A stretch of 52,649 bases of DNA, taken from NCBI GenBank assembly GCA_964557485.1, contig CAZLAN010000001.1, forward strand, positions 1 to 52,649, in the 5' to 3' direction. The stretch is from an uncultured Rhodobiaceae bacterium (GTDB lineage: Bacteria; Pseudomonadota; Alphaproteobacteria; MED-G09). Position 1 is the first letter of the stretch; the number at the start of each line of letters is the position of its first letter. Positions 1-52,649 of the stretch are shown in pieces. Position numbers and translations under genes: made by a program. The notes below the pieces were generated by a model. It was not told the origin of the DNA, did no database searches, and worked only from the letters and a program-made list of their open reading frames with translations.

Positions 1-32
1 AACCCGTTGCCTTACCGCTTGGCTACGCCCCA
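1..32 (-). tRNA. tRNA-Gln, 5' portion only (cut by the window edge)
   Basis: The reverse complement of 1-32 reads TGGGGCGTAGCCAAGCGGTAAGGCAACGGGTT. This gives an acceptor arm, a GCC/GGC D-stem with the AAGCGGTAA D-loop typical of bacterial tRNA-Gln, then the 5' half of the anticodon stem and U32-U33. The anticodon lies outside the window, so the isotype is inferred from D-arm resemblance to E. coli tRNA-Gln. Confidence 0.55.
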
Positions 33-184
33 AGAGATATAAAACTTTTAACCCTGTAGTTATATCTTTTGCAAGCTCTTTATATAATTTTATAATTAAA
101 AGATTATATTTGCGCTAATTTTTTTACTTTACATCTCCCATTTAATATGTCGGAATAAAATATCACTTTACGGAGGGTAATATT

Positions 185-622
185 ATGAGTGAATTTGAAA
201 TTAATACATTGTTGAATAATGGTCTAATTCAACAAGCTTTATATGCATTTGCATTTCTTTTTGCAACTTGGTTTGCTGGAAGGTGTGCTGTTGTTACCAA
301 TGAATCTGGAAACGCTAATATATTTTCTAAGATTGTAATAACTGGTTTTGGCTTAAGTTCAATTTATTATGTAAATCTTCAATTTTCTTATGTTGATTTT
401 CATATAAAAAATTATGCGCATTCATTATACAATTTAAAAGAATCAGGTGCGGCAATTTCTTCAAGAGGAGAAAGTGCAATTGAAATATTTGGACGAGGAA
501 ATGCTTCTGAAGTACCTGAAATGAGTTTAATACCATCTGATCCAATAGGAATTGTTTTTGTTGCCTCACTAACATTGATAATTTTATCTGCAATATGGAT
601 GGCTGGATCAAATAACGATTAA
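185..622 (+). CDS. Small hypothetical integral membrane protein (paralog A, 145 aa)
   Basis: The ATG is preceded by GGAGGG at 172-177. There are hydrophobic segments at the N-terminus, middle and C-terminus. It shares the motifs W-x-AGR-x-A-x-VT-x-E and LKESGA-x-x-S-x-RGE with the next ORF. I recognise no known family. Confidence 0.6.
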   Translation: MSEFEINTLLNNGLIQQALYAFAFLFATWFAGRCAVVTNESGNANIFSKIVITGFGLSSIYYVNLQFSYVDFHIKNYAHSLYNLKESGAAISSRGESAIEIFGRGNASEVPEMSLIPSDPIGIVFVASLTLIILSAIWMAGSNND

Positions 623-647
623 TTTATAATTTAAAAGGAGAATATTT

Positions 648-1064
648 ATGAGTGAAGTAGAAATTTATGCACAACTAAGTAATTCAATGATAGCCACAGC
701 ACTTTTTTCTATGGTCTGGGCTTTCTTGCTTTGGGTTGCAGGTCGTTCGGCAACAGTTACACTAGAAAATAATGGTGGAATACTAATGAAATTAGCTGTT
801 ACTGTTTTCGGGTTAGTCGGATTATATCAGTTTAATTTATCAGGAAGTTTTTTTGCTAATAACTTCCAACTTGCAGGTCATTCCCTAGCTGTTCTCAAAG
901 AATCAGGAGCTGACTTATCCGCTAGAGGTGAAGCAATGATAGCAAATACTGGTGCAAGTCTTGATGTTCCAACTTTTTCTTTGATGCCGAATTGGATAGG
1001 TATTTTATTTATTCTTTCTGTTGGTTATCTTATTATTGGTAGGCTTTGGATAGGAAATAAATAA
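648..1064 (+). CDS. Small hypothetical integral membrane protein (paralog B, 138 aa)
   Basis: The ATG is preceded by AAGGAG at 635-640. It has the same architecture and the same conserved motifs as 185-622 (LWVAGRSATVTLE, LKESGADLSARGE). A terminator hairpin follows. Confidence 0.6.
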   Translation: MSEVEIYAQLSNSMIATALFSMVWAFLLWVAGRSATVTLENNGGILMKLAVTVFGLVGLYQFNLSGSFFANNFQLAGHSLAVLKESGADLSARGEAMIANTGASLDVPTFSLMPNWIGILFILSVGYLIIGRLWIGNK

Positions 1065-1090
1065 TTATTATATAACTAATTATATTTAAT

Positions 1091-1118
1091 AAAACGGCTC
1101 TTTTGAGCCGTTTTTTTT
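1091..1118 (+). terminator. Rho-independent terminator (AAAACGGCTC-TTTT-GAGCCGTTTT plus T-run)
   Basis: Perfect 10-bp stem, 4-nt loop and an 8-T tail, directly after the stop of 648-1064. The same 28 nt recur at 3750-3777. Confidence 0.8.
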
Positions 1119-1263
1119 ATCCTTTTATTATTAATGTAAATAATATCAAAATAAATTTGAATTTTTATAAAAAAATGGTCAATATAATGTATAAGTAATT
1201 GAAAATACTTAAAAGTATTTTTAAAAGTTTAAATATATTTAATAATTAAGAAAGAGGTTTATA

Positions 1264-3714
1264 ATGAAATACTTCATGAACTTAAAGTCATTGGCATTTG
1301 TCTTTTGTTTATTTGCGACCCTTAATATTACAGCAAAAGCCCAAGATTCCAATGATTCCGTAGATTTATCTAACATTATCGAAGAAATTATAGTTACTGC
1401 TAGACAAGAATCTGAAAGCTTACAAGATGTTCCTGTAACGATTGCCGCTATGACTGAACAAGATCTTGAACGGTATAATATTACAACTCTTGTAGACGCA
1501 GCAAAAATGGTTCCAAACATGAGGATTAATCATGGTGGATCGGGCAATGGATCTAGCCTTACTCTTCGTGGTATTGGTTCTAGCTCTATTTCCGCTGCTT
1601 TTGATCATTCCGTTGCAATTAACATTGACGGCGTTGTCGTAAACAGAGGACGATTTATCCATAACTCTTATATGGATATGCAACAATTGGAAATTCTTAA
1701 AGGACCTCAAGCACTGTATTTTGGTAAATCTGCTACAGCTGGTGTTGTATCGATTAGAACAAATGATCCAAGTGATGAATTTGAATTTGAAATTAGCGGC
1801 GGTGTAGAAACTGAGCATGAAGGAACCTTTGGCGAAATGGTAATTTCCGGACCGATTTCAGATACATTTGGAGCAAGACTTGCGATAGGTATTACTGAGA
1901 ATGATGAAATGTTTGAAAATTATTCCTATGCAAATGATCCAATGCCATATGGCAACGGAACCCTGCCTTATTTTGGAGATGAATCACTTAATGCTCGTCT
2001 GACTTTAGTTTGGAATCCGACGGATAATTTTGAAGCAAAATTAAAATACACTTATTCTGAATATCAGAACAATGGTGGAGGTACGGCCTGGGGTGAAGAA
2101 TTTTGTCCTGAAGGCGCTCATCAGCCAACAGGGATACCTTCTGGAGGTGCAGCCTTTACAACTCGTCAAGGTTATGATGATTGTACAATTAATGGCAATA
2201 CTTCAAAAATTAATCTAGAACCTGGCTTAAGAGCTGGATTACCATATGGATTTGATGATGGCAAACCTGGTCTTGACCAAGAAACTGATATGATTGGTCT
2301 AACATTAACTTGGGATATTAATGATAATCTCACTCTTACTTCTGTAAGTAGTGTGGTGGAACTTGATCATGTAGAACTTGATGATTATAGTTATGGAGCA
2401 GGTGTCTTTGGTGGGCTTCATAATAATGTTTACGAACATACCTCTCAAGAATTTAGACTTTCTAGTAATTATGACAGCTCAGTGAATTTTCAATTAGGCG
2501 TCTTTTATCAAGATATTGAACAGCAATTCGATGCATATCAATACGCATTTAATCTTGCAGTTATGCCTAATATCTTTGGACCTGCACTAGCTTATTTTGG
2601 TGCATTTGATATTACTAACCCCCTTGTTGGTCCAGACCCAGCAACAGGTAATATGTATGATTATAACAAGGATCACTACCTTGATACTGAAGTAATGTCT
2701 GCATTCTTTGCTCTTTACTGGGATATAAATGATAGAACAGAGCTAACAATCGGAGCTCGTTACACTGAGGAAGAAAAAGATGGTCGAATAGAAATACCTT
2801 ATGTACATGCAGCTGCGGTTGCCTTCGGTTTTGGGGCACCACCTCTAATCGATGGACTTGAATTCTCAGATGACAATCTTTCACCTGAGATAGCGATTAA
2901 TTACTATGTTAATGAAGATATCAGCGTATTTGCCGCTTATAAAGAAGGTTTTAAATCTGGTGGCGTTGATAATAGCGCATTACCGACAGCGGCTCTTAAT
3001 CCAGCTATAAACGGTGGTGACTTTGGATTCTTGATCTATCAATCTGAAGAGGCTGAAGGATTTGAAGTTGGTATGAAAGCTAATCTTTTAGATGGCGCAA
3101 TGCGATTAAATGCTACAGCATTTTCCTACGAATACTCCGATCTTCAAGTTCAATTATTCGACTCAACAATTATCCAATTCAAAACTTTTAATGCCTCAGC
3201 CTTGGAGACACAAGGGTTTGAATTTGATGTGCTTTGGAACACTGATATTGATGGACTTACGCTCCGTTCAGCATGGGCGTGGACAGATACTTCTTATTCT
3301 GAAGACTTCATTACAGCTACTGGTGAAAACTTAAAAGGAGAAGATGGCGTGGGTAGTTCTGATATAGCTGGATTTGTTGGCTTTTCCTATGACCAACCCT
3401 TGGGTAGTCAATGGCGTATAAACTTATCTGCTGATGCACGTTATACAGGTGAATACAGTTGGACGGCATCACTTGATCCTTTCATGCAAGGTGATTTCTG
3501 GGTTAATGATGCATCAATAAGCATATACTCAGATGACGGACATCATGCCTTCAATATAATTGGACGCAATATTGGTGATGAGTATTACATACTTGGTGGC
3601 GGAGCAATTCCTGGAAGAATTCCTGCTAATAACACTCAAGCTAATAGCCTTGACCAAGTCGCAACTACTGCTCTTGGACGGACTCTGGCATTGCAATATG
3701 TTTATAAGATGTAA
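1264..3714 (+). CDS. TonB-dependent outer-membrane receptor (816 aa)
   Basis: Signal peptide ending AKAQD. Plug-domain signature EEIIVTARQESESLQDVPVTIAAM, then LEILKGPQALYFGKSATAGVVSI. The rest is a long Gly/Asp/Tyr-rich beta-barrel. Good SD (AAGAAAGAGG) upstream. Confidence 0.9.
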   Translation: MKYFMNLKSLAFVFCLFATLNITAKAQDSNDSVDLSNIIEEIIVTARQESESLQDVPVTIAAMTEQDLERYNITTLVDAAKMVPNMRINHGGSGNGSSLTLRGIGSSSISAAFDHSVAINIDGVVVNRGRFIHNSYMDMQQLEILKGPQALYFGKSATAGVVSIRTNDPSDEFEFEISGGVETEHEGTFGEMVISGPISDTFGARLAIGITENDEMFENYSYANDPMPYGNGTLPYFGDESLNARLTLVWNPTDNFEAKLKYTYSEYQNNGGGTAWGEEFCPEGAHQPTGIPSGGAAFTTRQGYDDCTINGNTSKINLEPGLRAGLPYGFDDGKPGLDQETDMIGLTLTWDINDNLTLTSVSSVVELDHVELDDYSYGAGVFGGLHNNVYEHTSQEFRLSSNYDSSVNFQLGVFYQDIEQQFDAYQYAFNLAVMPNIFGPALAYFGAFDITNPLVGPDPATGNMYDYNKDHYLDTEVMSAFFALYWDINDRTELTIGARYTEEEKDGRIEIPYVHAAAVAFGFGAPPLIDGLEFSDDNLSPEIAINYYVNEDISVFAAYKEGFKSGGVDNSALPTAALNPAINGGDFGFLIYQSEEAEGFEVGMKANLLDGAMRLNATAFSYEYSDLQVQLFDSTIIQFKTFNASALETQGFEFDVLWNTDIDGLTLRSAWAWTDTSYSEDFITATGENLKGEDGVGSSDIAGFVGFSYDQPLGSQWRINLSADARYTGEYSWTASLDPFMQGDFWVNDASISIYSDDGHHAFNIIGRNIGDEYYILGGGAIPGRIPANNTQANSLDQVATTALGRTLALQYVYKM

Positions 3715-3749
3715 GGAAATCATAACAAAAAATTAAGGAACTATAAATA

Positions 3750-3778
3750 AAAACGGCTCTTTTGAGCCGTTTTTTTTT
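3750..3778 (+). terminator. Rho-independent terminator, exact copy of the 1091-1118 hairpin
   Basis: AAAACGGCTCTTTTGAGCCGTTTT followed by a T-run, 36 nt after the receptor stop. Confidence 0.8.
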
Positions 3779-3956
3779 AAATTAACTTTTTAATAAATTA
3801 GTTAATTAAGACAAGCCTATAGTAAGTATTATTATTTTATTCAATAACAGAATTCATCTAAATTATATTAAGAAAATAAATACATAAAATTAATAGTATA
3901 AATACAAATATTATGTTTAGATTAAACTATCAATACCAATATTGGGGGAATAACTA

Positions 3957-6350
3957 ATGAAACATCTTAAATTCTTACTATTTACATTTGCGACATTTTT
4001 AGTAGCAAATATTTTTACAATACCAACTTTCGCACAGGATTCTGATAATTCTAATATAAGGATTGAAGAAATTATCGTTACTGCACGTAAAGTTGAGGAA
4101 AGCGCCCAAGAAGTGCCTGTAGCAATAACTGCTCTAACTGAGGAACTTAATCGTTCGTCTATTAGAGATCTTTCTGATTTAAATGGATTTGCGCCAAATG
4201 TACTAATTTCTGAAAACGGTTCAAGATCTGGTGGGGCAAGTATTAATATTCGAGGTATCAGCCCGACTCGATCAGATGATAACTCCTTTGATGCGCCAAT
4301 TGCTGTAATGGTGGATGGAATTTATCTAGGATCTTTAGCTGGTCAAATTCTTGAAAACTTCGATATTGAACGAGTTGAGGTTCTTCGAGGACCCCAAGGA
4401 ACTCTATTTGGAAAAAATACTGTCGGTGGTGTTGTAAATGTAATTCGTAGCCGACCAACAGGAGAACTAGGTGCCAGATTTAAGGCAACTATTGGAGATA
4501 ATAATTCGCAAGAATTGAGATTAGTTGTCAACACTCCAATAACTGATAACCTTGCTGCCAAATTTTTTGCCACGAATATGGAGGATGATGGCTTTTTGTA
4601 TAATACAACTACGGGTAATACTATTCCTAGAAAAGATTATACAAACTACGGTATAACATTGTTAGCAAACCCTACTGAAAAATTTGAGGCTTTGTTAACG
4701 GTAGAACAATTCGATGACAAAAGTCAGTTGGATGCATATCACGCTAACTACAATTTAGCGGTTGGTGTAGCACCAGTACCTTCTGATCCTCGTGAGAAAG
4801 ATCTTTCACTCGGTTCATTAAATTGTACTATCTACGGTGCATGTAGAAACAGCTTAGATATTCCGGATACTGCTGAAATGAATACTGAAAATGATGCACG
4901 TCTTGAAACCACTGCTGTAACTCTCAATATGAGTTATAGTTTAGACGAGAACAGTGTTCTGAAAGCTATAATAGGGTATCGAGATATGGATGATTATCGT
5001 ATATATGATTTCGACGCGTCATCTGCTCCTTTTATAACAATTGAACGTGAGAATGTTTACGAACAAACTAGTGCTGAAATTCGTTATGAAGCAACATGGG
5101 AAAAATCATCATTAATTGCAGGGGTTTATCTCTGGGAAAGTGAATTTACTCAAGATTGGACAACTGGTGGGCAATTCTGGGCTACATTATTTGGTGCAGT
5201 AGCACGTAACCCCGCTCTTTGGGCTGCATGCCTAGGAACTAATGGTCTTGATGGTGCATTTGCTCCAATTGCTTGTGATTCAGGCCTTACAAGTGTCCCT
5301 GCTCCAGATGATGTTACTCAGATCCTTTATGAAACTCAAGAAACTACTTCTACAGCTATTTTTGCTCAATATGAATATGATATGACAGACCAGTGGACTT
5401 TAACAGCTGGTATTCGTTGGACTGAAGAAGAAAAGAAGTTCGTTGCCGGTCAATCATATTTGTCTAATAATGCAAGAGATCGTGAAAGAAACTTCCCTGG
5501 TTATGCTAGGTTAGCCCAAACTTGGACAGAAGTTTCTCCTAAAGTTGGCGTCACATATCAGATCGATGATACATCAATGCTTTATGCTTCTTATTCAGAG
5601 GGTTTCCATTCTGGTGGATTTTTTGGAGTGAACCAAAATATCCGTGACTTTGAAAGAGACCAATATGATCCTGAGTTTGCTAATAACTTTGAAATTGGAT
5701 ACAAAAGTATGCATTTTGATAACCGTTTACGGTTAAACTTAACGGCTTTCCATAATGAATTTGAGGATAAACAAGAATCCTTCGTGAAGTTAGATCCAGA
5801 TACTAAAACTGTGGCATCTGTTTTCGATAATGCTGCGGAAGTACTTTATGAAGGTTTTGAAGTTGAGATCTTATACGCTGCCACAGAAGATCTTCGTGTA
5901 TTCCTTAATTATGGCTATCTCGACGCATCATATGAACAATTTGAGACAGATCTTCAACTAGGAGGAGAGGTTCAAATTCAAGATGCAACTTTCTTGAAAC
6001 CAAGAGGTGCTCCAGAATACACAATGGGCGTTGGCTTTGTCTACAATAGACAGATTGGACAAGGTGAGCTTGAAATATATACCAAATACCAAAAGGTAGC
6101 AGATTATGAAACAGATTTGCTCAATTTAAGCTCGGGTCGTGTTGCAGGAGGTACAGCTGATGATTTAAGTGCTACAATTGCATATTATCAAGATAACTGG
6201 TCAATCAGTTTGTTTGGCAGGAATCTTACAGACGAACGATTCGAATTCCCAACTGTTCTTGGTGGTAGCCCTGTTTCCGCACCCTTATTTAGCGCAGGCA
6301 CTGTGAATCGTCCCAAAAGTATGGGAATAGACATTAGCTTTGATTTCTAA
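3957..6350 (+). CDS. TonB-dependent outer-membrane receptor (797 aa)
   Basis: Signal peptide ending TFAQD. Plug motifs EEIIVTARKVEESAQEVPVAITAL and VEVLRGPQGTLFGKNTVGGVVNV. Ends in a terminal aromatic residue (DISFDF), as expected for OM barrels. Confidence 0.9.
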   Translation: MKHLKFLLFTFATFLVANIFTIPTFAQDSDNSNIRIEEIIVTARKVEESAQEVPVAITALTEELNRSSIRDLSDLNGFAPNVLISENGSRSGGASINIRGISPTRSDDNSFDAPIAVMVDGIYLGSLAGQILENFDIERVEVLRGPQGTLFGKNTVGGVVNVIRSRPTGELGARFKATIGDNNSQELRLVVNTPITDNLAAKFFATNMEDDGFLYNTTTGNTIPRKDYTNYGITLLANPTEKFEALLTVEQFDDKSQLDAYHANYNLAVGVAPVPSDPREKDLSLGSLNCTIYGACRNSLDIPDTAEMNTENDARLETTAVTLNMSYSLDENSVLKAIIGYRDMDDYRIYDFDASSAPFITIERENVYEQTSAEIRYEATWEKSSLIAGVYLWESEFTQDWTTGGQFWATLFGAVARNPALWAACLGTNGLDGAFAPIACDSGLTSVPAPDDVTQILYETQETTSTAIFAQYEYDMTDQWTLTAGIRWTEEEKKFVAGQSYLSNNARDRERNFPGYARLAQTWTEVSPKVGVTYQIDDTSMLYASYSEGFHSGGFFGVNQNIRDFERDQYDPEFANNFEIGYKSMHFDNRLRLNLTAFHNEFEDKQESFVKLDPDTKTVASVFDNAAEVLYEGFEVEILYAATEDLRVFLNYGYLDASYEQFETDLQLGGEVQIQDATFLKPRGAPEYTMGVGFVYNRQIGQGELEIYTKYQKVADYETDLLNLSSGRVAGGTADDLSATIAYYQDNWSISLFGRNLTDERFEFPTVLGGSPVSAPLFSAGTVNRPKSMGIDISFDF

Positions 6351-6370
6351 ATTTTAGAAAATTATTAAGA

Positions 6371-6397
6371 AAAACCCGGTTCTTCCGGGTTTTTTTT
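6371..6397 (+). terminator. Rho-independent terminator
   Basis: AAAACCCGG-TTCTT-CCGGGTTTT with an 8-T run, 21 nt after the receptor stop. Confidence 0.75.
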
Positions 6398-6441
6398 GCA
6401 AGAATTAATAATTCTTAAAAAAAGAGATAAAATTATTCAAT

Positions 6442-6472
6442 AAAACGGCTATATTTTATATGGCCCTTTTTT
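6442..6472 (+). terminator. Second, weaker hairpin plus T-run, with the same AAAACGGCT leader as the 1091 and 3750 terminators
   Basis: AAAACGGCTATA-TTT-TATGGCC with one G-U pair, followed by CTTTTTT. It may be a back-up terminator or a degenerate copy of the repeated element. Confidence 0.4.
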
Positions 6473-6525
6473 ATTGCTTTATTATTTTTTTTAGAGTGAA
6501 ATACAAAAATTATATGGAGTAATTT

Positions 6526-7041
6526 ATGGAAGAAATGTCACAAAATCCAGATCAAGAAACTCTTGATTATGTATTCAATCAAACAATGTTAAGAATTAAA
6601 GATCCAAAAAAATCGTTAGATTTTTACACTGAAGTCTTAGGAATGACTATTCTAAAAAAACTGGATTTCCCTGATTTTGACTTTTCGTTATATTTCTTAG
6701 CTTACTTAAGAGAAGACGATGATCCAGTTCCTGAAAATACTCAGGAAAGATTTGCCTACGCTTTAAGTCAAAAAGCTGTATTGGAACTAACGCACAATTG
6801 GGGAACAGAAAATGATGAAGACTTTTCACATCATGATGGGAATTCCGATCCGCGAGGATTTGGTCATATAGGAATAACAGTTCCAGATGTTTATGAAGCC
6901 TGTGATAGATTTGAATCTCTTGGTGTGGAATTTCAAAAAAAACCTGATGATGGAAATATGAAGGGTCTTGCCTTTATTAAAGATCCTGATGGATATTGGA
7001 TAGAAATCTTATCCTCAAAGGGTCTTGCAAGTACAATATAA
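6526..7041 (+). CDS. gloA: Lactoylglutathione lyase (glyoxalase I), long eukaryote-like form
   Basis: [47 protein letters not shown] and [17 protein letters not shown] match the conserved blocks of the GLO1-type enzyme. Confidence 0.85.
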
Positions 7042-7075
7042 TTGTTAATTTAATTAGTATATGGAGGTATAGATT

Positions 7076-7852
7076 ATGACAATTTTAGATTTATTTCATT
7101 TAGATAATCAGGTTGCAGTAGTAACTGGAGCAGGCAAAGGAATCGGAAAAGGCATTGCTATAGCACTAGCTGAAGCTGGAGCAAATTTAGTTTTAGCATC
7201 AAGAACTGAAAAAGATCTCATTGAAGTTCAAGAAGAAGTAAAAAAGGTAGGAAGAAAGGCTATAATTTTTCCTACAGACGTAACTAATACAGAATCTATA
7301 GATTTATTGTGCGAAGAAGCTATCAAAGAGTTTGGTCAGATTAACATATGGGTGAATAATGCAGGTGGATTACCAGATGGAAAACCAAGATATTTAACCA
7401 AGACATCCAGTGAAGAATTTTCTGCTCAGGTTAATCTTAATTTCAATGCTGTTTGGTATGGCTGTATTGCCGCTGCAAAAAAAATGACAGATGGAGGTTC
7501 TATAATAAATATATCTTCAAGATCTTCAAAAAATATGAGTGGTAATCTAAAAAATGGTCCTTATGCGGCTTCAAAAGCTGCAGTAAATAGTTTGACTGCA
7601 ACTTTAGCACTTGAGTTAGCGCCAAATATTAGAGTAAATGCAGTTGCTCCAGGACCTATTCCTACAGAAAATTTTAAAGATTCGATGAATATGCATACTA
7701 AAGAAAGAGAGGAAGAATTAAAAAAATATATAACTATTCCCCTTAAAAGATGGGGATCTCCTGAAGACATAGGCGCTGCAGTCGTTTATATGGCTTCAAA
7801 AGCATCTAATTGGGTTACAGGACAGTGTTTATTTGTAGATGGAGGAACTTAA
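7076..7852 (+). CDS. SDR-family oxidoreductase
   Basis: TGAGKGIGKGIA Rossmann motif, NNAG, and the YAASKAA catalytic Y-x-x-x-K. Confidence 0.85.
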   Translation: MTILDLFHLDNQVAVVTGAGKGIGKGIAIALAEAGANLVLASRTEKDLIEVQEEVKKVGRKAIIFPTDVTNTESIDLLCEEAIKEFGQINIWVNNAGGLPDGKPRYLTKTSSEEFSAQVNLNFNAVWYGCIAAAKKMTDGGSIINISSRSSKNMSGNLKNGPYAASKAAVNSLTATLALELAPNIRVNAVAPGPIPTENFKDSMNMHTKEREEELKKYITIPLKRWGSPEDIGAAVVYMASKASNWVTGQCLFVDGGT

Positions 7853-9225
7853 GAGACAGGGATTTCAATTAAAACAATTAATCCTGAGGGCTTAGCATCT
7901 AGTAATTTTAAAGAACCGTTATGGAATTTCACTGCTGAATTAACTAAATTAAGACCTAATCCAGAACCTTTTAAACTTCTACTAGAATCTAATCTCACAA
8001 ATCTATTTAATACCTTCTTTTTATCAATCTCTTTAATTCCTTCACCATTATCACTTACCCATAATAAAATACTTTCTTCATTCTTTTTGGCGCCCAATGT
8101 AATAACAGGATTATCAGAGTTTGATCCATAGTTAATGGCGTTTTCAAGAAGATTTGCGATAGCTTGTGATAAAAGGTTCATGTTTCCATCAAAAAAGATT
8201 TCTTTTTCAACTTCTGATTTGAGTTTTATGTCTTTTGACTCTGCAATAGGTTCATACAAATCAATTAAATCTAAAATAAGATTTTCAAGATTTATTGATT
8301 TTCTTTCTAGATCTGATGTTCCTGACTCTACTCGTGAGATAGATAAAATTGAATTAAAGGTCTTTATTAAATTATCAGTTTCAACAATAGCCTCATCAAT
8401 CGATTTTTTATATTGCTCAATATCTGGATTAGACATCAAAGTAACCTCAAGATTGCTTCTTATCCTATTGAGAGGGGTTCTTAAATCATGTGCTACATTA
8501 TCTGTAACTTCTTTCATACTTGTCATTAAAGAATCTAATTTATCTAACATTTCATTTAGATTTGATGATAGTTGATTTAGTTCATCTTTTCCTTTTGTAG
8601 TTGGTAAACGCTCGGAAAGGTTTCCATCCATAATATTTTTACTCGTTTTATTTATATCTGAAATTCTTTTGAGAAAATTTCTACTTAAAATATATCCACC
8701 AAAAATACCAAGAAAAATAATAAGTAATAACGACCATAAAGAGCTATAAAAAAATCGCTCTTTTAGTTTTATTTCATTATTAACTACACGCCCGACAAGA
8801 AGGCGAAGATTCTCAAACGGTGTAATAATATTTCTACCCCGACCATAATAAGTTTCTTCAACACCATTTACATTCATTTGAAATGTATATTCTGCCCAAC
8901 CGTCTTCGTTAATTTTTAAATCTGTTGGTTCAGGTATATTTCCAACAAGAAATTTATTATTGCCATCATATAATCGATAAATATTAAGTGTTGGACGAGA
9001 AATCTGACCTCTTACATAATTAAATAAACCTTTTTCTCTACTTCTTAAATAAACTCTGTTTATTTCTTCAACCTTATTAATTATTTTCTGATCTGCTTCT
9101 ATTTGAATATCTCTAGCAGATGTAAAATATAAGAACATAAGTACAAAACCAAAAGATACACTTAAAAGTAATGTATAAATAAAGATCAACCTAAAACTTG
9201 CTAAATTAAACGGGTTATTCATCAT
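7849..9225 (-). CDS. Sensor histidine kinase (two TM helices, HAMP, HisKA, HATPase_c)
   Basis: H-box NVAHDLRTPLNRI, N-box LLENAINYG, G-boxes DNGEGI and GSGLGL. Two hydrophobic helices flank a periplasmic segment of about 130 aa. Confidence 0.9.
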   Translation of the reverse strand: MMNNPFNLASFRLIFIYTLLLSVSFGFVLMFLYFTSARDIQIEADQKIINKVEEINRVYLRSREKGLFNYVRGQISRPTLNIYRLYDGNNKFLVGNIPEPTDLKINEDGWAEYTFQMNVNGVEETYYGRGRNIITPFENLRLLVGRVVNNEIKLKERFFYSSLWSLLLIIFLGIFGGYILSRNFLKRISDINKTSKNIMDGNLSERLPTTKGKDELNQLSSNLNEMLDKLDSLMTSMKEVTDNVAHDLRTPLNRIRSNLEVTLMSNPDIEQYKKSIDEAIVETDNLIKTFNSILSISRVESGTSDLERKSINLENLILDLIDLYEPIAESKDIKLKSEVEKEIFFDGNMNLLSQAIANLLENAINYGSNSDNPVITLGAKKNEESILLWVSDNGEGIKEIDKKKVLNRFVRLDSSRSLKGSGLGLNLVNSAVKFHNGSLKLLDAKPSGLIVLIEIPVS

Positions 9226-9895
9226 GCCTTAAAGCATAGCCTGCTCCACGCTCAGTAAATAGCATTTGCTTTCCTTTAAATGGCTTATCAATCTTGGATC
9301 GAAGTCTTGATATATGAACATCAATTACATTGGTTTGAGGATCAAAATGATATTCCCAAACGCCTTCTAAAAGCATTGTCCTTGTTACAACTTGATTTGG
9401 TCTTCGCATAAGAAATTCTAGTAATTTGAATTCACGAGGTTGTAAATCAATTTCTTCCCCTTCTCTTTCCACCCTTCTGCTTAAAAGATCTAACTTTAAA
9501 TCTCCAACCTCTAAGAGATTAGAATTAGAATCAGGAAGGTTCCTTCTATTTAACGCTTCCAATCTCGCAAGTAATTCAGAAAAAGAAAAAGGTTTAGCTA
9601 GATAATCATCAGCTCCATGTTTTAAACCTTTTACTCTTTCATCTACTTCACCTAAAGCTGAAAGAATAAGTATAGGAGTGTCATTTTTATCTTCTCTTAC
9701 TTTTTTTATAAGACTAAGACCGTCTAACTTTGGAAGCATTCTATCTACAATTAAGACATCAAAATTTGAATCTAGAGCCATAAAAAGCCCTTCTTCACCA
9801 TCTGATGCCCTGTCAATGACATGTCCGCTCTCTTTCAAGCCCTTTATTAGGTATGAAGCAGCGTCATTATCATCTTCAATAAGTAAAATATGCAT
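9215..9895 (-). CDS. OmpR-family response regulator
   Basis: Receiver domain (ILLIEDD, VLIVDRMLPKLDG, ADDYLAKPF) plus a winged-helix C-terminus (VVTRTMLLEGVW, VDVHISRLRSKI, RGAGY). Overlaps the kinase gene by 11 nt. Confidence 0.9.
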   Translation of the reverse strand: MHILLIEDDNDAASYLIKGLKESGHVIDRASDGEEGLFMALDSNFDVLIVDRMLPKLDGLSLIKKVREDKNDTPILILSALGEVDERVKGLKHGADDYLAKPFSFSELLARLEALNRRNLPDSNSNLLEVGDLKLDLLSRRVEREGEEIDLQPREFKLLEFLMRRPNQVVTRTMLLEGVWEYHFDPQTNVIDVHISRLRSKIDKPFKGKQMLFTERGAGYALRHDE

Positions 9896-9954
9896 TTTAT
9901 CTCCTGAACCTAAGATAATTCAAATGTAATGCTTATGTCATTATTATTTTGTTA

Positions 9955-10005
9955 ATTTGACCACATTCTTATTTGGGGGAGGTTAAATAATAAATGTGGT
10001 CAAAT
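9955..10005. promoter_or_regulatory. Perfect 12-bp inverted repeat (ATTTGACCACAT, 27-nt spacer, ATGTGGTCAAAT) in a divergent intergenic region
   Basis: Read directly from the sequence. It lies between the response-regulator start (9895) and the CoA-transferase start (10097). The spacer contains TTTGGGGGAGG. Function unknown. Confidence 0.4.
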
Positions 10006-10096
10006 ATTTATTGTTAACTAATTATCTAATAGTTTCCTTTACCAATACATTTCTTTAGTATTAACTTTTTTTAATGTTCAACTAAGGAGAAATATT

Positions 10097-11281
10097 TTGG
10101 ATATTTTAAAAGGAATAAGAGTTTTAGATTTTGGACGATATATTGCAGGACCATACTGCGCTGCCCTTCTAGGAGATTTAGGAGCAGAGGTTATTAGGGT
10201 AGAAAGAATTGCTGGTTCAGAAGATCGTTATGTCCATCCTATTGATAACCCTAATGGTGAAGGCGCTATGTTCATGCAAATGAATAGGAATAAAAAGGGA
10301 ATTACGCTCAATCCTACAAAAGAAGGATCTCAGGAAATAGTAAAAAAGTTAGTTGAATCAGCTGATATTGTTGTTGCAAATCTTCCTCCTCAAACATTAA
10401 AGAAAATGGGAATAGATTATGAGACAATTTCTCAATACAACAAAAGTATAATCTTAACAACAGTTTCTGCCTTTGGTCATGGTGGTCCATATTCTGAGAG
10501 AGTTGGTTTTGATGGTGTAGGTCAAGCTATGTCTGGCGCAGCATATCTCACTGGACATGAAGAAGAGCCTGTTAAGGCTTACTCTCCTTATATAGATTAT
10601 GGAACAGCATCTTTAACTGCAATGGGAACTTTAGCAGCTATAATAGAGAGAGATAAAACTGGAAAGGGTCAAATAGTTGAAGGAGCTTTATTCGCAACTT
10701 CACTTGCCTTCATGAATACACATATTATAGAGCAAGCAGTAACAAAGAAAAACAGAAAAGCTATTGGGAATAAAAGCCCCTATGCCGGACCAGTTGATAT
10801 GGTAAAAACAAACGATGGATGGATAGTGGTTCAAGTTTTAGGTGATCCATTATTTATTAGATGGGCTAAATTAGTTGGGGCAGAAGAATTTATTGAAGAT
10901 GAAAGATTCTTAACAGATATAAAGAGAGGAGAAAATGGACAAGTTCTTAGTGATAAAACACAAGATTGGTGCAAGAATTTGACCTCAGAGGAGGCTTTAA
11001 AACTTTTAGCTGAAGCCCAAGTTCCAGCAGGACCAGTGAATAACCTTGAGGATGTTTTAAATGATCCACATGTCAAAAAAATGAATTTCTTTCAAGATAT
11101 TGATTACCAAGGATTGAAATCGCCTGCTCCCGTTATGGGATTGCCAATAAAGCTATCTAATTCAGATAATAAAATTAAGAAAAATCCACCTAAACTAGGA
11201 GAAGACACAGATAATATTCTTTTAGAATTAGGTTTTTCTAAAGATCAAATAGAATATTTTAGAAAGGAAAGAATTATTTAA
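10097..11281 (+). CDS. Family III CoA-transferase (CaiB/BaiF family)
   Basis: The N-terminus GIRVLDFGRYIAGPYCAALLGDLGAEVIRVE is the family hallmark. Later blocks are FMQMNRNKKGITLN and VVANLPP. TTG start with AAGGAG upstream. Confidence 0.85.
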   Translation: MDILKGIRVLDFGRYIAGPYCAALLGDLGAEVIRVERIAGSEDRYVHPIDNPNGEGAMFMQMNRNKKGITLNPTKEGSQEIVKKLVESADIVVANLPPQTLKKMGIDYETISQYNKSIILTTVSAFGHGGPYSERVGFDGVGQAMSGAAYLTGHEEEPVKAYSPYIDYGTASLTAMGTLAAIIERDKTGKGQIVEGALFATSLAFMNTHIIEQAVTKKNRKAIGNKSPYAGPVDMVKTNDGWIVVQVLGDPLFIRWAKLVGAEEFIEDERFLTDIKRGENGQVLSDKTQDWCKNLTSEEALKLLAEAQVPAGPVNNLEDVLNDPHVKKMNFFQDIDYQGLKSPAPVMGLPIKLSNSDNKIKKNPPKLGEDTDNILLELGFSKDQIEYFRKERII

Positions 11282-11991
11282 AAACCTATAAGATTAGTAA
11301 ACTCATCTATATCTGCTCTTTTGCTTCTAAAGGTGTTTATCGGGTCATTTTGATCTGCATATCCAATACCCATTCCACAAAATAACATTAATTCTTCAGG
11401 AATATTAAGAAATTTATTTACTGATTTATACCAAACAGCCCATGCCTCTTGAGGAGCAGTGTGTAAGCCTTCTTCACGAGCAAGTAACATTATAGATTGA
11501 ATAAACATACCTAAATCTGACCACTGCCCTTCCTGCATTTGACGATCAATTGCAAAAAAAATTGCGATCGGGGCTCCAAAAAAATCAAAATTCCTAATAA
11601 ATTGAGCCATTCTTCCCTTTTTATCTTCTTTTGGAATTTTTAAAACTTCATACATATCCCTTCCTACTTCCTTCCTTCTTGACTCATATGGTTCCTTTAA
11701 ATCACGAGGGTAAATATTATATTCTGTCCCCTCGCCCATGGGGTTTTTCTTTACTTTTTCTGAAATGTCTTTCTTGAATCTTTCTAATGGTTCCCCTGAA
11801 ACTATCCATAATCTCCATGGTTGTAAATTTCCTCCTGAAGCAGTTCTTCTCGCCTTTTTTATAATATTTAAAATAGTTTCTTTTTTAGGCTTTTTAGTTG
11901 TGAATGCTCTACAAGTTAATCTAGTATCAATGGCTTCACTTACTGTTAAAGCCTTCTTTGATAAATCATTCATTTTTTTATCCTCAATCAT
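11278..11991 (-). CDS. Nitroreductase-family flavoprotein
   Basis: RLTCRAFT, SGGNLQPWR, and C-terminal ALIGF-like blocks typical of the nitroreductase fold. Its start overlaps the upstream permease stop by 8 nt. Confidence 0.7.
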   Translation of the reverse strand: MIEDKKMNDLSKKALTVSEAIDTRLTCRAFTTKKPKKETILNIIKKARRTASGGNLQPWRLWIVSGEPLERFKKDISEKVKKNPMGEGTEYNIYPRDLKEPYESRRKEVGRDMYEVLKIPKEDKKGRMAQFIRNFDFFGAPIAIFFAIDRQMQEGQWSDLGMFIQSIMLLAREEGLHTAPQEAWAVWYKSVNKFLNIPEELMLFCGMGIGYADQNDPINTFRSKRADIDEFTNLIGF

Positions 11992-12763
11992 CTTTGGCGC
12001 TTTGGTGCCATTTTTTTAAAACATTATATTCTAATGCAGACATTAATAAAAAGAGAAAAACACCAAGAAAAACAAGTAAAATCAATGCAGAAAATAACTT
12101 AGATATATCTAATCTGTTTCCTGATTCAATTATAATCCATGACAAACCTGTTGAAGTGCCTGTTCCAGCTACAAACTCTGCAACTACAGCACCTATCAGT
12201 GCCAACCCTATAGAAGTCTTCATACCTGTTAATATAAAAGGAGTGGCAAATGGTAGATTTAGTTTTGTCAAAGTTTCCCATTTGGAAGCTTTGTTAATAA
12301 TAAAAAGTTCTTTTAGATTTTGATCTACAGAACGAAAACCTAAATTCGTATTAGCTAAAACCGGGAAGAAGGCAACAATTACAGATAAAATTAATATTGC
12401 GATTTGAGCATTATCAAGGCCTACCCATATTAATATCAATGGAGCTATAGCAACTACTGGTGTTACCTGAAAAATTACTGTAATTGGATAAAGAGATATT
12501 TCTAATATCTTCGATAAGGAAAATAAGATTGCTAAAAATATAGCTATAAATGTAGCAATCAGAAAAGCTAAAAAGGTTATTTTTAGTGTATTTAGAGTAG
12601 CTAAAATTAATTCATGAAAATTGGCAATTAAAGAAAGGAGAATATCACTTGGAGCAGGTAATATATAAAGAGGTACAGATAGTATATATACTAAATATTC
12701 CCAAATACAAAAAATTACTAATAAGGCAATAAAAGGAGATAAAAAATTGGTTAATTTATTCAT
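11984..12763 (-). CDS. ABC transporter permease (NitT/TauT-type)
   Basis: About six hydrophobic helices. EAA-like loop region LKELFIINKASKWETLTKLNLPFATPFILTGMK. Confidence 0.85.
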   Translation of the reverse strand: MNKLTNFLSPFIALLVIFCIWEYLVYILSVPLYILPAPSDILLSLIANFHELILATLNTLKITFLAFLIATFIAIFLAILFSLSKILEISLYPITVIFQVTPVVAIAPLILIWVGLDNAQIAILILSVIVAFFPVLANTNLGFRSVDQNLKELFIINKASKWETLTKLNLPFATPFILTGMKTSIGLALIGAVVAEFVAGTGTSTGLSWIIIESGNRLDISKLFSALILLVFLGVFLFLLMSALEYNVLKKWHQSAKDD

Positions 12764-13490
12764 TTTCCATGCCTTCTTCTAATCGTTTAAAAATATGATT
12801 ATTTATTTCTTGGTATTGATTACTTTCTTGAAATTCCTTTCTTGAGCCAGAATAATCAATATTCTCTTCATATATAATTTGACCCGGATTATTAGATAAA
12901 ACAATTATTCTCTCAGATAAATAAATAGCCTCAGAAACTGAATGTGTTACGAATAAAACTGTAAATCTTTCCTTCTCCCAAATACTTAAAAGATCATTCT
13001 CAAGCTTATTACGAGTAATCTCATCTAAAGCTGCAAAAGGTTCATCCAAAAGAAGTAAATCACACCCTTGAACTAAAGCTCTAGCAATAGAAACTCTCAT
13101 TTTTTGTCCTCCAGATAATTCATTTGGAAAGCTATTTTCTTTTCCAGAAAGACCAACATTCTTTAACCATTCTTTTGCAGTATCTATACTAGATTTATTA
13201 ATATCCTCATTTAATTCCAAAGGAAGCAGCACATTATTTAATACATTTCTCCATGGCATTAGCGTTGGTTCTTGAAATACAAATCCAATTACTGGACTTT
13301 TGCTTTTTTTATATTCCACCTTACCTTTCGATGGCTCTAAGATTTTAGACGCCAGACGAAGAATAGTTGATTTTCCAGAACCTGAAGGACCTAAGATTGA
13401 CAAAAACTCACCCTCTCTAACATTTAAATTAATATTTGATAGAATTTCTTTATCAAACTTCTTATGAATACCTGAAAAATTTAACATCAC
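12756..13490 (-). CDS. ABC transporter ATP-binding protein
   Basis: Walker A GPSGSGKST, signature LSGGQKMRV, Walker B LLLLDEPF, and H-loop VTHS. Confidence 0.92.
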   Translation of the reverse strand: MMLNFSGIHKKFDKEILSNINLNVREGEFLSILGPSGSGKSTILRLASKILEPSKGKVEYKKSKSPVIGFVFQEPTLMPWRNVLNNVLLPLELNEDINKSSIDTAKEWLKNVGLSGKENSFPNELSGGQKMRVSIARALVQGCDLLLLDEPFAALDEITRNKLENDLLSIWEKERFTVLFVTHSVSEAIYLSERIIVLSNNPGQIIYEENIDYSGSRKEFQESNQYQEINNHIFKRLEEGMENE

Positions 13491-14503
13491 TTTTTTTTAT
13501 TTATAAACTCAAGCGTAAAAGAGTCTTCCCAGTTTAAATCTTTTTTATAAATATTATTATTCGACATTATTGTAAAAAATTCTTTCCATCTTTCATTTGT
13601 CATTGACCCTATATCACTATAATCAGACAAATTTGAAATTAAATTATATTTTTTAATCTTTTCAATTGCCTGCAAAAGAATTTCTTCTTTCATTTCTGGA
13701 TTAGATTTAAGAATTAAGCTATTACCTGCTTCAGAATTATCATATATATACTTTCTCCATCCAACTATTGTTGCCTCAACAAATGCCTTAACTATTTCAG
13801 GTTTTTCCTTAATAATATCGTTCCTAGCTAAAATCATTGCTCCGTAACTTGGATATCCATAATCAGAAAGTAGATAAACCTTTGGCGAAACCCCCAACTC
13901 TTTCTCTATAAGAAATGGCTCAGAAGTCAAATAACCTTGCTGAATAGCATTCTTATTAACTAAGAACGGAGCAAGACTAAATGTTTTTTTGCGGATCTGC
14001 TTATCACTAAAAGAATATTTAGATTTTAACCATATCCAGAAAGCCCCTATACTTGCATCAGAGATCATAATCGGTTTACCTTTCATTTCCTCTAAGCTCT
14101 TAATTTTTGAAGATGAATGAGTCATAATAATTTGTGGATCTTTTTGAAAAGAGGCCATAACTGACTTAGCTGGTATTTGATTAGCAAGTATATTTAGCGG
14201 GATAAAGCTATTCGAACCCATTCCGAATTCTATTTCTTTTGCTGCAAGTAATCGGGGAATGTTAATATTTGAATTACCTTGAATGATTTTTACATCCAAT
14301 CCTCTTTTTTCATATAAACCAAGAGCTAATGCATGATAAAAACCGCCCTGCTCTGCCTGTGCCCTCCAATCTGTTGCAAACCGAATTTTTACTAATTCTT
14401 TTTCCTTGGAAAGATTATCTAAATCTTGTGCTTGTATATCTACAGACAAATAAATCACAAGAAATAGTAAACTATATGAAATTTTATATAATTTCTTAAT
14501 CAT
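13487..14503 (-). CDS. ABC transporter substrate-binding protein (NMT1/THI5-like)
   Basis: Signal peptide, then RFATDWRAQAEQGGFYHALALGLYEKRGLDV, typical of NMT1/THI5-like binding proteins of NitT/TauT systems. Confidence 0.75.
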   Translation of the reverse strand: MIKKLYKISYSLLFLVIYLSVDIQAQDLDNLSKEKELVKIRFATDWRAQAEQGGFYHALALGLYEKRGLDVKIIQGNSNINIPRLLAAKEIEFGMGSNSFIPLNILANQIPAKSVMASFQKDPQIIMTHSSSKIKSLEEMKGKPIMISDASIGAFWIWLKSKYSFSDKQIRKKTFSLAPFLVNKNAIQQGYLTSEPFLIEKELGVSPKVYLLSDYGYPSYGAMILARNDIIKEKPEIVKAFVEATIVGWRKYIYDNSEAGNSLILKSNPEMKEEILLQAIEKIKKYNLISNLSDYSDIGSMTNERWKEFFTIMSNNNIYKKDLNWEDSFTLEFINKKK

Positions 14504-15335
14504 CTAGACCTATGAGTATTGTTGGTATATTTAACGGTGCATTTCTAATGGTAGAAACTAATGTTCCCGGCTTTCTTCCCTTTCTTATTTCAGAAAGATC
14601 AAAATTAGATTCTGATAATCTCTTATGGCAAAATCTCATATTTTCTGTATGCCAGCCAATTCCACCAAAAAAAGTTCCTTCATTTTCTTTATTCTCAACC
14701 ACCTCAATTGTTACGGCTCCAATCCTAAAGAACATCATTCTGATCTTACCATTACCAAAATCAAATTCTTTATCTAAAGCACACCTAATATCAAGATCTT
14801 CCATCAATAATTTTTTTAAATTATTTGATTCTGAGGTATATATGACAACTTGATTAAATTTCGTAATTTGATCATCTTCGTAATGTATATCATTTTTCAA
14901 AAAAAGGTTGTTCTCTTCAAATATCATTAAATCCAAACCATATTTATTTTCTTTTATAATGGTAAAAAATAATATTTCTATTATCGATTCTTCAGCATTA
15001 ATAAATTCCTTCTTTTTTATTTTAGAGACTTTTAAACCCTTCCTCTTAAAGTTTTCTAAGTCATCTTCAATATTGTCAGATTGAAATGATAAAGCCTTAA
15101 TCCCATTTTCTCGGTTAAAATTATTCATATCAAAATCATAAAATGAATCCGAATCTTCATTGATTTCACATAAATTTATTTCTCCATTTAATAACTTTAT
15201 AAATGAAGTATTAATTTTATCCTTGTTATCAAAAAATTCTTCTGAACAATTATTTCCAATAAGGTTTATAAATTTATCTCTATCTGTTTTTATATTATTA
15301 GATGAAATTATTGCGCTTTTAAATTTTGTTAACAT
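14496..15335 (-). CDS. Hypothetical protein, possibly a two-domain VOC (glyoxalase-fold) protein
   Basis: First gene of the ABC operon, with an 8-nt overlap to the binding-protein gene. There is only weak by-eye resemblance to VOC repeats (GIKALSFQSDNIEDDLENFKRKGLKV; VTIEVVE...GGIGWHT...FDLSEIRKGRKPGT). Very N/K/E/D-rich. Confidence 0.35.
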   Translation of the reverse strand: MLTKFKSAIISSNNIKTDRDKFINLIGNNCSEEFFDNKDKINTSFIKLLNGEINLCEINEDSDSFYDFDMNNFNRENGIKALSFQSDNIEDDLENFKRKGLKVSKIKKKEFINAEESIIEILFFTIIKENKYGLDLMIFEENNLFLKNDIHYEDDQITKFNQVVIYTSESNNLKKLLMEDLDIRCALDKEFDFGNGKIRMMFFRIGAVTIEVVENKENEGTFFGGIGWHTENMRFCHKRLSESNFDLSEIRKGRKPGTLVSTIRNAPLNIPTILIGLDD

Positions 15336-15398
15336 TTCGTTTATCTTTATTGAGTAATTCTTTCTTTAATAAATAAATTTAATTGGTAAAATTATAAC

Positions 15399-16805
15399 AT
15401 GAAGATAAGTATCATCAAAAAAATTGAAAATATTATTGGCAAAAAGAATCTTTTACTTTCTGAAGAGGAAAAAAGAAAATATCTCACGGAATGGAGAGAT
15501 AGATATCATGGAAAAGCAAAAGGTATCTTAAAGCCGAAAAATATCAAAGAAATATCTTCTCTTATGAAGATACTTCATAAAGAAAAAATTTCAATAATAC
15601 CGCAAGGGGGGAACACAGGTCTTGTTGGTGGACAAATATCCTATTCAGAAGAACATTTCATTCTATCTTTAGAAAGGATGAATAAATTAATAAATATCAA
15701 TTTATTAGATCAATCAATTACCATTCAATCTGGGATGATACTTTCAGAAATTCAAAGGATTTGTGATGATAAGGATATGCTATTTCCTTTATCACTTGCA
15801 TCTGAAGGAAGTTGCACTATTGGCGGTAATATTGCTACAAATGCTGGTGGTGTTGCCGTCTTGTATTATGGAAATACCAGAGACTTTACCTTAGGTTTGC
15901 AAATTGTTCTTGCTGATGGAACAGTAATTGATTCACTTAAAACATTAAAAAAGGATAACACAGGCTATTCAATTAAAGACTTGTTCATAGGATCAGAAGG
16001 AACTTTAGGAATAATAACCGCTGCTAGTATGAAAATATTTCCTAAACCTAAAGATAAATTTACATTCTTTTGTTCAATAAAAAATCCAAAAAATTCAATC
16101 GAACTTCTTAGATTTTTACAAAAAAATATTTCTACTCCTTTAACTGCATTTGAGTTGATGAATAACGCTTCTATTAAGATTGTTTTAGGAAGAAAGTATG
16201 GCTCAGAACTGCCTATTAAAAAGAAAAGTAAATGGTATGTATTATTTGAGTTTTCAAAAATAGATGAAGATAAGGATTTAATAGACACAATTCAGTCGCA
16301 AATTGCTGTTACGCAAAATAATAAATTAATTAATGAAATAATTTTTGCAAATTCACTTAATCAATCGAAGTTTCTATGGAAAATAAGAGATAATATTTCT
16401 GAGGCACAAAAGAAATATGGCTCAAGTATTAAAAATGATTTTTCTGTTCCAATCTTTTCTATTAATGAGTTCATACAAGAAGCAGATAAGATAGTTAAAG
16501 ATATTATACCTGGAGCAAAAAATATTACATTTGGGCATGTTGGTGATGGTAATATTCATTATAATATATCCCAGCCTAAGAATTTAAGTTCTAGAGAATT
16601 CCTTTCTTTAGAAAAAGAATTAAGATCACACCTCTTAGTTCTTGTAAAAAAATACAATGGATCTTTTAGCGCAGAACACGGAATTGGTTTAATTAGAAAA
16701 AAAGATGCAAAAAAATTTAAAAAAGATGAAATCAAATTAATGAAAAATATTAAAAAAGCATTAGACCCAAAAAATATACTAAACCCAGGGAAGATTTTTG
16801 ATTAA
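15399..16805 (+). CDS. FAD-linked oxidase (GlcD / D-2-hydroxyacid dehydrogenase family)
   Basis: FAD_binding_4 blocks IIPQGGNTGLVGG, TIGGNIATNAGG and LFIGSEGTLGIIT. C-terminal FSAEHGIG and ALDPKNILNPGK. Confidence 0.88.
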   Translation: MKISIIKKIENIIGKKNLLLSEEEKRKYLTEWRDRYHGKAKGILKPKNIKEISSLMKILHKEKISIIPQGGNTGLVGGQISYSEEHFILSLERMNKLININLLDQSITIQSGMILSEIQRICDDKDMLFPLSLASEGSCTIGGNIATNAGGVAVLYYGNTRDFTLGLQIVLADGTVIDSLKTLKKDNTGYSIKDLFIGSEGTLGIITAASMKIFPKPKDKFTFFCSIKNPKNSIELLRFLQKNISTPLTAFELMNNASIKIVLGRKYGSELPIKKKSKWYVLFEFSKIDEDKDLIDTIQSQIAVTQNNKLINEIIFANSLNQSKFLWKIRDNISEAQKKYGSSIKNDFSVPIFSINEFIQEADKIVKDIIPGAKNITFGHVGDGNIHYNISQPKNLSSREFLSLEKELRSHLLVLVKKYNGSFSAEHGIGLIRKKDAKKFKKDEIKLMKNIKKALDPKNILNPGKIFD

Positions 16806-16808
16806 ATA

Positions 16809-17279
16809 TTAACTTACAGGAACACCTGGTAAATATTTTGACTGACGAATGGTAAGAGATGTTTTTACACTAGCAACATTTGGAGCAGAAGTTAGTTCAT
16901 TAGTTAAGAAATTCTGAAAACTTGATAAATCTGGCGCGACACATTTAAGGATAAAATCTATTTCTCCATTCAGCATATGACACTCTCTTACATAATCAAG
17001 GTTTCCTACATGTTCTTCAAAAGACAATAAATCTGATTCTGCCTGGTTATGAAGTCCCACCATTGCAAAAACAATTACCTCAAAACCAAGCTTACTGGGG
17101 TCAATTTCAGCATGATAACCCCTAATATATCCATTCTCTTGAAGAGCCTTAACCCTTCTCAAGCAAGGAGGTGCAGAAAGGTCAACGGATTCAGCTAATT
17201 CAACATTAGTTGTCCTTCCGTCTTCTTGAAGTTTACTAAGTATTTTTAAATCAATAAAATCTAAATTATCCCGTTTCAT
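16809..17279 (-). CDS. Lrp/AsnC-family transcriptional regulator
   Basis: LDFIDLKILSKLQEDGRTTNVELAESVDLSAPPCLRRVKALQENGYI is a canonical AsnC HTH. I place the start at the ATG at 17279 (MKRDN) rather than the TTG at 17315 used by the ORF track. Confidence 0.85.
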   Translation of the reverse strand: MKRDNLDFIDLKILSKLQEDGRTTNVELAESVDLSAPPCLRRVKALQENGYIRGYHAEIDPSKLGFEVIVFAMVGLHNQAESDLLSFEEHVGNLDYVRECHMLNGEIDFILKCVAPDLSSFQNFLTNELTSAPNVASVKTSLTIRQSKYLPGVPVS

Positions 17280-17336
17280 AGAATTTATGTTATAGATTAT
17301 ATTATAAATACGCAAGATTATTACAAAGAACTAGAA

Positions 17337-18278
17337 ATGGACAAAGAAAATACTAAAATAAAAAATTGTTGGATAATCTCTTCGGGTTTAATTGGATGCG
17401 AAAATCAATGTTTTGGAATTACAGAACGAATGGGCATCAAGGCAGATTTAAAAAGAATCAATCCATCTAAAAGTCTCTCAATACTTGCACCCTATGGAAA
17501 ACCAATATTTAATAAACAATTAACTGAACCTTGGCCCGATATAGCTATTTCCGCAGGCAGAAGAACGGTGCCTTATCTAAGATATATAAGAAAAAAATCC
17601 AAACAAAAGTGTAAAACTATCTATCTTCAAGACCCTAAAATTAACTCAAAAGAATTTGATATTGTTTGGGCCCCTGCCCATGATCGTATTGAAGGGGATA
17701 ATGTTATAAAAACAATAACCTCTCCAAATAGAGTAAGTGAAAACTTACTTAACCAAGCGCATAATGAATGGAATAATACTTTTTCAAAATTTTCTAAACC
17801 ATTAGCAGGTTTTCTAATTGGCGGAGTTAGTAAAGCATACAATTTTGGTGATATTGAATGTAATAAAGTTCTAAATTCTATTAATACCGCATTAAAAAAT
17901 GGCTGGACTCCTATAATAACTTTATCAAGAAGAACACCTAAATACTTGGCTGATAAAATAAAAAAAATATTAAAAAATAAGGATTACCTTCTTTTTGATG
18001 ATGATGGACCCAATCCTTATTTTGCAATTTTAAAATATTCAGATGTAATAATCCTTACTCCTGATTCAGCAAATATGATTAGTGAAGCTTTAGCAGTACC
18101 TAAACCAATATATTTTATAAATATGAAAAGTAATTCTAAAAGATTTGAGAAGTTTATAAAATCTTTAGTAGAATCAAATCATATTAAACCTTTACAAGAA
18201 AAATTAGAAGTTTATGAAAATAAGAAATTGGATGCAACGCAAGAAGTAGTTGACTACATATATAAGAATCTCTTTTAA
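17337..18278 (+). CDS. ELM1 (mitochondrial-fission ELM1 / DUF1022) family protein
   Basis: The N-terminal W-I-I-S-x-G-x-x-G-C-E-N-Q-C-x-G pattern, the size, and the later IGG...SRRTP block resemble the alphaproteobacterial ELM1 family. Recognised by eye only. Confidence 0.55.
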   Translation: MDKENTKIKNCWIISSGLIGCENQCFGITERMGIKADLKRINPSKSLSILAPYGKPIFNKQLTEPWPDIAISAGRRTVPYLRYIRKKSKQKCKTIYLQDPKINSKEFDIVWAPAHDRIEGDNVIKTITSPNRVSENLLNQAHNEWNNTFSKFSKPLAGFLIGGVSKAYNFGDIECNKVLNSINTALKNGWTPIITLSRRTPKYLADKIKKILKNKDYLLFDDDGPNPYFAILKYSDVIILTPDSANMISEALAVPKPIYFINMKSNSKRFEKFIKSLVESNHIKPLQEKLEVYENKKLDATQEVVDYIYKNLF

Positions 18279-18314
18279 GTATATTATAGCAATTACTTTA
18301 TATAAAATGATAGA

Positions 18315-19257
18315 ATGACTGAAACTATTCACTCAAAATTACTAATTTTAGGTTCTGGGCCTGCGGGATATACTGCTGCCATTTATGCCGCAAGAGCTAT
18401 GCTTGATCCTATTCTTTTAACTGGAATAGAGCCTGGCGGTCAAATGACAATAACAACTGATGTCGAAAATTATCCTGGATTCGTAGATGTAATACAAGGT
18501 CCCTGGTTAATGGAACAAATGAAAGAACAGGCAATAAATGTTGGGACTAATATAATTTTTGATACAATTGTTAATGTTGATTTATCTAAAAAACCTTATC
18601 AATTAATTTCCGATTCAGAAAAGATATATACTTGTGATGCTCTTATAATTGCTACTGGAGCTCAAGCAAGATGGTTAAATATTGAATCGGAGGATAAATA
18701 TAAAGGGAAAGGAGATACACCAACCATGTGCCACTTGTGATGGTTTCTTTTATAAAGATAAAAAAGTAATAGTTGTAGGTGGAGGAAATACCGCTGCTGA
18801 AGAAGCTTTGTTTCTTACAAACTTTTCAAATGAGGTGAAGCTTGTTCATAGAAGAGACAATCTAAGAGCTGAAAAAATATTACAATCACGTTTAAAAGAG
18901 AATAAGAAAATAGAAATTATTTGGGATACAGAATTAATTGAAATTATTGGCGATGAAGACCCATTAAGTGTTAATGGAGCTCTTTTATTAAATAAAAAGA
19001 CCAATGAAAAACAAAAAATTGATGTAGATGGTATTTTTATTGCTATTGGACATAACCCATCATCATCAATATTTAAGAATCAATTAGATATGAATAATAG
19101 TGGATATATTGATACAAGCCCTGATTCAACTAAAACAAGCATAGATGGAATATTTGCAGCAGGTGATGTAACTGACGAAAAGTATAGGCAAGCTGTTACT
19201 GCGGCTGGATTGGGTTGCATGGCAGCATTGGAAGCTGAAAGTTATTTATCTAAATAA
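18315..19257 (+). pseudogene. trxB: Thioredoxin-disulfide reductase with its reading frame broken just upstream of the CATC redox motif
   Basis: Frame A (18315-18740) encodes the FAD domain ([19 protein letters not shown] ... [12 protein letters not shown]) and stops at 18738-18740. Frame B carries [30 protein letters not shown] ... GIFAAGDV ... AAGLGCMAALEAE through to 19257. One base too many or too few between about 18700 and 18726 joins them. Confidence 0.85.
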
Positions 19258-19278
19258 TGTTATATATAAGGATAAATT

Positions 19279-20430
19279 TTGAAAACTATTTCTCCAGTTG
19301 AAGAAAAAGAAGAGTCTTACAACTATAAAAAGGATAGCCTCACAAGCACCTCACAGGTATTAGGAAAATTAATTGAAAATTCAATAGACGCTGAATCCTC
19401 CAACATAGACATCAGAATAGAGTTAAACGGACTCAATATAATAGAGGTAAAGGATAACGGGATAGCCATGAGTCCTCAAGAAATGATTGCCTCAGTTGAA
19501 AAAGGAAGCAAGATTAGGAATCTTAATAAAAAGATTTTCAGTTCTGATGGAAAATCACTTAATAGAATTTCAAAAGTAAGTAAACTAGAAATTATTAGTA
19601 AGGAAAAAAATAAAACCAGAGGAGCTGTTTTAAATATTTCTAATGATAAAATTCATCCTGTAAAAGAATGCTATGCTGATATTGGTACAAAAATTCAAGT
19701 AAGGGATTTATTTTATAATAATGCAAATATTCGAGATATAATAAAAAACTCAAAAAATGATGATTTATTAAAAATAATCAATACCTATGCATTAGCATTT
19801 CCTAGCATTAGTTTTACTGCTAAATTAAATAATAAAATTATCTTAGATGCTCCTAAAGAAGATAGGTTATCAAAAAATATATTTGTTTCAAGAATTAGAA
19901 ATGTTTTAGGAAGTAAGATAATTAAATCTATTATTAATTATAAAAATGAAACAAATGAATTAAGGATAAATTTCTTCTATAGCAATGAGAGTAATTCTTT
20001 CAAAAAGAAAAATTATCAATTTATGTTTATCAATAACAGACCTGTTTATGAAGAAATAATTATAAATATGATAAATGATCTTTATAAACAAACTTTTAGC
20101 GAAACGAATTATCCAGCATTTGTTTTATTTATAGAATCAAAAGAAGAATTATTAAATATTTCTAAGATCTCAAATGATAAAATTAATATAGAAAATAAAG
20201 ATATAGTTAAAATCTTAAAAAGCTTATTATTAAATGCTTTTGCTGAAGAAATTTACAAGGATAAAGATAAGAATAGCAAAAATATTAATTTATTAGATAA
20301 TCCAGTAGGATTCCATAATAAATATGAGATAAGTCAGTCAAATAACGGTCTGATTATAAAGGATAAAGACAAAAATAAGAAAATAGAAATTACTTTAGAA
20401 AGTTTAAAGAAATTTTTTAGTAAAAGTTAA
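19279..20430 (+). CDS. MutL-like protein: N-terminal GHKL and transducer region only, with degenerate motifs (383 aa)
   Basis: LIENSIDAESSNIDIRIE (motif I), VKDNGIAM (motif II), IGTKIQVRDLFYNNANIRD (motif IV plus the DLFYN box). The GFRGEAL motif is replaced by SSDGKSLNRIS. There is no C-terminal dimerisation or endonuclease domain. TTG start with AAGGA upstream. Confidence 0.6.
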   Translation: MKTISPVEEKEESYNYKKDSLTSTSQVLGKLIENSIDAESSNIDIRIELNGLNIIEVKDNGIAMSPQEMIASVEKGSKIRNLNKKIFSSDGKSLNRISKVSKLEIISKEKNKTRGAVLNISNDKIHPVKECYADIGTKIQVRDLFYNNANIRDIIKNSKNDDLLKIINTYALAFPSISFTAKLNNKIILDAPKEDRLSKNIFVSRIRNVLGSKIIKSIINYKNETNELRINFFYSNESNSFKKKNYQFMFINNRPVYEEIIINMINDLYKQTFSETNYPAFVLFIESKEELLNISKISNDKINIENKDIVKILKSLLLNAFAEEIYKDKDKNSKNINLLDNPVGFHNKYEISQSNNGLIIKDKDKNKKIEITLESLKKFFSKS

Positions 20431-20846
20431 TTTATTTTATCTGAAGGTGAATTAATTATTTGTGTTTTAAGATTATTATTTACATCTTCAACATCACGCA
20501 TTTCTGAATCAAGAACTTCTTTTATATTTGGAATTGATTCTGCAACATCAGCTCCTGTCATTAAATTTATTTCTGACTGACTAAAATCTTCTGAGCTAGA
20601 TGAATTGCTAAAAAGAATTGCTTGAAGTTCTCTACTTGGTTGTTGAGGATTTGGACGAATTTCTCCTTCTGCAGGAGGACGAAGATTATATTCCGGAGGA
20701 ATAATTAAATCTGGTTTGGTTAAAATAGTAAATTCATCTGGCGGAAGCTTATCTGTTCCCAGAACTTTTGCTAATTCACTTCCGCATCCTATTAAAAAGA
20801 TTGGAAGTATAAGAATAAAACAAATTAAAAATTGATTCTTACGCAT
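20427..20846 (-). CDS. DUF3035-family lipoprotein
   Basis: Lipobox LIGC after a signal peptide. LPPDEFTILTKPDLIIPPEYNLRPP matches the DUF3035 core. This family is typically found beside lspA in alphaproteobacteria. Confidence 0.7.
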   Translation of the reverse strand: MRKNQFLICFILILPIFLIGCGSELAKVLGTDKLPPDEFTILTKPDLIIPPEYNLRPPAEGEIRPNPQQPSRELQAILFSNSSSSEDFSQSEINLMTGADVAESIPNIKEVLDSEMRDVEDVNNNLKTQIINSPSDKIN

Positions 20847-20847
20847 T

Positions 20848-21330
20848 TCAGTTCTCCAATTTAGTATCCGATTTCAATAATTGACTTAGAAGAAATAATA
20901 TTACTCCAAAGACAATAAACATATCAGCAACATTAAAGATGTACCACGAAAATCCTTTTGCATGAAGTGAAATAAAGTCCACTACAGCTCCATAAAACAA
21001 TCTATCAAATACATTTCCTAAAGCTCCACCTATAATAAAAGAAATACTAGTTTTTGCTGTAAAAGAAGATTCATTTTTTACGAAATTAAGAAGAAATAAA
21101 ATTATACCTAGAGAAATTATTATAAGAATCCATTTTTGAAATTTTCCACCTCCTGAAAATAGACCATAAGAAATACCTGTGTTGAAAACTAAAATAAAAT
21201 CTAAAAATTGATTAATATATATTTTCTCAATATCTCCACTCCTAAAAATTGAAATTATTTTTAATTTACTAAAAAAATCAATAAGAAAAACTGGAAATGA
21301 AAGGAAAATTACTGAGATTAAGTTTCTAAT
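20848..21330 (-). CDS. lspA: Lipoprotein signal peptidase (signal peptidase II), absent from the supplied ORF track
   Basis: My own translation of the minus strand gives ...NQFLDFILVFNTGISYGLFS...IIGGALGNVFDRLFYGAVVDFISLHAKGFSWYIFNVADMFIVFGVILFLL...LEN-stop, with TGA at 20850-20848. All LspA blocks are present. There is no in-frame ATG, GTG or TTG upstream of the DRL codon. The proposed start is ATT at 21330-21328, 6 nt after AAGGAG (21342-21337), overlapping the ileS stop. Confidence 0.85.
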   Translation of the reverse strand: MRNLISVIFLSFPVFLIDFFSKLKIISIFRSGDIEKIYINQFLDFILVFNTGISYGLFSGGGKFQKWILIIISLGIILFLLNFVKNESSFTAKTSISFIIGGALGNVFDRLFYGAVVDFISLHAKGFSWYIFNVADMFIVFGVILFLLSQLLKSDTKLEN

Positions 21331-24163
21331 TTTTTTCTCCTTTAATTTCTCTCATAACTGAAGCATCTCGTAAACTTAAATCAGGATAATCCTTATCTGT
21401 TCCTACCTCTGGGAGTACTTTCCATGATCTACTGCATTTATTTCCTTTAGCAAGATTACAAATTACTGAAACACCTTGTATTTCTTCCATCTTAAATGCT
21501 TCTGAAGGATTTTCTTCTAACTTCATTTCGGCTTGAGAAGTGATAAATATCTCAGCAAGATCAACATCTTTAAAAATATCTAAATATTGTTTGTCAGAAA
21601 TATAAATAATTGGAAATGCCTCTAAGCTAGATCCAATCCTTTTTTCTTTTCTTTCAAGCTCTATAGCGCCGGTTACAACTTTTCTAACAGTTCTAATTTT
21701 TTCCCATTTTTCATACAAACTATCATTACTCCATTTTTTATTAATTTCTAAGAAACTTTGCTCATGGATTGAATCCTTTAATTCAGGAAATCTTGTTTTC
21801 CTAACTTCTTCAGAAGTAAAACAAAGTATTGGAGCAAACCAGGAAACTAGGTAATTAAAAAGAATATCTAAAACTGTACGAGTAGATTTTCTAATATTAC
21901 TATTACGGCTATCACAATAAAGACTGTCTTTTCGTATATCGAAATAAAACGAGGAAAGATCAATATTAGAGAAATTTAATAGAGCCTGAAAAACACCTTT
22001 TAAATCATAATTATCATACCCCGATCTAACTTTTTCATTAATTAAATATAATTTATGAAGAATATATTTCTCTAATTCAGGCATTTCCTCATAAGATATA
22101 ATTTCTTTATCTGAAAATTCATGGAGATTGCCGAGCATAAAACGAAATGTGTTTCTTATTTTTCTATAAGATTCTACATTTGATTTCATGATTTCCTGCC
22201 CTACTCTAAGATCATCTGTAAAATCTGAAGAAACAACCCATAATCTTAAAACATCTGCGCCATATTGATTTATTAAATCCTCTGGCTTTGTAACATTACC
22301 TAGCGATTTAGATTCTTTTTTTCCATCTTTGTCTATTACAAAACCATGAGTCAAAACCTGCTTAAATGGCGCGCTTCCTCGTGTTCCGCATCCAACTAGT
22401 AATGATGATTGAAACCAACCTCTATGCTGATCCGATCCTTCAAGATACAAATCTGCAGGCCATCCTAGACCTTCTTCACCTTCTAAAACAAATGATTGAG
22501 TAGACCCAGAGTCAAACCATACATCTAAAATATCATCTACTTTTTCCCAATCATCAGTATTATAATTTTTACCCAATATTTCTTTTATATCTATATCAAA
22601 CCATGCATCTGACCCATTCGATTCAAATAATCTATAAATCTTATTATTTACCTCTTCATCTTTTAGAACCTCACCTGTTTTCTTATTTATAAATATTGAT
22701 AAAGGAACTCCCCAAGCTCTTTGCCTCGAAACAACCCAATCAGGCCTATTATCAACCATTGATTTAATTCTATTTTTACCTCTCGCAGGTATCCACTCTA
22801 CTTTCTCTATTGATGATAAAGATTTTCTTCTTAAATTATTTTTTTCCATAGAAATAAACCATTGCGGTGTATTTCTAAAAATTAATGGTGCTTTAGATCG
22901 CCAACTATGAGGGTATTGATGACGTAATTTACCTTTTGCAAATAATGATCCGCAATTTACAAGCTCACTAATAACTGCTCCATTTGCATCACCATTTGAG
23001 CCGTCTGCGTTGTAGACCCTTTTACCTCTAAAGAGTCTTACATTTGGAAGAAAAACCCCCTCATTATCAAGCATAAAAGGTGCGTCGATGCCATTCTTTG
23101 TTGCTAAATCATAATCATCTTGGCCATGACTTGGTGCTATATGTACAAAACCAGTGCCAGTATCATCTGTTACAAAATCGGCTTCTAATAGAGGAACATC
23201 AAAATCATAGCCTTGTGAAAAGAAGGGATGTTTACAAGTTATTTCTTCTAAATCTTTAACTTCTTCAATAAAATTAAGTTTGACCTTTGCAGCACTCTCA
23301 ATGCTTTCTGCTAAAGCAGAATTAATAATTATTTTCTCCCTTAAAGAAGTCAGGCTTTCTTCTTCCGAAGTAACAATTTCAAAAAGACCATATTTGTACT
23401 TTGAAGAGAATGCTATTGCTCTATTTGCTGGTATTGTCCACGGAGTCGTTGTCCATATTAATATACATGCATCTTTTAATCCTTTGTGAATAGGAAATTT
23501 AACCCATATAGTTGGTGAAATATGTTCTTTATACTCAACTTCAGCCTCTGCAAGAGCTGTTTTTTCTACTACAGACCACATAACTGGTTTTGATCCACAA
23601 TACAGATCATCATTCATTAAAAATTTATGGAACTCTCCTACAATAGATGCCTCAGCTTTATATTCCATCGTTGTATATGGGTTTTCCCAATCACCATAAA
23701 CACCAAGTCTTTGAAATTCACTTTTTTGAATCTCTATCCATTTTTTTGCAAAAGAACGGCATTCACTTCTAAATTCATTTATTGGAACATCTTCTTTATT
23801 CTTTCCTTGATCCCTATAACTTTCTTCAACTTTCCATTCGATTGGGAGACCATGACAATCCCAGCCAGGTCTATAAATTGCATCAAAACCTGACATTTGC
23901 TTTGATTTAACAATAACATCCTTTAGAATCTTATTAAGAGCAGTTCCCATATGCAAATTACCATTGGCATAAGGAGGCCCATCATGAAGAATAAATTTTT
24001 CTTTACCTTTAGAATTTTCTCTAATTCTCTTATAAGGATTATTTTTTTTCCAAAATTCTAAGAAATTAGGTTCATTTTCAGGTAATTTTGCTTTCATTGG
24101 TAATTCTGTTTTTGGCAAAAGAAGAGTATCTCTATAATCTTTTATATTTTCATCTTTAGACAT
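21326..24163 (-). CDS. ileS: Isoleucine--tRNA ligase
   Basis: HDGPPYANGNLHMG (HIGH), KESKSLGN (KMSKS), length 945 aa, and the conserved ribF-ileS-lspA order. Confidence 0.95.
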   Translation of the reverse strand: MSKDENIKDYRDTLLLPKTELPMKAKLPENEPNFLEFWKKNNPYKRIRENSKGKEKFILHDGPPYANGNLHMGTALNKILKDVIVKSKQMSGFDAIYRPGWDCHGLPIEWKVEESYRDQGKNKEDVPINEFRSECRSFAKKWIEIQKSEFQRLGVYGDWENPYTTMEYKAEASIVGEFHKFLMNDDLYCGSKPVMWSVVEKTALAEAEVEYKEHISPTIWVKFPIHKGLKDACILIWTTTPWTIPANRAIAFSSKYKYGLFEIVTSEEESLTSLREKIIINSALAESIESAAKVKLNFIEEVKDLEEITCKHPFFSQGYDFDVPLLEADFVTDDTGTGFVHIAPSHGQDDYDLATKNGIDAPFMLDNEGVFLPNVRLFRGKRVYNADGSNGDANGAVISELVNCGSLFAKGKLRHQYPHSWRSKAPLIFRNTPQWFISMEKNNLRRKSLSSIEKVEWIPARGKNRIKSMVDNRPDWVVSRQRAWGVPLSIFINKKTGEVLKDEEVNNKIYRLFESNGSDAWFDIDIKEILGKNYNTDDWEKVDDILDVWFDSGSTQSFVLEGEEGLGWPADLYLEGSDQHRGWFQSSLLVGCGTRGSAPFKQVLTHGFVIDKDGKKESKSLGNVTKPEDLINQYGADVLRLWVVSSDFTDDLRVGQEIMKSNVESYRKIRNTFRFMLGNLHEFSDKEIISYEEMPELEKYILHKLYLINEKVRSGYDNYDLKGVFQALLNFSNIDLSSFYFDIRKDSLYCDSRNSNIRKSTRTVLDILFNYLVSWFAPILCFTSEEVRKTRFPELKDSIHEQSFLEINKKWSNDSLYEKWEKIRTVRKVVTGAIELERKEKRIGSSLEAFPIIYISDKQYLDIFKDVDLAEIFITSQAEMKLEENPSEAFKMEEIQGVSVICNLAKGNKCSRSWKVLPEVGTDKDYPDLSLRDASVMREIKGEKN

Positions 24164-24168
24164 AACTT

Positions 24169-25086
24169 TTATTTACTCAAGATATCCAAGGCTTCTTCCG
24201 AATCTTTTTTTATTTGATCTTTTAAAGAATTTATACCTTCAAATTTTCTTTCTTCCCTTAAAAATTGGACAAATGAAACAATAATATCTTTACCATATAA
24301 ATCTTCAGAAAAATCAAACAAATGTGTCTCTAGGAGTATATTTTCACCTTCAAATGTTGGTCTAATTCCATAATTTGATACACCTTTATATGACTTACCC
24401 TCAAAATTAACTTGAACTGCATAAACTCCAAATTTTAATTGAATAATTTCCTCTGTTTTAAGGTTGGCTGTTGGAAAACCTATTTCTCTTCCTCTTTTGT
24501 CGCCTTCAACAACTTTTCCTTTAATTAACCATTTATGCCCTAACATTAATTCGGCTTTTTTAAATTCACCCAACTTTATTAAATCTCTAACAATTGATGA
24601 GGAAAGAACCGATCCATCTTTTATTTGCTTATCAACAATTGAAACAGAAATGTTATATTTAGAACAAAGCTTTACTAAATCATCACTATTGCCAGATCTT
24701 TTATTTCCAAATCTAAAATCATACCCAACTATTAAATGGGAAGGGTTTATTTTCTTAAAAACAATCTCTTCAATAAATTCTTCAGGGCTTTGTTTAGCTA
24801 ATTTCTCATTAAATTCTAATACAATACATGTATCCAATCCAAGATTTTCTAAAAGATATTTCTTTGTCTTTATATCTGAAAGATAAAAATTATCAGAATC
24901 TTTCAAAAAAAACTTTCTTGGATGAGGTTCAAACACAATAACACCAGCATAAGATTTATTTTCTTTGGCTAATTTTTTGACGTTTTCTATAATTTCTTTG
25001 TGCCCAAGATGAATACCATCAAAATTACCAAGGGCAAAAATACCTCCTGGCTTAACATTCTTATCAATATTTTGAATTAAAATCAT
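24169..25086 (-). CDS. ribF: Bifunctional riboflavin kinase / FMN adenylyltransferase
   Basis: ALGNFDGIHLGH N-terminal motif. C-terminal GDKRGREIGFPTAN and the ETHLFDF kinase blocks. Confidence 0.92.
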   Translation of the reverse strand: MILIQNIDKNVKPGGIFALGNFDGIHLGHKEIIENVKKLAKENKSYAGVIVFEPHPRKFFLKDSDNFYLSDIKTKKYLLENLGLDTCIVLEFNEKLAKQSPEEFIEEIVFKKINPSHLIVGYDFRFGNKRSGNSDDLVKLCSKYNISVSIVDKQIKDGSVLSSSIVRDLIKLGEFKKAELMLGHKWLIKGKVVEGDKRGREIGFPTANLKTEEIIQLKFGVYAVQVNFEGKSYKGVSNYGIRPTFEGENILLETHLFDFSEDLYGKDIIVSFVQFLREERKFEGINSLKDQIKKDSEEALDILSK

Positions 25087-25096
25087 TTAAATCGGC

Positions 25097-25954
25097 CTAC
25101 CATATTAATTCATTTATATAATAATTTGGATAAATGCATTTATTTTCAATTGATTCTAATATTTTATCTCGACTATTATTTGAGAATAACCCACCTAACA
25201 CTAATAAAGAATCTAACTCAATAAGATTTGCACCTTTAATGTCTGTATCCAAGCTATCCCCGATAACCATAATCTGGTTATCTTCTTGATTAGTTAACTC
25301 ATTTATAGATGAAATAGCCTCCTCAAAAATTGGTGAATAAGGCTTTCCGATATTAATACTATCTCCACCAATCTCATCATACTTTTTTGATATTAATCCT
25401 GCACAAGGAATTAATTTATTTCCTCTTTGAACAAGTAAATCTGGATTAGCACATACTAGCTTCATATTTCTTTTTTTTGCTGATAATAATATATCAATAT
25501 AATCATTTTCATCTTCATTTTCATCATCAAACAATCCAGTCACAAAAATAAAATCGGATTTTTCAAATTCTACCCTTGATACATCCACACCATCAAAAAT
25601 ATTTAGGTCTCTTTCAGGACCGATATGATAACAATTTCTTCCAAACATATTATTATTAAGAGATTTCTTTGTAAGATCCCCAGAAGTTATTATTTTATCA
25701 TAACATTCTTCATTGAGAGTTAAATTATCTAACATTTTCTTTACATATAAAGATGGCCTAGGAGCATTCGATAATAAAATGATAATTTTATTTTCTTTCC
25801 TAAAATTTATTAGGCACTCTTCCACGCCATCAAATAATTTTTGCCCATCATGAAGAACTCCCCATATATCACAAATAAGAGCATCATAATTATCACATAC
25901 TTTTGAAAAATTAGTAATCTCTTCAACTTCAATTAATTTTTTATTCATTTGCAA
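25097..25954 (-). CDS. HAD-superfamily class IIA hydrolase (TIGR01459-like)
   Basis: ALICDIWGVLHDG (DxWG variant of HAD motif I), LLSNAPR, GKP, and VIGDSLDTDIKGA. Confidence 0.75.
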   Translation of the reverse strand: MQMNKKLIEVEEITNFSKVCDNYDALICDIWGVLHDGQKLFDGVEECLINFRKENKIIILLSNAPRPSLYVKKMLDNLTLNEECYDKIITSGDLTKKSLNNNMFGRNCYHIGPERDLNIFDGVDVSRVEFEKSDFIFVTGLFDDENEDENDYIDILLSAKKRNMKLVCANPDLLVQRGNKLIPCAGLISKKYDEIGGDSINIGKPYSPIFEEAISSINELTNQEDNQIMVIGDSLDTDIKGANLIELDSLLVLGGLFSNNSRDKILESIENKCIYPNYYINELIW

Positions 25955-26044
25955 TTCACTAATGTAACTCTAAGATTCAGTCAACTATTGGTTCATTTAG
26001 TTTTAAAGCTCTGCTAATCTAGTTATATAAAAAAGGAGAATCCA

Positions 26045-26809
26045 ATGAGTTTATTTGATCTAAAGGATAAAAGGGCCCTTATTACTGGCTCAACCAAGGG
26101 AATAGGAGAGGCTATAGCAAAACAATTTTCTGATCATGGTGCAAAAGTTGTTATCTCAAGTCGAAAAGAAGATTTATGTGAAAAAATTAAAGATGAAATT
26201 AATAATAAGAATCCTGATAGTGCTATTTCTATCCCCTGTAACATTAACCATAAAGAACAGTTAGAAAATCTTGTTAATCAAACAAATGAACAATTTGGTG
26301 GCATAGATATTTTAGTCTGCAATGCTGCGGTAAATCCTTTTTTTGGATCTTCGATGGATATTCCAGATGATGCATTTGAAAAGATATTAAGTGCAAATAT
26401 TAAGTCTAATCATTGGTTATGTAATTTGGTTTTACCTCAAATGATTGAAAGAAAAGATGGAGTAATAATTATTATATCATCAGTAGGAGGCCTTAAAGGA
26501 TCAGAAATGCTTGGCGCCTATGGAATATCAAAAGCTGCTGACATGCAGTTAGCAAGAAATATAGCTGTAGAACATGGTCCTAATAATATTAGATCCAATT
26601 GCATTTCACCTGGTTTGGTTAAAACTTATTTTGCAAAAGCTTTATGGGATAACCCTGAAATACTTAAAAGCACAACATCCAAGGCCCCTCTTAGAAGAAT
26701 AGGCATTCCTGATGAGATTGCTGGGGCTGCAGTTTATCTTGCAAGTAAAGCTGGTTCTTTTACAACTGGGCAAAATATTGTCATTGATGGAGGAGTTACT
26801 ATTGCTTAA
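26045..26809 (+). CDS. SDR-family oxidoreductase
   Basis: TGSTKGIGEAIA, CNAA, and YGISKAA (Y-x-x-x-K). Confidence 0.85.
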   Translation: MSLFDLKDKRALITGSTKGIGEAIAKQFSDHGAKVVISSRKEDLCEKIKDEINNKNPDSAISIPCNINHKEQLENLVNQTNEQFGGIDILVCNAAVNPFFGSSMDIPDDAFEKILSANIKSNHWLCNLVLPQMIERKDGVIIIISSVGGLKGSEMLGAYGISKAADMQLARNIAVEHGPNNIRSNCISPGLVKTYFAKALWDNPEILKSTTSKAPLRRIGIPDEIAGAAVYLASKAGSFTTGQNIVIDGGVTIA

Positions 26810-26821
26810 CTCTAAAATAAG

Positions 26822-27841
26822 ATGAAAATACTTTTACTAGGCGAAAAATGTGAGCCATTCATTCCAATTTTTAATAAAAATCTGGATGAAAGTTGGGAAA
26901 TAAACAAATGGAATCCCGAAGATGGAAGAGATAACCTTATTGAACTTTATAAAGATGCAGAAATAATAGTTACGGGTTTTGATGCTATGAATAAAGGTAA
27001 TATTTTTAAATACATACCAGAAGCAAAAAATCTTAAGCTTCTACAAATACCCTTTGTTGGTGTTGACTGGCTTGACACAAATTTTCTTCCATCAAATGTT
27101 ATGATTGCAAATGCTTCAGGTCATGAAATAGCAATGGCAGAATATACGGTAGGCGTAATGTTGGCGCTTGCTTTGGATATCTATAAGATGGATAAAACCT
27201 TTAGGGATGGATCTTGGGAAGATTGGCCAGGACTTACTCATACTAAATCTATTCATAGTGAGATTTATAGTAAAACTTTAGGTGTCATTGGATATGGCTT
27301 AATTGGGCAAGAATGTGCAAAGAGAGCCAAAGATTTAGGTATGAAAGTTTTTGGTATTAATAGAAATGAGAGAAAAATACTTCCTCCAGAACTTGATTGG
27401 CATGGGACTTCAAATGAATTAGATAAACTATTAACTGAAAGTGATTATGTATTGTTAGCTTGCGACTTAAATGACTCCACTTACCACATAATTAATGAAG
27501 AAAAATTAAACAAAATGAAGGAAAGTGCATATCTGATAAATATTGCTAGAGGTAATGTTTGTAATGAAGATGATCTATACAAGCATTTGAAGGAAAAAAG
27601 AATATCAGGCGCTGCAATTGATACATGGTGGATTTATCCATATACAGATAAAGATAATGAAAACCCTAAACCTTCTAAATTACCTTTCCATGAACTTGAT
27701 AATATAATTATGTCACCACATAGTTCTTCACATACTTTGGAATCTGATATAAGGAGAGCTGAATATATGGTAGAAAATTTTAAAGCCTTTAAAAAAGGAA
27801 TAGAAGTTCCGGGTTTTGTTTTTTATGGTACTGGAACTTAA
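26822..27841 (+). CDS. D-isomer-specific 2-hydroxyacid dehydrogenase family protein
   Basis: NAD-binding GVIGYGLIGQECAKRA, ARG, and the D...SPH catalytic region (IMSPHSSSHT). Confidence 0.8.
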   Translation: MKILLLGEKCEPFIPIFNKNLDESWEINKWNPEDGRDNLIELYKDAEIIVTGFDAMNKGNIFKYIPEAKNLKLLQIPFVGVDWLDTNFLPSNVMIANASGHEIAMAEYTVGVMLALALDIYKMDKTFRDGSWEDWPGLTHTKSIHSEIYSKTLGVIGYGLIGQECAKRAKDLGMKVFGINRNERKILPPELDWHGTSNELDKLLTESDYVLLACDLNDSTYHIINEEKLNKMKESAYLINIARGNVCNEDDLYKHLKEKRISGAAIDTWWIYPYTDKDNENPKPSKLPFHELDNIIMSPHSSSHTLESDIRRAEYMVENFKAFKKGIEVPGFVFYGTGT

Positions 27842-27860
27842 TAAGAGGTATAATATTACA

Positions 27861-28079
27861 ATGATTGATTCAGATAAAAATATTGAAAGAATTACAGTAC
27901 TAGCTAAAGACTTTACTCCTGCTGCAATGGAGTTTCATAAAAAGAATATGAGTTCAAAAGGATATAGAATGGAAGGAACCATTGTTCCTAGAAGATTCCA
28001 AATTATTGAAGGCGTTGACGATGCCAAGGACTTATTTGATGGTGAAGAATATTATGCAGTAACATTTGTTAAAGAGTGA
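27861..28079 (+). CDS. Small hypothetical protein (72 aa)
   Basis: Open frame starting from the ATG at 27861. The longer 27816 start in the ORF track would overlap the preceding gene. No recognisable motifs. Confidence 0.4.
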   Translation: MIDSDKNIERITVLAKDFTPAAMEFHKKNMSSKGYRMEGTIVPRRFQIIEGVDDAKDLFDGEEYYAVTFVKE

Positions 28080-28083
28080 TAAA

Positions 28084-28827
28084 TTATTCTAAAATCTTAC
28101 CTTTAATTATCTCTATTGTTTCTAAATCAACATTTAGTTCTTTTATTACGAAATCTTCTACTCTTTTATGCCTATTATAAATCTCATTAAATGCCGCATT
28201 AATATAATCTGACCTAGCCTCAAATAATGGCCTAAGGGTTTCAGAAATAGAATCTTTCCAATTACTACCTTGTATAGGACCTTTATATAAATCATTTGTT
28301 AACAAGTAATCATCAATAATTGTATCTTTATTAACGCCCATTAAACCAAGAAAAAGTAAAGATCCAAAACCAGTTCTATCTTTACCTGCGAAACAATGAA
28401 AAACTAAAGGTATATCATCATACGCTATGGCGTTTAAAAATTTTGAGTATCGTTTTTTATGTTGATTTACATATAAAACATAGTGAAGTTGGAGCTCACT
28501 TGCAAGTTCTTCACTTGTAACACCTTCGCGTAAAGCAAGCTCTTGTAAATCCTGGGCTCCAAGAGTTTTAATAGGAATATGAAGTAATTTAGGTGAAGAT
28601 TCTTTAGTGAAAGGAGATGGAAACTCTTGCATTTCAAAATCACTTCTAAAATCACAAACTGTTTTTATCCCTAGTTGTTTAACTTTTTCTATATCGCCAG
28701 CAGTAAGATGAGATAAATTATCTGAACGAAATAAGATACCTTTTCTTATTTTTTGACCATCAGAAGTTTCATAACCACCCAAATCCCTAAAATTTGAAGT
28801 GCCTTCCAATTCAATATATCTTTCCAA
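28084..28827 (-). CDS. Protein-tyrosine phosphatase family protein (Y_phosphatase3-like)
   Basis: Active-site loop HCFAGKDRTG (C-x5-R). N-terminal NFRDLGG block. I move the start to the TTG at 28827, preceded by GGAGAG (28839-28834), because the ORF-track ATG at 28875 lies inside the tRNA gene. Confidence 0.8.
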   Translation of the reverse strand: MERYIELEGTSNFRDLGGYETSDGQKIRKGILFRSDNLSHLTAGDIEKVKQLGIKTVCDFRSDFEMQEFPSPFTKESSPKLLHIPIKTLGAQDLQELALREGVTSEELASELQLHYVLYVNQHKKRYSKFLNAIAYDDIPLVFHCFAGKDRTGFGSLLFLGLMGVNKDTIIDDYLLTNDLYKGPIQGSNWKDSISETLRPLFEARSDYINAAFNEIYNRHKRVEDFVIKELNVDLETIEIIKGKILE

Positions 28828-28842
28828 TATATTCTCTCCTTC

Positions 28843-28919
28843 TGGTAGCGGGGGAGGGATTTGAACCCCCGACACGCGGATTATGATTCCGCTGCTCTAA
28901 CCAACTGAGCTACCCCGCC
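28843..28919 (-). tRNA. tRNA with anticodon CAT (elongator Met or lysidine-modified Ile2), 77 nt with encoded CCA
   Basis: The reverse complement reads GGCGGGG-TA-GCTC-AGTTGGTTA-GAGC-A-GCGGA-ATCATAA-TCCGC-GTGTC-GGGGG-TTCAAAT-CCCTC-CCCCGCT-A-CCA. This folds as a clean cloverleaf. It is not an initiator: there are no three consecutive G-C pairs at the base of the anticodon stem. Confidence 0.9.
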
Positions 28920-28966
28920 ATAAATGTGTTCATTAATCCTTTGTTACTAATAATGTCAATAATGGA

Positions 28967-30091
28967 TTATCCTGCAATCCAACCGCCTCCCAAAACTCTT
29001 GATGTATTACTCAAATCATAAAATACGCATGCTTGGCCAGGAGAAACACCTTCAACACTTTCTTCAAAATTTACACAAGCTTTACCATGATCAAAAAAAA
29101 GGTTGGCATTTTTTGGCTCTTGAGTTGAACGAATCTTTGCCATTATTTTAATTTTTTTATCATAAATTATATCTAAATTATCATCACCTATCCAATTTAG
29201 ATCCTTAATATAAATATTTTTTCTTTTTAGATCATCTTTAGATCCAAGAATAACATCATGATTATTGGAATTTATTTCAATAACATATAGAGGCTTTCCT
29301 GTGGCAATCCCAAGACCTTTTCTCTGCCCTACTGTAAAATTAATTATACCATTATGATTACCTAAAATATCTCCATTAGTTGATTTTAGATAACCTGGCT
29401 TAAGATTAATTGGGTCAATCTTTTTTAAAACTTCTGAATATTTTCCTTCCGGAACAAAACATATATCTTGACTATCTGGTTTATTGGAAACAGATAAACC
29501 AATTTCTTCTGCAATCCTTCTTATTTCAGACTTTTGAAAAGATCCCAAAGGAAATCTAAGAAATTCAAGTTGTTCTTTTGTGGTTTTAAAAAGAAAATAA
29601 CTTTGATCCTTTTCTTTATCCAATGCCCTAAACATTTGTCGTCCATTCTTATTTCCAATTGTTAAAATATAATGACCAGTTACAAGAGCTTTTGCCCCTA
29701 AATCTTTTGCCACTAAATAAAGATCATCAAACTTAACTTTTTCATTACACAAAACACATGGGATTGGCGTTTCCCCTTTTTGATAGGAATCAGAAAAATT
29801 ATCAATTACTTTTTTCTTAAATATGTCTTTATAATTTAACACATAATGGGGAATACTAAGATCTGCCGCAACTTTTCTTGCATCATGTATATCTTGGCCC
29901 GCACAACAACTACCTTTCTTATTTGTTGATTTTCCATCATCATAAAGCTGTAAGGTTATACCAATTGCAGAATAACCTGCATTTTTAACTAATGCGGCAG
30001 CAACAGATGAATCGACTCCACCACTCATTGCTATAACGACTTTATTTTCTTTACCCGTTTTTGGTAATTCAAGATCTATCTTAGGTATCAT
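28967..30091 (-). CDS. mnmA: tRNA 2-thiouridine(34) synthase
   Basis: PP-loop VIAMSGGVDSSVAA, CCAGQD, TPIPCVLCN, TGHY, and DKEKDQSYFL. Confidence 0.93.
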   Translation of the reverse strand: MIPKIDLELPKTGKENKVVIAMSGGVDSSVAAALVKNAGYSAIGITLQLYDDGKSTNKKGSCCAGQDIHDARKVAADLSIPHYVLNYKDIFKKKVIDNFSDSYQKGETPIPCVLCNEKVKFDDLYLVAKDLGAKALVTGHYILTIGNKNGRQMFRALDKEKDQSYFLFKTTKEQLEFLRFPLGSFQKSEIRRIAEEIGLSVSNKPDSQDICFVPEGKYSEVLKKIDPINLKPGYLKSTNGDILGNHNGIINFTVGQRKGLGIATGKPLYVIEINSNNHDVILGSKDDLKRKNIYIKDLNWIGDDNLDIIYDKKIKIMAKIRSTQEPKNANLFFDHGKACVNFEESVEGVSPGQACVFYDLSNTSRVLGGGWIAG

Positions 30092-30204
30092 GTTAACTTC
30101 ATTAATTAATTAAATTATCTTATAAAACAGTATTGGTACATTATTCAATAATTTATAAAATTTATTGCTTTGATATTAATTTAAAATATAACAAAATACT
30201 AAAA

Positions 30205-30993
30205 ATGGAAAATAACAAAGAAGTAATTAATGAATTAGTATCGCTCGCTTATAAAGCTGGTAAAGAAATTATGAATTTTTATCAGAAAAATTTTAAAATA
30301 GAGTTAAAAAAAGATAATTCACCCGTTACAGAAGCCGATAAATTATCGGATAGAATTATAACATCTGAATTAAACGAAAAATTTCCTGAAATTAAGTGTG
30401 TATCTGAAGAATCATATAAAAAAGAAGAGAAAAAGCTATTGGGAAAGGATTTTTTTCTAATAGATCCTTTAGACGGCACAAAGGAGTTTATAAAAAAAAA
30501 TGATGAATTTACAGTTAACATTGCCTTTATAGAAAATAATAAATCTAAATTAGGTATTATTTATGCTCCCGCTAAAGAAAGAATGTTTTTTAATATTGAT
30601 AAAGACAGGTCCTATGAAATAAAAACCAATATGTTAGAGGAAAAGATTAACATAAACAATTCCAAACAAATTTCAGTTTCAAAAAATAAAACCGACCTTA
30701 TTGCAGTAACAAGTAGATATCATGATAATGAAATGACTAGAAAATTCCTTAAAAAATTTAATGTTAAAGAAACAATTATTTGTGGTTCATCACTTAAATT
30801 TTGTCTTATAGCCTCTGGTGAGGTTGATATTTATCCTAGATTAGGACCTACTAAGGAGTGGGATATAGCTGCAGGTCATGCAATTTTAGAAGCTTCTGGC
30901 GGAAAGATTATAACATTAGATGATAAAGAATTAATTTATGGAAATAATGATAAAGATTATTTAAGCCCAGAATTTATTGCATCAAATTTTTAA
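30205..30993 (+). CDS. cysQ: 3'(2'),5'-bisphosphate nucleotidase (inositol monophosphatase family)
   Basis: SPVTEADK, FFLIDPLDGTKEF, and WDIAAGHAILEASGG. The start is placed at the ATG at 30205 (MENNKEV), not the upstream 30133 codon. Confidence 0.8.
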   Translation: MENNKEVINELVSLAYKAGKEIMNFYQKNFKIELKKDNSPVTEADKLSDRIITSELNEKFPEIKCVSEESYKKEEKKLLGKDFFLIDPLDGTKEFIKKNDEFTVNIAFIENNKSKLGIIYAPAKERMFFNIDKDRSYEIKTNMLEEKININNSKQISVSKNKTDLIAVTSRYHDNEMTRKFLKKFNVKETIICGSSLKFCLIASGEVDIYPRLGPTKEWDIAAGHAILEASGGKIITLDDKELIYGNNDKDYLSPEFIASNF

Positions 30994-31028
30994 TTCTATA
31001 GTATTTTAATCCTACGAGGAGCCATCTA

Positions 31029-33227
31029 ATGAAATTAAGAACCTATCTTTTACTATTTGTATTAATTTTAATTGGTATTTATTTCTTTTCTTCAAAAGAA
31101 AATTTAACCAAAGATGAAATCACCCTCGTAGAAGAATCAAGAATTGAAAAAATTGAATTAGAAAAAAAAATTGCTAATATCACTCAAAAAAGAATTATTA
31201 ATGCAGATAGTGAGCCAAATGTATGGTTATCATATGGAAGAAATTATGAGGAACAAAGATTTTCTCCATTAACTCAAATAAATAAAAATAATATAAACAA
31301 TCTTGAATTAGCCTGGTCATTTGATATGAATAGCACCAGAGCGTTAGAATCCACTCCAATTGTTGATGACGGAATAATGTTCCTTACTAGTGAATGGAGT
31401 ATTATATATGCTATTGATGCAAAAACTGGAAATGAAGTTTGGTATTACGATCCTGAAGTTCCTAAAGACTGGGGAAGAAAAGCTTGCTGCGATGTAGTAA
31501 ACAGAGGAGTTGCAATTTGGAAAGGTTATGTCTATTCAGCTACACTTGATGGCAAGTTATTAAAGCTAGATGCTAGAAGTGGTGAGTTAATTTGGGAAAA
31601 AGATACTCTTATTGACCGTAATAGAGATTACACCATTACCGGTGCTCCAAGAATTGCTAATGATTTGATTTTCATAGGAAATGGTGGAGCTGAATATGGC
31701 GTAAGAGGATATGTTTCTGCTTTCGATATAAATTCTGGAGATTTAGTATGGAGATTCTATACGGTTCCTGGCGACCCATCTTTACCTTTTGAACATCCTG
31801 AAATGGAAATAGCTGCTGAGACCTGGAAAGGCGGAGAATGGTGGAAAATTGGTGGTGGTGGAACCGTTTGGAATACAATTGTATATGATCCTGAATTTGA
31901 TCAGATTTACATAGGGGTTGGAAACGGATCTCCTTGGACTAGAGTTATAAGGTCGCCTGGCGGAGGAGATAATTTATTCCTTTCTTCAATAGTTGCTCTT
32001 GATGCGAATACTGGAAAAATGAAATGGTATTACCAAACTACACCTGGTGATAATTGGGATTACACTGCTGTTCAAGATTTGATGTTAGCTGAAATGGAAG
32101 TTGATGGTGTAGTTCGTAAAGTTATTATGCAAGCGCCTAAAAATGGTTTCTTTTATGTCTTAGATAGAGAAGATGGAAAACTCTTACGGGCTCATAAATA
32201 TGCTGAAGTAAATTGGGCTACTCATGTAGATATGGATACTGGGAGACCAATTGAGAACAAGGAGAAAGATTACCTAAAAGAAAAGCAATGGATTTTACCT
32301 GGCGCTTTAGGAGGTCATAATTGGCAGGCAATGTCGTTTGATCCTAATTTAGGACTAGTATTTATCCCTACTCAAATAGCTCCAACAATTTACAAAATGA
32401 CTGAGGAATGGCAAAAAACTGGTAAAATCAAATACAAACCAAATACATGGAATACAGGTGTAGAACTAGCAAAGTACCTTGATTTAGCTCTTAATACTCC
32501 TGAGGTGCCAATTCCCACAGGCTCATTAAAAGCTTTTGATCCAATTTCAGGAGAAACAAGATGGGAAGTAAATTATCCACAGCACTGGAATGGTGGAACT
32601 CTATCAACTGAATCAGGTTTAACTTTTCAAGGGAATGGAATGGGCTTCCTAAATGCATTTGATTCTGCTTCAGGAGAAATATTATGGTCTAGAGATATTC
32701 AAACAAGCATGCTTGCACCTCCAATAACTTTTGTTATTGATGGAGAACAATATATTGCAATATTGGCTGGAACTGGTGGTGGAAATAATCATGGCGGGGA
32801 TACTCTCGGGTTTCATACTGAACATTTAGCTTCTTTAAAATATGGTAACAATGGAAGACTTCTTGCCTTTAAAATAGGGGGAAATCAGAAACTTCCGCGC
32901 TTGGATCTTATTAATAAATCCATTCCAGAACAACCACAATTGATATCAACTGAATTTCAAATAAAAAGAGGAACTGAGCTTTATGGTGAATATTGTGCGT
33001 TTTGTCATGGCACAGCTGTAAGGGCTGGTCCCGCCTTACCAGACCTAAGAATGATGAGTATTGATACTCATGAATTATTTCAAGAAATTGTATATCAAGG
33101 TATTCTCAGTGATAATGGTATGTCATCATTTTCAGATGTTCTTTCGGAAAAAGATGTTGAAAGCATTTATCACTACATTGTTAATACAGCAACAATTGAT
33201 AGAACTGTTCAATTAGAAAATAATTAA
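31029..33227 (+). CDS. Quinohaemoprotein PQQ-dependent alcohol dehydrogenase (type II ADH-like), copy 1
   Basis: Vicinal disulfide KACCDVVNRG. Propeller blocks TITGAPRIAN, GVRGYVSAF, GGGTVWN, PGDNWDYTA and APKNGFFYVLDR. C-terminal cytochrome c site CAFCHG. N-terminal signal or anchor. Confidence 0.9.
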   Translation: MKLRTYLLLFVLILIGIYFFSSKENLTKDEITLVEESRIEKIELEKKIANITQKRIINADSEPNVWLSYGRNYEEQRFSPLTQINKNNINNLELAWSFDMNSTRALESTPIVDDGIMFLTSEWSIIYAIDAKTGNEVWYYDPEVPKDWGRKACCDVVNRGVAIWKGYVYSATLDGKLLKLDARSGELIWEKDTLIDRNRDYTITGAPRIANDLIFIGNGGAEYGVRGYVSAFDINSGDLVWRFYTVPGDPSLPFEHPEMEIAAETWKGGEWWKIGGGGTVWNTIVYDPEFDQIYIGVGNGSPWTRVIRSPGGGDNLFLSSIVALDANTGKMKWYYQTTPGDNWDYTAVQDLMLAEMEVDGVVRKVIMQAPKNGFFYVLDREDGKLLRAHKYAEVNWATHVDMDTGRPIENKEKDYLKEKQWILPGALGGHNWQAMSFDPNLGLVFIPTQIAPTIYKMTEEWQKTGKIKYKPNTWNTGVELAKYLDLALNTPEVPIPTGSLKAFDPISGETRWEVNYPQHWNGGTLSTESGLTFQGNGMGFLNAFDSASGEILWSRDIQTSMLAPPITFVIDGEQYIAILAGTGGGNNHGGDTLGFHTEHLASLKYGNNGRLLAFKIGGNQKLPRLDLINKSIPEQPQLISTEFQIKRGTELYGEYCAFCHGTAVRAGPALPDLRMMSIDTHELFQEIVYQGILSDNGMSSFSDVLSEKDVESIYHYIVNTATIDRTVQLENN

Positions 33228-33244
33228 TAATTTAGGAGTTAATT

Positions 33245-35470
33245 ATGGGACACCCAGGATTAGGTAGAAAATCTGCAATATTTATAAATGTTGTTTTGTT
33301 ATTATCTATATCAATAGCTGTTTCTTATAAATTAATTCTCTTAAATGAAGAAAAAGTTATTAAAGAAATTCCAATAGAAAGTAAGGTTAAATTAATAGAT
33401 GATAAAAAATTCGGCCAAATAAACTCTAAAAGAATTATTAACGCCAATAAGGAACCTCACAATTGGCTTTCGCATGGAAGAGATTATAATGAACAACGAT
33501 ATTCACCACTTGACCAAATAAATAAGCAAACAATAAGTAAATTAGAATTGGAATGGTCTTTAGATATGGGAACTACTCGGGGTCTAGAAGCTACGCCAAT
33601 TATAGATAATGGAATAATGTTTGTTTCTAGTACTTGGAGTGTAGTTCATGCTATTGACGCAAAAACTGGTAAAGAACTTTGGGTTTATGATCCAAATGTT
33701 CCTAGAAGCTGGGCAAGAAAGGTTTGTTGTGATGTTGTAAACAGAGGTGTAGCAGTTTGGGAAGGACAAGTTTATTTTGGAACAATCGATGGACGCCTTA
33801 TTAGTCTTGATGCGGTAACAGGTGAAAAAACATGGGAAATAAATACACTAATTGATACATCAAAAGACTATACCATTACAGGGGCACCAAGAATTGCAAA
33901 TGGAAAAGTTTTTATAGGTAATGGTGGTGCTGATATGGGTGGAGTTAGAGGTTATGTTTCAGCCTATAATGTAAAAAATGGTAATCTAGAATGGAGGTTT
34001 TTCACGGTTCCTGGAGATCCATCTTTACCTTTTGAACATCCTGAAATGGAAATGGCTGCAGAAACATGGAATGGTCAATGGTGGGTTATGGGTGGCGGTG
34101 GAACTGTTTGGAATTCTATTGTTTATGATCCAGAATTCAATCAAGTTTATTTGGGAACAGGTAATGGATCTCCATGGAATCAGCAAATTCGTTCTCCTGG
34201 AGGTGGTGATAATTTATTCTTATCATCAATCGTTGCTCTCAATGCTGATACAGGAAGAATGAATTGGTATTATCAAACTACCCCTATGGAAAGATGGGAT
34301 TACACTGCAACACAAGACATAATGTTAACTGAATTAGAGGTTGATGGCGCTGAAAGAAAAGTTTTAATGCAAGCGCCTAAAAATGGATTCTTTTATGTCC
34401 TGGATAGAAAAACGGGTGAACTTCTTAGGGCAAATAATTATGTAGAAACTAATTGGGCAACACATGTTGATTTAAAAACAGGGAGACCTGTCCTTAATAC
34501 AAATAAGGATTATTATAAAAAAGCAGTTTGGATACTTCCAGGGACATATGGCGGTCATGGCTGGCAAGCAATGTCTTATGATCCTAAGCAAAAACTAGTT
34601 TTCATTCCCACAATGGAAATAGCTGCTATCCATAAAGTTAAAAAGTCATTCAGCAAAACAGGTCTTTTTAAAATGCAGCCTCAAACCGTAAATACTGGAA
34701 CAGAATTTAATCTTTTTGATACTGTTCCTGATATGGCTGATGGTGAAAGTATACCTCCAATAACAGGAGAATTAAAGGCTTTTGACCCTATTACAGGAAA
34801 GACAAAGTGGTCAGTTAAGCATGAACAATTTTGGAATGGCGGACCTCTAACTACTGCAGGAAGTCTTGTTTTTCAGGGAAATGGTTCAGGTTTTTTTGAA
34901 GCATATAATGTAGAAAATGGCGAACGAGTTTGGTCTAAAAATGTAAGAATTGGAATAATGGCTCCACCTGTTACTTTTATGATCGATGGAGAACAATATA
35001 TTAGTATTCTAGCTGGAGATGGTGGAGCAAGTAATTTTCTTGGTGATAATTTTGGTGAATGGAAAGGAAAACTTGCGTCTATTAAATATGGGAATTTTGG
35101 AAAACTTTTAACTTTTAAATTAAATGGAAAATCTAAAATTGAGGAAATACCTGAAAAAAACTTAAATATACCCGAGCAACCTATAATTAATACAAGCTTA
35201 GAAAATATAAAAGCCGGGCAAGACATTTACGCAAATTATTGTGCTATATGCCATGGAAGTGGAGTTCATGGTAAAACAATTTCAGATTTAAGATATATGA
35301 GCTCTAATACTCACGAATATTTTAATGAAATAGTCTTAAACGGAATGCTTGAAGAAAACGGAATGAAAGGTTTTTCTGATCTTCTATCTGATAAAAATGT
35401 TTTCGAGGTTTATTCTTATATTGTAGATGTGGCCACTAAAGAAAGATTAGCTCAACAAAAATCTAATTAG
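33245..35470 (+). CDS. Quinohaemoprotein PQQ-dependent alcohol dehydrogenase, copy 2 (tandem paralog)
   Basis: Same blocks as copy 1 (KVCCDVVNRG, TITGAPRIAN, GGGTVWN, APKNGFFYVLDR, CAICHG), but PMERWDYTA in place of PGDNWDYTA. Confidence 0.9.
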   Translation: MGHPGLGRKSAIFINVVLLLSISIAVSYKLILLNEEKVIKEIPIESKVKLIDDKKFGQINSKRIINANKEPHNWLSHGRDYNEQRYSPLDQINKQTISKLELEWSLDMGTTRGLEATPIIDNGIMFVSSTWSVVHAIDAKTGKELWVYDPNVPRSWARKVCCDVVNRGVAVWEGQVYFGTIDGRLISLDAVTGEKTWEINTLIDTSKDYTITGAPRIANGKVFIGNGGADMGGVRGYVSAYNVKNGNLEWRFFTVPGDPSLPFEHPEMEMAAETWNGQWWVMGGGGTVWNSIVYDPEFNQVYLGTGNGSPWNQQIRSPGGGDNLFLSSIVALNADTGRMNWYYQTTPMERWDYTATQDIMLTELEVDGAERKVLMQAPKNGFFYVLDRKTGELLRANNYVETNWATHVDLKTGRPVLNTNKDYYKKAVWILPGTYGGHGWQAMSYDPKQKLVFIPTMEIAAIHKVKKSFSKTGLFKMQPQTVNTGTEFNLFDTVPDMADGESIPPITGELKAFDPITGKTKWSVKHEQFWNGGPLTTAGSLVFQGNGSGFFEAYNVENGERVWSKNVRIGIMAPPVTFMIDGEQYISILAGDGGASNFLGDNFGEWKGKLASIKYGNFGKLLTFKLNGKSKIEEIPEKNLNIPEQPIINTSLENIKAGQDIYANYCAICHGSGVHGKTISDLRYMSSNTHEYFNEIVLNGMLEENGMKGFSDLLSDKNVFEVYSYIVDVATKERLAQQKSN

Positions 35471-36017
35471 TTTTTTTAGGAATATTTGCTTTTGGAGCCT
35501 CAAATAATTCTAAATACCATTCATCATCAACAGAATTAAATTTCTCAGATTCTTCTGTTTCATCTGAAGTATCTTTTTCTTCTCTATTTTCTATTCCCTC
35601 GTAAGAATCCTTTTCTATCATAAAAACATCTCCACGCTTTGCTTCAATTAGGCCTTCACAAAATATCCGATCATAAGGTATGCTGACTATTTCAGGTATA
35701 TTATCGAAAACACCACCTTGTTTCTCTCTATAAAAAACTAGATAAGATTTACCAGGTATTTTTCTTATCTTATCTGGCTCTAAACAATCATGGGCAAGAT
35801 ATTTAAATTTTATTCCTTTAATTTCTTCAAATTTATTTATTCTTGGCTTTCCTAAAATTTCTTCTATCAAATGATATGAAAATATAAATAGGAAAAAACC
35901 TAAAAAAACTAATATGACCTTAAATACTAAAGAAAAGCGTGTATAAAAAACAAATAACAATAGAATTGAAAACGATAAAGCAAATAGAATTGCTAAATTA
36001 ATTGAATCTAAATTCAT
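35463..36017 (-). CDS. Hypothetical membrane protein (184 aa), third gene of the MotA/ExbB-like operon
   Basis: Two N-terminal hydrophobic helices, a globular region of about 90 aa, and an acidic tail (EEKDTSDETEESEKFNSVDDE). ATGA overlap with the upstream gene. No recognisable family. Confidence 0.6.
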   Translation of the reverse strand: MNLDSINLAILFALSFSILLLFVFYTRFSLVFKVILVFLGFFLFIFSYHLIEEILGKPRINKFEEIKGIKFKYLAHDCLEPDKIRKIPGKSYLVFYREKQGGVFDNIPEIVSIPYDRIFCEGLIEAKRGDVFMIEKDSYEGIENREEKDTSDETEESEKFNSVDDEWYLELFEAPKANIPKKTN

Positions 36018-36628
36018 TGTTTTAAAATTCCACCAATTAATGATTTTTGAATAAAACTTAAATCTTGAATACTGCCCTTCTCATCTAAGAAAAACCTAAC
36101 AGCAGTAAGTTCATGCCCAGTCTCAGTCAAAAAGTGATTGCCAAAATAAATAGTCTTTACTTGAGGATTTATCTTTTCAACTTTTACCTTGGTTTTTAAT
36201 GGAACAACGAAATTAGCTTTATAATGCAATAAATTAACAACATATTCACCTGCCATAAAACCTCTAATAGTTATTATTTCTTGGTTAGCAGGATTTTCAA
36301 TATTTACCCCATCTATTGTTAAACGATCAGCTAAGGTTCCTCTATCATCTCTATCAAGGTGCATTAAACCATCTGAGGTGTTCTGAAAAAAAACAATATT
36401 ACCTTTGGGATCTTCGACAACTAAATCTACATCATCAGGATGATAATCTTCCCATTCTACGGAAATAATAAATTCTGCTTTAGATTGGATATTTGCATCC
36501 TCTAAAGGTTTTTGAATTAGAGCAAATGAAATAAAAAACATAAAAGCAAAACCCAATAGAGCATTGAACAGAAGGTCAGTAAAAGCATCTCCACTATTAT
36601 CTTCTATAAAGATTAATTTATCTTTCAA
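36014..36628 (-). CDS. Hypothetical single-pass membrane protein (204 aa) with a MotB/ExbD-like Asp-containing TM helix and an unrecognised periplasmic domain
   Basis: The N-terminus GDAFTDLLFNALLGFAFMFFISF places an Asp at the cytoplasmic end of the only TM helix. The remainder reads as beta-rich (SVEWEDYHPDDVDLVVEDPKGNIVFFQN, LDRDDRG). Overlaps the channel gene by 11 nt. Confidence 0.6.
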   Translation of the reverse strand: MKDKLIFIEDNSGDAFTDLLFNALLGFAFMFFISFALIQKPLEDANIQSKAEFIISVEWEDYHPDDVDLVVEDPKGNIVFFQNTSDGLMHLDRDDRGTLADRLTIDGVNIENPANQEIITIRGFMAGEYVVNLLHYKANFVVPLKTKVKVEKINPQVKTIYFGNHFLTETGHELTAVRFFLDEKGSIQDLSFIQKSLIGGILKQ

Positions 36629-37253
36629 TATTTTCTTCCCTTAAAAAAGTAATTTCATTAATTAAGGTAACAACATTAGAGGAAGTAATTTGAAATTGAA
36701 GACGAATTAAAATACTAGAAACTAGTCCTGTTAAAGTAGTAAACAAAGCTACTGCCATACCAGAACTCATTGAAGATAAAGCTTCCTTCAACTCCTCGGG
36801 GCCCGTATTATTTAATTCAGATATAGGCTGAAGCATTAAAATAAAGCCAATAACAGTTCCTAAAAGACCTAATTTTAATGATACATCTGCAGCAACCCAT
36901 CCAAAACTAAGTTTTTTTGCATACTCAGATTCAAAAACCCTAATAATAACATCCTTATCTTCGTCTTTATCTAGATCTCTTAAATATCTTCCAATGGATA
37001 AATTTGAAGACGAATCATTTTCATTTCCAATTAAGGATTTATCTAAATATATAATTCTTGATAAATAGACCCAATAAATTGTAGTCACTATCCAAAGAAT
37101 AATAATTGCCTTAGAGATATGACTCTTATCACCTTGAAGAACTATCTGCATTAAACCTTGGTCATTTAATATCCAAAATCCAAATAAGATAATAACTAAA
37201 AGTAAAAGCGATCTAAGAAGGCCATTTGATTTAGGTTGCTCAATTTTTGTCAT
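36618..37253 (-). CDS. MotA/TolQ/ExbB-family proton-channel protein (211 aa)
   Basis: Family signature LKLGLLGTVIGFILM and GMAVALFTTLTGLVSSILI in the last two TM helices. There is also an N-terminal TM helix. Confidence 0.8.
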   Translation of the reverse strand: MTKIEQPKSNGLLRSLLLLVIILFGFWILNDQGLMQIVLQGDKSHISKAIIILWIVTTIYWVYLSRIIYLDKSLIGNENDSSSNLSIGRYLRDLDKDEDKDVIIRVFESEYAKKLSFGWVAADVSLKLGLLGTVIGFILMLQPISELNNTGPEELKEALSSMSSGMAVALFTTLTGLVSSILIRLQFQITSSNVVTLINEITFLREENIER

Positions 37254-37360
37254 TGCATCTTGCCTTTTCTGTATATTTGTAGCTATTTATATAGCTTATT
37301 GAATAAAATATTACGAATTTTGTCTAAAATTGATATTATAATGCAATACAGGATTTAAAA

Positions 37361-38689
37361 ATGGAAGAAAAGACTCTTTTAGAAAACGGAACAATTATTG
37401 ACGGTACTGGTTCAAAACCAAAAAAGGAATCAATTATTTTTGGTAATGGTTGTATTTTAGCAACAGGAAAAGATGCTGATAAAATTGCCAAATCAGATAA
37501 TGTTAATAAAATAGATGCATCTGGCAAAACAGTAATGCCAGGCCTTATTGATTCTCATATACATGTTACTTTTGATGAACCTTCTTCAAATGATGAATTA
37601 TTCTTTCATCGCAGAGAATCCTTGTCGGCAATAATTGCAGCATACAATGCAAGGAAAGTCTTATTAGCAGGTGTAACAAGTTTTTGTGATCCAGATTGTC
37701 TACATGATATTGGAGTTGATTTAAGAGATGCTATCAAAAGTGGTTATGTACAAGGTCCAAGGATGTCAGTTGGCGGAAATGCCCTACTAACTTCCGTTGG
37801 AGGAACTGCAGGAAGATTAATTCCAGATGAAGGTCTAAGAGGTTATGCAAAAATTGTTCAAAGTAAAGATGAAATAATAACTGAAGTTAGGCGACAAATT
37901 AAAAATGGTGTCGATTGGATTAAAGTACATGTTACTGGCCTTATACCAAACCAAAAAGAAGCAGGAGAAATTTCGGTTTGGTCATATGAAGAATTAAAAT
38001 TAGTTTGCGATTTAGCTCATGATCTTGGAATTCCTGTAGTTGGTCATGTAAGAAATGCAAAAGGAGTTAAAGATAGTATAAAAGCAGGAATGGACATGAT
38101 TTTACATGCTACATGGATGGATAAAGAAGCTTTGGATCTTGTTTGTGAACATAAAACTCCAATAGTACCCACTTTAACATTTCAAGCAAATCTAGCAGAA
38201 TTTGGTGAATCGGTTGGAGCTTCGAAGGATTATCGTGAAATATTTAAAAAAGAAATTACTGATAATGTTTCAAATTATAAAAAACTTCATAAAGCAGGTG
38301 TTCCACTATTATGCGGAACGGAGAGCGGATTTTCAATAACCCCTTATGGTGAATGGCATCATAGAGAATTAGAAGTTTTCGTAAATGAAATTGGGATGAC
38401 TAATCTTGAGGCTATCACATGTGCAACTAAAAATGCATCAAAATCAATAAAAATGGAAGGTAAATTAGGAACTTTAGAAAAAGATATGCTTGCAGATATC
38501 CTTATTATCGATGGAGATCCATTAAAAGATATTACTATTTTAGGAGATAAATCTAAAATATCACATATATTTATCGATGGAAAAGAAGTTAACCAAGAAG
38601 TGCCTTATGGTCCAGTGACTTATGCTCAAGGGTGGAGATTATCACCTTTTTCAGATGGAATACTGACTCAAGAACTAACTAAAAAGTAA
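37361..38689 (+). CDS. Metal-dependent amidohydrolase-family protein
   Basis: GKTVMPGLIDSHIHV (HxH metal site), a later VGHV, and a C-terminal ADILIIDGDPLKDI block. Confidence 0.8.
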   Translation: MEEKTLLENGTIIDGTGSKPKKESIIFGNGCILATGKDADKIAKSDNVNKIDASGKTVMPGLIDSHIHVTFDEPSSNDELFFHRRESLSAIIAAYNARKVLLAGVTSFCDPDCLHDIGVDLRDAIKSGYVQGPRMSVGGNALLTSVGGTAGRLIPDEGLRGYAKIVQSKDEIITEVRRQIKNGVDWIKVHVTGLIPNQKEAGEISVWSYEELKLVCDLAHDLGIPVVGHVRNAKGVKDSIKAGMDMILHATWMDKEALDLVCEHKTPIVPTLTFQANLAEFGESVGASKDYREIFKKEITDNVSNYKKLHKAGVPLLCGTESGFSITPYGEWHHRELEVFVNEIGMTNLEAITCATKNASKSIKMEGKLGTLEKDMLADILIIDGDPLKDITILGDKSKISHIFIDGKEVNQEVPYGPVTYAQGWRLSPFSDGILTQELTKK

Positions 38690-38704
38690 GTTATAATTAA
38701 AGAT

Positions 38705-39898
38705 ATGAAAGAATTTAATTTTACAAAATATGAAGAAGCTATAAAGATTTATAGAGATAACAACCTTATGCAAGCCTTATATGATGAAGGTGAAATTATA
38801 ATGGATCAGGTTTTAGTCTGTCTCCATGGTGAAGAGCATAAAAAAAGAAGAAAAGTAGAAAACAAAATTTTTTCTAGAGAAACCTTTCGTCTATATGAAA
38901 CTGAAATATACCCTAAGACTATAAAAGAAACGATAAAACCATTTATTGATTCTGGTAAAATGGACTTAGTTGATTTTGGCTTTAGAGTTCTTCTAAATTT
39001 AACAGCTGACTTTTCAGGAGTTGATAGACCTCTTAAATCACAAGAGGAGACAGAAACTTTAATAAGATTACTTAAAACCTTTGCTTCAGGTGCTACCCTA
39101 GCTCATTCAACTCGTGATCGTGAAGAGGTAAAATCTGAAATAAAATTAGCTTTAAAGGAATTTGAAGAAAGATTTTTAGGGCCCTCAATTGAAAGACGTA
39201 AAGAAATTATAAAAAAATCGGAAGAAGATAATCTACCAAAAGATATTTTAACAGCGCTTTTACTAAATCAAGACAAGCTTAAATTACCACATGATGTTTT
39301 AATGCGAGAAATTGCTTTTTACTTATTAGCTGGAGCTCAAACTTCAATTCATTCTTTAGTGCATACTTTCCACGAAATTATGACTTGGATTGAAAAAAAC
39401 CCTGATCAAAAAAATAGAATAAACGATCCAATTTTTATACAAAAATGTGTTCATGAAAGCACGAGATTACATCCTTCGAGTCCTGTGGCTTGGAGAAAAC
39501 CTGTCTGTCCAGTAAATCTTCCTAATAATGAACAAGCTGTCGAGGGTGATAAAGTTATTATAGATTTATATAATTGTAATCGTGATAAAGAAATTTTTGG
39601 CGATGATGCAAAAGAATTTAATCCAGAAAGAAAAGCTCCAAGCGGTCAAAATGTTTATGGATTATCTTTTGGACTAGGTATGCATTCGTGTATTGGAAGA
39701 AATTTGGCGGCAGGAGTTGTTCCTAAAAAAGATACCGATCCTGATAACCATCATTACGGAACTGTTGCATTAATAATAAGAAAATTATTTGAAAATAATG
39801 CCCTTCCTAACCCTAATGATCCTCCTAAAATGGATGAAAAGACTAAACGACCAAACTGGGGATATTATCCTATAATTCTAAATTCAGATAAGGTCTAA
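38705..39898 (+). CDS. Cytochrome P450 (397 aa)
   Basis: Cys-ligand loop FGLGMHSCIGRNL, ExxR in HESTRLHP, and I-helix AGAQTS. Confidence 0.88.
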   Translation: MKEFNFTKYEEAIKIYRDNNLMQALYDEGEIIMDQVLVCLHGEEHKKRRKVENKIFSRETFRLYETEIYPKTIKETIKPFIDSGKMDLVDFGFRVLLNLTADFSGVDRPLKSQEETETLIRLLKTFASGATLAHSTRDREEVKSEIKLALKEFEERFLGPSIERRKEIIKKSEEDNLPKDILTALLLNQDKLKLPHDVLMREIAFYLLAGAQTSIHSLVHTFHEIMTWIEKNPDQKNRINDPIFIQKCVHESTRLHPSSPVAWRKPVCPVNLPNNEQAVEGDKVIIDLYNCNRDKEIFGDDAKEFNPERKAPSGQNVYGLSFGLGMHSCIGRNLAAGVVPKKDTDPDNHHYGTVALIIRKLFENNALPNPNDPPKMDEKTKRPNWGYYPIILNSDKV

Positions 39899-39902
39899 AT
39901 TC

Positions 39903-41111
39903 TTGAAACAATACGAAACATCAAATTATGACACTATAAAAAAAGCGTTAGTCAATAGGGATCTTAAGCAAGCTTTATATGATAAAGGAAAAGTAATAAT
40001 GGATGGTGTTCTTTTGACACTTCATGGAGAAGAACACCACAAAAGAAGAAAACTTGAACACAAAGTTTTTCAAAGAGATTTCTTTAGGTATTATGAGCAT
40101 GAACTTTTTCCTAAAACACTTGATGAAACTCTCAAACCATTTATTAAAAAGAAATCAGCTGATTTAATTGATTTTGGATACAGAATAACAATGAATTTGA
40201 CCGCTGATTTTGCTGGAATTGATAGACTAGAAAAAACTCCAGCGGAAACTGAAAAATTACTATCTCTTGTCAAGACATTTAGCCAAGGAGCAACATTAGT
40301 TCATTCGAAAAGACCTCACGAAGAAGTTAATAAAGAAGTTATAGATGCTCTAGAAATTTTTGAAAAAGACTTTTTAATTCCATCAAAAATGAGAAGAGAA
40401 AAATTAATAAAGAAATTTAATAATAATGAAGTAAATGAAAATGAATTACCTAGAGATGTATTAACAGTTCTTATAAGGAATGTTGATAATATAGAATTAA
40501 ATGATGAACTTATTAAAAGGGAAATAGCGTTTTATCTTCAGGCAGGTTCGCACAGCACAGCAAACTCAATGACACATGCAATCCATGAAATCTTAAAGTG
40601 GATTGATAATGACGAAGGTAAACTTTTAAAGATTAATAGTGATCCATTATTTCTACAAAAATGTGTTCATGAAAGCATGAGATTGCATCCTGCAAGTCCA
40701 GTTGCATGGAGAAAATCAACTTGCGCTATTAATCTTGAAAAGGAGATAAACCTTAAGAAAGATGATTTGCTAATTATGGATCTACATACAGCAAATAGGA
40801 GTAAAGAAATTTTTGGTAAAGATGCCAATAGCTTTAATCCTTTCAGAAAATTAGATTCTCAGCAAAATTTATGGGGTTTAACTTTTGGAATTGGTCTTCA
40901 CTTATGCTTTGGTAGAGACTTAGACGGAGGTTTAATTCCTGAAAAAAATACAAACCCAGATACACACCAATATGGAATTGTTACATTGTTGATAAAAAAG
41001 CTTTTTGAGCATAAAGTTCAATTAGATCCTAATAATCTACCAAAGGAAGATGAAAAGACAGAACGCCCAAATTGGGGCAAATACCCAATAATTTTTGGAG
41101 AAAGAAAATGA
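39903..41111 (+). CDS. Cytochrome P450 (402 aa), tandem paralog
   Basis: FGIGLHLCFGRDL, HESMRLHP, and AGSHST. It is collinear with the preceding P450 from the first residues (MKQYETSNYD vs MKEFNFTKYE), which supports the TTG start at 39903. Confidence 0.85.
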   Translation: MKQYETSNYDTIKKALVNRDLKQALYDKGKVIMDGVLLTLHGEEHHKRRKLEHKVFQRDFFRYYEHELFPKTLDETLKPFIKKKSADLIDFGYRITMNLTADFAGIDRLEKTPAETEKLLSLVKTFSQGATLVHSKRPHEEVNKEVIDALEIFEKDFLIPSKMRREKLIKKFNNNEVNENELPRDVLTVLIRNVDNIELNDELIKREIAFYLQAGSHSTANSMTHAIHEILKWIDNDEGKLLKINSDPLFLQKCVHESMRLHPASPVAWRKSTCAINLEKEINLKKDDLLIMDLHTANRSKEIFGKDANSFNPFRKLDSQQNLWGLTFGIGLHLCFGRDLDGGLIPEKNTNPDTHQYGIVTLLIKKLFEHKVQLDPNNLPKEDEKTERPNWGKYPIIFGERK

Positions 41112-41848
41112 AGAATGCATTAGTTACTGGATCAAGTAATGGAATTGGTCTTGAAATTGCAAAAAAACTTAGCAAAAACAATTATCATGTTGGAATGATA
41201 GATATAGATGAAGATAACCTCATTAAGGAAAGCAAAGAAATAGAAAATAGTATGCCTATAGTGGGTGATGTAACTGATGAAGAATCAATAAAAAATGCTG
41301 TAAGTAAATATGGAAAAACACCGGATTTATTAGTTAACAATGCTGGAATAGTTTTATTTGGAGGGCTAGAAGAACAAAGCATACAAGATTTCAAAAAAAG
41401 TGTTGATATAAGTTTAATAGGTTCATATTTAGTTTCAAGAATACTAATAAATCTTATGATAAAGAATAAATCTGGATGTATAATAAATATGTCTTCAATA
41501 AATGGGATTCACCCTGGGGCAGGAACTGGTGGATATCCTGCAGCTAAAGCTGGAATTGTTTCTCTTACCCAACAGATGGCTATTGAGTGGGGTCCGTATG
41601 GAATTAGGGTAAATTCTATTGCTCCAGGTTTTATAGATGCTGGTATGTCAAAACCAATCTATGCAGAACCTAAAGTTAGAGAATTAAGAGGGAATGCTGT
41701 ACCATCTAAAAGATTAGGTGAGGCAGAAGATATCGCTAATGCAGTAATTTTCTTAGCCTCCGAAAATGCTTCTTATATAAATGGGCATAATCTTGTTGTT
41801 GATGGTGGCGTCATAAACAGTGTATTAGCCCAACTTCCAAGAGAATAA
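41108..41848 (+). CDS. SDR-family oxidoreductase
   Basis: TGSSNGIGLEIA, NNAG, and YPAAKAG. The start is set at the ATG at 41108 (ATGA overlap with the P450 stop) rather than the ORF-track 41072. Confidence 0.85.
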   Translation: MKNALVTGSSNGIGLEIAKKLSKNNYHVGMIDIDEDNLIKESKEIENSMPIVGDVTDEESIKNAVSKYGKTPDLLVNNAGIVLFGGLEEQSIQDFKKSVDISLIGSYLVSRILINLMIKNKSGCIINMSSINGIHPGAGTGGYPAAKAGIVSLTQQMAIEWGPYGIRVNSIAPGFIDAGMSKPIYAEPKVRELRGNAVPSKRLGEAEDIANAVIFLASENASYINGHNLVVDGGVINSVLAQLPRE

Positions 41849-42534
41849 TGAAAAAAAACTTAATAATTTCTGGTGGAATTTTTCATCCATTTGAGGATAC
41901 TTCAAAATCTCTTTCAAAAATAATGTCTGATTTAGATTATCAATCCGAAATCACCATGGATATAGAAGAAGCATTTAGGAATCTTGAAGATTATGATCTT
42001 TTAACATTAAATGCTCTTAGATGGAGAATGCTAAATCATGAAAAATATCTTCCATATATTGATGAATGGCAATTTAGTTTATCTGAAGAAGGTCAAAAAA
42101 ATTTATATAATTATATGATGAGTGGAGGATTATTAATTGCTTTTCATACATCCTCTATATGCTTTGATGATTGGAAAGATTATTCAAAAATTTTAGGAGG
42201 TAAATGGGTTTGGGACCAAACTTTTCATCCTCCATATGGTCCTGTAGAAATATCTCCTATATTAGATCACGAAATATCTAATAAATTAAAACCTTTTTAT
42301 CTTAATGATGAAATTTACCATAACCTTGAATTAGAGGCATCATCTAAACCTTTTTTAACAGGAAAGACTAAAGAAACCGATGAAGAACATATAATTGCCT
42401 GGACATATAAAATTGGAAAAGGAAAGGTAGTTTATAATTCATTGGGGCACGATTCTAAATCTCTAGAAAGTGATGAATTTTCTGAAATAATTAGAAGATC
42501 AATTCATTGGATTGAAGGAAAAAATAATGAATGA
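41848..42534 (+). CDS. ThuA-like (trehalose-utilisation, class-I glutamine-amidotransferase-like fold) domain protein
   Basis: The pattern GGLLIAFHTS ... WKDYSKILGGKW ... HEI ... DEIYH ... GKVVYNSLGHD follows the ThuA domain consensus. The start shares one base with the preceding stop (TAATG). Confidence 0.6.
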   Translation: MKKNLIISGGIFHPFEDTSKSLSKIMSDLDYQSEITMDIEEAFRNLEDYDLLTLNALRWRMLNHEKYLPYIDEWQFSLSEEGQKNLYNYMMSGGLLIAFHTSSICFDDWKDYSKILGGKWVWDQTFHPPYGPVEISPILDHEISNKLKPFYLNDEIYHNLELEASSKPFLTGKTKETDEEHIIAWTYKIGKGKVVYNSLGHDSKSLESDEFSEIIRRSIHWIEGKNNE

Positions 42535-43288
42535 GATAAAAAATAAATCAATACTAATTACTGGAGGAGCTACAGGAATAGGTTTTGCAATGGCAAAAAG
42601 GTATTCCGAAAAAGGTGCTTTAGTTACAATTTGTGGTAGGAGAAAAGAAAAAATTGAAAAAGCGTTAGAATTATTAAATGATAATGTAAAAGGCTTAATA
42701 GCTGATGTAACAGTAGATTCTGATAGAAATAAAATTATTGAAATCACAATTAATCATGGAAGAAAAATTGATATCTTAATTAATAATGCAGGAAATATGT
42801 ATCGGGGTAATATTGATGAGCTAGAAGAGGAAAAACTTATAGAAATCTTTAACTCAAATGTAATTTCAGGGATGATGCTACTAGGAAAAGCTAAAAAACA
42901 TCTAAAAAAATCTGAAGGAGTCAATATTTTCATTGGATCAGTACATAACAGAAGAGCATTTCCAGGTGCATCACCATACGCAGCAACAAAAGGTGCACTT
43001 GAGACACTAACTAAAGTATTAGCAGCTGAATTAGGAAAAGATAAAATAAGAGTTAATTGCGTTGTTCCAGGTGCTGTTTTTACTGAAATTAATCAAAGAG
43101 CAGGATTATTTGATGATAAAACAGCAAAAAAAAGGTTGGATTCAATGTCCAAGATCCATGCATTAGGAAGAATAGGAGAGCCAGAAGAGATTGCTGAAGC
43201 AGTTGAATATTTGATTTCTTCTAAATGGACCACGGGCGCAATTCTAGATGTGGATGGTGGTTTAGGATTAGGTTTAACTGAAGGTTAA
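42527..43288 (+). CDS. SDR-family oxidoreductase
   Basis: TGGATGIGFAMA, NNAG, and YAATKGA. The ATG at 42527 overlaps the ThuA-like stop by 8 nt. The ORF track used a TTG at 42512. Confidence 0.85.
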   Translation: MNEIKNKSILITGGATGIGFAMAKRYSEKGALVTICGRRKEKIEKALELLNDNVKGLIADVTVDSDRNKIIEITINHGRKIDILINNAGNMYRGNIDELEEEKLIEIFNSNVISGMMLLGKAKKHLKKSEGVNIFIGSVHNRRAFPGASPYAATKGALETLTKVLAAELGKDKIRVNCVVPGAVFTEINQRAGLFDDKTAKKRLDSMSKIHALGRIGEPEEIAEAVEYLISSKWTTGAILDVDGGLGLGLTEG

Positions 43289-44080
43289 TTAGATAGGTAA
43301 ACTTGAAACCCCTCCATCGACAGCAATTGATTGACCAGTAATATAACTGGCTCTTTCTGAAGATAAAAATGCTACTAATGCTGCTAACTCTTCCGCTTCA
43401 CCAACTCTTTTAGCAGGTATTCCGCTGGCTATAGATTCTATAATATCTTCTTTAGAACTTTTTGAAGACTCTGCTTGATTATTAATTAAATCATTAACTC
43501 TTTCTGTATGCGTAAACCCAGGACAAACATTATTTATCAAAACATTGTAAGAAGCTACTTGATTAGACAAAGTTTTAGACCAACCATGAATAGACATGCG
43601 AACACCATTAGAAAGTATAAGATTGTCAATAGGTTGTTTAGCAGAAACAGAACTTATATTAACAATTCTTCCCCATTTATTTTCTTTCATGGATGGTAGC
43701 ACTTTTCTAGTTACTCTAACCGCAGATAAAAAGGTTGATTCAAAAGCCTTTATCCAATCTTCATCAGATATATCTTCAAAAAATCCAGCCTTAGGACCTC
43801 CAGTATTATTAACCAAAATCTCTATAGCCCCATAATTATTTTGAACTGATTCAATAAGATTAGAAATTTCATTATCATTATCTAAATTTGTTGGAAAACT
43901 TATAACTTCAGCACCAGTTAAATTTATAATTTCTTTAGCAGTACCTTCAATTTTCTTTTCATCACGTGAACAAATAGCTAGTTTAACTCCTTCTTTAGCT
44001 AACTCTATAGCTGAAGCTTTTCCTAAACCCTGACTAGCTGCTGTTACAAGTGCAACTTTACCCTTTAACCCTAGATCCAT
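43289..44080 (-). CDS. SDR-family oxidoreductase
   Basis: The N-terminal glycine motif is degenerate (TAASQGLGKASA). NNTGG is present, but the usual Y-x-x-x-K appears changed, and a C-terminal SDR block remains (ASYITGQSIAVDGG). Its stop abuts the convergent SDR with no gap. Confidence 0.8.
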   Translation of the reverse strand: MDLGLKGKVALVTAASQGLGKASAIELAKEGVKLAICSRDEKKIEGTAKEIINLTGAEVISFPTNLDNDNEISNLIESVQNNYGAIEILVNNTGGPKAGFFEDISDEDWIKAFESTFLSAVRVTRKVLPSMKENKWGRIVNISSVSAKQPIDNLILSNGVRMSIHGWSKTLSNQVASYNVLINNVCPGFTHTERVNDLINNQAESSKSSKEDIIESIASGIPAKRVGEAEELAALVAFLSSERASYITGQSIAVDGGVSSLPI

Positions 44081-44176
44081 TTTATCCCCAAAAAAAAATT
44101 ACTATGTTATTATATAATGCATCATTGATAATTAATGCAGTAAATTTATAATTTTAATTAATTTATAAGGTTTAAA

Positions 44177-46528
44177 ATGTCTGATAAAGGTCTTGGTCAA
44201 TCTGTAAAAAGAAAAGAGGATTTCCGCTTCATAACAGGGAAAGGTAATTATACCGACGATATAGTTCTTCCCCATCAGTTATATGCCTATTTTTTAAGAT
44301 CCCCAGTGGCTCACGCTAAATTAAAATCTATTGATATTGAAGAAGCGAAAGAAAGTAATGGAGTTCAAGCAGTTTATACTGGAAAAGATACTGATGCTTT
44401 TTTACCTTGCGGATGGGAAACACCTACAAGGGAAGGTACACCCCCAATGGCTGAACCTCCTTGGCCATTATTTGCTCAAGAAAAGATAAGATTTGTAGGA
44501 GAAATAATTGCTGTCGTAATAGCTGAAACAATAAACCAAGCTAAAGATGCTTGTGAATTAATTAAGTTTGATTATGAAGAATTGGATGCAGTTGTTTCAC
44601 CAGAAAAAGCATTAAAAAATGGCGCGGAATTGATTTGGAAAGATATACCTAATAATCAGTGTTTTGACTGGGAATTAGGAGAAAAAGAAAATACAGATAA
44701 CGCTTTTAAAAATGCTAAATACTCGGCATCAATTGAAATTCTTAATAATAGATTGGTACCAAATGCTATGGAGCCAAGATCTTATATTGGATATTATGAT
44801 AAAGGAAAAGATGAATATATCCTTTATACAACAACACAACTTCCCCATATAATTAGAATGCTTGTTTGTGGTGTTCTTGGGTTAGAAGAACAGAAAGTAA
44901 GAGTTATTTCACCAGATGTTGGAGGTGGTTTTGGATCAAAGGCTTTTCATTATGCTGAGGAGTCAATTGTTACATGGGCATCTAAAAAATTAGAAAAACC
45001 TATTAAATGGACCTCAGAAAGAAGTGAGGCCTTTATTAGTGATAGACATGGAAGAGATCATATAACTAAAGCTGAAGTAGCAATAGATAAGGATGGTAAT
45101 TTTCTTGCTATGAGAGTTAATACGATTGCAGCTCTAGGCGGTTATTTATCTGGATCTGGACCTGCAATACCAACTTTCTTCTATGGACCGTTAATACCCG
45201 GACCATATAAAACACCTAATTTTTATTGTAATGTTAGAGGAGTTTTTACTAATACAGTTCCTGTTGATGCTTATAGAGGCGCTGGAAGGCCTGAAGCAAC
45301 ATATGTTACTGAAAGATTAGTGGAGGCAGCAGCCGAAATTACAGGGATAGACTCTATAGAATTACGAAGAAAAAACTTTATACAAGCTGATCAATTTCCT
45401 TACAGCTCACCAGGTGCATTAACTTATGATAGTGGGGATTATGAAGCGACACTCAATTCAGCACTTAAAAGCATAGATTACCATAACTTTAACAAAAGAA
45501 AAAATGAATCAATAGAGAACGGAAAACTAAGAGGCTTAGGAATATCTTGCTATATAGAAGCATGTGGAGTTGCACCTTCTAAACTAACTTTAGAAGCTGG
45601 TGGAAGGGGTGGTTATTATGAGTCATCAACAGTAAGAATTAACCCTACAGGTTCAGTTACAGTTTTTACTGGATCACATTCGCATGGGCAAGGTCATGAA
45701 ACAGTTTTCGCACAATTGGTTCACGAAAAACTTGGAGTACCGTTTGAATCAGTAGATGTTGTCCATGGAGATACTGGGAGAGTACCTTTTGGTGTTGGAA
45801 CGGTAGGTTCTCGTTCCTTAGCTGTAGGTGGTCCAGCTCTAATGAGATCCTTAGATAAAATAATAGAAAAAGGAAAGAAGATTGCCGCACATTTATTAGA
45901 CTCAACTGATAAAGAAATTATATTTGCAAATGGTGAATTTTCGGTATCAAATACCAATAAATTTATAACTTTTACTGATGTTGTTGGTGCTGCATATGTT
46001 CCAGGAAACTATCCAATAGAAACTTTAGAACCAGGTCTTGAAGAAACTTCCTTTTATGATCCTCCAAACCTAACTTATCCAGCAGGAGCTCATATTTGTG
46101 AAATTGAAATTGATCCAGATACAGGAAATATTGAAATAGTAGATTATTGTGTTTCAGATGATTTTGGAATTGTTATGAATCCAATGATAGTAGAAGGACA
46201 AGTTCATGGAGGGGTTGCCCAAGGCATTGGTCAGGCACTTTATGAAAATTGTATTTATGAAGAAAATACTGCCCAATTAATTAATGGTTCTTTTATGGAC
46301 TATGTTATGCCAAGGGCAGACAATGTTCCACATATGGTTGTTAAAACAGAAGTTACGCCATGCGCCCATGGGTTAGGTGTAAAAGGATGCGGAGAAGCTG
46401 GGGCAATAGCTGCTCCGCCAGCTGTAGTACACGCAATTCTCGATGCCCTTAAAGAAAAAGGAATTAAAAATTTTGATATGCCAGCAACACCTAATAAAGT
46501 CTGGAATGCAATAAATAATAAAGTTTAA
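44177..46528 (+). CDS. Molybdopterin-binding large subunit of the xanthine dehydrogenase / CoxL family (form-II CoxL-like)
   Basis: GQSVKRKEDFRFITGKG N-terminus, GGGFGSK, the active-site loop AYRGAGRPEA, and a C-terminal GVKGCGEAG. No small (2Fe-2S) or medium (FAD) subunit gene is adjacent. Confidence 0.88.
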   Translation: MSDKGLGQSVKRKEDFRFITGKGNYTDDIVLPHQLYAYFLRSPVAHAKLKSIDIEEAKESNGVQAVYTGKDTDAFLPCGWETPTREGTPPMAEPPWPLFAQEKIRFVGEIIAVVIAETINQAKDACELIKFDYEELDAVVSPEKALKNGAELIWKDIPNNQCFDWELGEKENTDNAFKNAKYSASIEILNNRLVPNAMEPRSYIGYYDKGKDEYILYTTTQLPHIIRMLVCGVLGLEEQKVRVISPDVGGGFGSKAFHYAEESIVTWASKKLEKPIKWTSERSEAFISDRHGRDHITKAEVAIDKDGNFLAMRVNTIAALGGYLSGSGPAIPTFFYGPLIPGPYKTPNFYCNVRGVFTNTVPVDAYRGAGRPEATYVTERLVEAAAEITGIDSIELRRKNFIQADQFPYSSPGALTYDSGDYEATLNSALKSIDYHNFNKRKNESIENGKLRGLGISCYIEACGVAPSKLTLEAGGRGGYYESSTVRINPTGSVTVFTGSHSHGQGHETVFAQLVHEKLGVPFESVDVVHGDTGRVPFGVGTVGSRSLAVGGPALMRSLDKIIEKGKKIAAHLLDSTDKEIIFANGEFSVSNTNKFITFTDVVGAAYVPGNYPIETLEPGLEETSFYDPPNLTYPAGAHICEIEIDPDTGNIEIVDYCVSDDFGIVMNPMIVEGQVHGGVAQGIGQALYENCIYEENTAQLINGSFMDYVMPRADNVPHMVVKTEVTPCAHGLGVKGCGEAGAIAAPPAVVHAILDALKEKGIKNFDMPATPNKVWNAINNKV

Positions 46529-46944
46529 GGCTTAAAAACTACTAGAAACACTATAATAATCATTATTAAAGTTGGTAATTCATTAATAATCCGAAAAAAT
46601 TTCGATGAATAATTATTATTGTCTTTAGCAAAATTTCGTAAACATTGACCTAAGAAAATATGGAAAAGAGTCATTAAAACAACAAAAAGAAATTTTATAA
46701 TTAACCATAGCTGATAACCATTAAAATAAAATAATGTTAATCCAGTAATCCATGCCAATGCAATGGCAGGATTCATAATTATTCGATAAAGTTTATTTTC
46801 CATTATTTTGAATATACTAGAAGTTTCCTGATTATTTTTTACTTTATCTTCGCTATGATAGACGAATAATCTTGGTAAATATAATAAACCTGCCATCCAA
46901 GCAATAATAGAAATTATATGAATTGCTAAAAAAAACGAATACAT
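46525..46944 (-). CDS. hemJ: HemJ-type protoporphyrinogen IX oxidase (UPF0093 / TIGR00701)
   Basis: IHIISIIAWMAGLLYLPRLFVYH plus further TM helices. The start is set at the ATG at 46944, preceded by AAGGTGG and 1 nt after the hemF stop. The ORF-track start at 46962 would overlap hemF. Confidence 0.8.
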   Translation of the reverse strand: MYSFFLAIHIISIIAWMAGLLYLPRLFVYHSEDKVKNNQETSSIFKIMENKLYRIIMNPAIALAWITGLTLFYFNGYQLWLIIKFLFVVLMTLFHIFLGQCLRNFAKDNNNYSSKFFRIINELPTLIMIIIVFLVVFKP

Positions 46945-46945
46945 A

Positions 46946-47758
46946 TCAATCCCACCTTGCATTTGGGGGCATTGACATTAAAATAGCTTCAGTATTGCCT
47001 CCTGTCTTTAATCCAAATTGTGTGCCTCTATCCCACAAAAGATTAAACTCGACATATCTTCCTCTTTTAAGGAGTTGTTTATGCTTCTCTTTTTTATTCC
47101 ATTCATTATCTTTTCTTTTATTAACAATATGAGGAACGACTTCTAAGAATGTTAAACCAACATCCTTAACAAAAGAAAAGTCGTTATTCCAGTTATCAGT
47201 AATTAAATGGTCGAAGAAAATTCCTCCTTCTCCTCTTTCTTCATTTCTGTGGGGTAAGAAGAAATATTCCGAACAATTTTTCTTAAAATCTGGATAATAA
47301 TTCTGATCATATTTATCGCATGCATACTTTAAAGCATTATGAAAATCTTCTACATCATCCTTATAAACAAATGTTGGAGTCATATCAGCACCACCTCCAA
47401 ACCAATGTTTTCCAGTGACTATAAAACGTGTATTAAAATGAAATGCAGGTACAAAAGGAGATTGCATATGAGCAACAATACTAAGACCACTTGCCCAATA
47501 TTCCGGTGACTCTTCTGTACCTGAAACATTGCTCCTGTAGTCTTCCTTAAATTCACCACTTACTGTAGAAATATTAACTCCTACTTTTTCAAATACTTTA
47601 CCCTTCATTATGCTAATTTCACCACCTCCGCTACCTGAGTGGCTCCATTCTTTTCTTTTAAAATTAGATCCATCAATAGACTCGAATTCTTTGCAGAAAT
47701 CATCCCTTAGGCTTCTAAACCATGAACTAGCTAATTTTTTCTTTTCTTCAATCTCCAA
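46946..47758 (-). CDS. hemF: Oxygen-dependent coproporphyrinogen-III oxidase
   Basis: GGGEISIMKG, SIVAHMQSPFVPAFHFNTRF, WFGGGADMTP, RGEGGIFFD, YVEFNLLWDRGTQFGL, and ILMSMPP. Confidence 0.93.
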   Translation of the reverse strand: MEIEEKKKLASSWFRSLRDDFCKEFESIDGSNFKRKEWSHSGSGGGEISIMKGKVFEKVGVNISTVSGEFKEDYRSNVSGTEESPEYWASGLSIVAHMQSPFVPAFHFNTRFIVTGKHWFGGGADMTPTFVYKDDVEDFHNALKYACDKYDQNYYPDFKKNCSEYFFLPHRNEERGEGGIFFDHLITDNWNNDFSFVKDVGLTFLEVVPHIVNKRKDNEWNKKEKHKQLLKRGRYVEFNLLWDRGTQFGLKTGGNTEAILMSMPPNARWD

Positions 47759-47772
47759 AATAAACCTCTAGA

Positions 47773-48819
47773 TTAACTAAAAATTTTTCTAATATTTTCG
47801 ATAAAATAATGAACATTTTTTTCAGGAGTTTCCTTTAAAATTCCATGTCCTAATCCACAAACCCAACCCGCTCTATCATTTTCATTTGTATTTTGCAATT
47901 GATCAACATATACGGCAAAATCTTTTTTAAATTCTTCATGACTTTTAACCATACTTTCTTGATTAAAATTTCCTTGAATGAAGCCATAATTAATCTCTTT
48001 CAACCATTTAGTTATTGATAATCGGTGATCTACTCCTAAACCAGCCAAACTAGTATTTTCATCATTTAATTTTTCTATAAAAAATTTATTATCAAATGGG
48101 GCTTTTGAATAATATCCAATTCTCTTAGGAAATTCTTTAATTAATTCTATATATAATAATTCTGAATATTTTCTATAATTTTCATTATCTGAAATACTTT
48201 TAGCATCTGTATCGAAAATCATAACTAATTCTGCTCCTGAATTTAATTGAAGTGAAATATTATATTTAATTAATGGCATTATCTTTTCTAAAAGAACTTT
48301 ATTAACAAACACATTAGAATAATTATCTTTATATTTAATACCCTTATTCAAACCAAGCCCATATGAAAGCACCGTCCAAGGACCCCCAACAAACCCTATT
48401 AGACTTTTATTATTTGGAAGCAAATCTCTAGTTGATAGTAATGCCTCTTCCTGAAATTTCATTTTCTTTATTGCCTCATCGGGAGAAATTAATTCATGAT
48501 AATTATTTTTATCAATATAATTTTTAAAAATTGGACCAGGATCATATCTTAGCGACATACCAAGAGCCTCTAAAGGAAATAAAATATCACTAAATAAAAT
48601 TGCTACATCAAAATCAAAGTCATCTATAGGCCCCAAAGCAGTATCTGCGGCTAATTCTGGATTTTTACATAATTCTTCAAAAGAATAATTTTGTTTCAAA
48701 TTTTGATAATGCGAATGATATCTTCCTGCCTGCCTCATAAACCATATAGGTGGTGTCTTTTGTGAAATATGCTTTAAGGCATTATTAAATTTTTCATTAT
48801 AAATTTTCATCAATTTCAC
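47773..48819 (-). CDS. hemE: Uroporphyrinogen decarboxylase
   Basis: PPIWFMRQAGRY hallmark. FDVAILFSDIL and GFVGGPWT blocks. Confidence 0.9.
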   Translation of the reverse strand: MKLMKIYNEKFNNALKHISQKTPPIWFMRQAGRYHSHYQNLKQNYSFEELCKNPELAADTALGPIDDFDFDVAILFSDILFPLEALGMSLRYDPGPIFKNYIDKNNYHELISPDEAIKKMKFQEEALLSTRDLLPNNKSLIGFVGGPWTVLSYGLGLNKGIKYKDNYSNVFVNKVLLEKIMPLIKYNISLQLNSGAELVMIFDTDAKSISDNENYRKYSELLYIELIKEFPKRIGYYSKAPFDNKFFIEKLNDENTSLAGLGVDHRLSITKWLKEINYGFIQGNFNQESMVKSHEEFKKDFAVYVDQLQNTNENDRAGWVCGLGHGILKETPEKNVHYFIENIRKIFS

Positions 48820-50338
48820 CTGAATTTTTCATTGCTTTTAGCGCATCATCATAAGAAAGAAATACATTTATATTATTTTCTTTTACATATTTTTTTATAG
48901 TTTTTAATGTATTGCCAGGTCCGCAAGCATGTTGAGCATTAATGATATTTGGAAAATTTTTTAAAGCCAATTTAAATGCTGATCCACTCATCCAATAAAA
49001 ATGACTTTTCTTATTTAGATCTTCGCTAATGGGAATAGGATTTAATTCATAAGTTGAAATTATTTTAGCACTATTAGGTGTTTTATTTAATTTAAAATAA
49101 TTTTTTTGAGTTCTGGTGTGAGTTAACTTTACCCATTTTTTATTTGAGGTAAGGCAACCTATTTTTGGATCCTCCTCACCCAAACTATCGGATGTCCCAT
49201 TTACCCAATATCCTTTATCAGCCAATTTTGACCAAGTTTTTACGCCGCTCGTCCAAAGAACATTAGATGAATGAATATATTTATTTTTTTGTAACGCGTT
49301 TTCTCTACTTATATATATATTTGTATTCTTAAGTTTATTAGTCTTATTGATATTTTTATAAATAATTTTTCTATCGAATAACTTATAATTCTCTATATTA
49401 GATGGAAAAAAATTCTTTCTTTCAACATTTTTCCATGTACCAATTTTATTGTTTTCAATTTCTCTTTTTTTAAGATCTAACCCTTCTTCAGTTTGACCCT
49501 TTAATGTAAGAATTTTTCCAAAATCCTTACTTTCTATACTTACACCAATTTTCTGATGACATCCTCCTCCGTAATTTTGAAGTATCTCTCTTTCTCTTTT
49601 AACAACAGTATTAGTCTCAGAGTGATTAATTTTTGAAACTAGATCAATAATATCTTTTCTTTTTGAGTTAACTTCAACAGCTATTGCTCCTTGACCAGGA
49701 GCACACGGGTTTAGAGATAAAGGTACAACCATCCATAAAAAATTATCAATTTTTGATCGAATTTCTTTTGATGTATTATCTTTCCCATAATAAATAAGTC
49801 TATCAATTGCTGCTTTAGCAACTATAAGGCCATGACAATTTCCGTTTACTAATTTATTTAACCTAGTAGGAATATTTCCCCTTACATCCTCAAAAGATAT
49901 TTTTTTGGTTTTAAAAGGTAACAATAAGTCTAGGAATTTTGAAAAATTATGAGTTCTTCTTGGTGATGATGTAAGAATTTTTAACTCAGTATCATTATAC
50001 TTATCAAAAGAATTTTTTTTTAGGAATAACATATCTCTAGAATCTGCGCGTTCTAATATAGAAATTATCGATGTATCTTCTTGTTCCTCAATCGGCAAAT
50101 CTTTCAAGGAGTGAACAGCAATATCTGCCTCATTTTTCAAAAGAGCTTCTCTTATGTCATTTGTAAAAACACCGATATTAGAAAGATTGCTTAGAGAGGT
50201 TAATTGATCAATATCTCCTTCTGTTTCTTTATTGATAAAAGATATTTTAATTTTTTTATCAATATTTTTCAGCTCTTTAGCTACAATCTTAGCTTGAATA
50301 ACTGCTAAATCACTTTTTCTGGAAATTATTTTAATCAT
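48797..50338 (-). CDS. hemC: Porphobilinogen deaminase fused to a C-terminal extension of about 200 aa, likely uroporphyrinogen-III synthase (HemC-HemD fusion)
   Basis: The first roughly 300 aa carry RKSDLAVIQA, DIAVHSLKDLP, RGNIPTRL, PAPGQGAIAVE and the cofactor Cys in YGGGCHQKIG. The C-terminal part is weakly HemD-like by eye (FYWMSGSAF, ACGPGNT). The hemC call is firm. The hemD call is tentative. Confidence 0.7.
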   Translation of the reverse strand: MIKIISRKSDLAVIQAKIVAKELKNIDKKIKISFINKETEGDIDQLTSLSNLSNIGVFTNDIREALLKNEADIAVHSLKDLPIEEQEDTSIISILERADSRDMLFLKKNSFDKYNDTELKILTSSPRRTHNFSKFLDLLLPFKTKKISFEDVRGNIPTRLNKLVNGNCHGLIVAKAAIDRLIYYGKDNTSKEIRSKIDNFLWMVVPLSLNPCAPGQGAIAVEVNSKRKDIIDLVSKINHSETNTVVKREREILQNYGGGCHQKIGVSIESKDFGKILTLKGQTEEGLDLKKREIENNKIGTWKNVERKNFFPSNIENYKLFDRKIIYKNINKTNKLKNTNIYISRENALQKNKYIHSSNVLWTSGVKTWSKLADKGYWVNGTSDSLGEEDPKIGCLTSNKKWVKLTHTRTQKNYFKLNKTPNSAKIISTYELNPIPISEDLNKKSHFYWMSGSAFKLALKNFPNIINAQHACGPGNTLKTIKKYVKENNINVFLSYDDALKAMKNSGEIDENL

Positions 50339-50453
50339 TTTCCTACTAAATTATTTTATGCTTAGAGTTATTCTAACTAATTTGCCATAACTATGCGACA
50401 TATTGTCTAAAGAATTTAAAAAAATATGCTTTTTATTATTTATGTTTATACAA

Positions 50454-51728
50454 ATGAATGCTAGTTCTAACCATACTCATAAGGAGGAACTTTTGGATTA
50501 CGACAGTTTTTTTAAAGAAGAGCTAAAAGCACTTAAAGATGAAGGTCTTTACAGAACCTTCCGTTCAATAGATAGGGTTCAAAATATGTTTCCGAAAGCT
50601 CTTGAAATTTTAGATGGAAATGACCGAGAGGTAGAAATATGGTGCTCAAATGATTATCTTAATATGAGTCAAAATCCAGAAGTCTTAGATTCTTGCATTA
50701 ATGTAATCAATAAACTAGGTACTGGCTCAGGAGGAACTAGAAATATATCTGGAACCTCAACTTATCATGTACTATTAGAAGAAACGCTTGCAGAACTTCA
50801 TAATAAAGAAGCCGCATTAGTTTTCCCATCTGCTTATACTGCAAATCAAGCTACAATAGCTACTTTATGTAGAAATATTGAAAATATTGAAATATTTTCA
50901 GACAGATTAAATCATGCCTCCTTGATAGAAGGAGTTAGAAATAGTAAAGCTCAATATCATATATTTGAACATAATGATATGGAACACCTTACTAGCCTTT
51001 TAGAAACAACAGATATTAATACACCTAAATTAATAATATGCGAATCTATTTACTCTATGGAAGGTATAAGATCTCCCTTAAAAGAAATAGTTAATTTAGC
51101 TCAAAAATTTAACGCAATGACTTACTTAGATGAAGTTCATTCTGTTGGCTTATATGGAAACGAAGGAAGAGGAATTGCAGACGAGCTTGGTTTAAGTGAT
51201 GATATTGATATTATTAATGGGACTCTATCAAAATCTTTTGGGCAACTGGGTGGTTATGTTGCTGCTAAAGCGGATATCATTGATTATATAAGAAGCTTCG
51301 CCTCTGGTTTTATATTTACATCATCAATTAACCCGTCAATTGCTGCCGCTTCTATAAAAAGTATTGAACTAACTAAAGAATCAGAAACTTTAAGATTAAG
51401 GATAAGAAGAAATTCAAAATTTATAAGAGAAGGTTTAAAATCTATTCAAGTGCCTTTTATAGATAATGATAGTCATATAATTCCAATTTTAGTTAAAGGT
51501 CCATTAGAATGTAAACAAATATCAAAACTTCTATTAGATAAATTTGGTATTTATATTCAACCAGTATTTTATCCTACAGTTCCAAAAGGGGATGAAAGAT
51601 TAAGGGTTACAATAACACCTAAACACTCAAAGAAAGATATTGATAGTTTTGTAAATTCAATAGATGAAGCTTGGAATATTCTAGGTTTTGATCGAGTAGA
51701 AGAAACAATAATTCAAAAACAGATATAA
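50454..51728 (+). CDS. hemA: 5-aminolevulinate synthase
   Basis: [49 protein letters not shown], and the PLP lysine in GTLSKSFG. The start is uncertain among 50403, 50442 and 50454. I chose 50454 because family members normally begin shortly before the DY-x-x-FF block. Confidence 0.9.
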
Positions 51729-51822
51729 AAAGGGGCCAAAATCTTGCGTTTACTACTAAAAGATTTTCAGAGGTGGTTAAATCTCTAATATGTCATTTCA
51801 TATAATACTCCTCTTTACCGTT

Positions 51823-52649
51823 CTAGAATGATGCCCTAATACCAGCTAGAACAGTTTGTGGTTTACCTGGTCTTTTACCTGCAGGGTGCCAAGATACTGC
51901 ATATTCTTCATCAAAAAGATTTTGAATATTTATTGTCACTTCAATCCCAGAATCTCGATCAGGTGAAAAATATGAACTAAAATCGACAACGGTTCTGTCT
52001 TCAATATTATAAGGATCGTTACCTGAACCACCTGAAGTGCGCATTTTATCTTTATAATTAACTGTAAAATCTAGACCCCAATTATCTGCATGAGCACTAA
52101 GAGTTAGATTTAATAAATTTTCAGGCATATAAGCAAATTCATCACCACTTTCTACTTCACCCCATAAACCATATCCACTTTTAAAACTATCTTGGAATTC
52201 AGTTTCTTGATATGTATATACAAGTGTCACAGGAGTTTCCATTCCAGTAATTAATGAAGGTAACCAAGCAACAGAAAGTTCTAAACCAGAAACTTCAGCT
52301 TCTCCTGCAGAGAATGAATCCCCAATATCACAATCGCCACCTGAAGATGCTGTGCATGTTCCAGTAAGATTTTCATAGTCACTCATAAAGCCTATTGCTG
52401 AAATACTAATTCTATGGCCAATATACCTTATTCCAAATTCAGAATTAGTGGATTCTTCAAAGTTAGCTGATTTAACTGAAGTAGGTGAAAACCCTTTATA
52501 AATGCCCGCAAGTATTTGGATAGCATCATTAGCCTGATAAGTAACGCCTATACTTGGCATTGTTTCATCGTAAGAAACTCCACTAATCTTTGGGTCACCT
52601 GCCCTGTTAGGGTCTTTTTTACCATAATCTACACGTCGGCTATCAATAT
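51823..52649 (-). CDS. TonB-dependent receptor, C-terminal barrel portion (N-terminus lies beyond the window)
   Basis: It ends in ...NLFDEEYAVSW...LAGIRASF with a terminal Phe. The frame stays open upstream of the ORF-track Met through to position 52649 (IDSRRVDYGKKDPNRAGDPKISGVSYDET-M...). Confidence 0.8.
   Translation of the reverse strand, partial: IDSRRVDYGKKDPNRAGDPKISGVSYDETMPSIGVTYQANDAIQILAGIYKGFSPTSVKSANFEESTNSEFGIRYIGHRISISAIGFMSDYENLTGTCTASSGGDCDIGDSFSAGEAEVSGLELSVAWLPSLITGMETPVTLVYTYQETEFQDSFKSGYGLWGEVESGDEFAYMPENLLNLTLSAHADNWGLDFTVNYKDKMRTSGGSGNDPYNIEDRTVVDFSSYFSPDRDSGIEVTINIQNLFDEEYAVSWHPAGKRPGKPQTVLAGIRASF

Follow-up and report, generated by a model that had tools for sequence, protein, structure and literature searches.

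The closest described relatives of the locus considered here are the ExbB-ExbD-TonB and TolQ-TolR-TolA systems, the MotA-MotB and PomA-PomB motors, and the ZorA-ZorB pair of Zorya. In the Ton and Tol systems, a common logic is apparent, in which (i) a channel subunit is combined with (ii) an Asp-bearing partner and (iii) a membrane-anchored periplasmic protein. A different type of machinery, the ATP-driven ABC-transporter and β-propeller proteins encoded by PedA1A2BC/lut-type clusters, is found adjoining PQQ alcohol dehydrogenases; these clusters function in lanthanide uptake, as described in work on P. putida and Methylorubrum. Herein, we describe three genes (g1, g2, and g3) that follow the Ton/Tol gene logic, with gene order as in tolQ-tolR-tolA, yet are best read as an undescribed branch of the MotA/ExbB family with two novel periplasmic partners, g2 and g3. 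No literature on this trio was found. The genes lie in a 52,649-nucleotide stretch of DNA from an uncultured Rhodobiaceae bacterium (hereafter, the window), the relevant features of which are as follows:

36618-37253, minus strand: g1, channel subunit (211 aa, ATG start)
36014-36628, minus strand: g2, Asp-bearing partner (204 aa, TTG start)
35463-36017, minus strand: g3, two-helix hairpin protein (predicted; 184 aa, ATG start)
33245-35470, plus strand: PQQ quinohemoprotein dehydrogenase adjoining g3 (741 aa; Pfam PQQ and Cytochrome_CBB3, NCBIfam TIGR03075)
31029-33227, plus strand: tandem PQQ quinohemoprotein dehydrogenase paralog (732 aa; Pfam PQQ and Cytochrome_CBB3)
1264-3714 and 3957-6350: two TonB-dependent receptors
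44177-46528: Mo-hydroxylase large subunit, a large ORF of the window
21326-24163: class I tRNA synthetase, a large ORF of the window

The three minus-strand frames were confirmed in the window sequence, as were the 11-nt overlap of g1 with g2 (36618-36628) and the ATGA overlap of g2 with g3 (36014-36017), all of which had been proposed from the DNA letters. Given that g2 has 3,743 homologs (best E=1e-126) and that exact and near copies of g3 are present on other contigs, these are real genes and not chance ORFs. Use of the TTG start furnishes g2 with an N-terminus matching that of its homologs.

Assignment of g1 to the MotA/ExbB-type channels, as made in the sequence-only reading, is supported by its match to Pfam MotA_ExbB (PF01618; 47 bits vs. 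a cut-off of 22.9, E=2.6e-12), the same Pfam family as that of ExbB. The protein contains four hydrophobic segments and ends ~25 residues past the last helix, with a short cytoplasmic loop that ranges from 0 to 86 residues across relatives. Residues D42, S47, G129, G132, T133, G136, G165, T173, and G176 do not vary among 36 aligned relatives. Each of these, the phage copies described below included, retains the GT and TT motifs in its two channel helices, and in alignments the conserved Gly/Thr motifs match up with the equivalent helices in solved MotA, PomA, and ExbB. Resemblance to every solved motor is nonetheless weak, with the g1 profile roughly equidistant from solved MotA, PomA, ExbB, and TolQ (E from 3e-5 to 1e-2) and a MotA as the best solved-sequence match (E=3e-5). 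By sequence, g1 is thus a minimal four-helix channel subunit of the MotA/TolQ/ExbB family. It shares the four-helix topology of the MotA/PomA A subunits but lacks their cytoplasmic torque-generating domain, and it differs from ExbB in its four helices and in the near-absence of a cytoplasmic domain.

The partner protein g2 is single-pass, with one hydrophobic segment, and displays the trait that typifies ExbD, TolR, and MotB, namely a single membrane helix in which an Asp close to the cytoplasmic end is conserved. Of 78 diverse relatives (31-81% identity), 77 retain this residue (Asp18), with Val replacing it in one subfamily, and it falls on Asp25 of E. coli ExbD in an hhalign comparison spanning only 19 helix columns (E=0.024); the earlier proposal of an ExbD/TolR/MotB-like placement is upheld by both observations. 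Outside of the membrane, the likeness ends. The AlphaFold2 model of g2 (pLDDT 91) consists of a helix (residues 13-38), a linker of ~14 residues, and an all-β domain (residues 53-191), as opposed to the α/β fold of ExbD. This periplasmic β-sandwich is rich in invariant acidic residues, with W59, D66, D68, D94, G97, E117, and G127 being invariant in g2. It had been described beforehand as β-rich and neither ExbD-like nor OmpA-like, in agreement with the model and with the lack of any Pfam match. Indeed, g2 has no family match in Pfam, NCBIfam, PADLOC, PHROGs, or the PDB, and Foldseek against the PDB returned nothing at E<=1e-3. PF02472 matches one of the 78 relatives (E=0.005) and PF04151 (PPC) matches two (best E=1e-5), with neither matching the window protein, while the g2 profile weakly detects the jelly-roll C-terminal domains of subtilisins in the PDB (E=0.18-0.25). 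We could thus reject g2 as (i) an ExbD/TolR protein, based on the all-β model, the missing Pfam match, and hhalign coverage confined to the membrane helix (with no alignment at all to TolR); (ii) a MotB/PomB protein, as neither MotB_plug nor OmpA was matched in Pfam or NCBIfam and the model is a β-sandwich in place of a plug helix and an OmpA-like peptidoglycan-binding domain; and (iii) a long periplasmic partner of the GldM type, as its 204 aa contain a single sandwich domain. The latter point, along with the absence of GldL/GldM matches for the trio in Pfam or NCBIfam, also led us to reject a GldLM/PorLM motor. Flagellar genes are likewise absent.

For g3, the two membrane helices and acidic tail read from the window are reflected in two hydrophobic segments and in a 48-residue tail with 16 D+E vs. 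6 K+R. The protein also carries a C-terminal motif with a FEFxxVPPPxLPPK-type family consensus (LELFEAPKANIPKK in the window copy), and family alignments reveal K33, G56, P81, P108, P180, and K182 to be invariant. From the positive-inside rule, the loop between TM1 and TM2 would be cytoplasmic and the C-terminal part periplasmic. Together with an AlphaFold2 model containing a small β domain (pLDDT 78), these features predict a two-helix hairpin membrane protein that combines a small periplasmic domain with an acidic linker and a conserved motif at its C-terminus. No match to g3 was detected in Pfam, NCBIfam, PADLOC, or PHROGs, nor by Foldseek or in PDB sequences. Alignment by hhalign was helix-only for both E. 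coli TonB (TonB residues 3-42, E=0.046) and E. coli TolA (22 helix columns, E=0.12), consistent with the earlier view that g3 is neither protein. A TonB identity was rejected in light of the two hydrophobic segments, the missing TonB C-terminal domain, and the lack of a PDB sequence or fold match; TolA was rejected given the 22 helix columns and the small β domain of the model.

The trio is kept across hundreds of marine bacterial species, and the three-gene order is seen in essentially all contigs of sufficient length. Genes g1 and g2 are ordered with overlaps or few-nt gaps in 80/80 genome loci, with g3 joining them in ~77/80; in a distant subfamily sampled through 80 metagenome loci, g1 is present in 76, g2 in 79, and g3 in 69. 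As the trio co-occurs as a unit, and as profile and fold searches yielded no confident match of g2 or g3 to an ordinary ExbD/TolR or TonB/TolA, the sequence-only proposal of a channel operon with two non-canonical partners stands.

That same proposal was wrong, however, in calling the operon an orphan. The 80 species surveyed here (GC 32-69%) belong to the Alpha- and Gammaproteobacteria, with the addition of one MAG bearing a Myxococcota label; in 77 of the 80, a PQQ quinohemoprotein dehydrogenase homolog is encoded no more than a few kb from the trio, and in 68 it is immediately convergent. In the window, the dehydrogenase gene converges on g3 such that their stop-codon ends overlap by 8 nt. 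Its product (Pfam PQQ E=1e-79; TIGR03075 616 bits vs. a cut-off of 480) is membrane-tethered, with a PQQ propeller followed by a C-terminal cytochrome c domain, and the paralog directly upstream (Pfam PQQ E=2e-81) forms with it a tandem pair that recurs in the closest alphaproteobacterial loci. Genes flanking the four-gene block of trio and dehydrogenase vary by lineage. In 12 Pelagibacteraceae loci, the trio is instead divergent from genes for a TonB-dependent receptor and a PedA1A2BC-like PQQ-system ABC transporter, including PedC permease (TIGR03861), PQQ_ABC_ATP (TIGR03864), a PQQ-associated β-propeller (TIGR03866), and PQQ_ABC_bind (TIGR03863; 409 bits, slightly below the cut-off of 413.6); these proteins are direct neighbours of the trio there but have no homology to g1, g2, or g3. 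In a third subfamily, cytochrome c and PQQ dehydrogenase genes lie upstream on the same contig, with the dehydrogenase ending ~2.4 kb before g1. Since the dehydrogenase gene is convergent with the trio and not co-transcribed with it, the PQQ link is one of conserved adjacency only.

Phage-borne copies of the trio, which had not been foreseen, constitute a large share of the diversity of the family. They are carried by 28 marine phage contigs with terminase, HNH, and ERCC4-nuclease genes, by other phage-like contigs (one with PhoH), and by cultured phages of Rhizobium, which span two or more genome types. No PQQ genes were found near phage-borne trios, and the core function of the trio therefore cannot be PQQ-specific.

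Several explanations could be offered for these data. The trio might be a divergent but true Ton system, the first option put forward in the sequence-only reading, with g1 as ExbB, g2 as ExbD, and g3 as a TonB analogue whose C-terminal peptide would engage TonB-dependent receptors such as importers of PQQ or lanthanides. This would suit the receptor-adjoining Pelagibacteraceae loci, as well as the flexible charged linker and conserved Pro-rich end of g3. The second g3 helix, which by the positive-inside rule would run from cytoplasm to periplasm after a positive loop as does that of TonB, is also the helix set on TonB by hhalign, and the phage copies could be explained as a takeover of outer-membrane transport. 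However, g3 lacks a TonB_C domain and a long Pro-rich rod, as well as any conserved His in its helix, the ExbD fold is absent from g2, and the periplasmic part of g3 (~130 residues) may fall short of the outer membrane. Moreover, a conserved receptor adjoins the trio in 0/80 genome loci, and the window contains two receptors, not the three originally counted, both ~30 kb distant. We thus consider a true Ton system unlikely. Tol-like envelope maintenance through outer-membrane/peptidoglycan tethering, independent of the dehydrogenase, would account for the three-gene logic, but we judge it very improbable: tolB, pal, ybgF, and ybgC are absent near the trio, g2 lacks the TolR fold, g3 lacks the TolA helix and domain III, sequence and fold similarity to the Tol proteins is limited to the channel helices, and the short linker of g2 would not allow for peptidoglycan contact.

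The phage copies raise a further explanation, i.e., that the trio is fundamentally a phage module for phage-host conflict or the phage life cycle (superinfection exclusion, envelope remodelling, or Zorya-like defence), with chromosomal copies domesticated and their adjacency to PQQ dehydrogenases historical as opposed to functional. Beyond the breadth of phage carriage, this is favoured by weak ZorA matches of g1 in PADLOC and NCBIfam, which arise via the common channel helices. The NCBIfam ZorA models score only 22-25 bits on g1, though, against cut-offs of 100-500; g1 lacks the long ZorA tail, the trio lacks the ZorB peptidoglycan-binding domain, no ZorC, ZorD, ZorE, or effector genes accompany it, and PADLOC contains no family for g2 or g3, leading us to reject ZorAB as its identity. 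Phages themselves carry the trio, a further departure from Zorya. No integrase or prophage genes were found among the conserved neighbours of chromosomal loci, and adjacency to PQQ genes arose or persisted in three separate subfamilies across GC contents of 32-69%, which is hard to explain without selection. A phage module is thus, in our estimation, a doubtful origin for the chromosomal trios, and is less probable than a divergent Ton system.

We instead favour, with a probability of roughly 0.55, a reading in which the trio forms one ion-driven inner-membrane complex of the MotA/ExbB/TolQ type that in this organism serves the PQQ-dehydrogenase system. By analogy, we infer a 5:2-like g1:g2 stoichiometry, in which a pentameric g1 channel ring would surround a g2 dimer acting as a central and possibly rotating axle, with Asp18 as an ion carrier facing Thr133 and Thr173 of g1; protons are the most likely driving ion. 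The acidic, rigid g2 β-sandwich would be held immediately above the membrane on its periplasmic side. Anchored by its helical hairpin, g3 would display its small periplasmic domain, with the flexible acidic linker presenting the conserved Pro-rich C-terminal peptide. Proton-motive force would thus be converted into movement of, or force exerted on, a partner in the periplasm or outer membrane, much as in Ton and Tol but through unrelated output proteins. In g2 and g3, invariant residues are concentrated in the periplasmic portions, while the cytoplasmic loop of g1 is variable; with little conserved on the cytoplasmic side, the work of the complex is probably done in the periplasm.

Ultimately, the trio is best read as a new family of periplasmic transducers that, like Ton and Tol, would draw on proton-motive force. 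In this bacterium and in cellular relatives, the process partnered with the complex would be the PQQ-dependent quinohemoprotein alcohol dehydrogenase system, for which its most likely task is in supply or loading of the periplasmic dehydrogenase, be it with PQQ, with metal, or with substrate brought in across the outer membrane.

The trio in the window consists of three overlapping minus-strand genes (g1, g2 and g3), the last of which converges with a plus-strand gene for a quinohemoprotein (PQQ) dehydrogenase that lies beside a tandem paralog:

36618-37253, minus strand: g1, MotA/ExbB-family channel protein (PF01618), 211 aa
36014-36628, minus strand: g2, Asp-bearing single-pass partner, 204 aa, TTG start
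35463-36017, minus strand: g3, two-helix hairpin protein, 184 aa
33245-35470, plus strand: PQQ dehydrogenase, PQQ β-propeller and C-terminal cytochrome c domain (TIGR03075, 616 bits)
31029-33227, plus strand: tandem PQQ dehydrogenase paralog, PQQ propeller and C-terminal cytochrome c domain

The trio ORFs found match the coordinates of the sequence-only reading exactly, and the overlaps it described are borne out (11 nt between g1 and g2, ATGA between g2 and g3). The window, of low GC (31.8%), appears to derive from a marine alphaproteobacterium of the PS1/OCS116 type. The three ORFs are real genes, as the homologs recovered for g2 and g3 show. For g2, a 5.8-billion-protein collection held 3,743 homologs, the closest 96% identical and of equal length, and a search of cluster representatives gave 1,475 clusters at 50% identity. 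Single-sequence search returned just 7 relatives of g3, with 109 further relatives, all named "hypothetical", recovered via a profile of positional orthologs; g3 is the faster-evolving of the two. A promoter and terminator scan was uninformative: shuffled sequences held more promoter-like sites, and no terminator was found.

Conservation of the trio as a unit across related genomes holds in 80 genome loci as well as in metagenome loci of a distant subfamily. With one genome taken per GTDB species, at least 496 species had a g2 relative, the best 80 of which were examined. All 80 of these loci contain a g1 homolog, directly upstream of g2 in every case but one, and a g3-type ORF of 183-191 residues lies directly downstream of g2 in approximately 77/80, with trio junctions spanning -10 to +20 nt. 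The exception, a gammaproteobacterial MAG (L012, 3686-5968), has a 760-residue penicillin-amidase-family gene between g1 and g2 and is the sole locus with broken coupling. Carriers among the 80 include PS1/OCS116 alphaproteobacteria, SAR86 and several Pseudomonadales families, along with one MAG labelled Myxococcota and one Fonsibacter MAG, and locus GC ranges from 32 to 69%. A second scan yielded 80 metagenome loci of the distant subfamily (~45% identity to the window g2) with gene order unchanged; g1 was recovered from 76 of these, g2 from 79 and g3 from 69. A fused g1-g2 protein (P0168) was an apparent frameshift artefact and was left out of the analysis.

The channel subunit g1 scores 47 bits against Pfam MotA_ExbB (cut-off 22.9) and has four hydrophobic segments. 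Across a 36-member alignment that includes phage copies, invariant positions are found in the third helix (G129, G132, T133, G136), the fourth helix (G165, T173, G176) and the first periplasmic loop (the D42...S47 pair), while the loop assigned to the cytoplasm ranges from 0 to 86 residues across the family. The family profile is about equidistant from the solved motors (MotA, 3e-5; PomA, ExbB and TolQ, 2e-3 to 1e-2), and NCBIfam matches to MotP, ZorA and TolQ each fall far under their cut-offs. On this evidence, g1 represents a separate, minimal branch of the MotA/ExbB superfamily.

Its partner g2 has one membrane helix, in which Asp18 is retained in 77 of 78 relatives at 31-81% identity. An AlphaFold2 model (pLDDT 91) places this helix at residues 13-38, followed by a linker of ~14 residues and an all-β sandwich (53-191); the invariant positions W59, D66, D68, D94, G97, E117 and G127 may form a metal site. 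No Pfam, NCBIfam or PADLOC family covers g2, and Foldseek searches of the PDB with the model returned nothing at E<=1e-3, the sole hints being weak similarities of the β domain to PPC and subtilisin C-terminal jelly-roll domains. Against E. coli ExbD, hhalign aligned 19 helix columns only, with Asp18 on ExbD Asp25 (E=0.024), and nothing aligned with TolR. Pfam, NCBIfam, hhalign and the predicted fold thus concur with the earlier impression that g2 is not an ordinary ExbD/TolR protein. With its membrane-Asp helix and unmatched β domain, g2 probably acts as the Asp-bearing partner of such motors, though outside the ExbD/TolR and MotB families. In one high-GC g2 subfamily (P0128, at L169 5987-6643), Val replaces the membrane Asp of all others (FTVMLF versus FTDLLF), yet the gene remains part of a g1-g2-g3 trio, with genes for a PQQ dehydrogenase and a cytochrome c nearby; on this branch, either the ion would be carried on another residue or conduction would have been lost.

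In g3, the loop between the two helices is positively charged across the family (mean 2.45 K+R versus 0.08 D+E), which by the positive-inside rule would place the remainder of the protein in the periplasm. This part comprises a small β domain with EPDK and PRA motifs, an acidic linker (mean net charge -4) and a conserved end of consensus FEFxxVPPPxLPPK, in which P180 and K182 are invariant. The AlphaFold2 model is of moderate quality (pLDDT 78). Neither fold (Foldseek, E<=1e-3) nor sequence profile gave a PDB match, and hhalign comparison to E. coli TonB and TolA aligned helix regions only, without significance. In line with the sequence-only reading, the same four lines of evidence as for g2 (Pfam, NCBIfam, hhalign comparison with the E. 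coli proteins, predicted fold) agree that g3 is not an ordinary TonB/TolA.

Overlooked in the sequence-only reading was the conserved neighbour of the trio, i.e., the PQQ dehydrogenase at 33245-35470. ORF clustering identified a single further conserved gene in the 80 genome loci, encoding a ~740-residue protein on the opposite strand and convergent on g3. A dehydrogenase homolog lies no more than a few kb from the trio in 77/80 species (again the best 80 of at least 496) and abuts g3 in 68/80, with gaps of -4 to +338 nt; in the window, the stop codons of the two genes overlap by 8 nt. Genes flanking the four-gene block vary from lineage to lineage, and neither a conserved TonB-dependent receptor nor any conserved neighbour besides the dehydrogenase was found in the 80 loci. 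Both window dehydrogenases are membrane-tethered, with a CxxCH cytochrome c domain, and both read WDYT at the site that distinguishes Ca-type from lanthanide-type enzymes, which suggests the Ca type. The dehydrogenase N-terminal anchor was considered as a TonB/TolA-like partner helix and rejected, as this N-terminus is not conserved; that of SAR86 resembles a lipoprotein signal and not a membrane anchor.

Other neighbours were observed in particular lineages. In SAR86 (L013, 5028-5384, and relatives), g1 is immediately preceded on its strand by a gene for a GFA-family protein (glutathione-dependent formaldehyde-activating enzyme-like), itself preceded by a short-chain dehydrogenase gene; this fits an alcohol/aldehyde oxidation context. 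Two further subfamilies are likewise associated with PQQ systems: the Pelagibacteraceae copies described below, and a high-GC subfamily whose contig carries, upstream of the trio, genes for a cytochrome c and for a 596-residue PQQ dehydrogenase, the latter ending ~2.4 kb before g1. The window itself carries an amidohydrolase gene (37361-38689), then a tandem pair of cytochrome P450 genes and, behind these, three short-chain dehydrogenase genes and a 228-residue ORF (38705-44080), which together with the PQQ dehydrogenases look like an oxidative catabolic island. Further features of the window are as follows:

44177-46528: Mo-hydroxylase large subunit, CO dehydrogenase/glyceraldehyde dehydrogenase type
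46946-50338: haem biosynthesis genes (coproporphyrinogen oxidase, hemE, long hemC-containing ORF)
1264-6350: two adjacent TonB-dependent receptors, left end of the window, ~30 kb from the trio

The trio was originally suggested to be a dedicated energiser of outer-membrane receptors, with three TonB-dependent receptors counted in the window; only the two at the left end were found. This idea, still a live sub-hypothesis, gains from Pelagibacteraceae loci but is weakened by the lack of a TonB-like domain in g3 and by the absence of receptor linkage in the 80 genome loci. In 12 Pelagibacteraceae contigs, the trio is divergent from genes for a TonB-dependent receptor, a PedC-type permease, a PQQ-system ABC ATPase, a PQQ-associated β-propeller and a PQQ-system binding protein. 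Among these contigs (GC 28%), L120 (626-7345) and likewise L097, L113, L129, L131, L133 and L137 have a TonB-dependent receptor and all of a PedA1A2BC-like "PQQ alcohol dehydrogenase system" transporter beside the trio. SAR11 genomes are generally described as devoid of TonB-dependent receptors, which may make the Pelagibacteraceae cluster an unusual one in itself. Assignment to Zorya or to a different catalogued defence system was rejected, with weak ZorA channel matches only and none for g2 or g3.

Phages also carry the trio, so its activity must be useful to them too, arguing against a purely PQQ-specific chemistry. Phage-type genes occur on 28 distant-subfamily contigs, with terminase large subunit, HNH endonuclease, ERCC4 nuclease and sigma-factor matches confirmed by PHROGs. 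One such contig (L095, 1118-10212) and ~27 similar metagenome contigs represent a marine phage lineage (GC ~43%) of constant gene order: sigma-like factor, two ~266-aa proteins, trio, GDP-mannose 4,6-dehydratase, alanine dehydrogenase/ornithine cyclodeaminase-family protein, HNH endonuclease, ERCC4 nuclease and terminase large subunit. Three other representatives lie on contigs made up of small ORFs that share one strand and for the most part have no Pfam match; one of these contigs has PhoH. Cultured Rhizobium phages (~68 kb; ~150-170 kb) encode g2 homologs annotated as hypothetical, and in the two inspected, g2 is flanked by a MotA-like protein of 141-148 residues and a g3-like protein:

L164, 4515-6022: Rhizobium phage RHph_N3_13 trio, very small MotA-like protein, then g2 and g3 homologs
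L165, 3534-5022: Rhizobium phage RHph_Y68 trio, very small MotA-like protein, then g2 and g3 homologs

Both trios are annotated as hypothetical throughout and sit amid replication and nucleotide-metabolism genes. No PHROGs family matched the window g1, g2 or g3, and the phage copies gave a single marginal match, of a Rhizobium phage g2 to a family of unknown function (E=3e-4); a fold search of a viral library yielded nothing beyond uncharacterised phage proteins and generic sandwiches. At 141-175 residues, the phage g1 versions are small natural channels that may suit structural work.

Taken together, the trio is best supported as a Ton/Tol-like transducer of proton-motive force. Here, g1 would form the ring and g2 the axle, which bears the ion site (Asp18), while g3 would serve as a peripheral hairpin-anchored adaptor whose flexible acidic arm is tipped by the conserved peptide; the conserved working surfaces would all be on the periplasmic side. 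In cellular carriers, synteny suggests that the trio serves the PQQ quinohemoprotein dehydrogenase system, most plausibly by supplying or loading cofactor, metal or substrate. In its fullest form, to which we assign a probability of only about 15%, this reading describes a new class of 5:2-type ion-driven motor, with a metal-binding g2 β-sandwich axle and a g3 adaptor, that would couple proton-motive force to PQQ and Ca/lanthanide loading or supply of periplasmic dehydrogenases, and that abundant marine phages would carry as an auxiliary gene set to sustain the periplasmic metabolism of the host, or its envelope transport, during infection. Such a motor would be a machine for periplasmic maturation or supply that runs on chemiosmotic power.

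Neither g2 nor g3 has a family in Pfam, NCBIfam, PADLOC or PHROGs, and no description of the trio was found in the literature searched, which included a survey of non-flagellar MotAB relatives from 2025 and recent studies on the import of PQQ and on lanthanide metabolism in marine settings. The MotA/ExbB core is familiar, unlike the partner proteins and biological context. To our knowledge, the uses of MotA/ExbB-type motors are few (flagella, Ton, Tol, gliding and type IX secretion, Myxococcus gliding, Zorya), to which the trio adds a compact motor with two partners of unknown fold family. It is common: SAR86, PS1/OCS116 and some Pelagibacteraceae, which rank among the most abundant bacteria of the ocean, carry it, as do their phages. 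The near-obligate adjacency of the trio to a PQQ dehydrogenase suggests that periplasmic alcohol/aldehyde oxidation, or the supply of its cofactor, involves an energy-dependent step that has gone unrecognised.

Follow-up and report, generated by a model that had tools for sequence, protein, structure and literature searches.

The Pseudomonas putida P450cam system includes CamA, putidaredoxin reductase; CamB, putidaredoxin; and CamD, a dehydrogenase. ThuA (Pfam PF06283) is encoded by the trehalose-utilisation operon thuEFGKAB; ThuAB forms 3-ketotrehalose. CypX (CYP134A1; PDB 7ow9, 3nc3) is pulcherriminic acid synthase, a cyclo-L-Leu-L-Leu oxidase. The COG1228 amidohydrolases include Arg/Lys carboxypeptidases (Cc2672, Sgx9359b), prolidases (Sgx9260b/c) and ochratoxinase. 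The lumichrome (riboflavin) operon lumA-Y of Nocardioides simplex breaks down a poorly soluble heterocycle: a P450 oxidises methyl groups, and alcohol and aldehyde dehydrogenases, a Rieske dioxygenase, a molybdenum hydroxylase of xanthine-oxidase type and three ring-opening hydrolases complete the set (Sinha et al. 2025, PMC12746152).

The window (the whole stretch of DNA analysed, 52,649 nucleotides) belongs to a PS1/OCS116-clade marine bacterium represented by a 1.26-Mb MAG. It carries a cassette that is read here, with a probability of about 0.65, as a catabolic operon, conserved and cytoplasmic, whose substrate would be a small organic compound taken up in dissolved form from the water, probably cyclic and with an amide group.

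The likeness to the P450cam system lies in the order proposed for the cassette (P450 hydroxylation, dehydrogenation to a ketone, ring opening by further enzymes) and in the reductase and ferredoxin of this genome, whose nearest counterparts are putidaredoxin reductase and putidaredoxin-type ferredoxins. The cassette differs by unlinked redox partners, two paralogous P450s of a different family and dehydrogenases that are SDRs; its amidohydrolase and ThuA-like protein have no cam counterpart. CypX/CYP134A1 is the best solved-structure match of the cassette P450 (phmmer E 3e-15, Foldseek TM 0.76), and both have a non-canonical I-helix motif; however, the cassette P450 is only ~21% identical, has ~36 fewer N-terminal residues and an extra 16-residue L-helix loop, lacks a cyclodipeptide synthase neighbour and scores 73 against an NCBIfam cutoff of 500. 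The ThuA-like protein resembles ThuA, 4e5v and 1t0b in Pfam score, fold (TM 0.80) and pairing with dehydrogenases; its identity to solved ThuA-like proteins is ~15%, its partners are SDRs and P450s, and neither ThuB (Gfo/Idh/MocA) nor a sugar transporter is found in the cassette. AH1 has the fold of the COG1228 enzymes and the same metal ligands (HxH, Lys, His, His; best PDB match 2qs8, 1.5e-49); it differs by its strand-8 residue, and the Xaa-Pro dipeptidase NCBIfam equivalog reaches 225 against a cutoff of 500. By published description, lumA-Y differs in gene order and in its fused, self-sufficient P450 (LumU); its TPP decarboxylase, catechol dioxygenase and pyrone hydrolase genes are missing here.

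Gene content and conservation

Table 1. Features of the cassette and its borders, with positions in the window.
Feature	Position	Strand	Characteristics
Promoter-like element	37311..37342	+	TTACGA, 17 nt, TATTAT; TG just 5′ of TATTAT; overlapping TATAAT
AH1, amidohydrolase	37361..38689	+	Pfam Amidohydro_1, 119 bits
P450-A, 397 aa	38705..39898	+	Pfam p450, 71 bits
P450-B, 402 aa, TTG start	39903..41111	+	Pfam p450, 59 bits
SDR1, classical short-chain dehydrogenase, 246 aa	41108..41848	+	Pfam adh_short_C2, 191 bits
ThuA-like protein, 228 aa	41848..42534	+	Pfam ThuA PF06283, 76 bits (cutoff 33.4)
SDR2, classical short-chain dehydrogenase, 253 aa	42527..43288	+	Pfam adh_short_C2, 160 bits
SDR3, convergent short-chain dehydrogenase, 263 aa	43289..44080	-	Pfam SDR match
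CoxL-like molybdenum hydroxylase large subunit	44177..46528	+	Beyond the cassette coordinates; orthologs flank the cassette elsewhere

The cassette is genuine: from AH1 to SDR2 its genes run in one direction as an operon-like unit, two P450 paralogs among them. Open reading frames, Pfam calls and sequence read-out agree on the seven genes and junction spacings reported by the first-pass annotation: from AH1 to SDR2, a 15-nt gap, a 4-nt gap and three overlaps (ATGA, 4 nt, P450-B/SDR1; TAATG, 1 nt, SDR1/ThuA; ATGAATGA, 8 nt, ThuA/SDR2). The stops of SDR2 and SDR3 converge with zero gap. The promoter-like element, which precedes the AGG ribosome-binding site of the first gene by ~20 nt, is the putative promoter of the cassette; an alignment of the upstream sequences from 16 PS1-family loci shows conserved T(C/T)GCGAAT and ATTATAA blocks.

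The neighbourhood was compared across relatives, as had been suggested. The colinear order AH1, P450-A, P450-B, SDR1, ThuA-like, SDR2 recurs in 30 of 80 non-duplicate related loci, so this grouping is far above chance. These loci span Alpha-, Beta- and Gammaproteobacteria (16/30 outside the PS1 family). Both P450 paralogs are found in all eight window-family genomes with a completeness of 90% or more, and in 20 of the 25 family genomes overall. The cassette is a real, ancient unit common to many aquatic bacteria. SDR1, the most constant partner of P450-A, adjoins a P450 in 49 of 62 non-PS1 loci; the minimal variant consists of P450-A and SDR1, without ThuA. Where the ThuA-like gene is present, it nearly always sits between SDR1 and SDR2. 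SDR3 is a recurrent accessory gene, whose ortholog adjoins the cassette in PS1 loci and many others (among non-PS1 loci, L026, L061, L072, L075, L089, L092-L094, L101, L102 and L108). The whole extended cluster is present in a cultured strain, Novosphingobium sp. THN1.

The commonest accessory gene encodes an ACMSD/IDCase-type decarboxylase. In the 62 non-PS1 loci, accessory genes include Amidohydro_2 (33), LEH/SnoaL (15), Glyoxalase_4 (14) and CoxL (10). The CoxL-like gene is probably associated with the cassette: orthologs (49-54% identity) flank it in L056, L062-L064, L066, L068, L074, L077, L095 and L108. Its CoxS and CoxM partners are on contig C49. In most other lineages the cassette adjoins genes for ACMSD-type and limonene-epoxide-hydrolase-like proteins, which this genome encodes at other sites. 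Steroidobacteraceae have genes for a BVMO and an esterase near the cassette, and the THN1 locus one for an Old Yellow Enzyme. Flanks in other lineages also include TonB-dependent receptor, MarR and MFS transporter genes; in PS1 genomes, neither transporter nor regulator is encoded beside the cassette. LEH, OYE, BVMO and luciferase-like monooxygenase neighbours suggest alicyclic substrates; ACMSD-type, CoxL, Rieske and MarR neighbours suggest aromatic or heterocyclic ones. The accessory genes thus split between two chemical directions.

The P450 family and its redox partners

P450-A and P450-B are 52% identical over their full length; the shared motifs and both post-Cys insertions that had led to their description as paralogs were found. 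P450-A: I-helix AGAQTS, 39329-39346; Cys loop FGLGMHSCIG, 39668-39697; L-helix insertion GVVPKKDTDPDNHHYG, 39713-39760. P450-B: I-helix AGSHST, 40542-40559; Cys loop FGIGLHLCFG, 40884-40913; insertion GLIPEKNTNPDTHQYG, 40929-40976. They fall into two separate old clades of the family tree (A-type and B-type), which places the duplication before the spread of the cassette.

Assignment by best matches and phylogeny, also suggested earlier, led to no known family. On sequence criteria, the cassette P450s form a new CYP family, a previously undescribed P450 branch: they belong to a sharply bounded family of 581 clusters, none of them above 21% identity to a solved P450. The N-terminus is ~36 residues short (query residue 6 aligns to residue 42 of the CYP134A1-type chain). 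The I-helix motif has no acidic residue: Asp or Glu occupies the acid position in 0/135 members (A-type AGA[Q/H/F]TS; B-type AGSHST), and the alcohol partner in the acid-alcohol pair, Thr or Ser, is kept. A conserved 16-residue loop, ungapped in 128/135 members, breaks the L helix; G337, H349 and G352 within it hardly vary. For every cassette P450 the Pfam match ends at profile position 417/462; matches of other P450s of the same genomes reach 428-461. The Cys loop, ExxR and the His/Arg of the LHG-x-x-H-x-x-RR stretch, which we take as the C helix, are invariant. The AF2 model (pLDDT 92.7) has the P450 fold (Foldseek TM 0.76 to a CYP134A1 orthologue). The cassette P450s thus look functional; the missing I-helix acid and the broken proximal-side L helix would leave some room for non-standard P450 chemistry. 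P450s had been considered atypical for a streamlined genome; this view does not hold, as about 10 P450 genes are present here and 9-13 Pfam P450 matches in each near-complete family genome.

The reported lack of a redox partner is true of the window, in which profile searches gave no Fer2, Fer4_15 or flavodoxin match and the sole Pyr_redox_2 match on the contig is the trxB region (18336-19206). It does not extend to the genome. Flavodoxin and Fer4_15 were not found genome-wide by profile search, but the proposed search for partners found a pair on contig C86: a 405-aa reductase (2637-3854; 1e-92 to putidaredoxin reductase) and a 106-aa 2Fe-2S ferredoxin (3917-4237; 3e-25 to putidaredoxin). This pair, together with relatives that link partners to the cassette, explains the missing partner. 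A 2Fe-2S ferredoxin gene lies directly 3′ of SDR2 in L093, L096 and L101; a reductase gene adjoins SDR3-P450B-AH1 in L100; a 3Fe-4S ferredoxin ORF adjoins P450-A in L106; in family member P0138 a P450 and Fer4_15 are naturally fused.

Proposed role and alternative readings

AH1 is a binuclear-metal amidohydrolase of the COG1228 carboxypeptidase/prolidase-like group (closest PDB entries: 2qs8 'Xaa-Pro dipeptidase', Cc2672 Arg carboxypeptidase, ochratoxinase, molinate hydrolase). Its residues H66, H68, K188, H229 and H249 do not vary, and 56/56 orthologs have Glu (E321, codon 38321-38323) where strand 8 usually bears Asp. SDR1 matches generic FabG-like proteins in the PDB, and SDR2 is closest to tropinone reductases and alcohol dehydrogenases. 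The ThuA-like protein has a class-I glutamine-amidotransferase-like fold (AF2 pLDDT 96.4), and its Foldseek matches are only structural-genomics ThuA-like proteins (4e5v, TM 0.80); its invariant residues include H13, H100, H127, H201, D154 and E155. As judged from sequence and models, the assignments of the SDRs and the ThuA-like protein give no clue to the substrate.

In the proposed route, P450-A and P450-B would act as class-I monooxygenases, each hydroxylating one position of the substrate, with electrons supplied in trans by the single putidaredoxin-reductase/putidaredoxin-type pair of the genome. SDR1, SDR2 and the convergent SDR3 would oxidise the new hydroxyls to carbonyls; the ThuA-like protein would act on or with the keto intermediate; AH1, carboxypeptidase-like with its invariant Glu, would cleave an amide or lactam bond. 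The ACMSD-type decarboxylase/hydratase, the limonene-epoxide-hydrolase-like protein and the CoxL-type molybdoenzyme may process the product further. We infer the catabolic direction, the step order and every statement on the substrate. A catabolic role is the best reading, given the TonB-dependent receptors, MFS transporter and MarR in the flanks of other lineages. The first-pass annotation had proposed a catabolic route for a hydrophobic or sugar-conjugated substrate; its catabolic part stands, and 'sugar-conjugated', which came from the ThuA name only, is not supported. The cassette comes without ThuB and without a sugar transporter. An alicyclic or terpenoid-derived substrate is tentatively placed foremost, a methylated aromatic or N-heterocyclic one is somewhat more doubtful, and an N-acyl amino acid or peptide-like one is rather unlikely; other classes take the rest. 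Belonging to the core of a streamlined genome, the cassette could alternatively serve housekeeping or biosynthesis. As had been stated, the gene set matches no nameable pathway: no NCBIfam equivalog reaches its cutoff with any cassette protein, the literature search gave no relevant description of this cluster, and no characterised operon with the same gene order was found.

It is unlikely that the cassette is a second, non-homologous degradation route for a methylated flat N-heterocycle such as lumichrome, a vitamin B2 breakdown product. The P450s would oxidise aryl methyls, the SDRs and CoxL-type enzyme would convert alcohol to acid, the ACMSD-type enzyme would decarboxylate the acid and AH1 would open the pyrimidine-dione ring. 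The same logic is found in the characterised lum operon (PMC12746152), two methyl groups would suit two P450 paralogs, an ACMSD/IDCase-type decarboxylase is the commonest accessory gene, CoxL recurs as a neighbour, and in this genome the AH2 gene adjoins a Rieske oxygenase gene and a second Amidohydro_1 gene. However, the likeness is one of logic, judged by published description; LumU is a self-sufficient three-domain P450, no TPP decarboxylase or catechol dioxygenase gene like those of lum is present here, the two clusters differ in gene order and composition, and the LEH-like, OYE, BVMO and luciferase-like neighbours better fit alicyclic substrates. Less likely again is a ThuA-centred operon degrading a glycoside or cyclitol via a keto intermediate, with SDRs in place of ThuB and P450s working on the aglycone. 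ThuA Pfam membership and fold are confirmed, two dehydrogenases flank ThuA in nearly all loci that have it, the ThuA gene of Geodermatophilus (L105) is adjacent to a Gfo/Idh/MocA oxidoreductase gene, and a single database protein has a family P450 fused to a Gfo/Idh/MocA C-terminal domain. Against this, the cassette and its recurrent flanks lack ThuB, sugar ABC transporter, glycoside hydrolase and sugar kinase, the minimal core P450-A + SDR1 is without ThuA, and we know of no function for ThuA itself.

Biosynthesis, in which the genes would tailor an endogenous metabolite (e.g. a diketopiperazine-like or lipid-derived signal or pigment), ranks lower still. The closest characterised P450, CypX/CYP134A1, is a biosynthetic cyclodipeptide oxidase, the best NCBIfam model is 'cyclodipeptide synthase-associated P450', and the cassette belongs to the core genes of a streamlined lineage and, in PS1, has no adjacent transporter or regulator; but identity and model score are low (about 21%; 73 against 500), scaffold-building enzymes (NRPS, PKS, terpene synthase, CDPS) are absent from all annotated cassette neighbourhoods, and neighbours elsewhere are of uptake or catabolic type (TonB receptor, MFS, MarR, ACMSD-type enzyme, meta-cleavage-type VOC). 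Least probable, and very much so, are ferredoxin-independent P450s, i.e. peroxygenases, isomerases or enzymes using reducing equivalents directly. The absence of an I-helix acid in 135 members, the 16-residue loop on the partner-binding face and the early end of the Pfam matches would fit them, and they would account for an operon without redox partners. The acid-alcohol Thr/Ser is nevertheless kept, ferredoxin or reductase genes accompany the cassette in the relatives listed above, a natural P450-ferredoxin fusion exists in the family, and the genome has a classical reductase/ferredoxin pair, which must also serve ~8 other P450s.

Gene content, organization and distribution of the cassette

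The ORF listing, the Pfam matches and the junction sequences bear out the gene set, order and tight packing described in the first-pass annotation. Six codirectional genes encode an Amidohydro_1 protein (AH1), two tandem P450s (P450-A and P450-B), and two SDRs (SDR1 and SDR2) flanking a ThuA-like protein; a third SDR gene (SDR3) is convergent. Read from the sequence, the successive junctions are gaps of 15 and 4 nt, then the overlaps ATGA, TAATG and ATGAATGA, and finally two stop codons set back to back. As had been proposed, the P450s are indeed paralogs: they are 52% identical from end to end, share the motifs cited for them and both carry the insertion after the Cys loop.

Features of the cassette, of its surroundings and of related gene groups
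Feature	Position	Strand	Basis or content
AH1, Amidohydro_1 protein	37361-38689	+	ORF listing, Pfam
P450-A	38705-39898	+	ORF listing, Pfam (71 bits, cutoff 22.8)
P450-B, TTG start	39903-41111	+	ORF listing, Pfam (59 bits, cutoff 22.8)
SDR1	41108-41848	+	ORF listing, Pfam
ThuA-family protein	41848-42534	+	ORF listing, Pfam (76 bits, cutoff 33.4)
SDR2	42527-43288	+	ORF listing, Pfam
SDR3, convergent	43289-44080	-	ORF listing, Pfam
Promoter-like element	37311-37342		In the 107-nt region upstream of AH1; -35-like and -10-like blocks conserved across PS1 genera (alignment)
PQQ quinohaemoprotein dehydrogenase neighbourhood	31029-37253		
SDR3-CoxL intergenic region	44081-44176		
CoxL-like gene	44177-46528		Just downstream of the cassette
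Putidaredoxin-reductase-like gene, 405 aa	C86:2637-3854		1e-92 to putidaredoxin reductase
2Fe-2S ferredoxin gene, 106 aa	C86:3917-4237		Directly after the reductase gene; 3e-25 to putidaredoxin, also near terpredoxin and adrenodoxin
C95 gene row	C95:48-4216		Enoyl-CoA hydratase, Rieske oxygenase alpha subunit (448 aa), 116-aa protein, ACMSD-type Amidohydro_2, second Amidohydro_1
C49 gene row	C49:2024-5485		CoxG-like, CoxS (152 aa), CoxM (266 aa), XdhC (two ORFs), MobA/MocA-like; no CoxL
C15 oxidative island	C15:1-15868		Dense; flavin monooxygenase, several SDRs, Rieske-like protein, another P450 (453 aa), acyl-CoA synthetase
Locus L108 of Novosphingobium sp. THN1, with the extended cluster	NZ_CP028348.1:199367-218578		

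Positions without prefix are those of the window. C15, C49, C86 and C95 are other contigs of the same genome. L followed by a number designates a related cassette locus in another genome.

No regulator gene is found in the cassette. The conserved element upstream of AH1 is seen by alignment only; a generic promoter/terminator consensus scan gave counts not above those of shuffled sequence. The SDR3-CoxL intergenic region contains a TATATAATGCA stretch resembling the element upstream of AH1, plus a TGCAT...ATGCA inverted repeat, and a regulatory signal common to both regions is possible. Genes of the PQQ quinohaemoprotein dehydrogenase type found before the cassette also recur near it outside PS1 (L024/L025, L026/L027, L094); their neighbourhood in the window may therefore not be accidental.

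The closest loci bear the names "uncultured PS1 clade bacterium", "OCS116 cluster bacterium" and "Rhodobiaceae bacterium", and the window was therefore assigned to a PS1/OCS116-clade alphaproteobacterial MAG (1.26 Mb, 159 contigs, 83% complete). P450s had been regarded as atypical for streamlined genomes. This is not so in this clade: about ten P450 genes are found in the window's genome and 9-13 Pfam matches in each near-complete genome of the family (0.9-1.6 Mb).

Relatives of the cassette (41-95% identity) were gathered by contig look-ups and by a scan of species-representative genomes. They are found in PS1 genomes, Steroidobacteraceae, Rhodoferax and other lake Betaproteobacteria, Pseudomonadales (including Halieaceae and HTCC2089-type lineages), Sphingomonadales and some Actinomycetota. 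Gene order was scored by labelling six-frame ORFs with the proteins of the window. This neighbourhood comparison, which the first-pass annotation had called for, recovered the colinear order AH1, P450, P450, SDR1, ThuA, SDR2 in 30 of 80 non-duplicate loci (14 from the PS1 family, 16 from other lineages), many others being cut by contig ends. The variants include a minimal P450-A and SDR1 pair adjoining luciferase-like monooxygenases (L048-L054, L058, L091), loci with a single P450 (L066, L068) and rearranged loci in which SDR1, ThuA and SDR2 are still joined (L069, L070, L087). Both P450 paralogs are found in all eight genomes of the window's own family that are at least 90% complete (20/25 of its genomes overall), and the seven-gene unit is kept in every near-complete PS1/OCS116 genome examined. 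In a maximum-likelihood tree of 135 P450 family members, the clades holding P450-A (A-type) and P450-B (B-type) are apart and each extends across several proteobacterial classes; the P450 duplication is therefore older than the spread of the cassette. Gene order and phylogeny mark the cassette as an ancient unit that is both conserved and widespread.

The P450 family and its candidate redox partners

The P450 fold is supported by the AF2 model (pLDDT 92.7) and by its similarity to solved P450s, the nearest of which are CYP134A1/CypX orthologues (3e-15, about 21% identity, TM 0.76). The FxxGxxxCxG Cys-ligand loop is present (FGLGMHSCIG in P450-A, FGIGLHLCFG in P450-B), F322, G325, H327, C329 and G331 being invariant or nearly so in the 135 sequences. 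So is the ExxR motif of the K helix (ESTR and ESMR), with R254 invariant and E251 nearly so. An LHG-x-x-H-x-x-RR stretch, taken to be the C helix, is conserved and intact in the family.

Other features depart from the usual architecture. The N-terminus is about 36 residues short (residue 6 of the query is aligned with CypX residue 42) and all members have the same start Met; in our reading, the absent residues correspond to helix A and the first beta-1 strand. The L helix of P450s is normally one continuous helix. In its place, the AF2 model has a short helix (332-336), a loop (337-352) and a second helix (353-363); the loop is ungapped in 128/135 members, with G337, H349 and G352 nearly invariant. 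For all cassette P450s the Pfam match ends at position 417 of the 462-position profile; in other P450s from the same genomes it extends to 428-461. The acid-alcohol pair of the I helix, (A/G)Gx(D/E)T(T/S), is typical of the P450 superfamily and not obligatory. The acid position holds neither Asp nor Glu in any of the 135 members (A-type, AGA[Q/H/F]TS, with Q212 in P450-A; B-type, AGSHST, with H217 in P450-B), and the Thr or Ser is kept.

When 1.84 billion representative proteins were searched with a profile, 581 clusters (at 50% identity) were returned at E <= 1e-30 versus 15,593 at E <= 0.001. Nearly all non-fragment proteins among the best 150 have a length of 385-430 aa and a match starting within the first 5-30 residues. 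In CYP nomenclature, the family level corresponds to more than 40% identity. The assignment by best matches and phylogeny sought by the first-pass annotation leads to a separate family with A and B clades. This P450 family is new and uncharacterised; its hallmarks are a shortened N-terminus, a broken L helix and the lack of an I-helix acid. Membership in CYP134, the cyclodipeptide-synthase-associated P450s (TIGR04538), was considered and rejected (about 21% identity; 73 and 65 bits versus a cutoff of 500); no cyclodipeptide synthase gene is found among the Pfam-annotated neighbours of L021-L027 or in the window. One database protein (P0194) has a Gfo/Idh/MocA C-terminal domain joined to the N-terminal part of a P450 and may be a genuine fusion or an artefact of gene calling.

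The earlier statement that the P450s lack a redox partner stands for the operon and the window, in which no redox-partner genes are found, but not beyond them. The reductase and ferredoxin genes of C86 are the sole candidate class-I redox pair for the approximately ten P450 genes of the genome; no flavodoxin or Fer4_15 ferredoxin is found in this 83%-complete genome. Both parts of a class-I system, an FAD-type reductase with a small ferredoxin, are thus encoded in the genome and would be at the disposal of the P450s. In relatives, a 2Fe-2S ferredoxin gene lies directly after SDR2 (L093, L096, L101), a reductase-like gene adjoins SDR3-P450B-AH1 (Streptosporangium L100) and a 3Fe-4S ferredoxin ORF adjoins P450-A (Acidimicrobiales MAG L106); in the database protein P0138 (463 aa), a P450 of the family is naturally fused to a C-terminal Fer4_15 ferredoxin domain. 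These linkages and the fusion argue that the family depends on a ferredoxin and that a mechanism independent of partners is unlikely. On the best-supported reading, the cassette P450s would obtain their electrons as ordinary class-I enzymes do but are unusual in architecture.

Other cassette proteins and accessory genes

Within the amidohydrolase superfamily, AH1 falls into the COG1228 group, with 2qs8, the Arg carboxypeptidase Cc2672, prolidases, ochratoxinase and molinate hydrolase among its relatives. The ligands of the putative binuclear metal site (HxH, K188 at the carboxylated Lys position, H229, H249) are invariant, and the strand-8 Asp position is occupied by an invariant Glu (E321) in 56/56 orthologs. 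AH1 scores below the curated equivalog cutoff (NF051886, 225 bits versus 500). The SDRs are classical and have no informative close relatives, their structure neighbours being generic FabG-, glucose-dehydrogenase- and tropinone-reductase-like matches only. The ThuA-like protein has a GATase1-like fold (TM 0.80 to 4e5v; model pLDDT 96.4), matched only by ThuA-like structural-genomics proteins of unknown function. In 40 orthologs, H13, H100, H127, H201 and the D154-E155 pair are invariant and C105 is nearly so; these residues could form a metal or catalytic site.

Clustering of the flanking ORFs of 62 non-PS1 loci identified recurrent neighbours: Amidohydro_2 (33), limonene-epoxide-hydrolase (LEH)/SnoaL-like (15), Glyoxalase_4 (14) and CoxL (10). 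MFS transporters also recur, as do, in Gammaproteobacteria, TonB-dependent receptors, whose subfamily typing gave generic siderophore-type matches below cutoff. No assignment at the equivalog level was obtained for the luciferase-like and Rieske neighbours, and no named pathway was recognised in the actinobacterial contexts L100 and L105.

The accessory Amidohydro_2 is nearest to ACMSD, LigW, gamma-resorcylate decarboxylase, uracil-5-carboxylate decarboxylase and LigY. In the window's genome, its ortholog (49.5% identity) is located on C95 together with another Amidohydro_1 gene, which is COG1228-like and runs off the end of the contig; this row may be a relocated remainder of the cassette pathway. 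The LEH-like gene is on another contig (C145). Orthologs of the CoxL-like gene flank the cassette in unrelated lineages, which makes a functional link of this gene to the cassette probable. The C49 genes probably encode the small, FAD and maturation partners of this stand-alone CoxL-like protein. The C15 island also encodes a luciferase-like monooxygenase with 66% identity to that beside the minimal P450-A/SDR1 variant in Pseudomonadales.

Comparison with known systems and possible function

The first-pass annotation had recognised no pathway, and a search for a characterised operon agrees with it. No NCBIfam equivalog is above cutoff for any of the seven cassette proteins, and literature searches covering P450s of the PS1/OCS116 clade, Parvibaculales and THN1 as well as ThuA found no description of the cassette; P450 is mentioned only in passing in the pinoresinol and THN1 microcystin papers. 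The ThuA-like protein agrees with the trehalose ThuA system in Pfam model and fold, but neither ThuB (Gfo/Idh/MocA) nor the thuEFGK sugar transporter is encoded in the window or, across all Pfam-annotated loci, in the cassette, a Gfo/Idh/MocA neighbour of the ThuA gene being seen only in L105. The closest characterised system in logic, compared by description only, is the lumichrome catabolic (lum) operon of Nocardioides simplex, which encodes a fused P450 (LumU), a TPP decarboxylase and a catechol dioxygenase (PMC12746152); the last two are absent here.

The cassette is a real, conserved and uncharacterised operon, a variant of the familiar P450-based catabolic operon, and a catabolic unit is the best-supported reading of it. 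The P450s would hydroxylate the substrate, the SDRs would dehydrogenate the product and AH1 would then hydrolyse it. The accessory genes point both to alicyclic/terpenoid chemistry (LEH-like, OYE, BVMO, luciferase-like monooxygenases) and to aromatic/N-heterocyclic chemistry (ACMSD-type enzyme, CoxL, Rieske, MarR). The PS1/OCS116 clade is common surface-ocean bacterioplankton with genomes of about 1.0-1.6 Mb in which some ten P450 genes are still kept. The consistent retention of the cassette in these streamlined genomes and its presence in lake Betaproteobacteria, marine Halieaceae, Steroidobacteraceae and sphingomonads argue for a substrate that is widely distributed in dissolved organic matter. 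A much more specific proposal is a long shot: that the cassette is the main aquatic route destroying one ubiquitous light- or cell-derived molecule, with a methylated flat N-heterocycle such as lumichrome (a photoproduct of vitamin B2) as first candidate and a carotenoid-derived norisoprenoid as the alternative, and that the remodelled proximal face and acid-less I helix of the P450s reflect a new coupling of electron and proton delivery. If such a dedicated route existed, the abundant marine PS1/OCS116 bacteria would have an identified role in the turnover of vitamins or pigments in the sea.

Read as a catabolic unit, the cassette offers an entry point both to an unassigned step in how dissolved organic matter is turned over and to a hitherto unstudied family of P450s. 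The question is experimentally tractable with a cultured carrier, Novosphingobium sp. THN1, whose megaplasmid pTHN harbours a complete extended cluster: CoxS-CoxL, an MFS transporter, a 217-aa protein without Pfam match, an Old Yellow Enzyme (OYE), the six-gene core and convergent LEH-SDR3-Amidohydro_2 (AH2). On pTHN the cluster occupies about 199.9-215.4 kb, its six-gene core lying at about 206.7-213.1 kb. The MFS transporter and OYE genes are on the minus strand.
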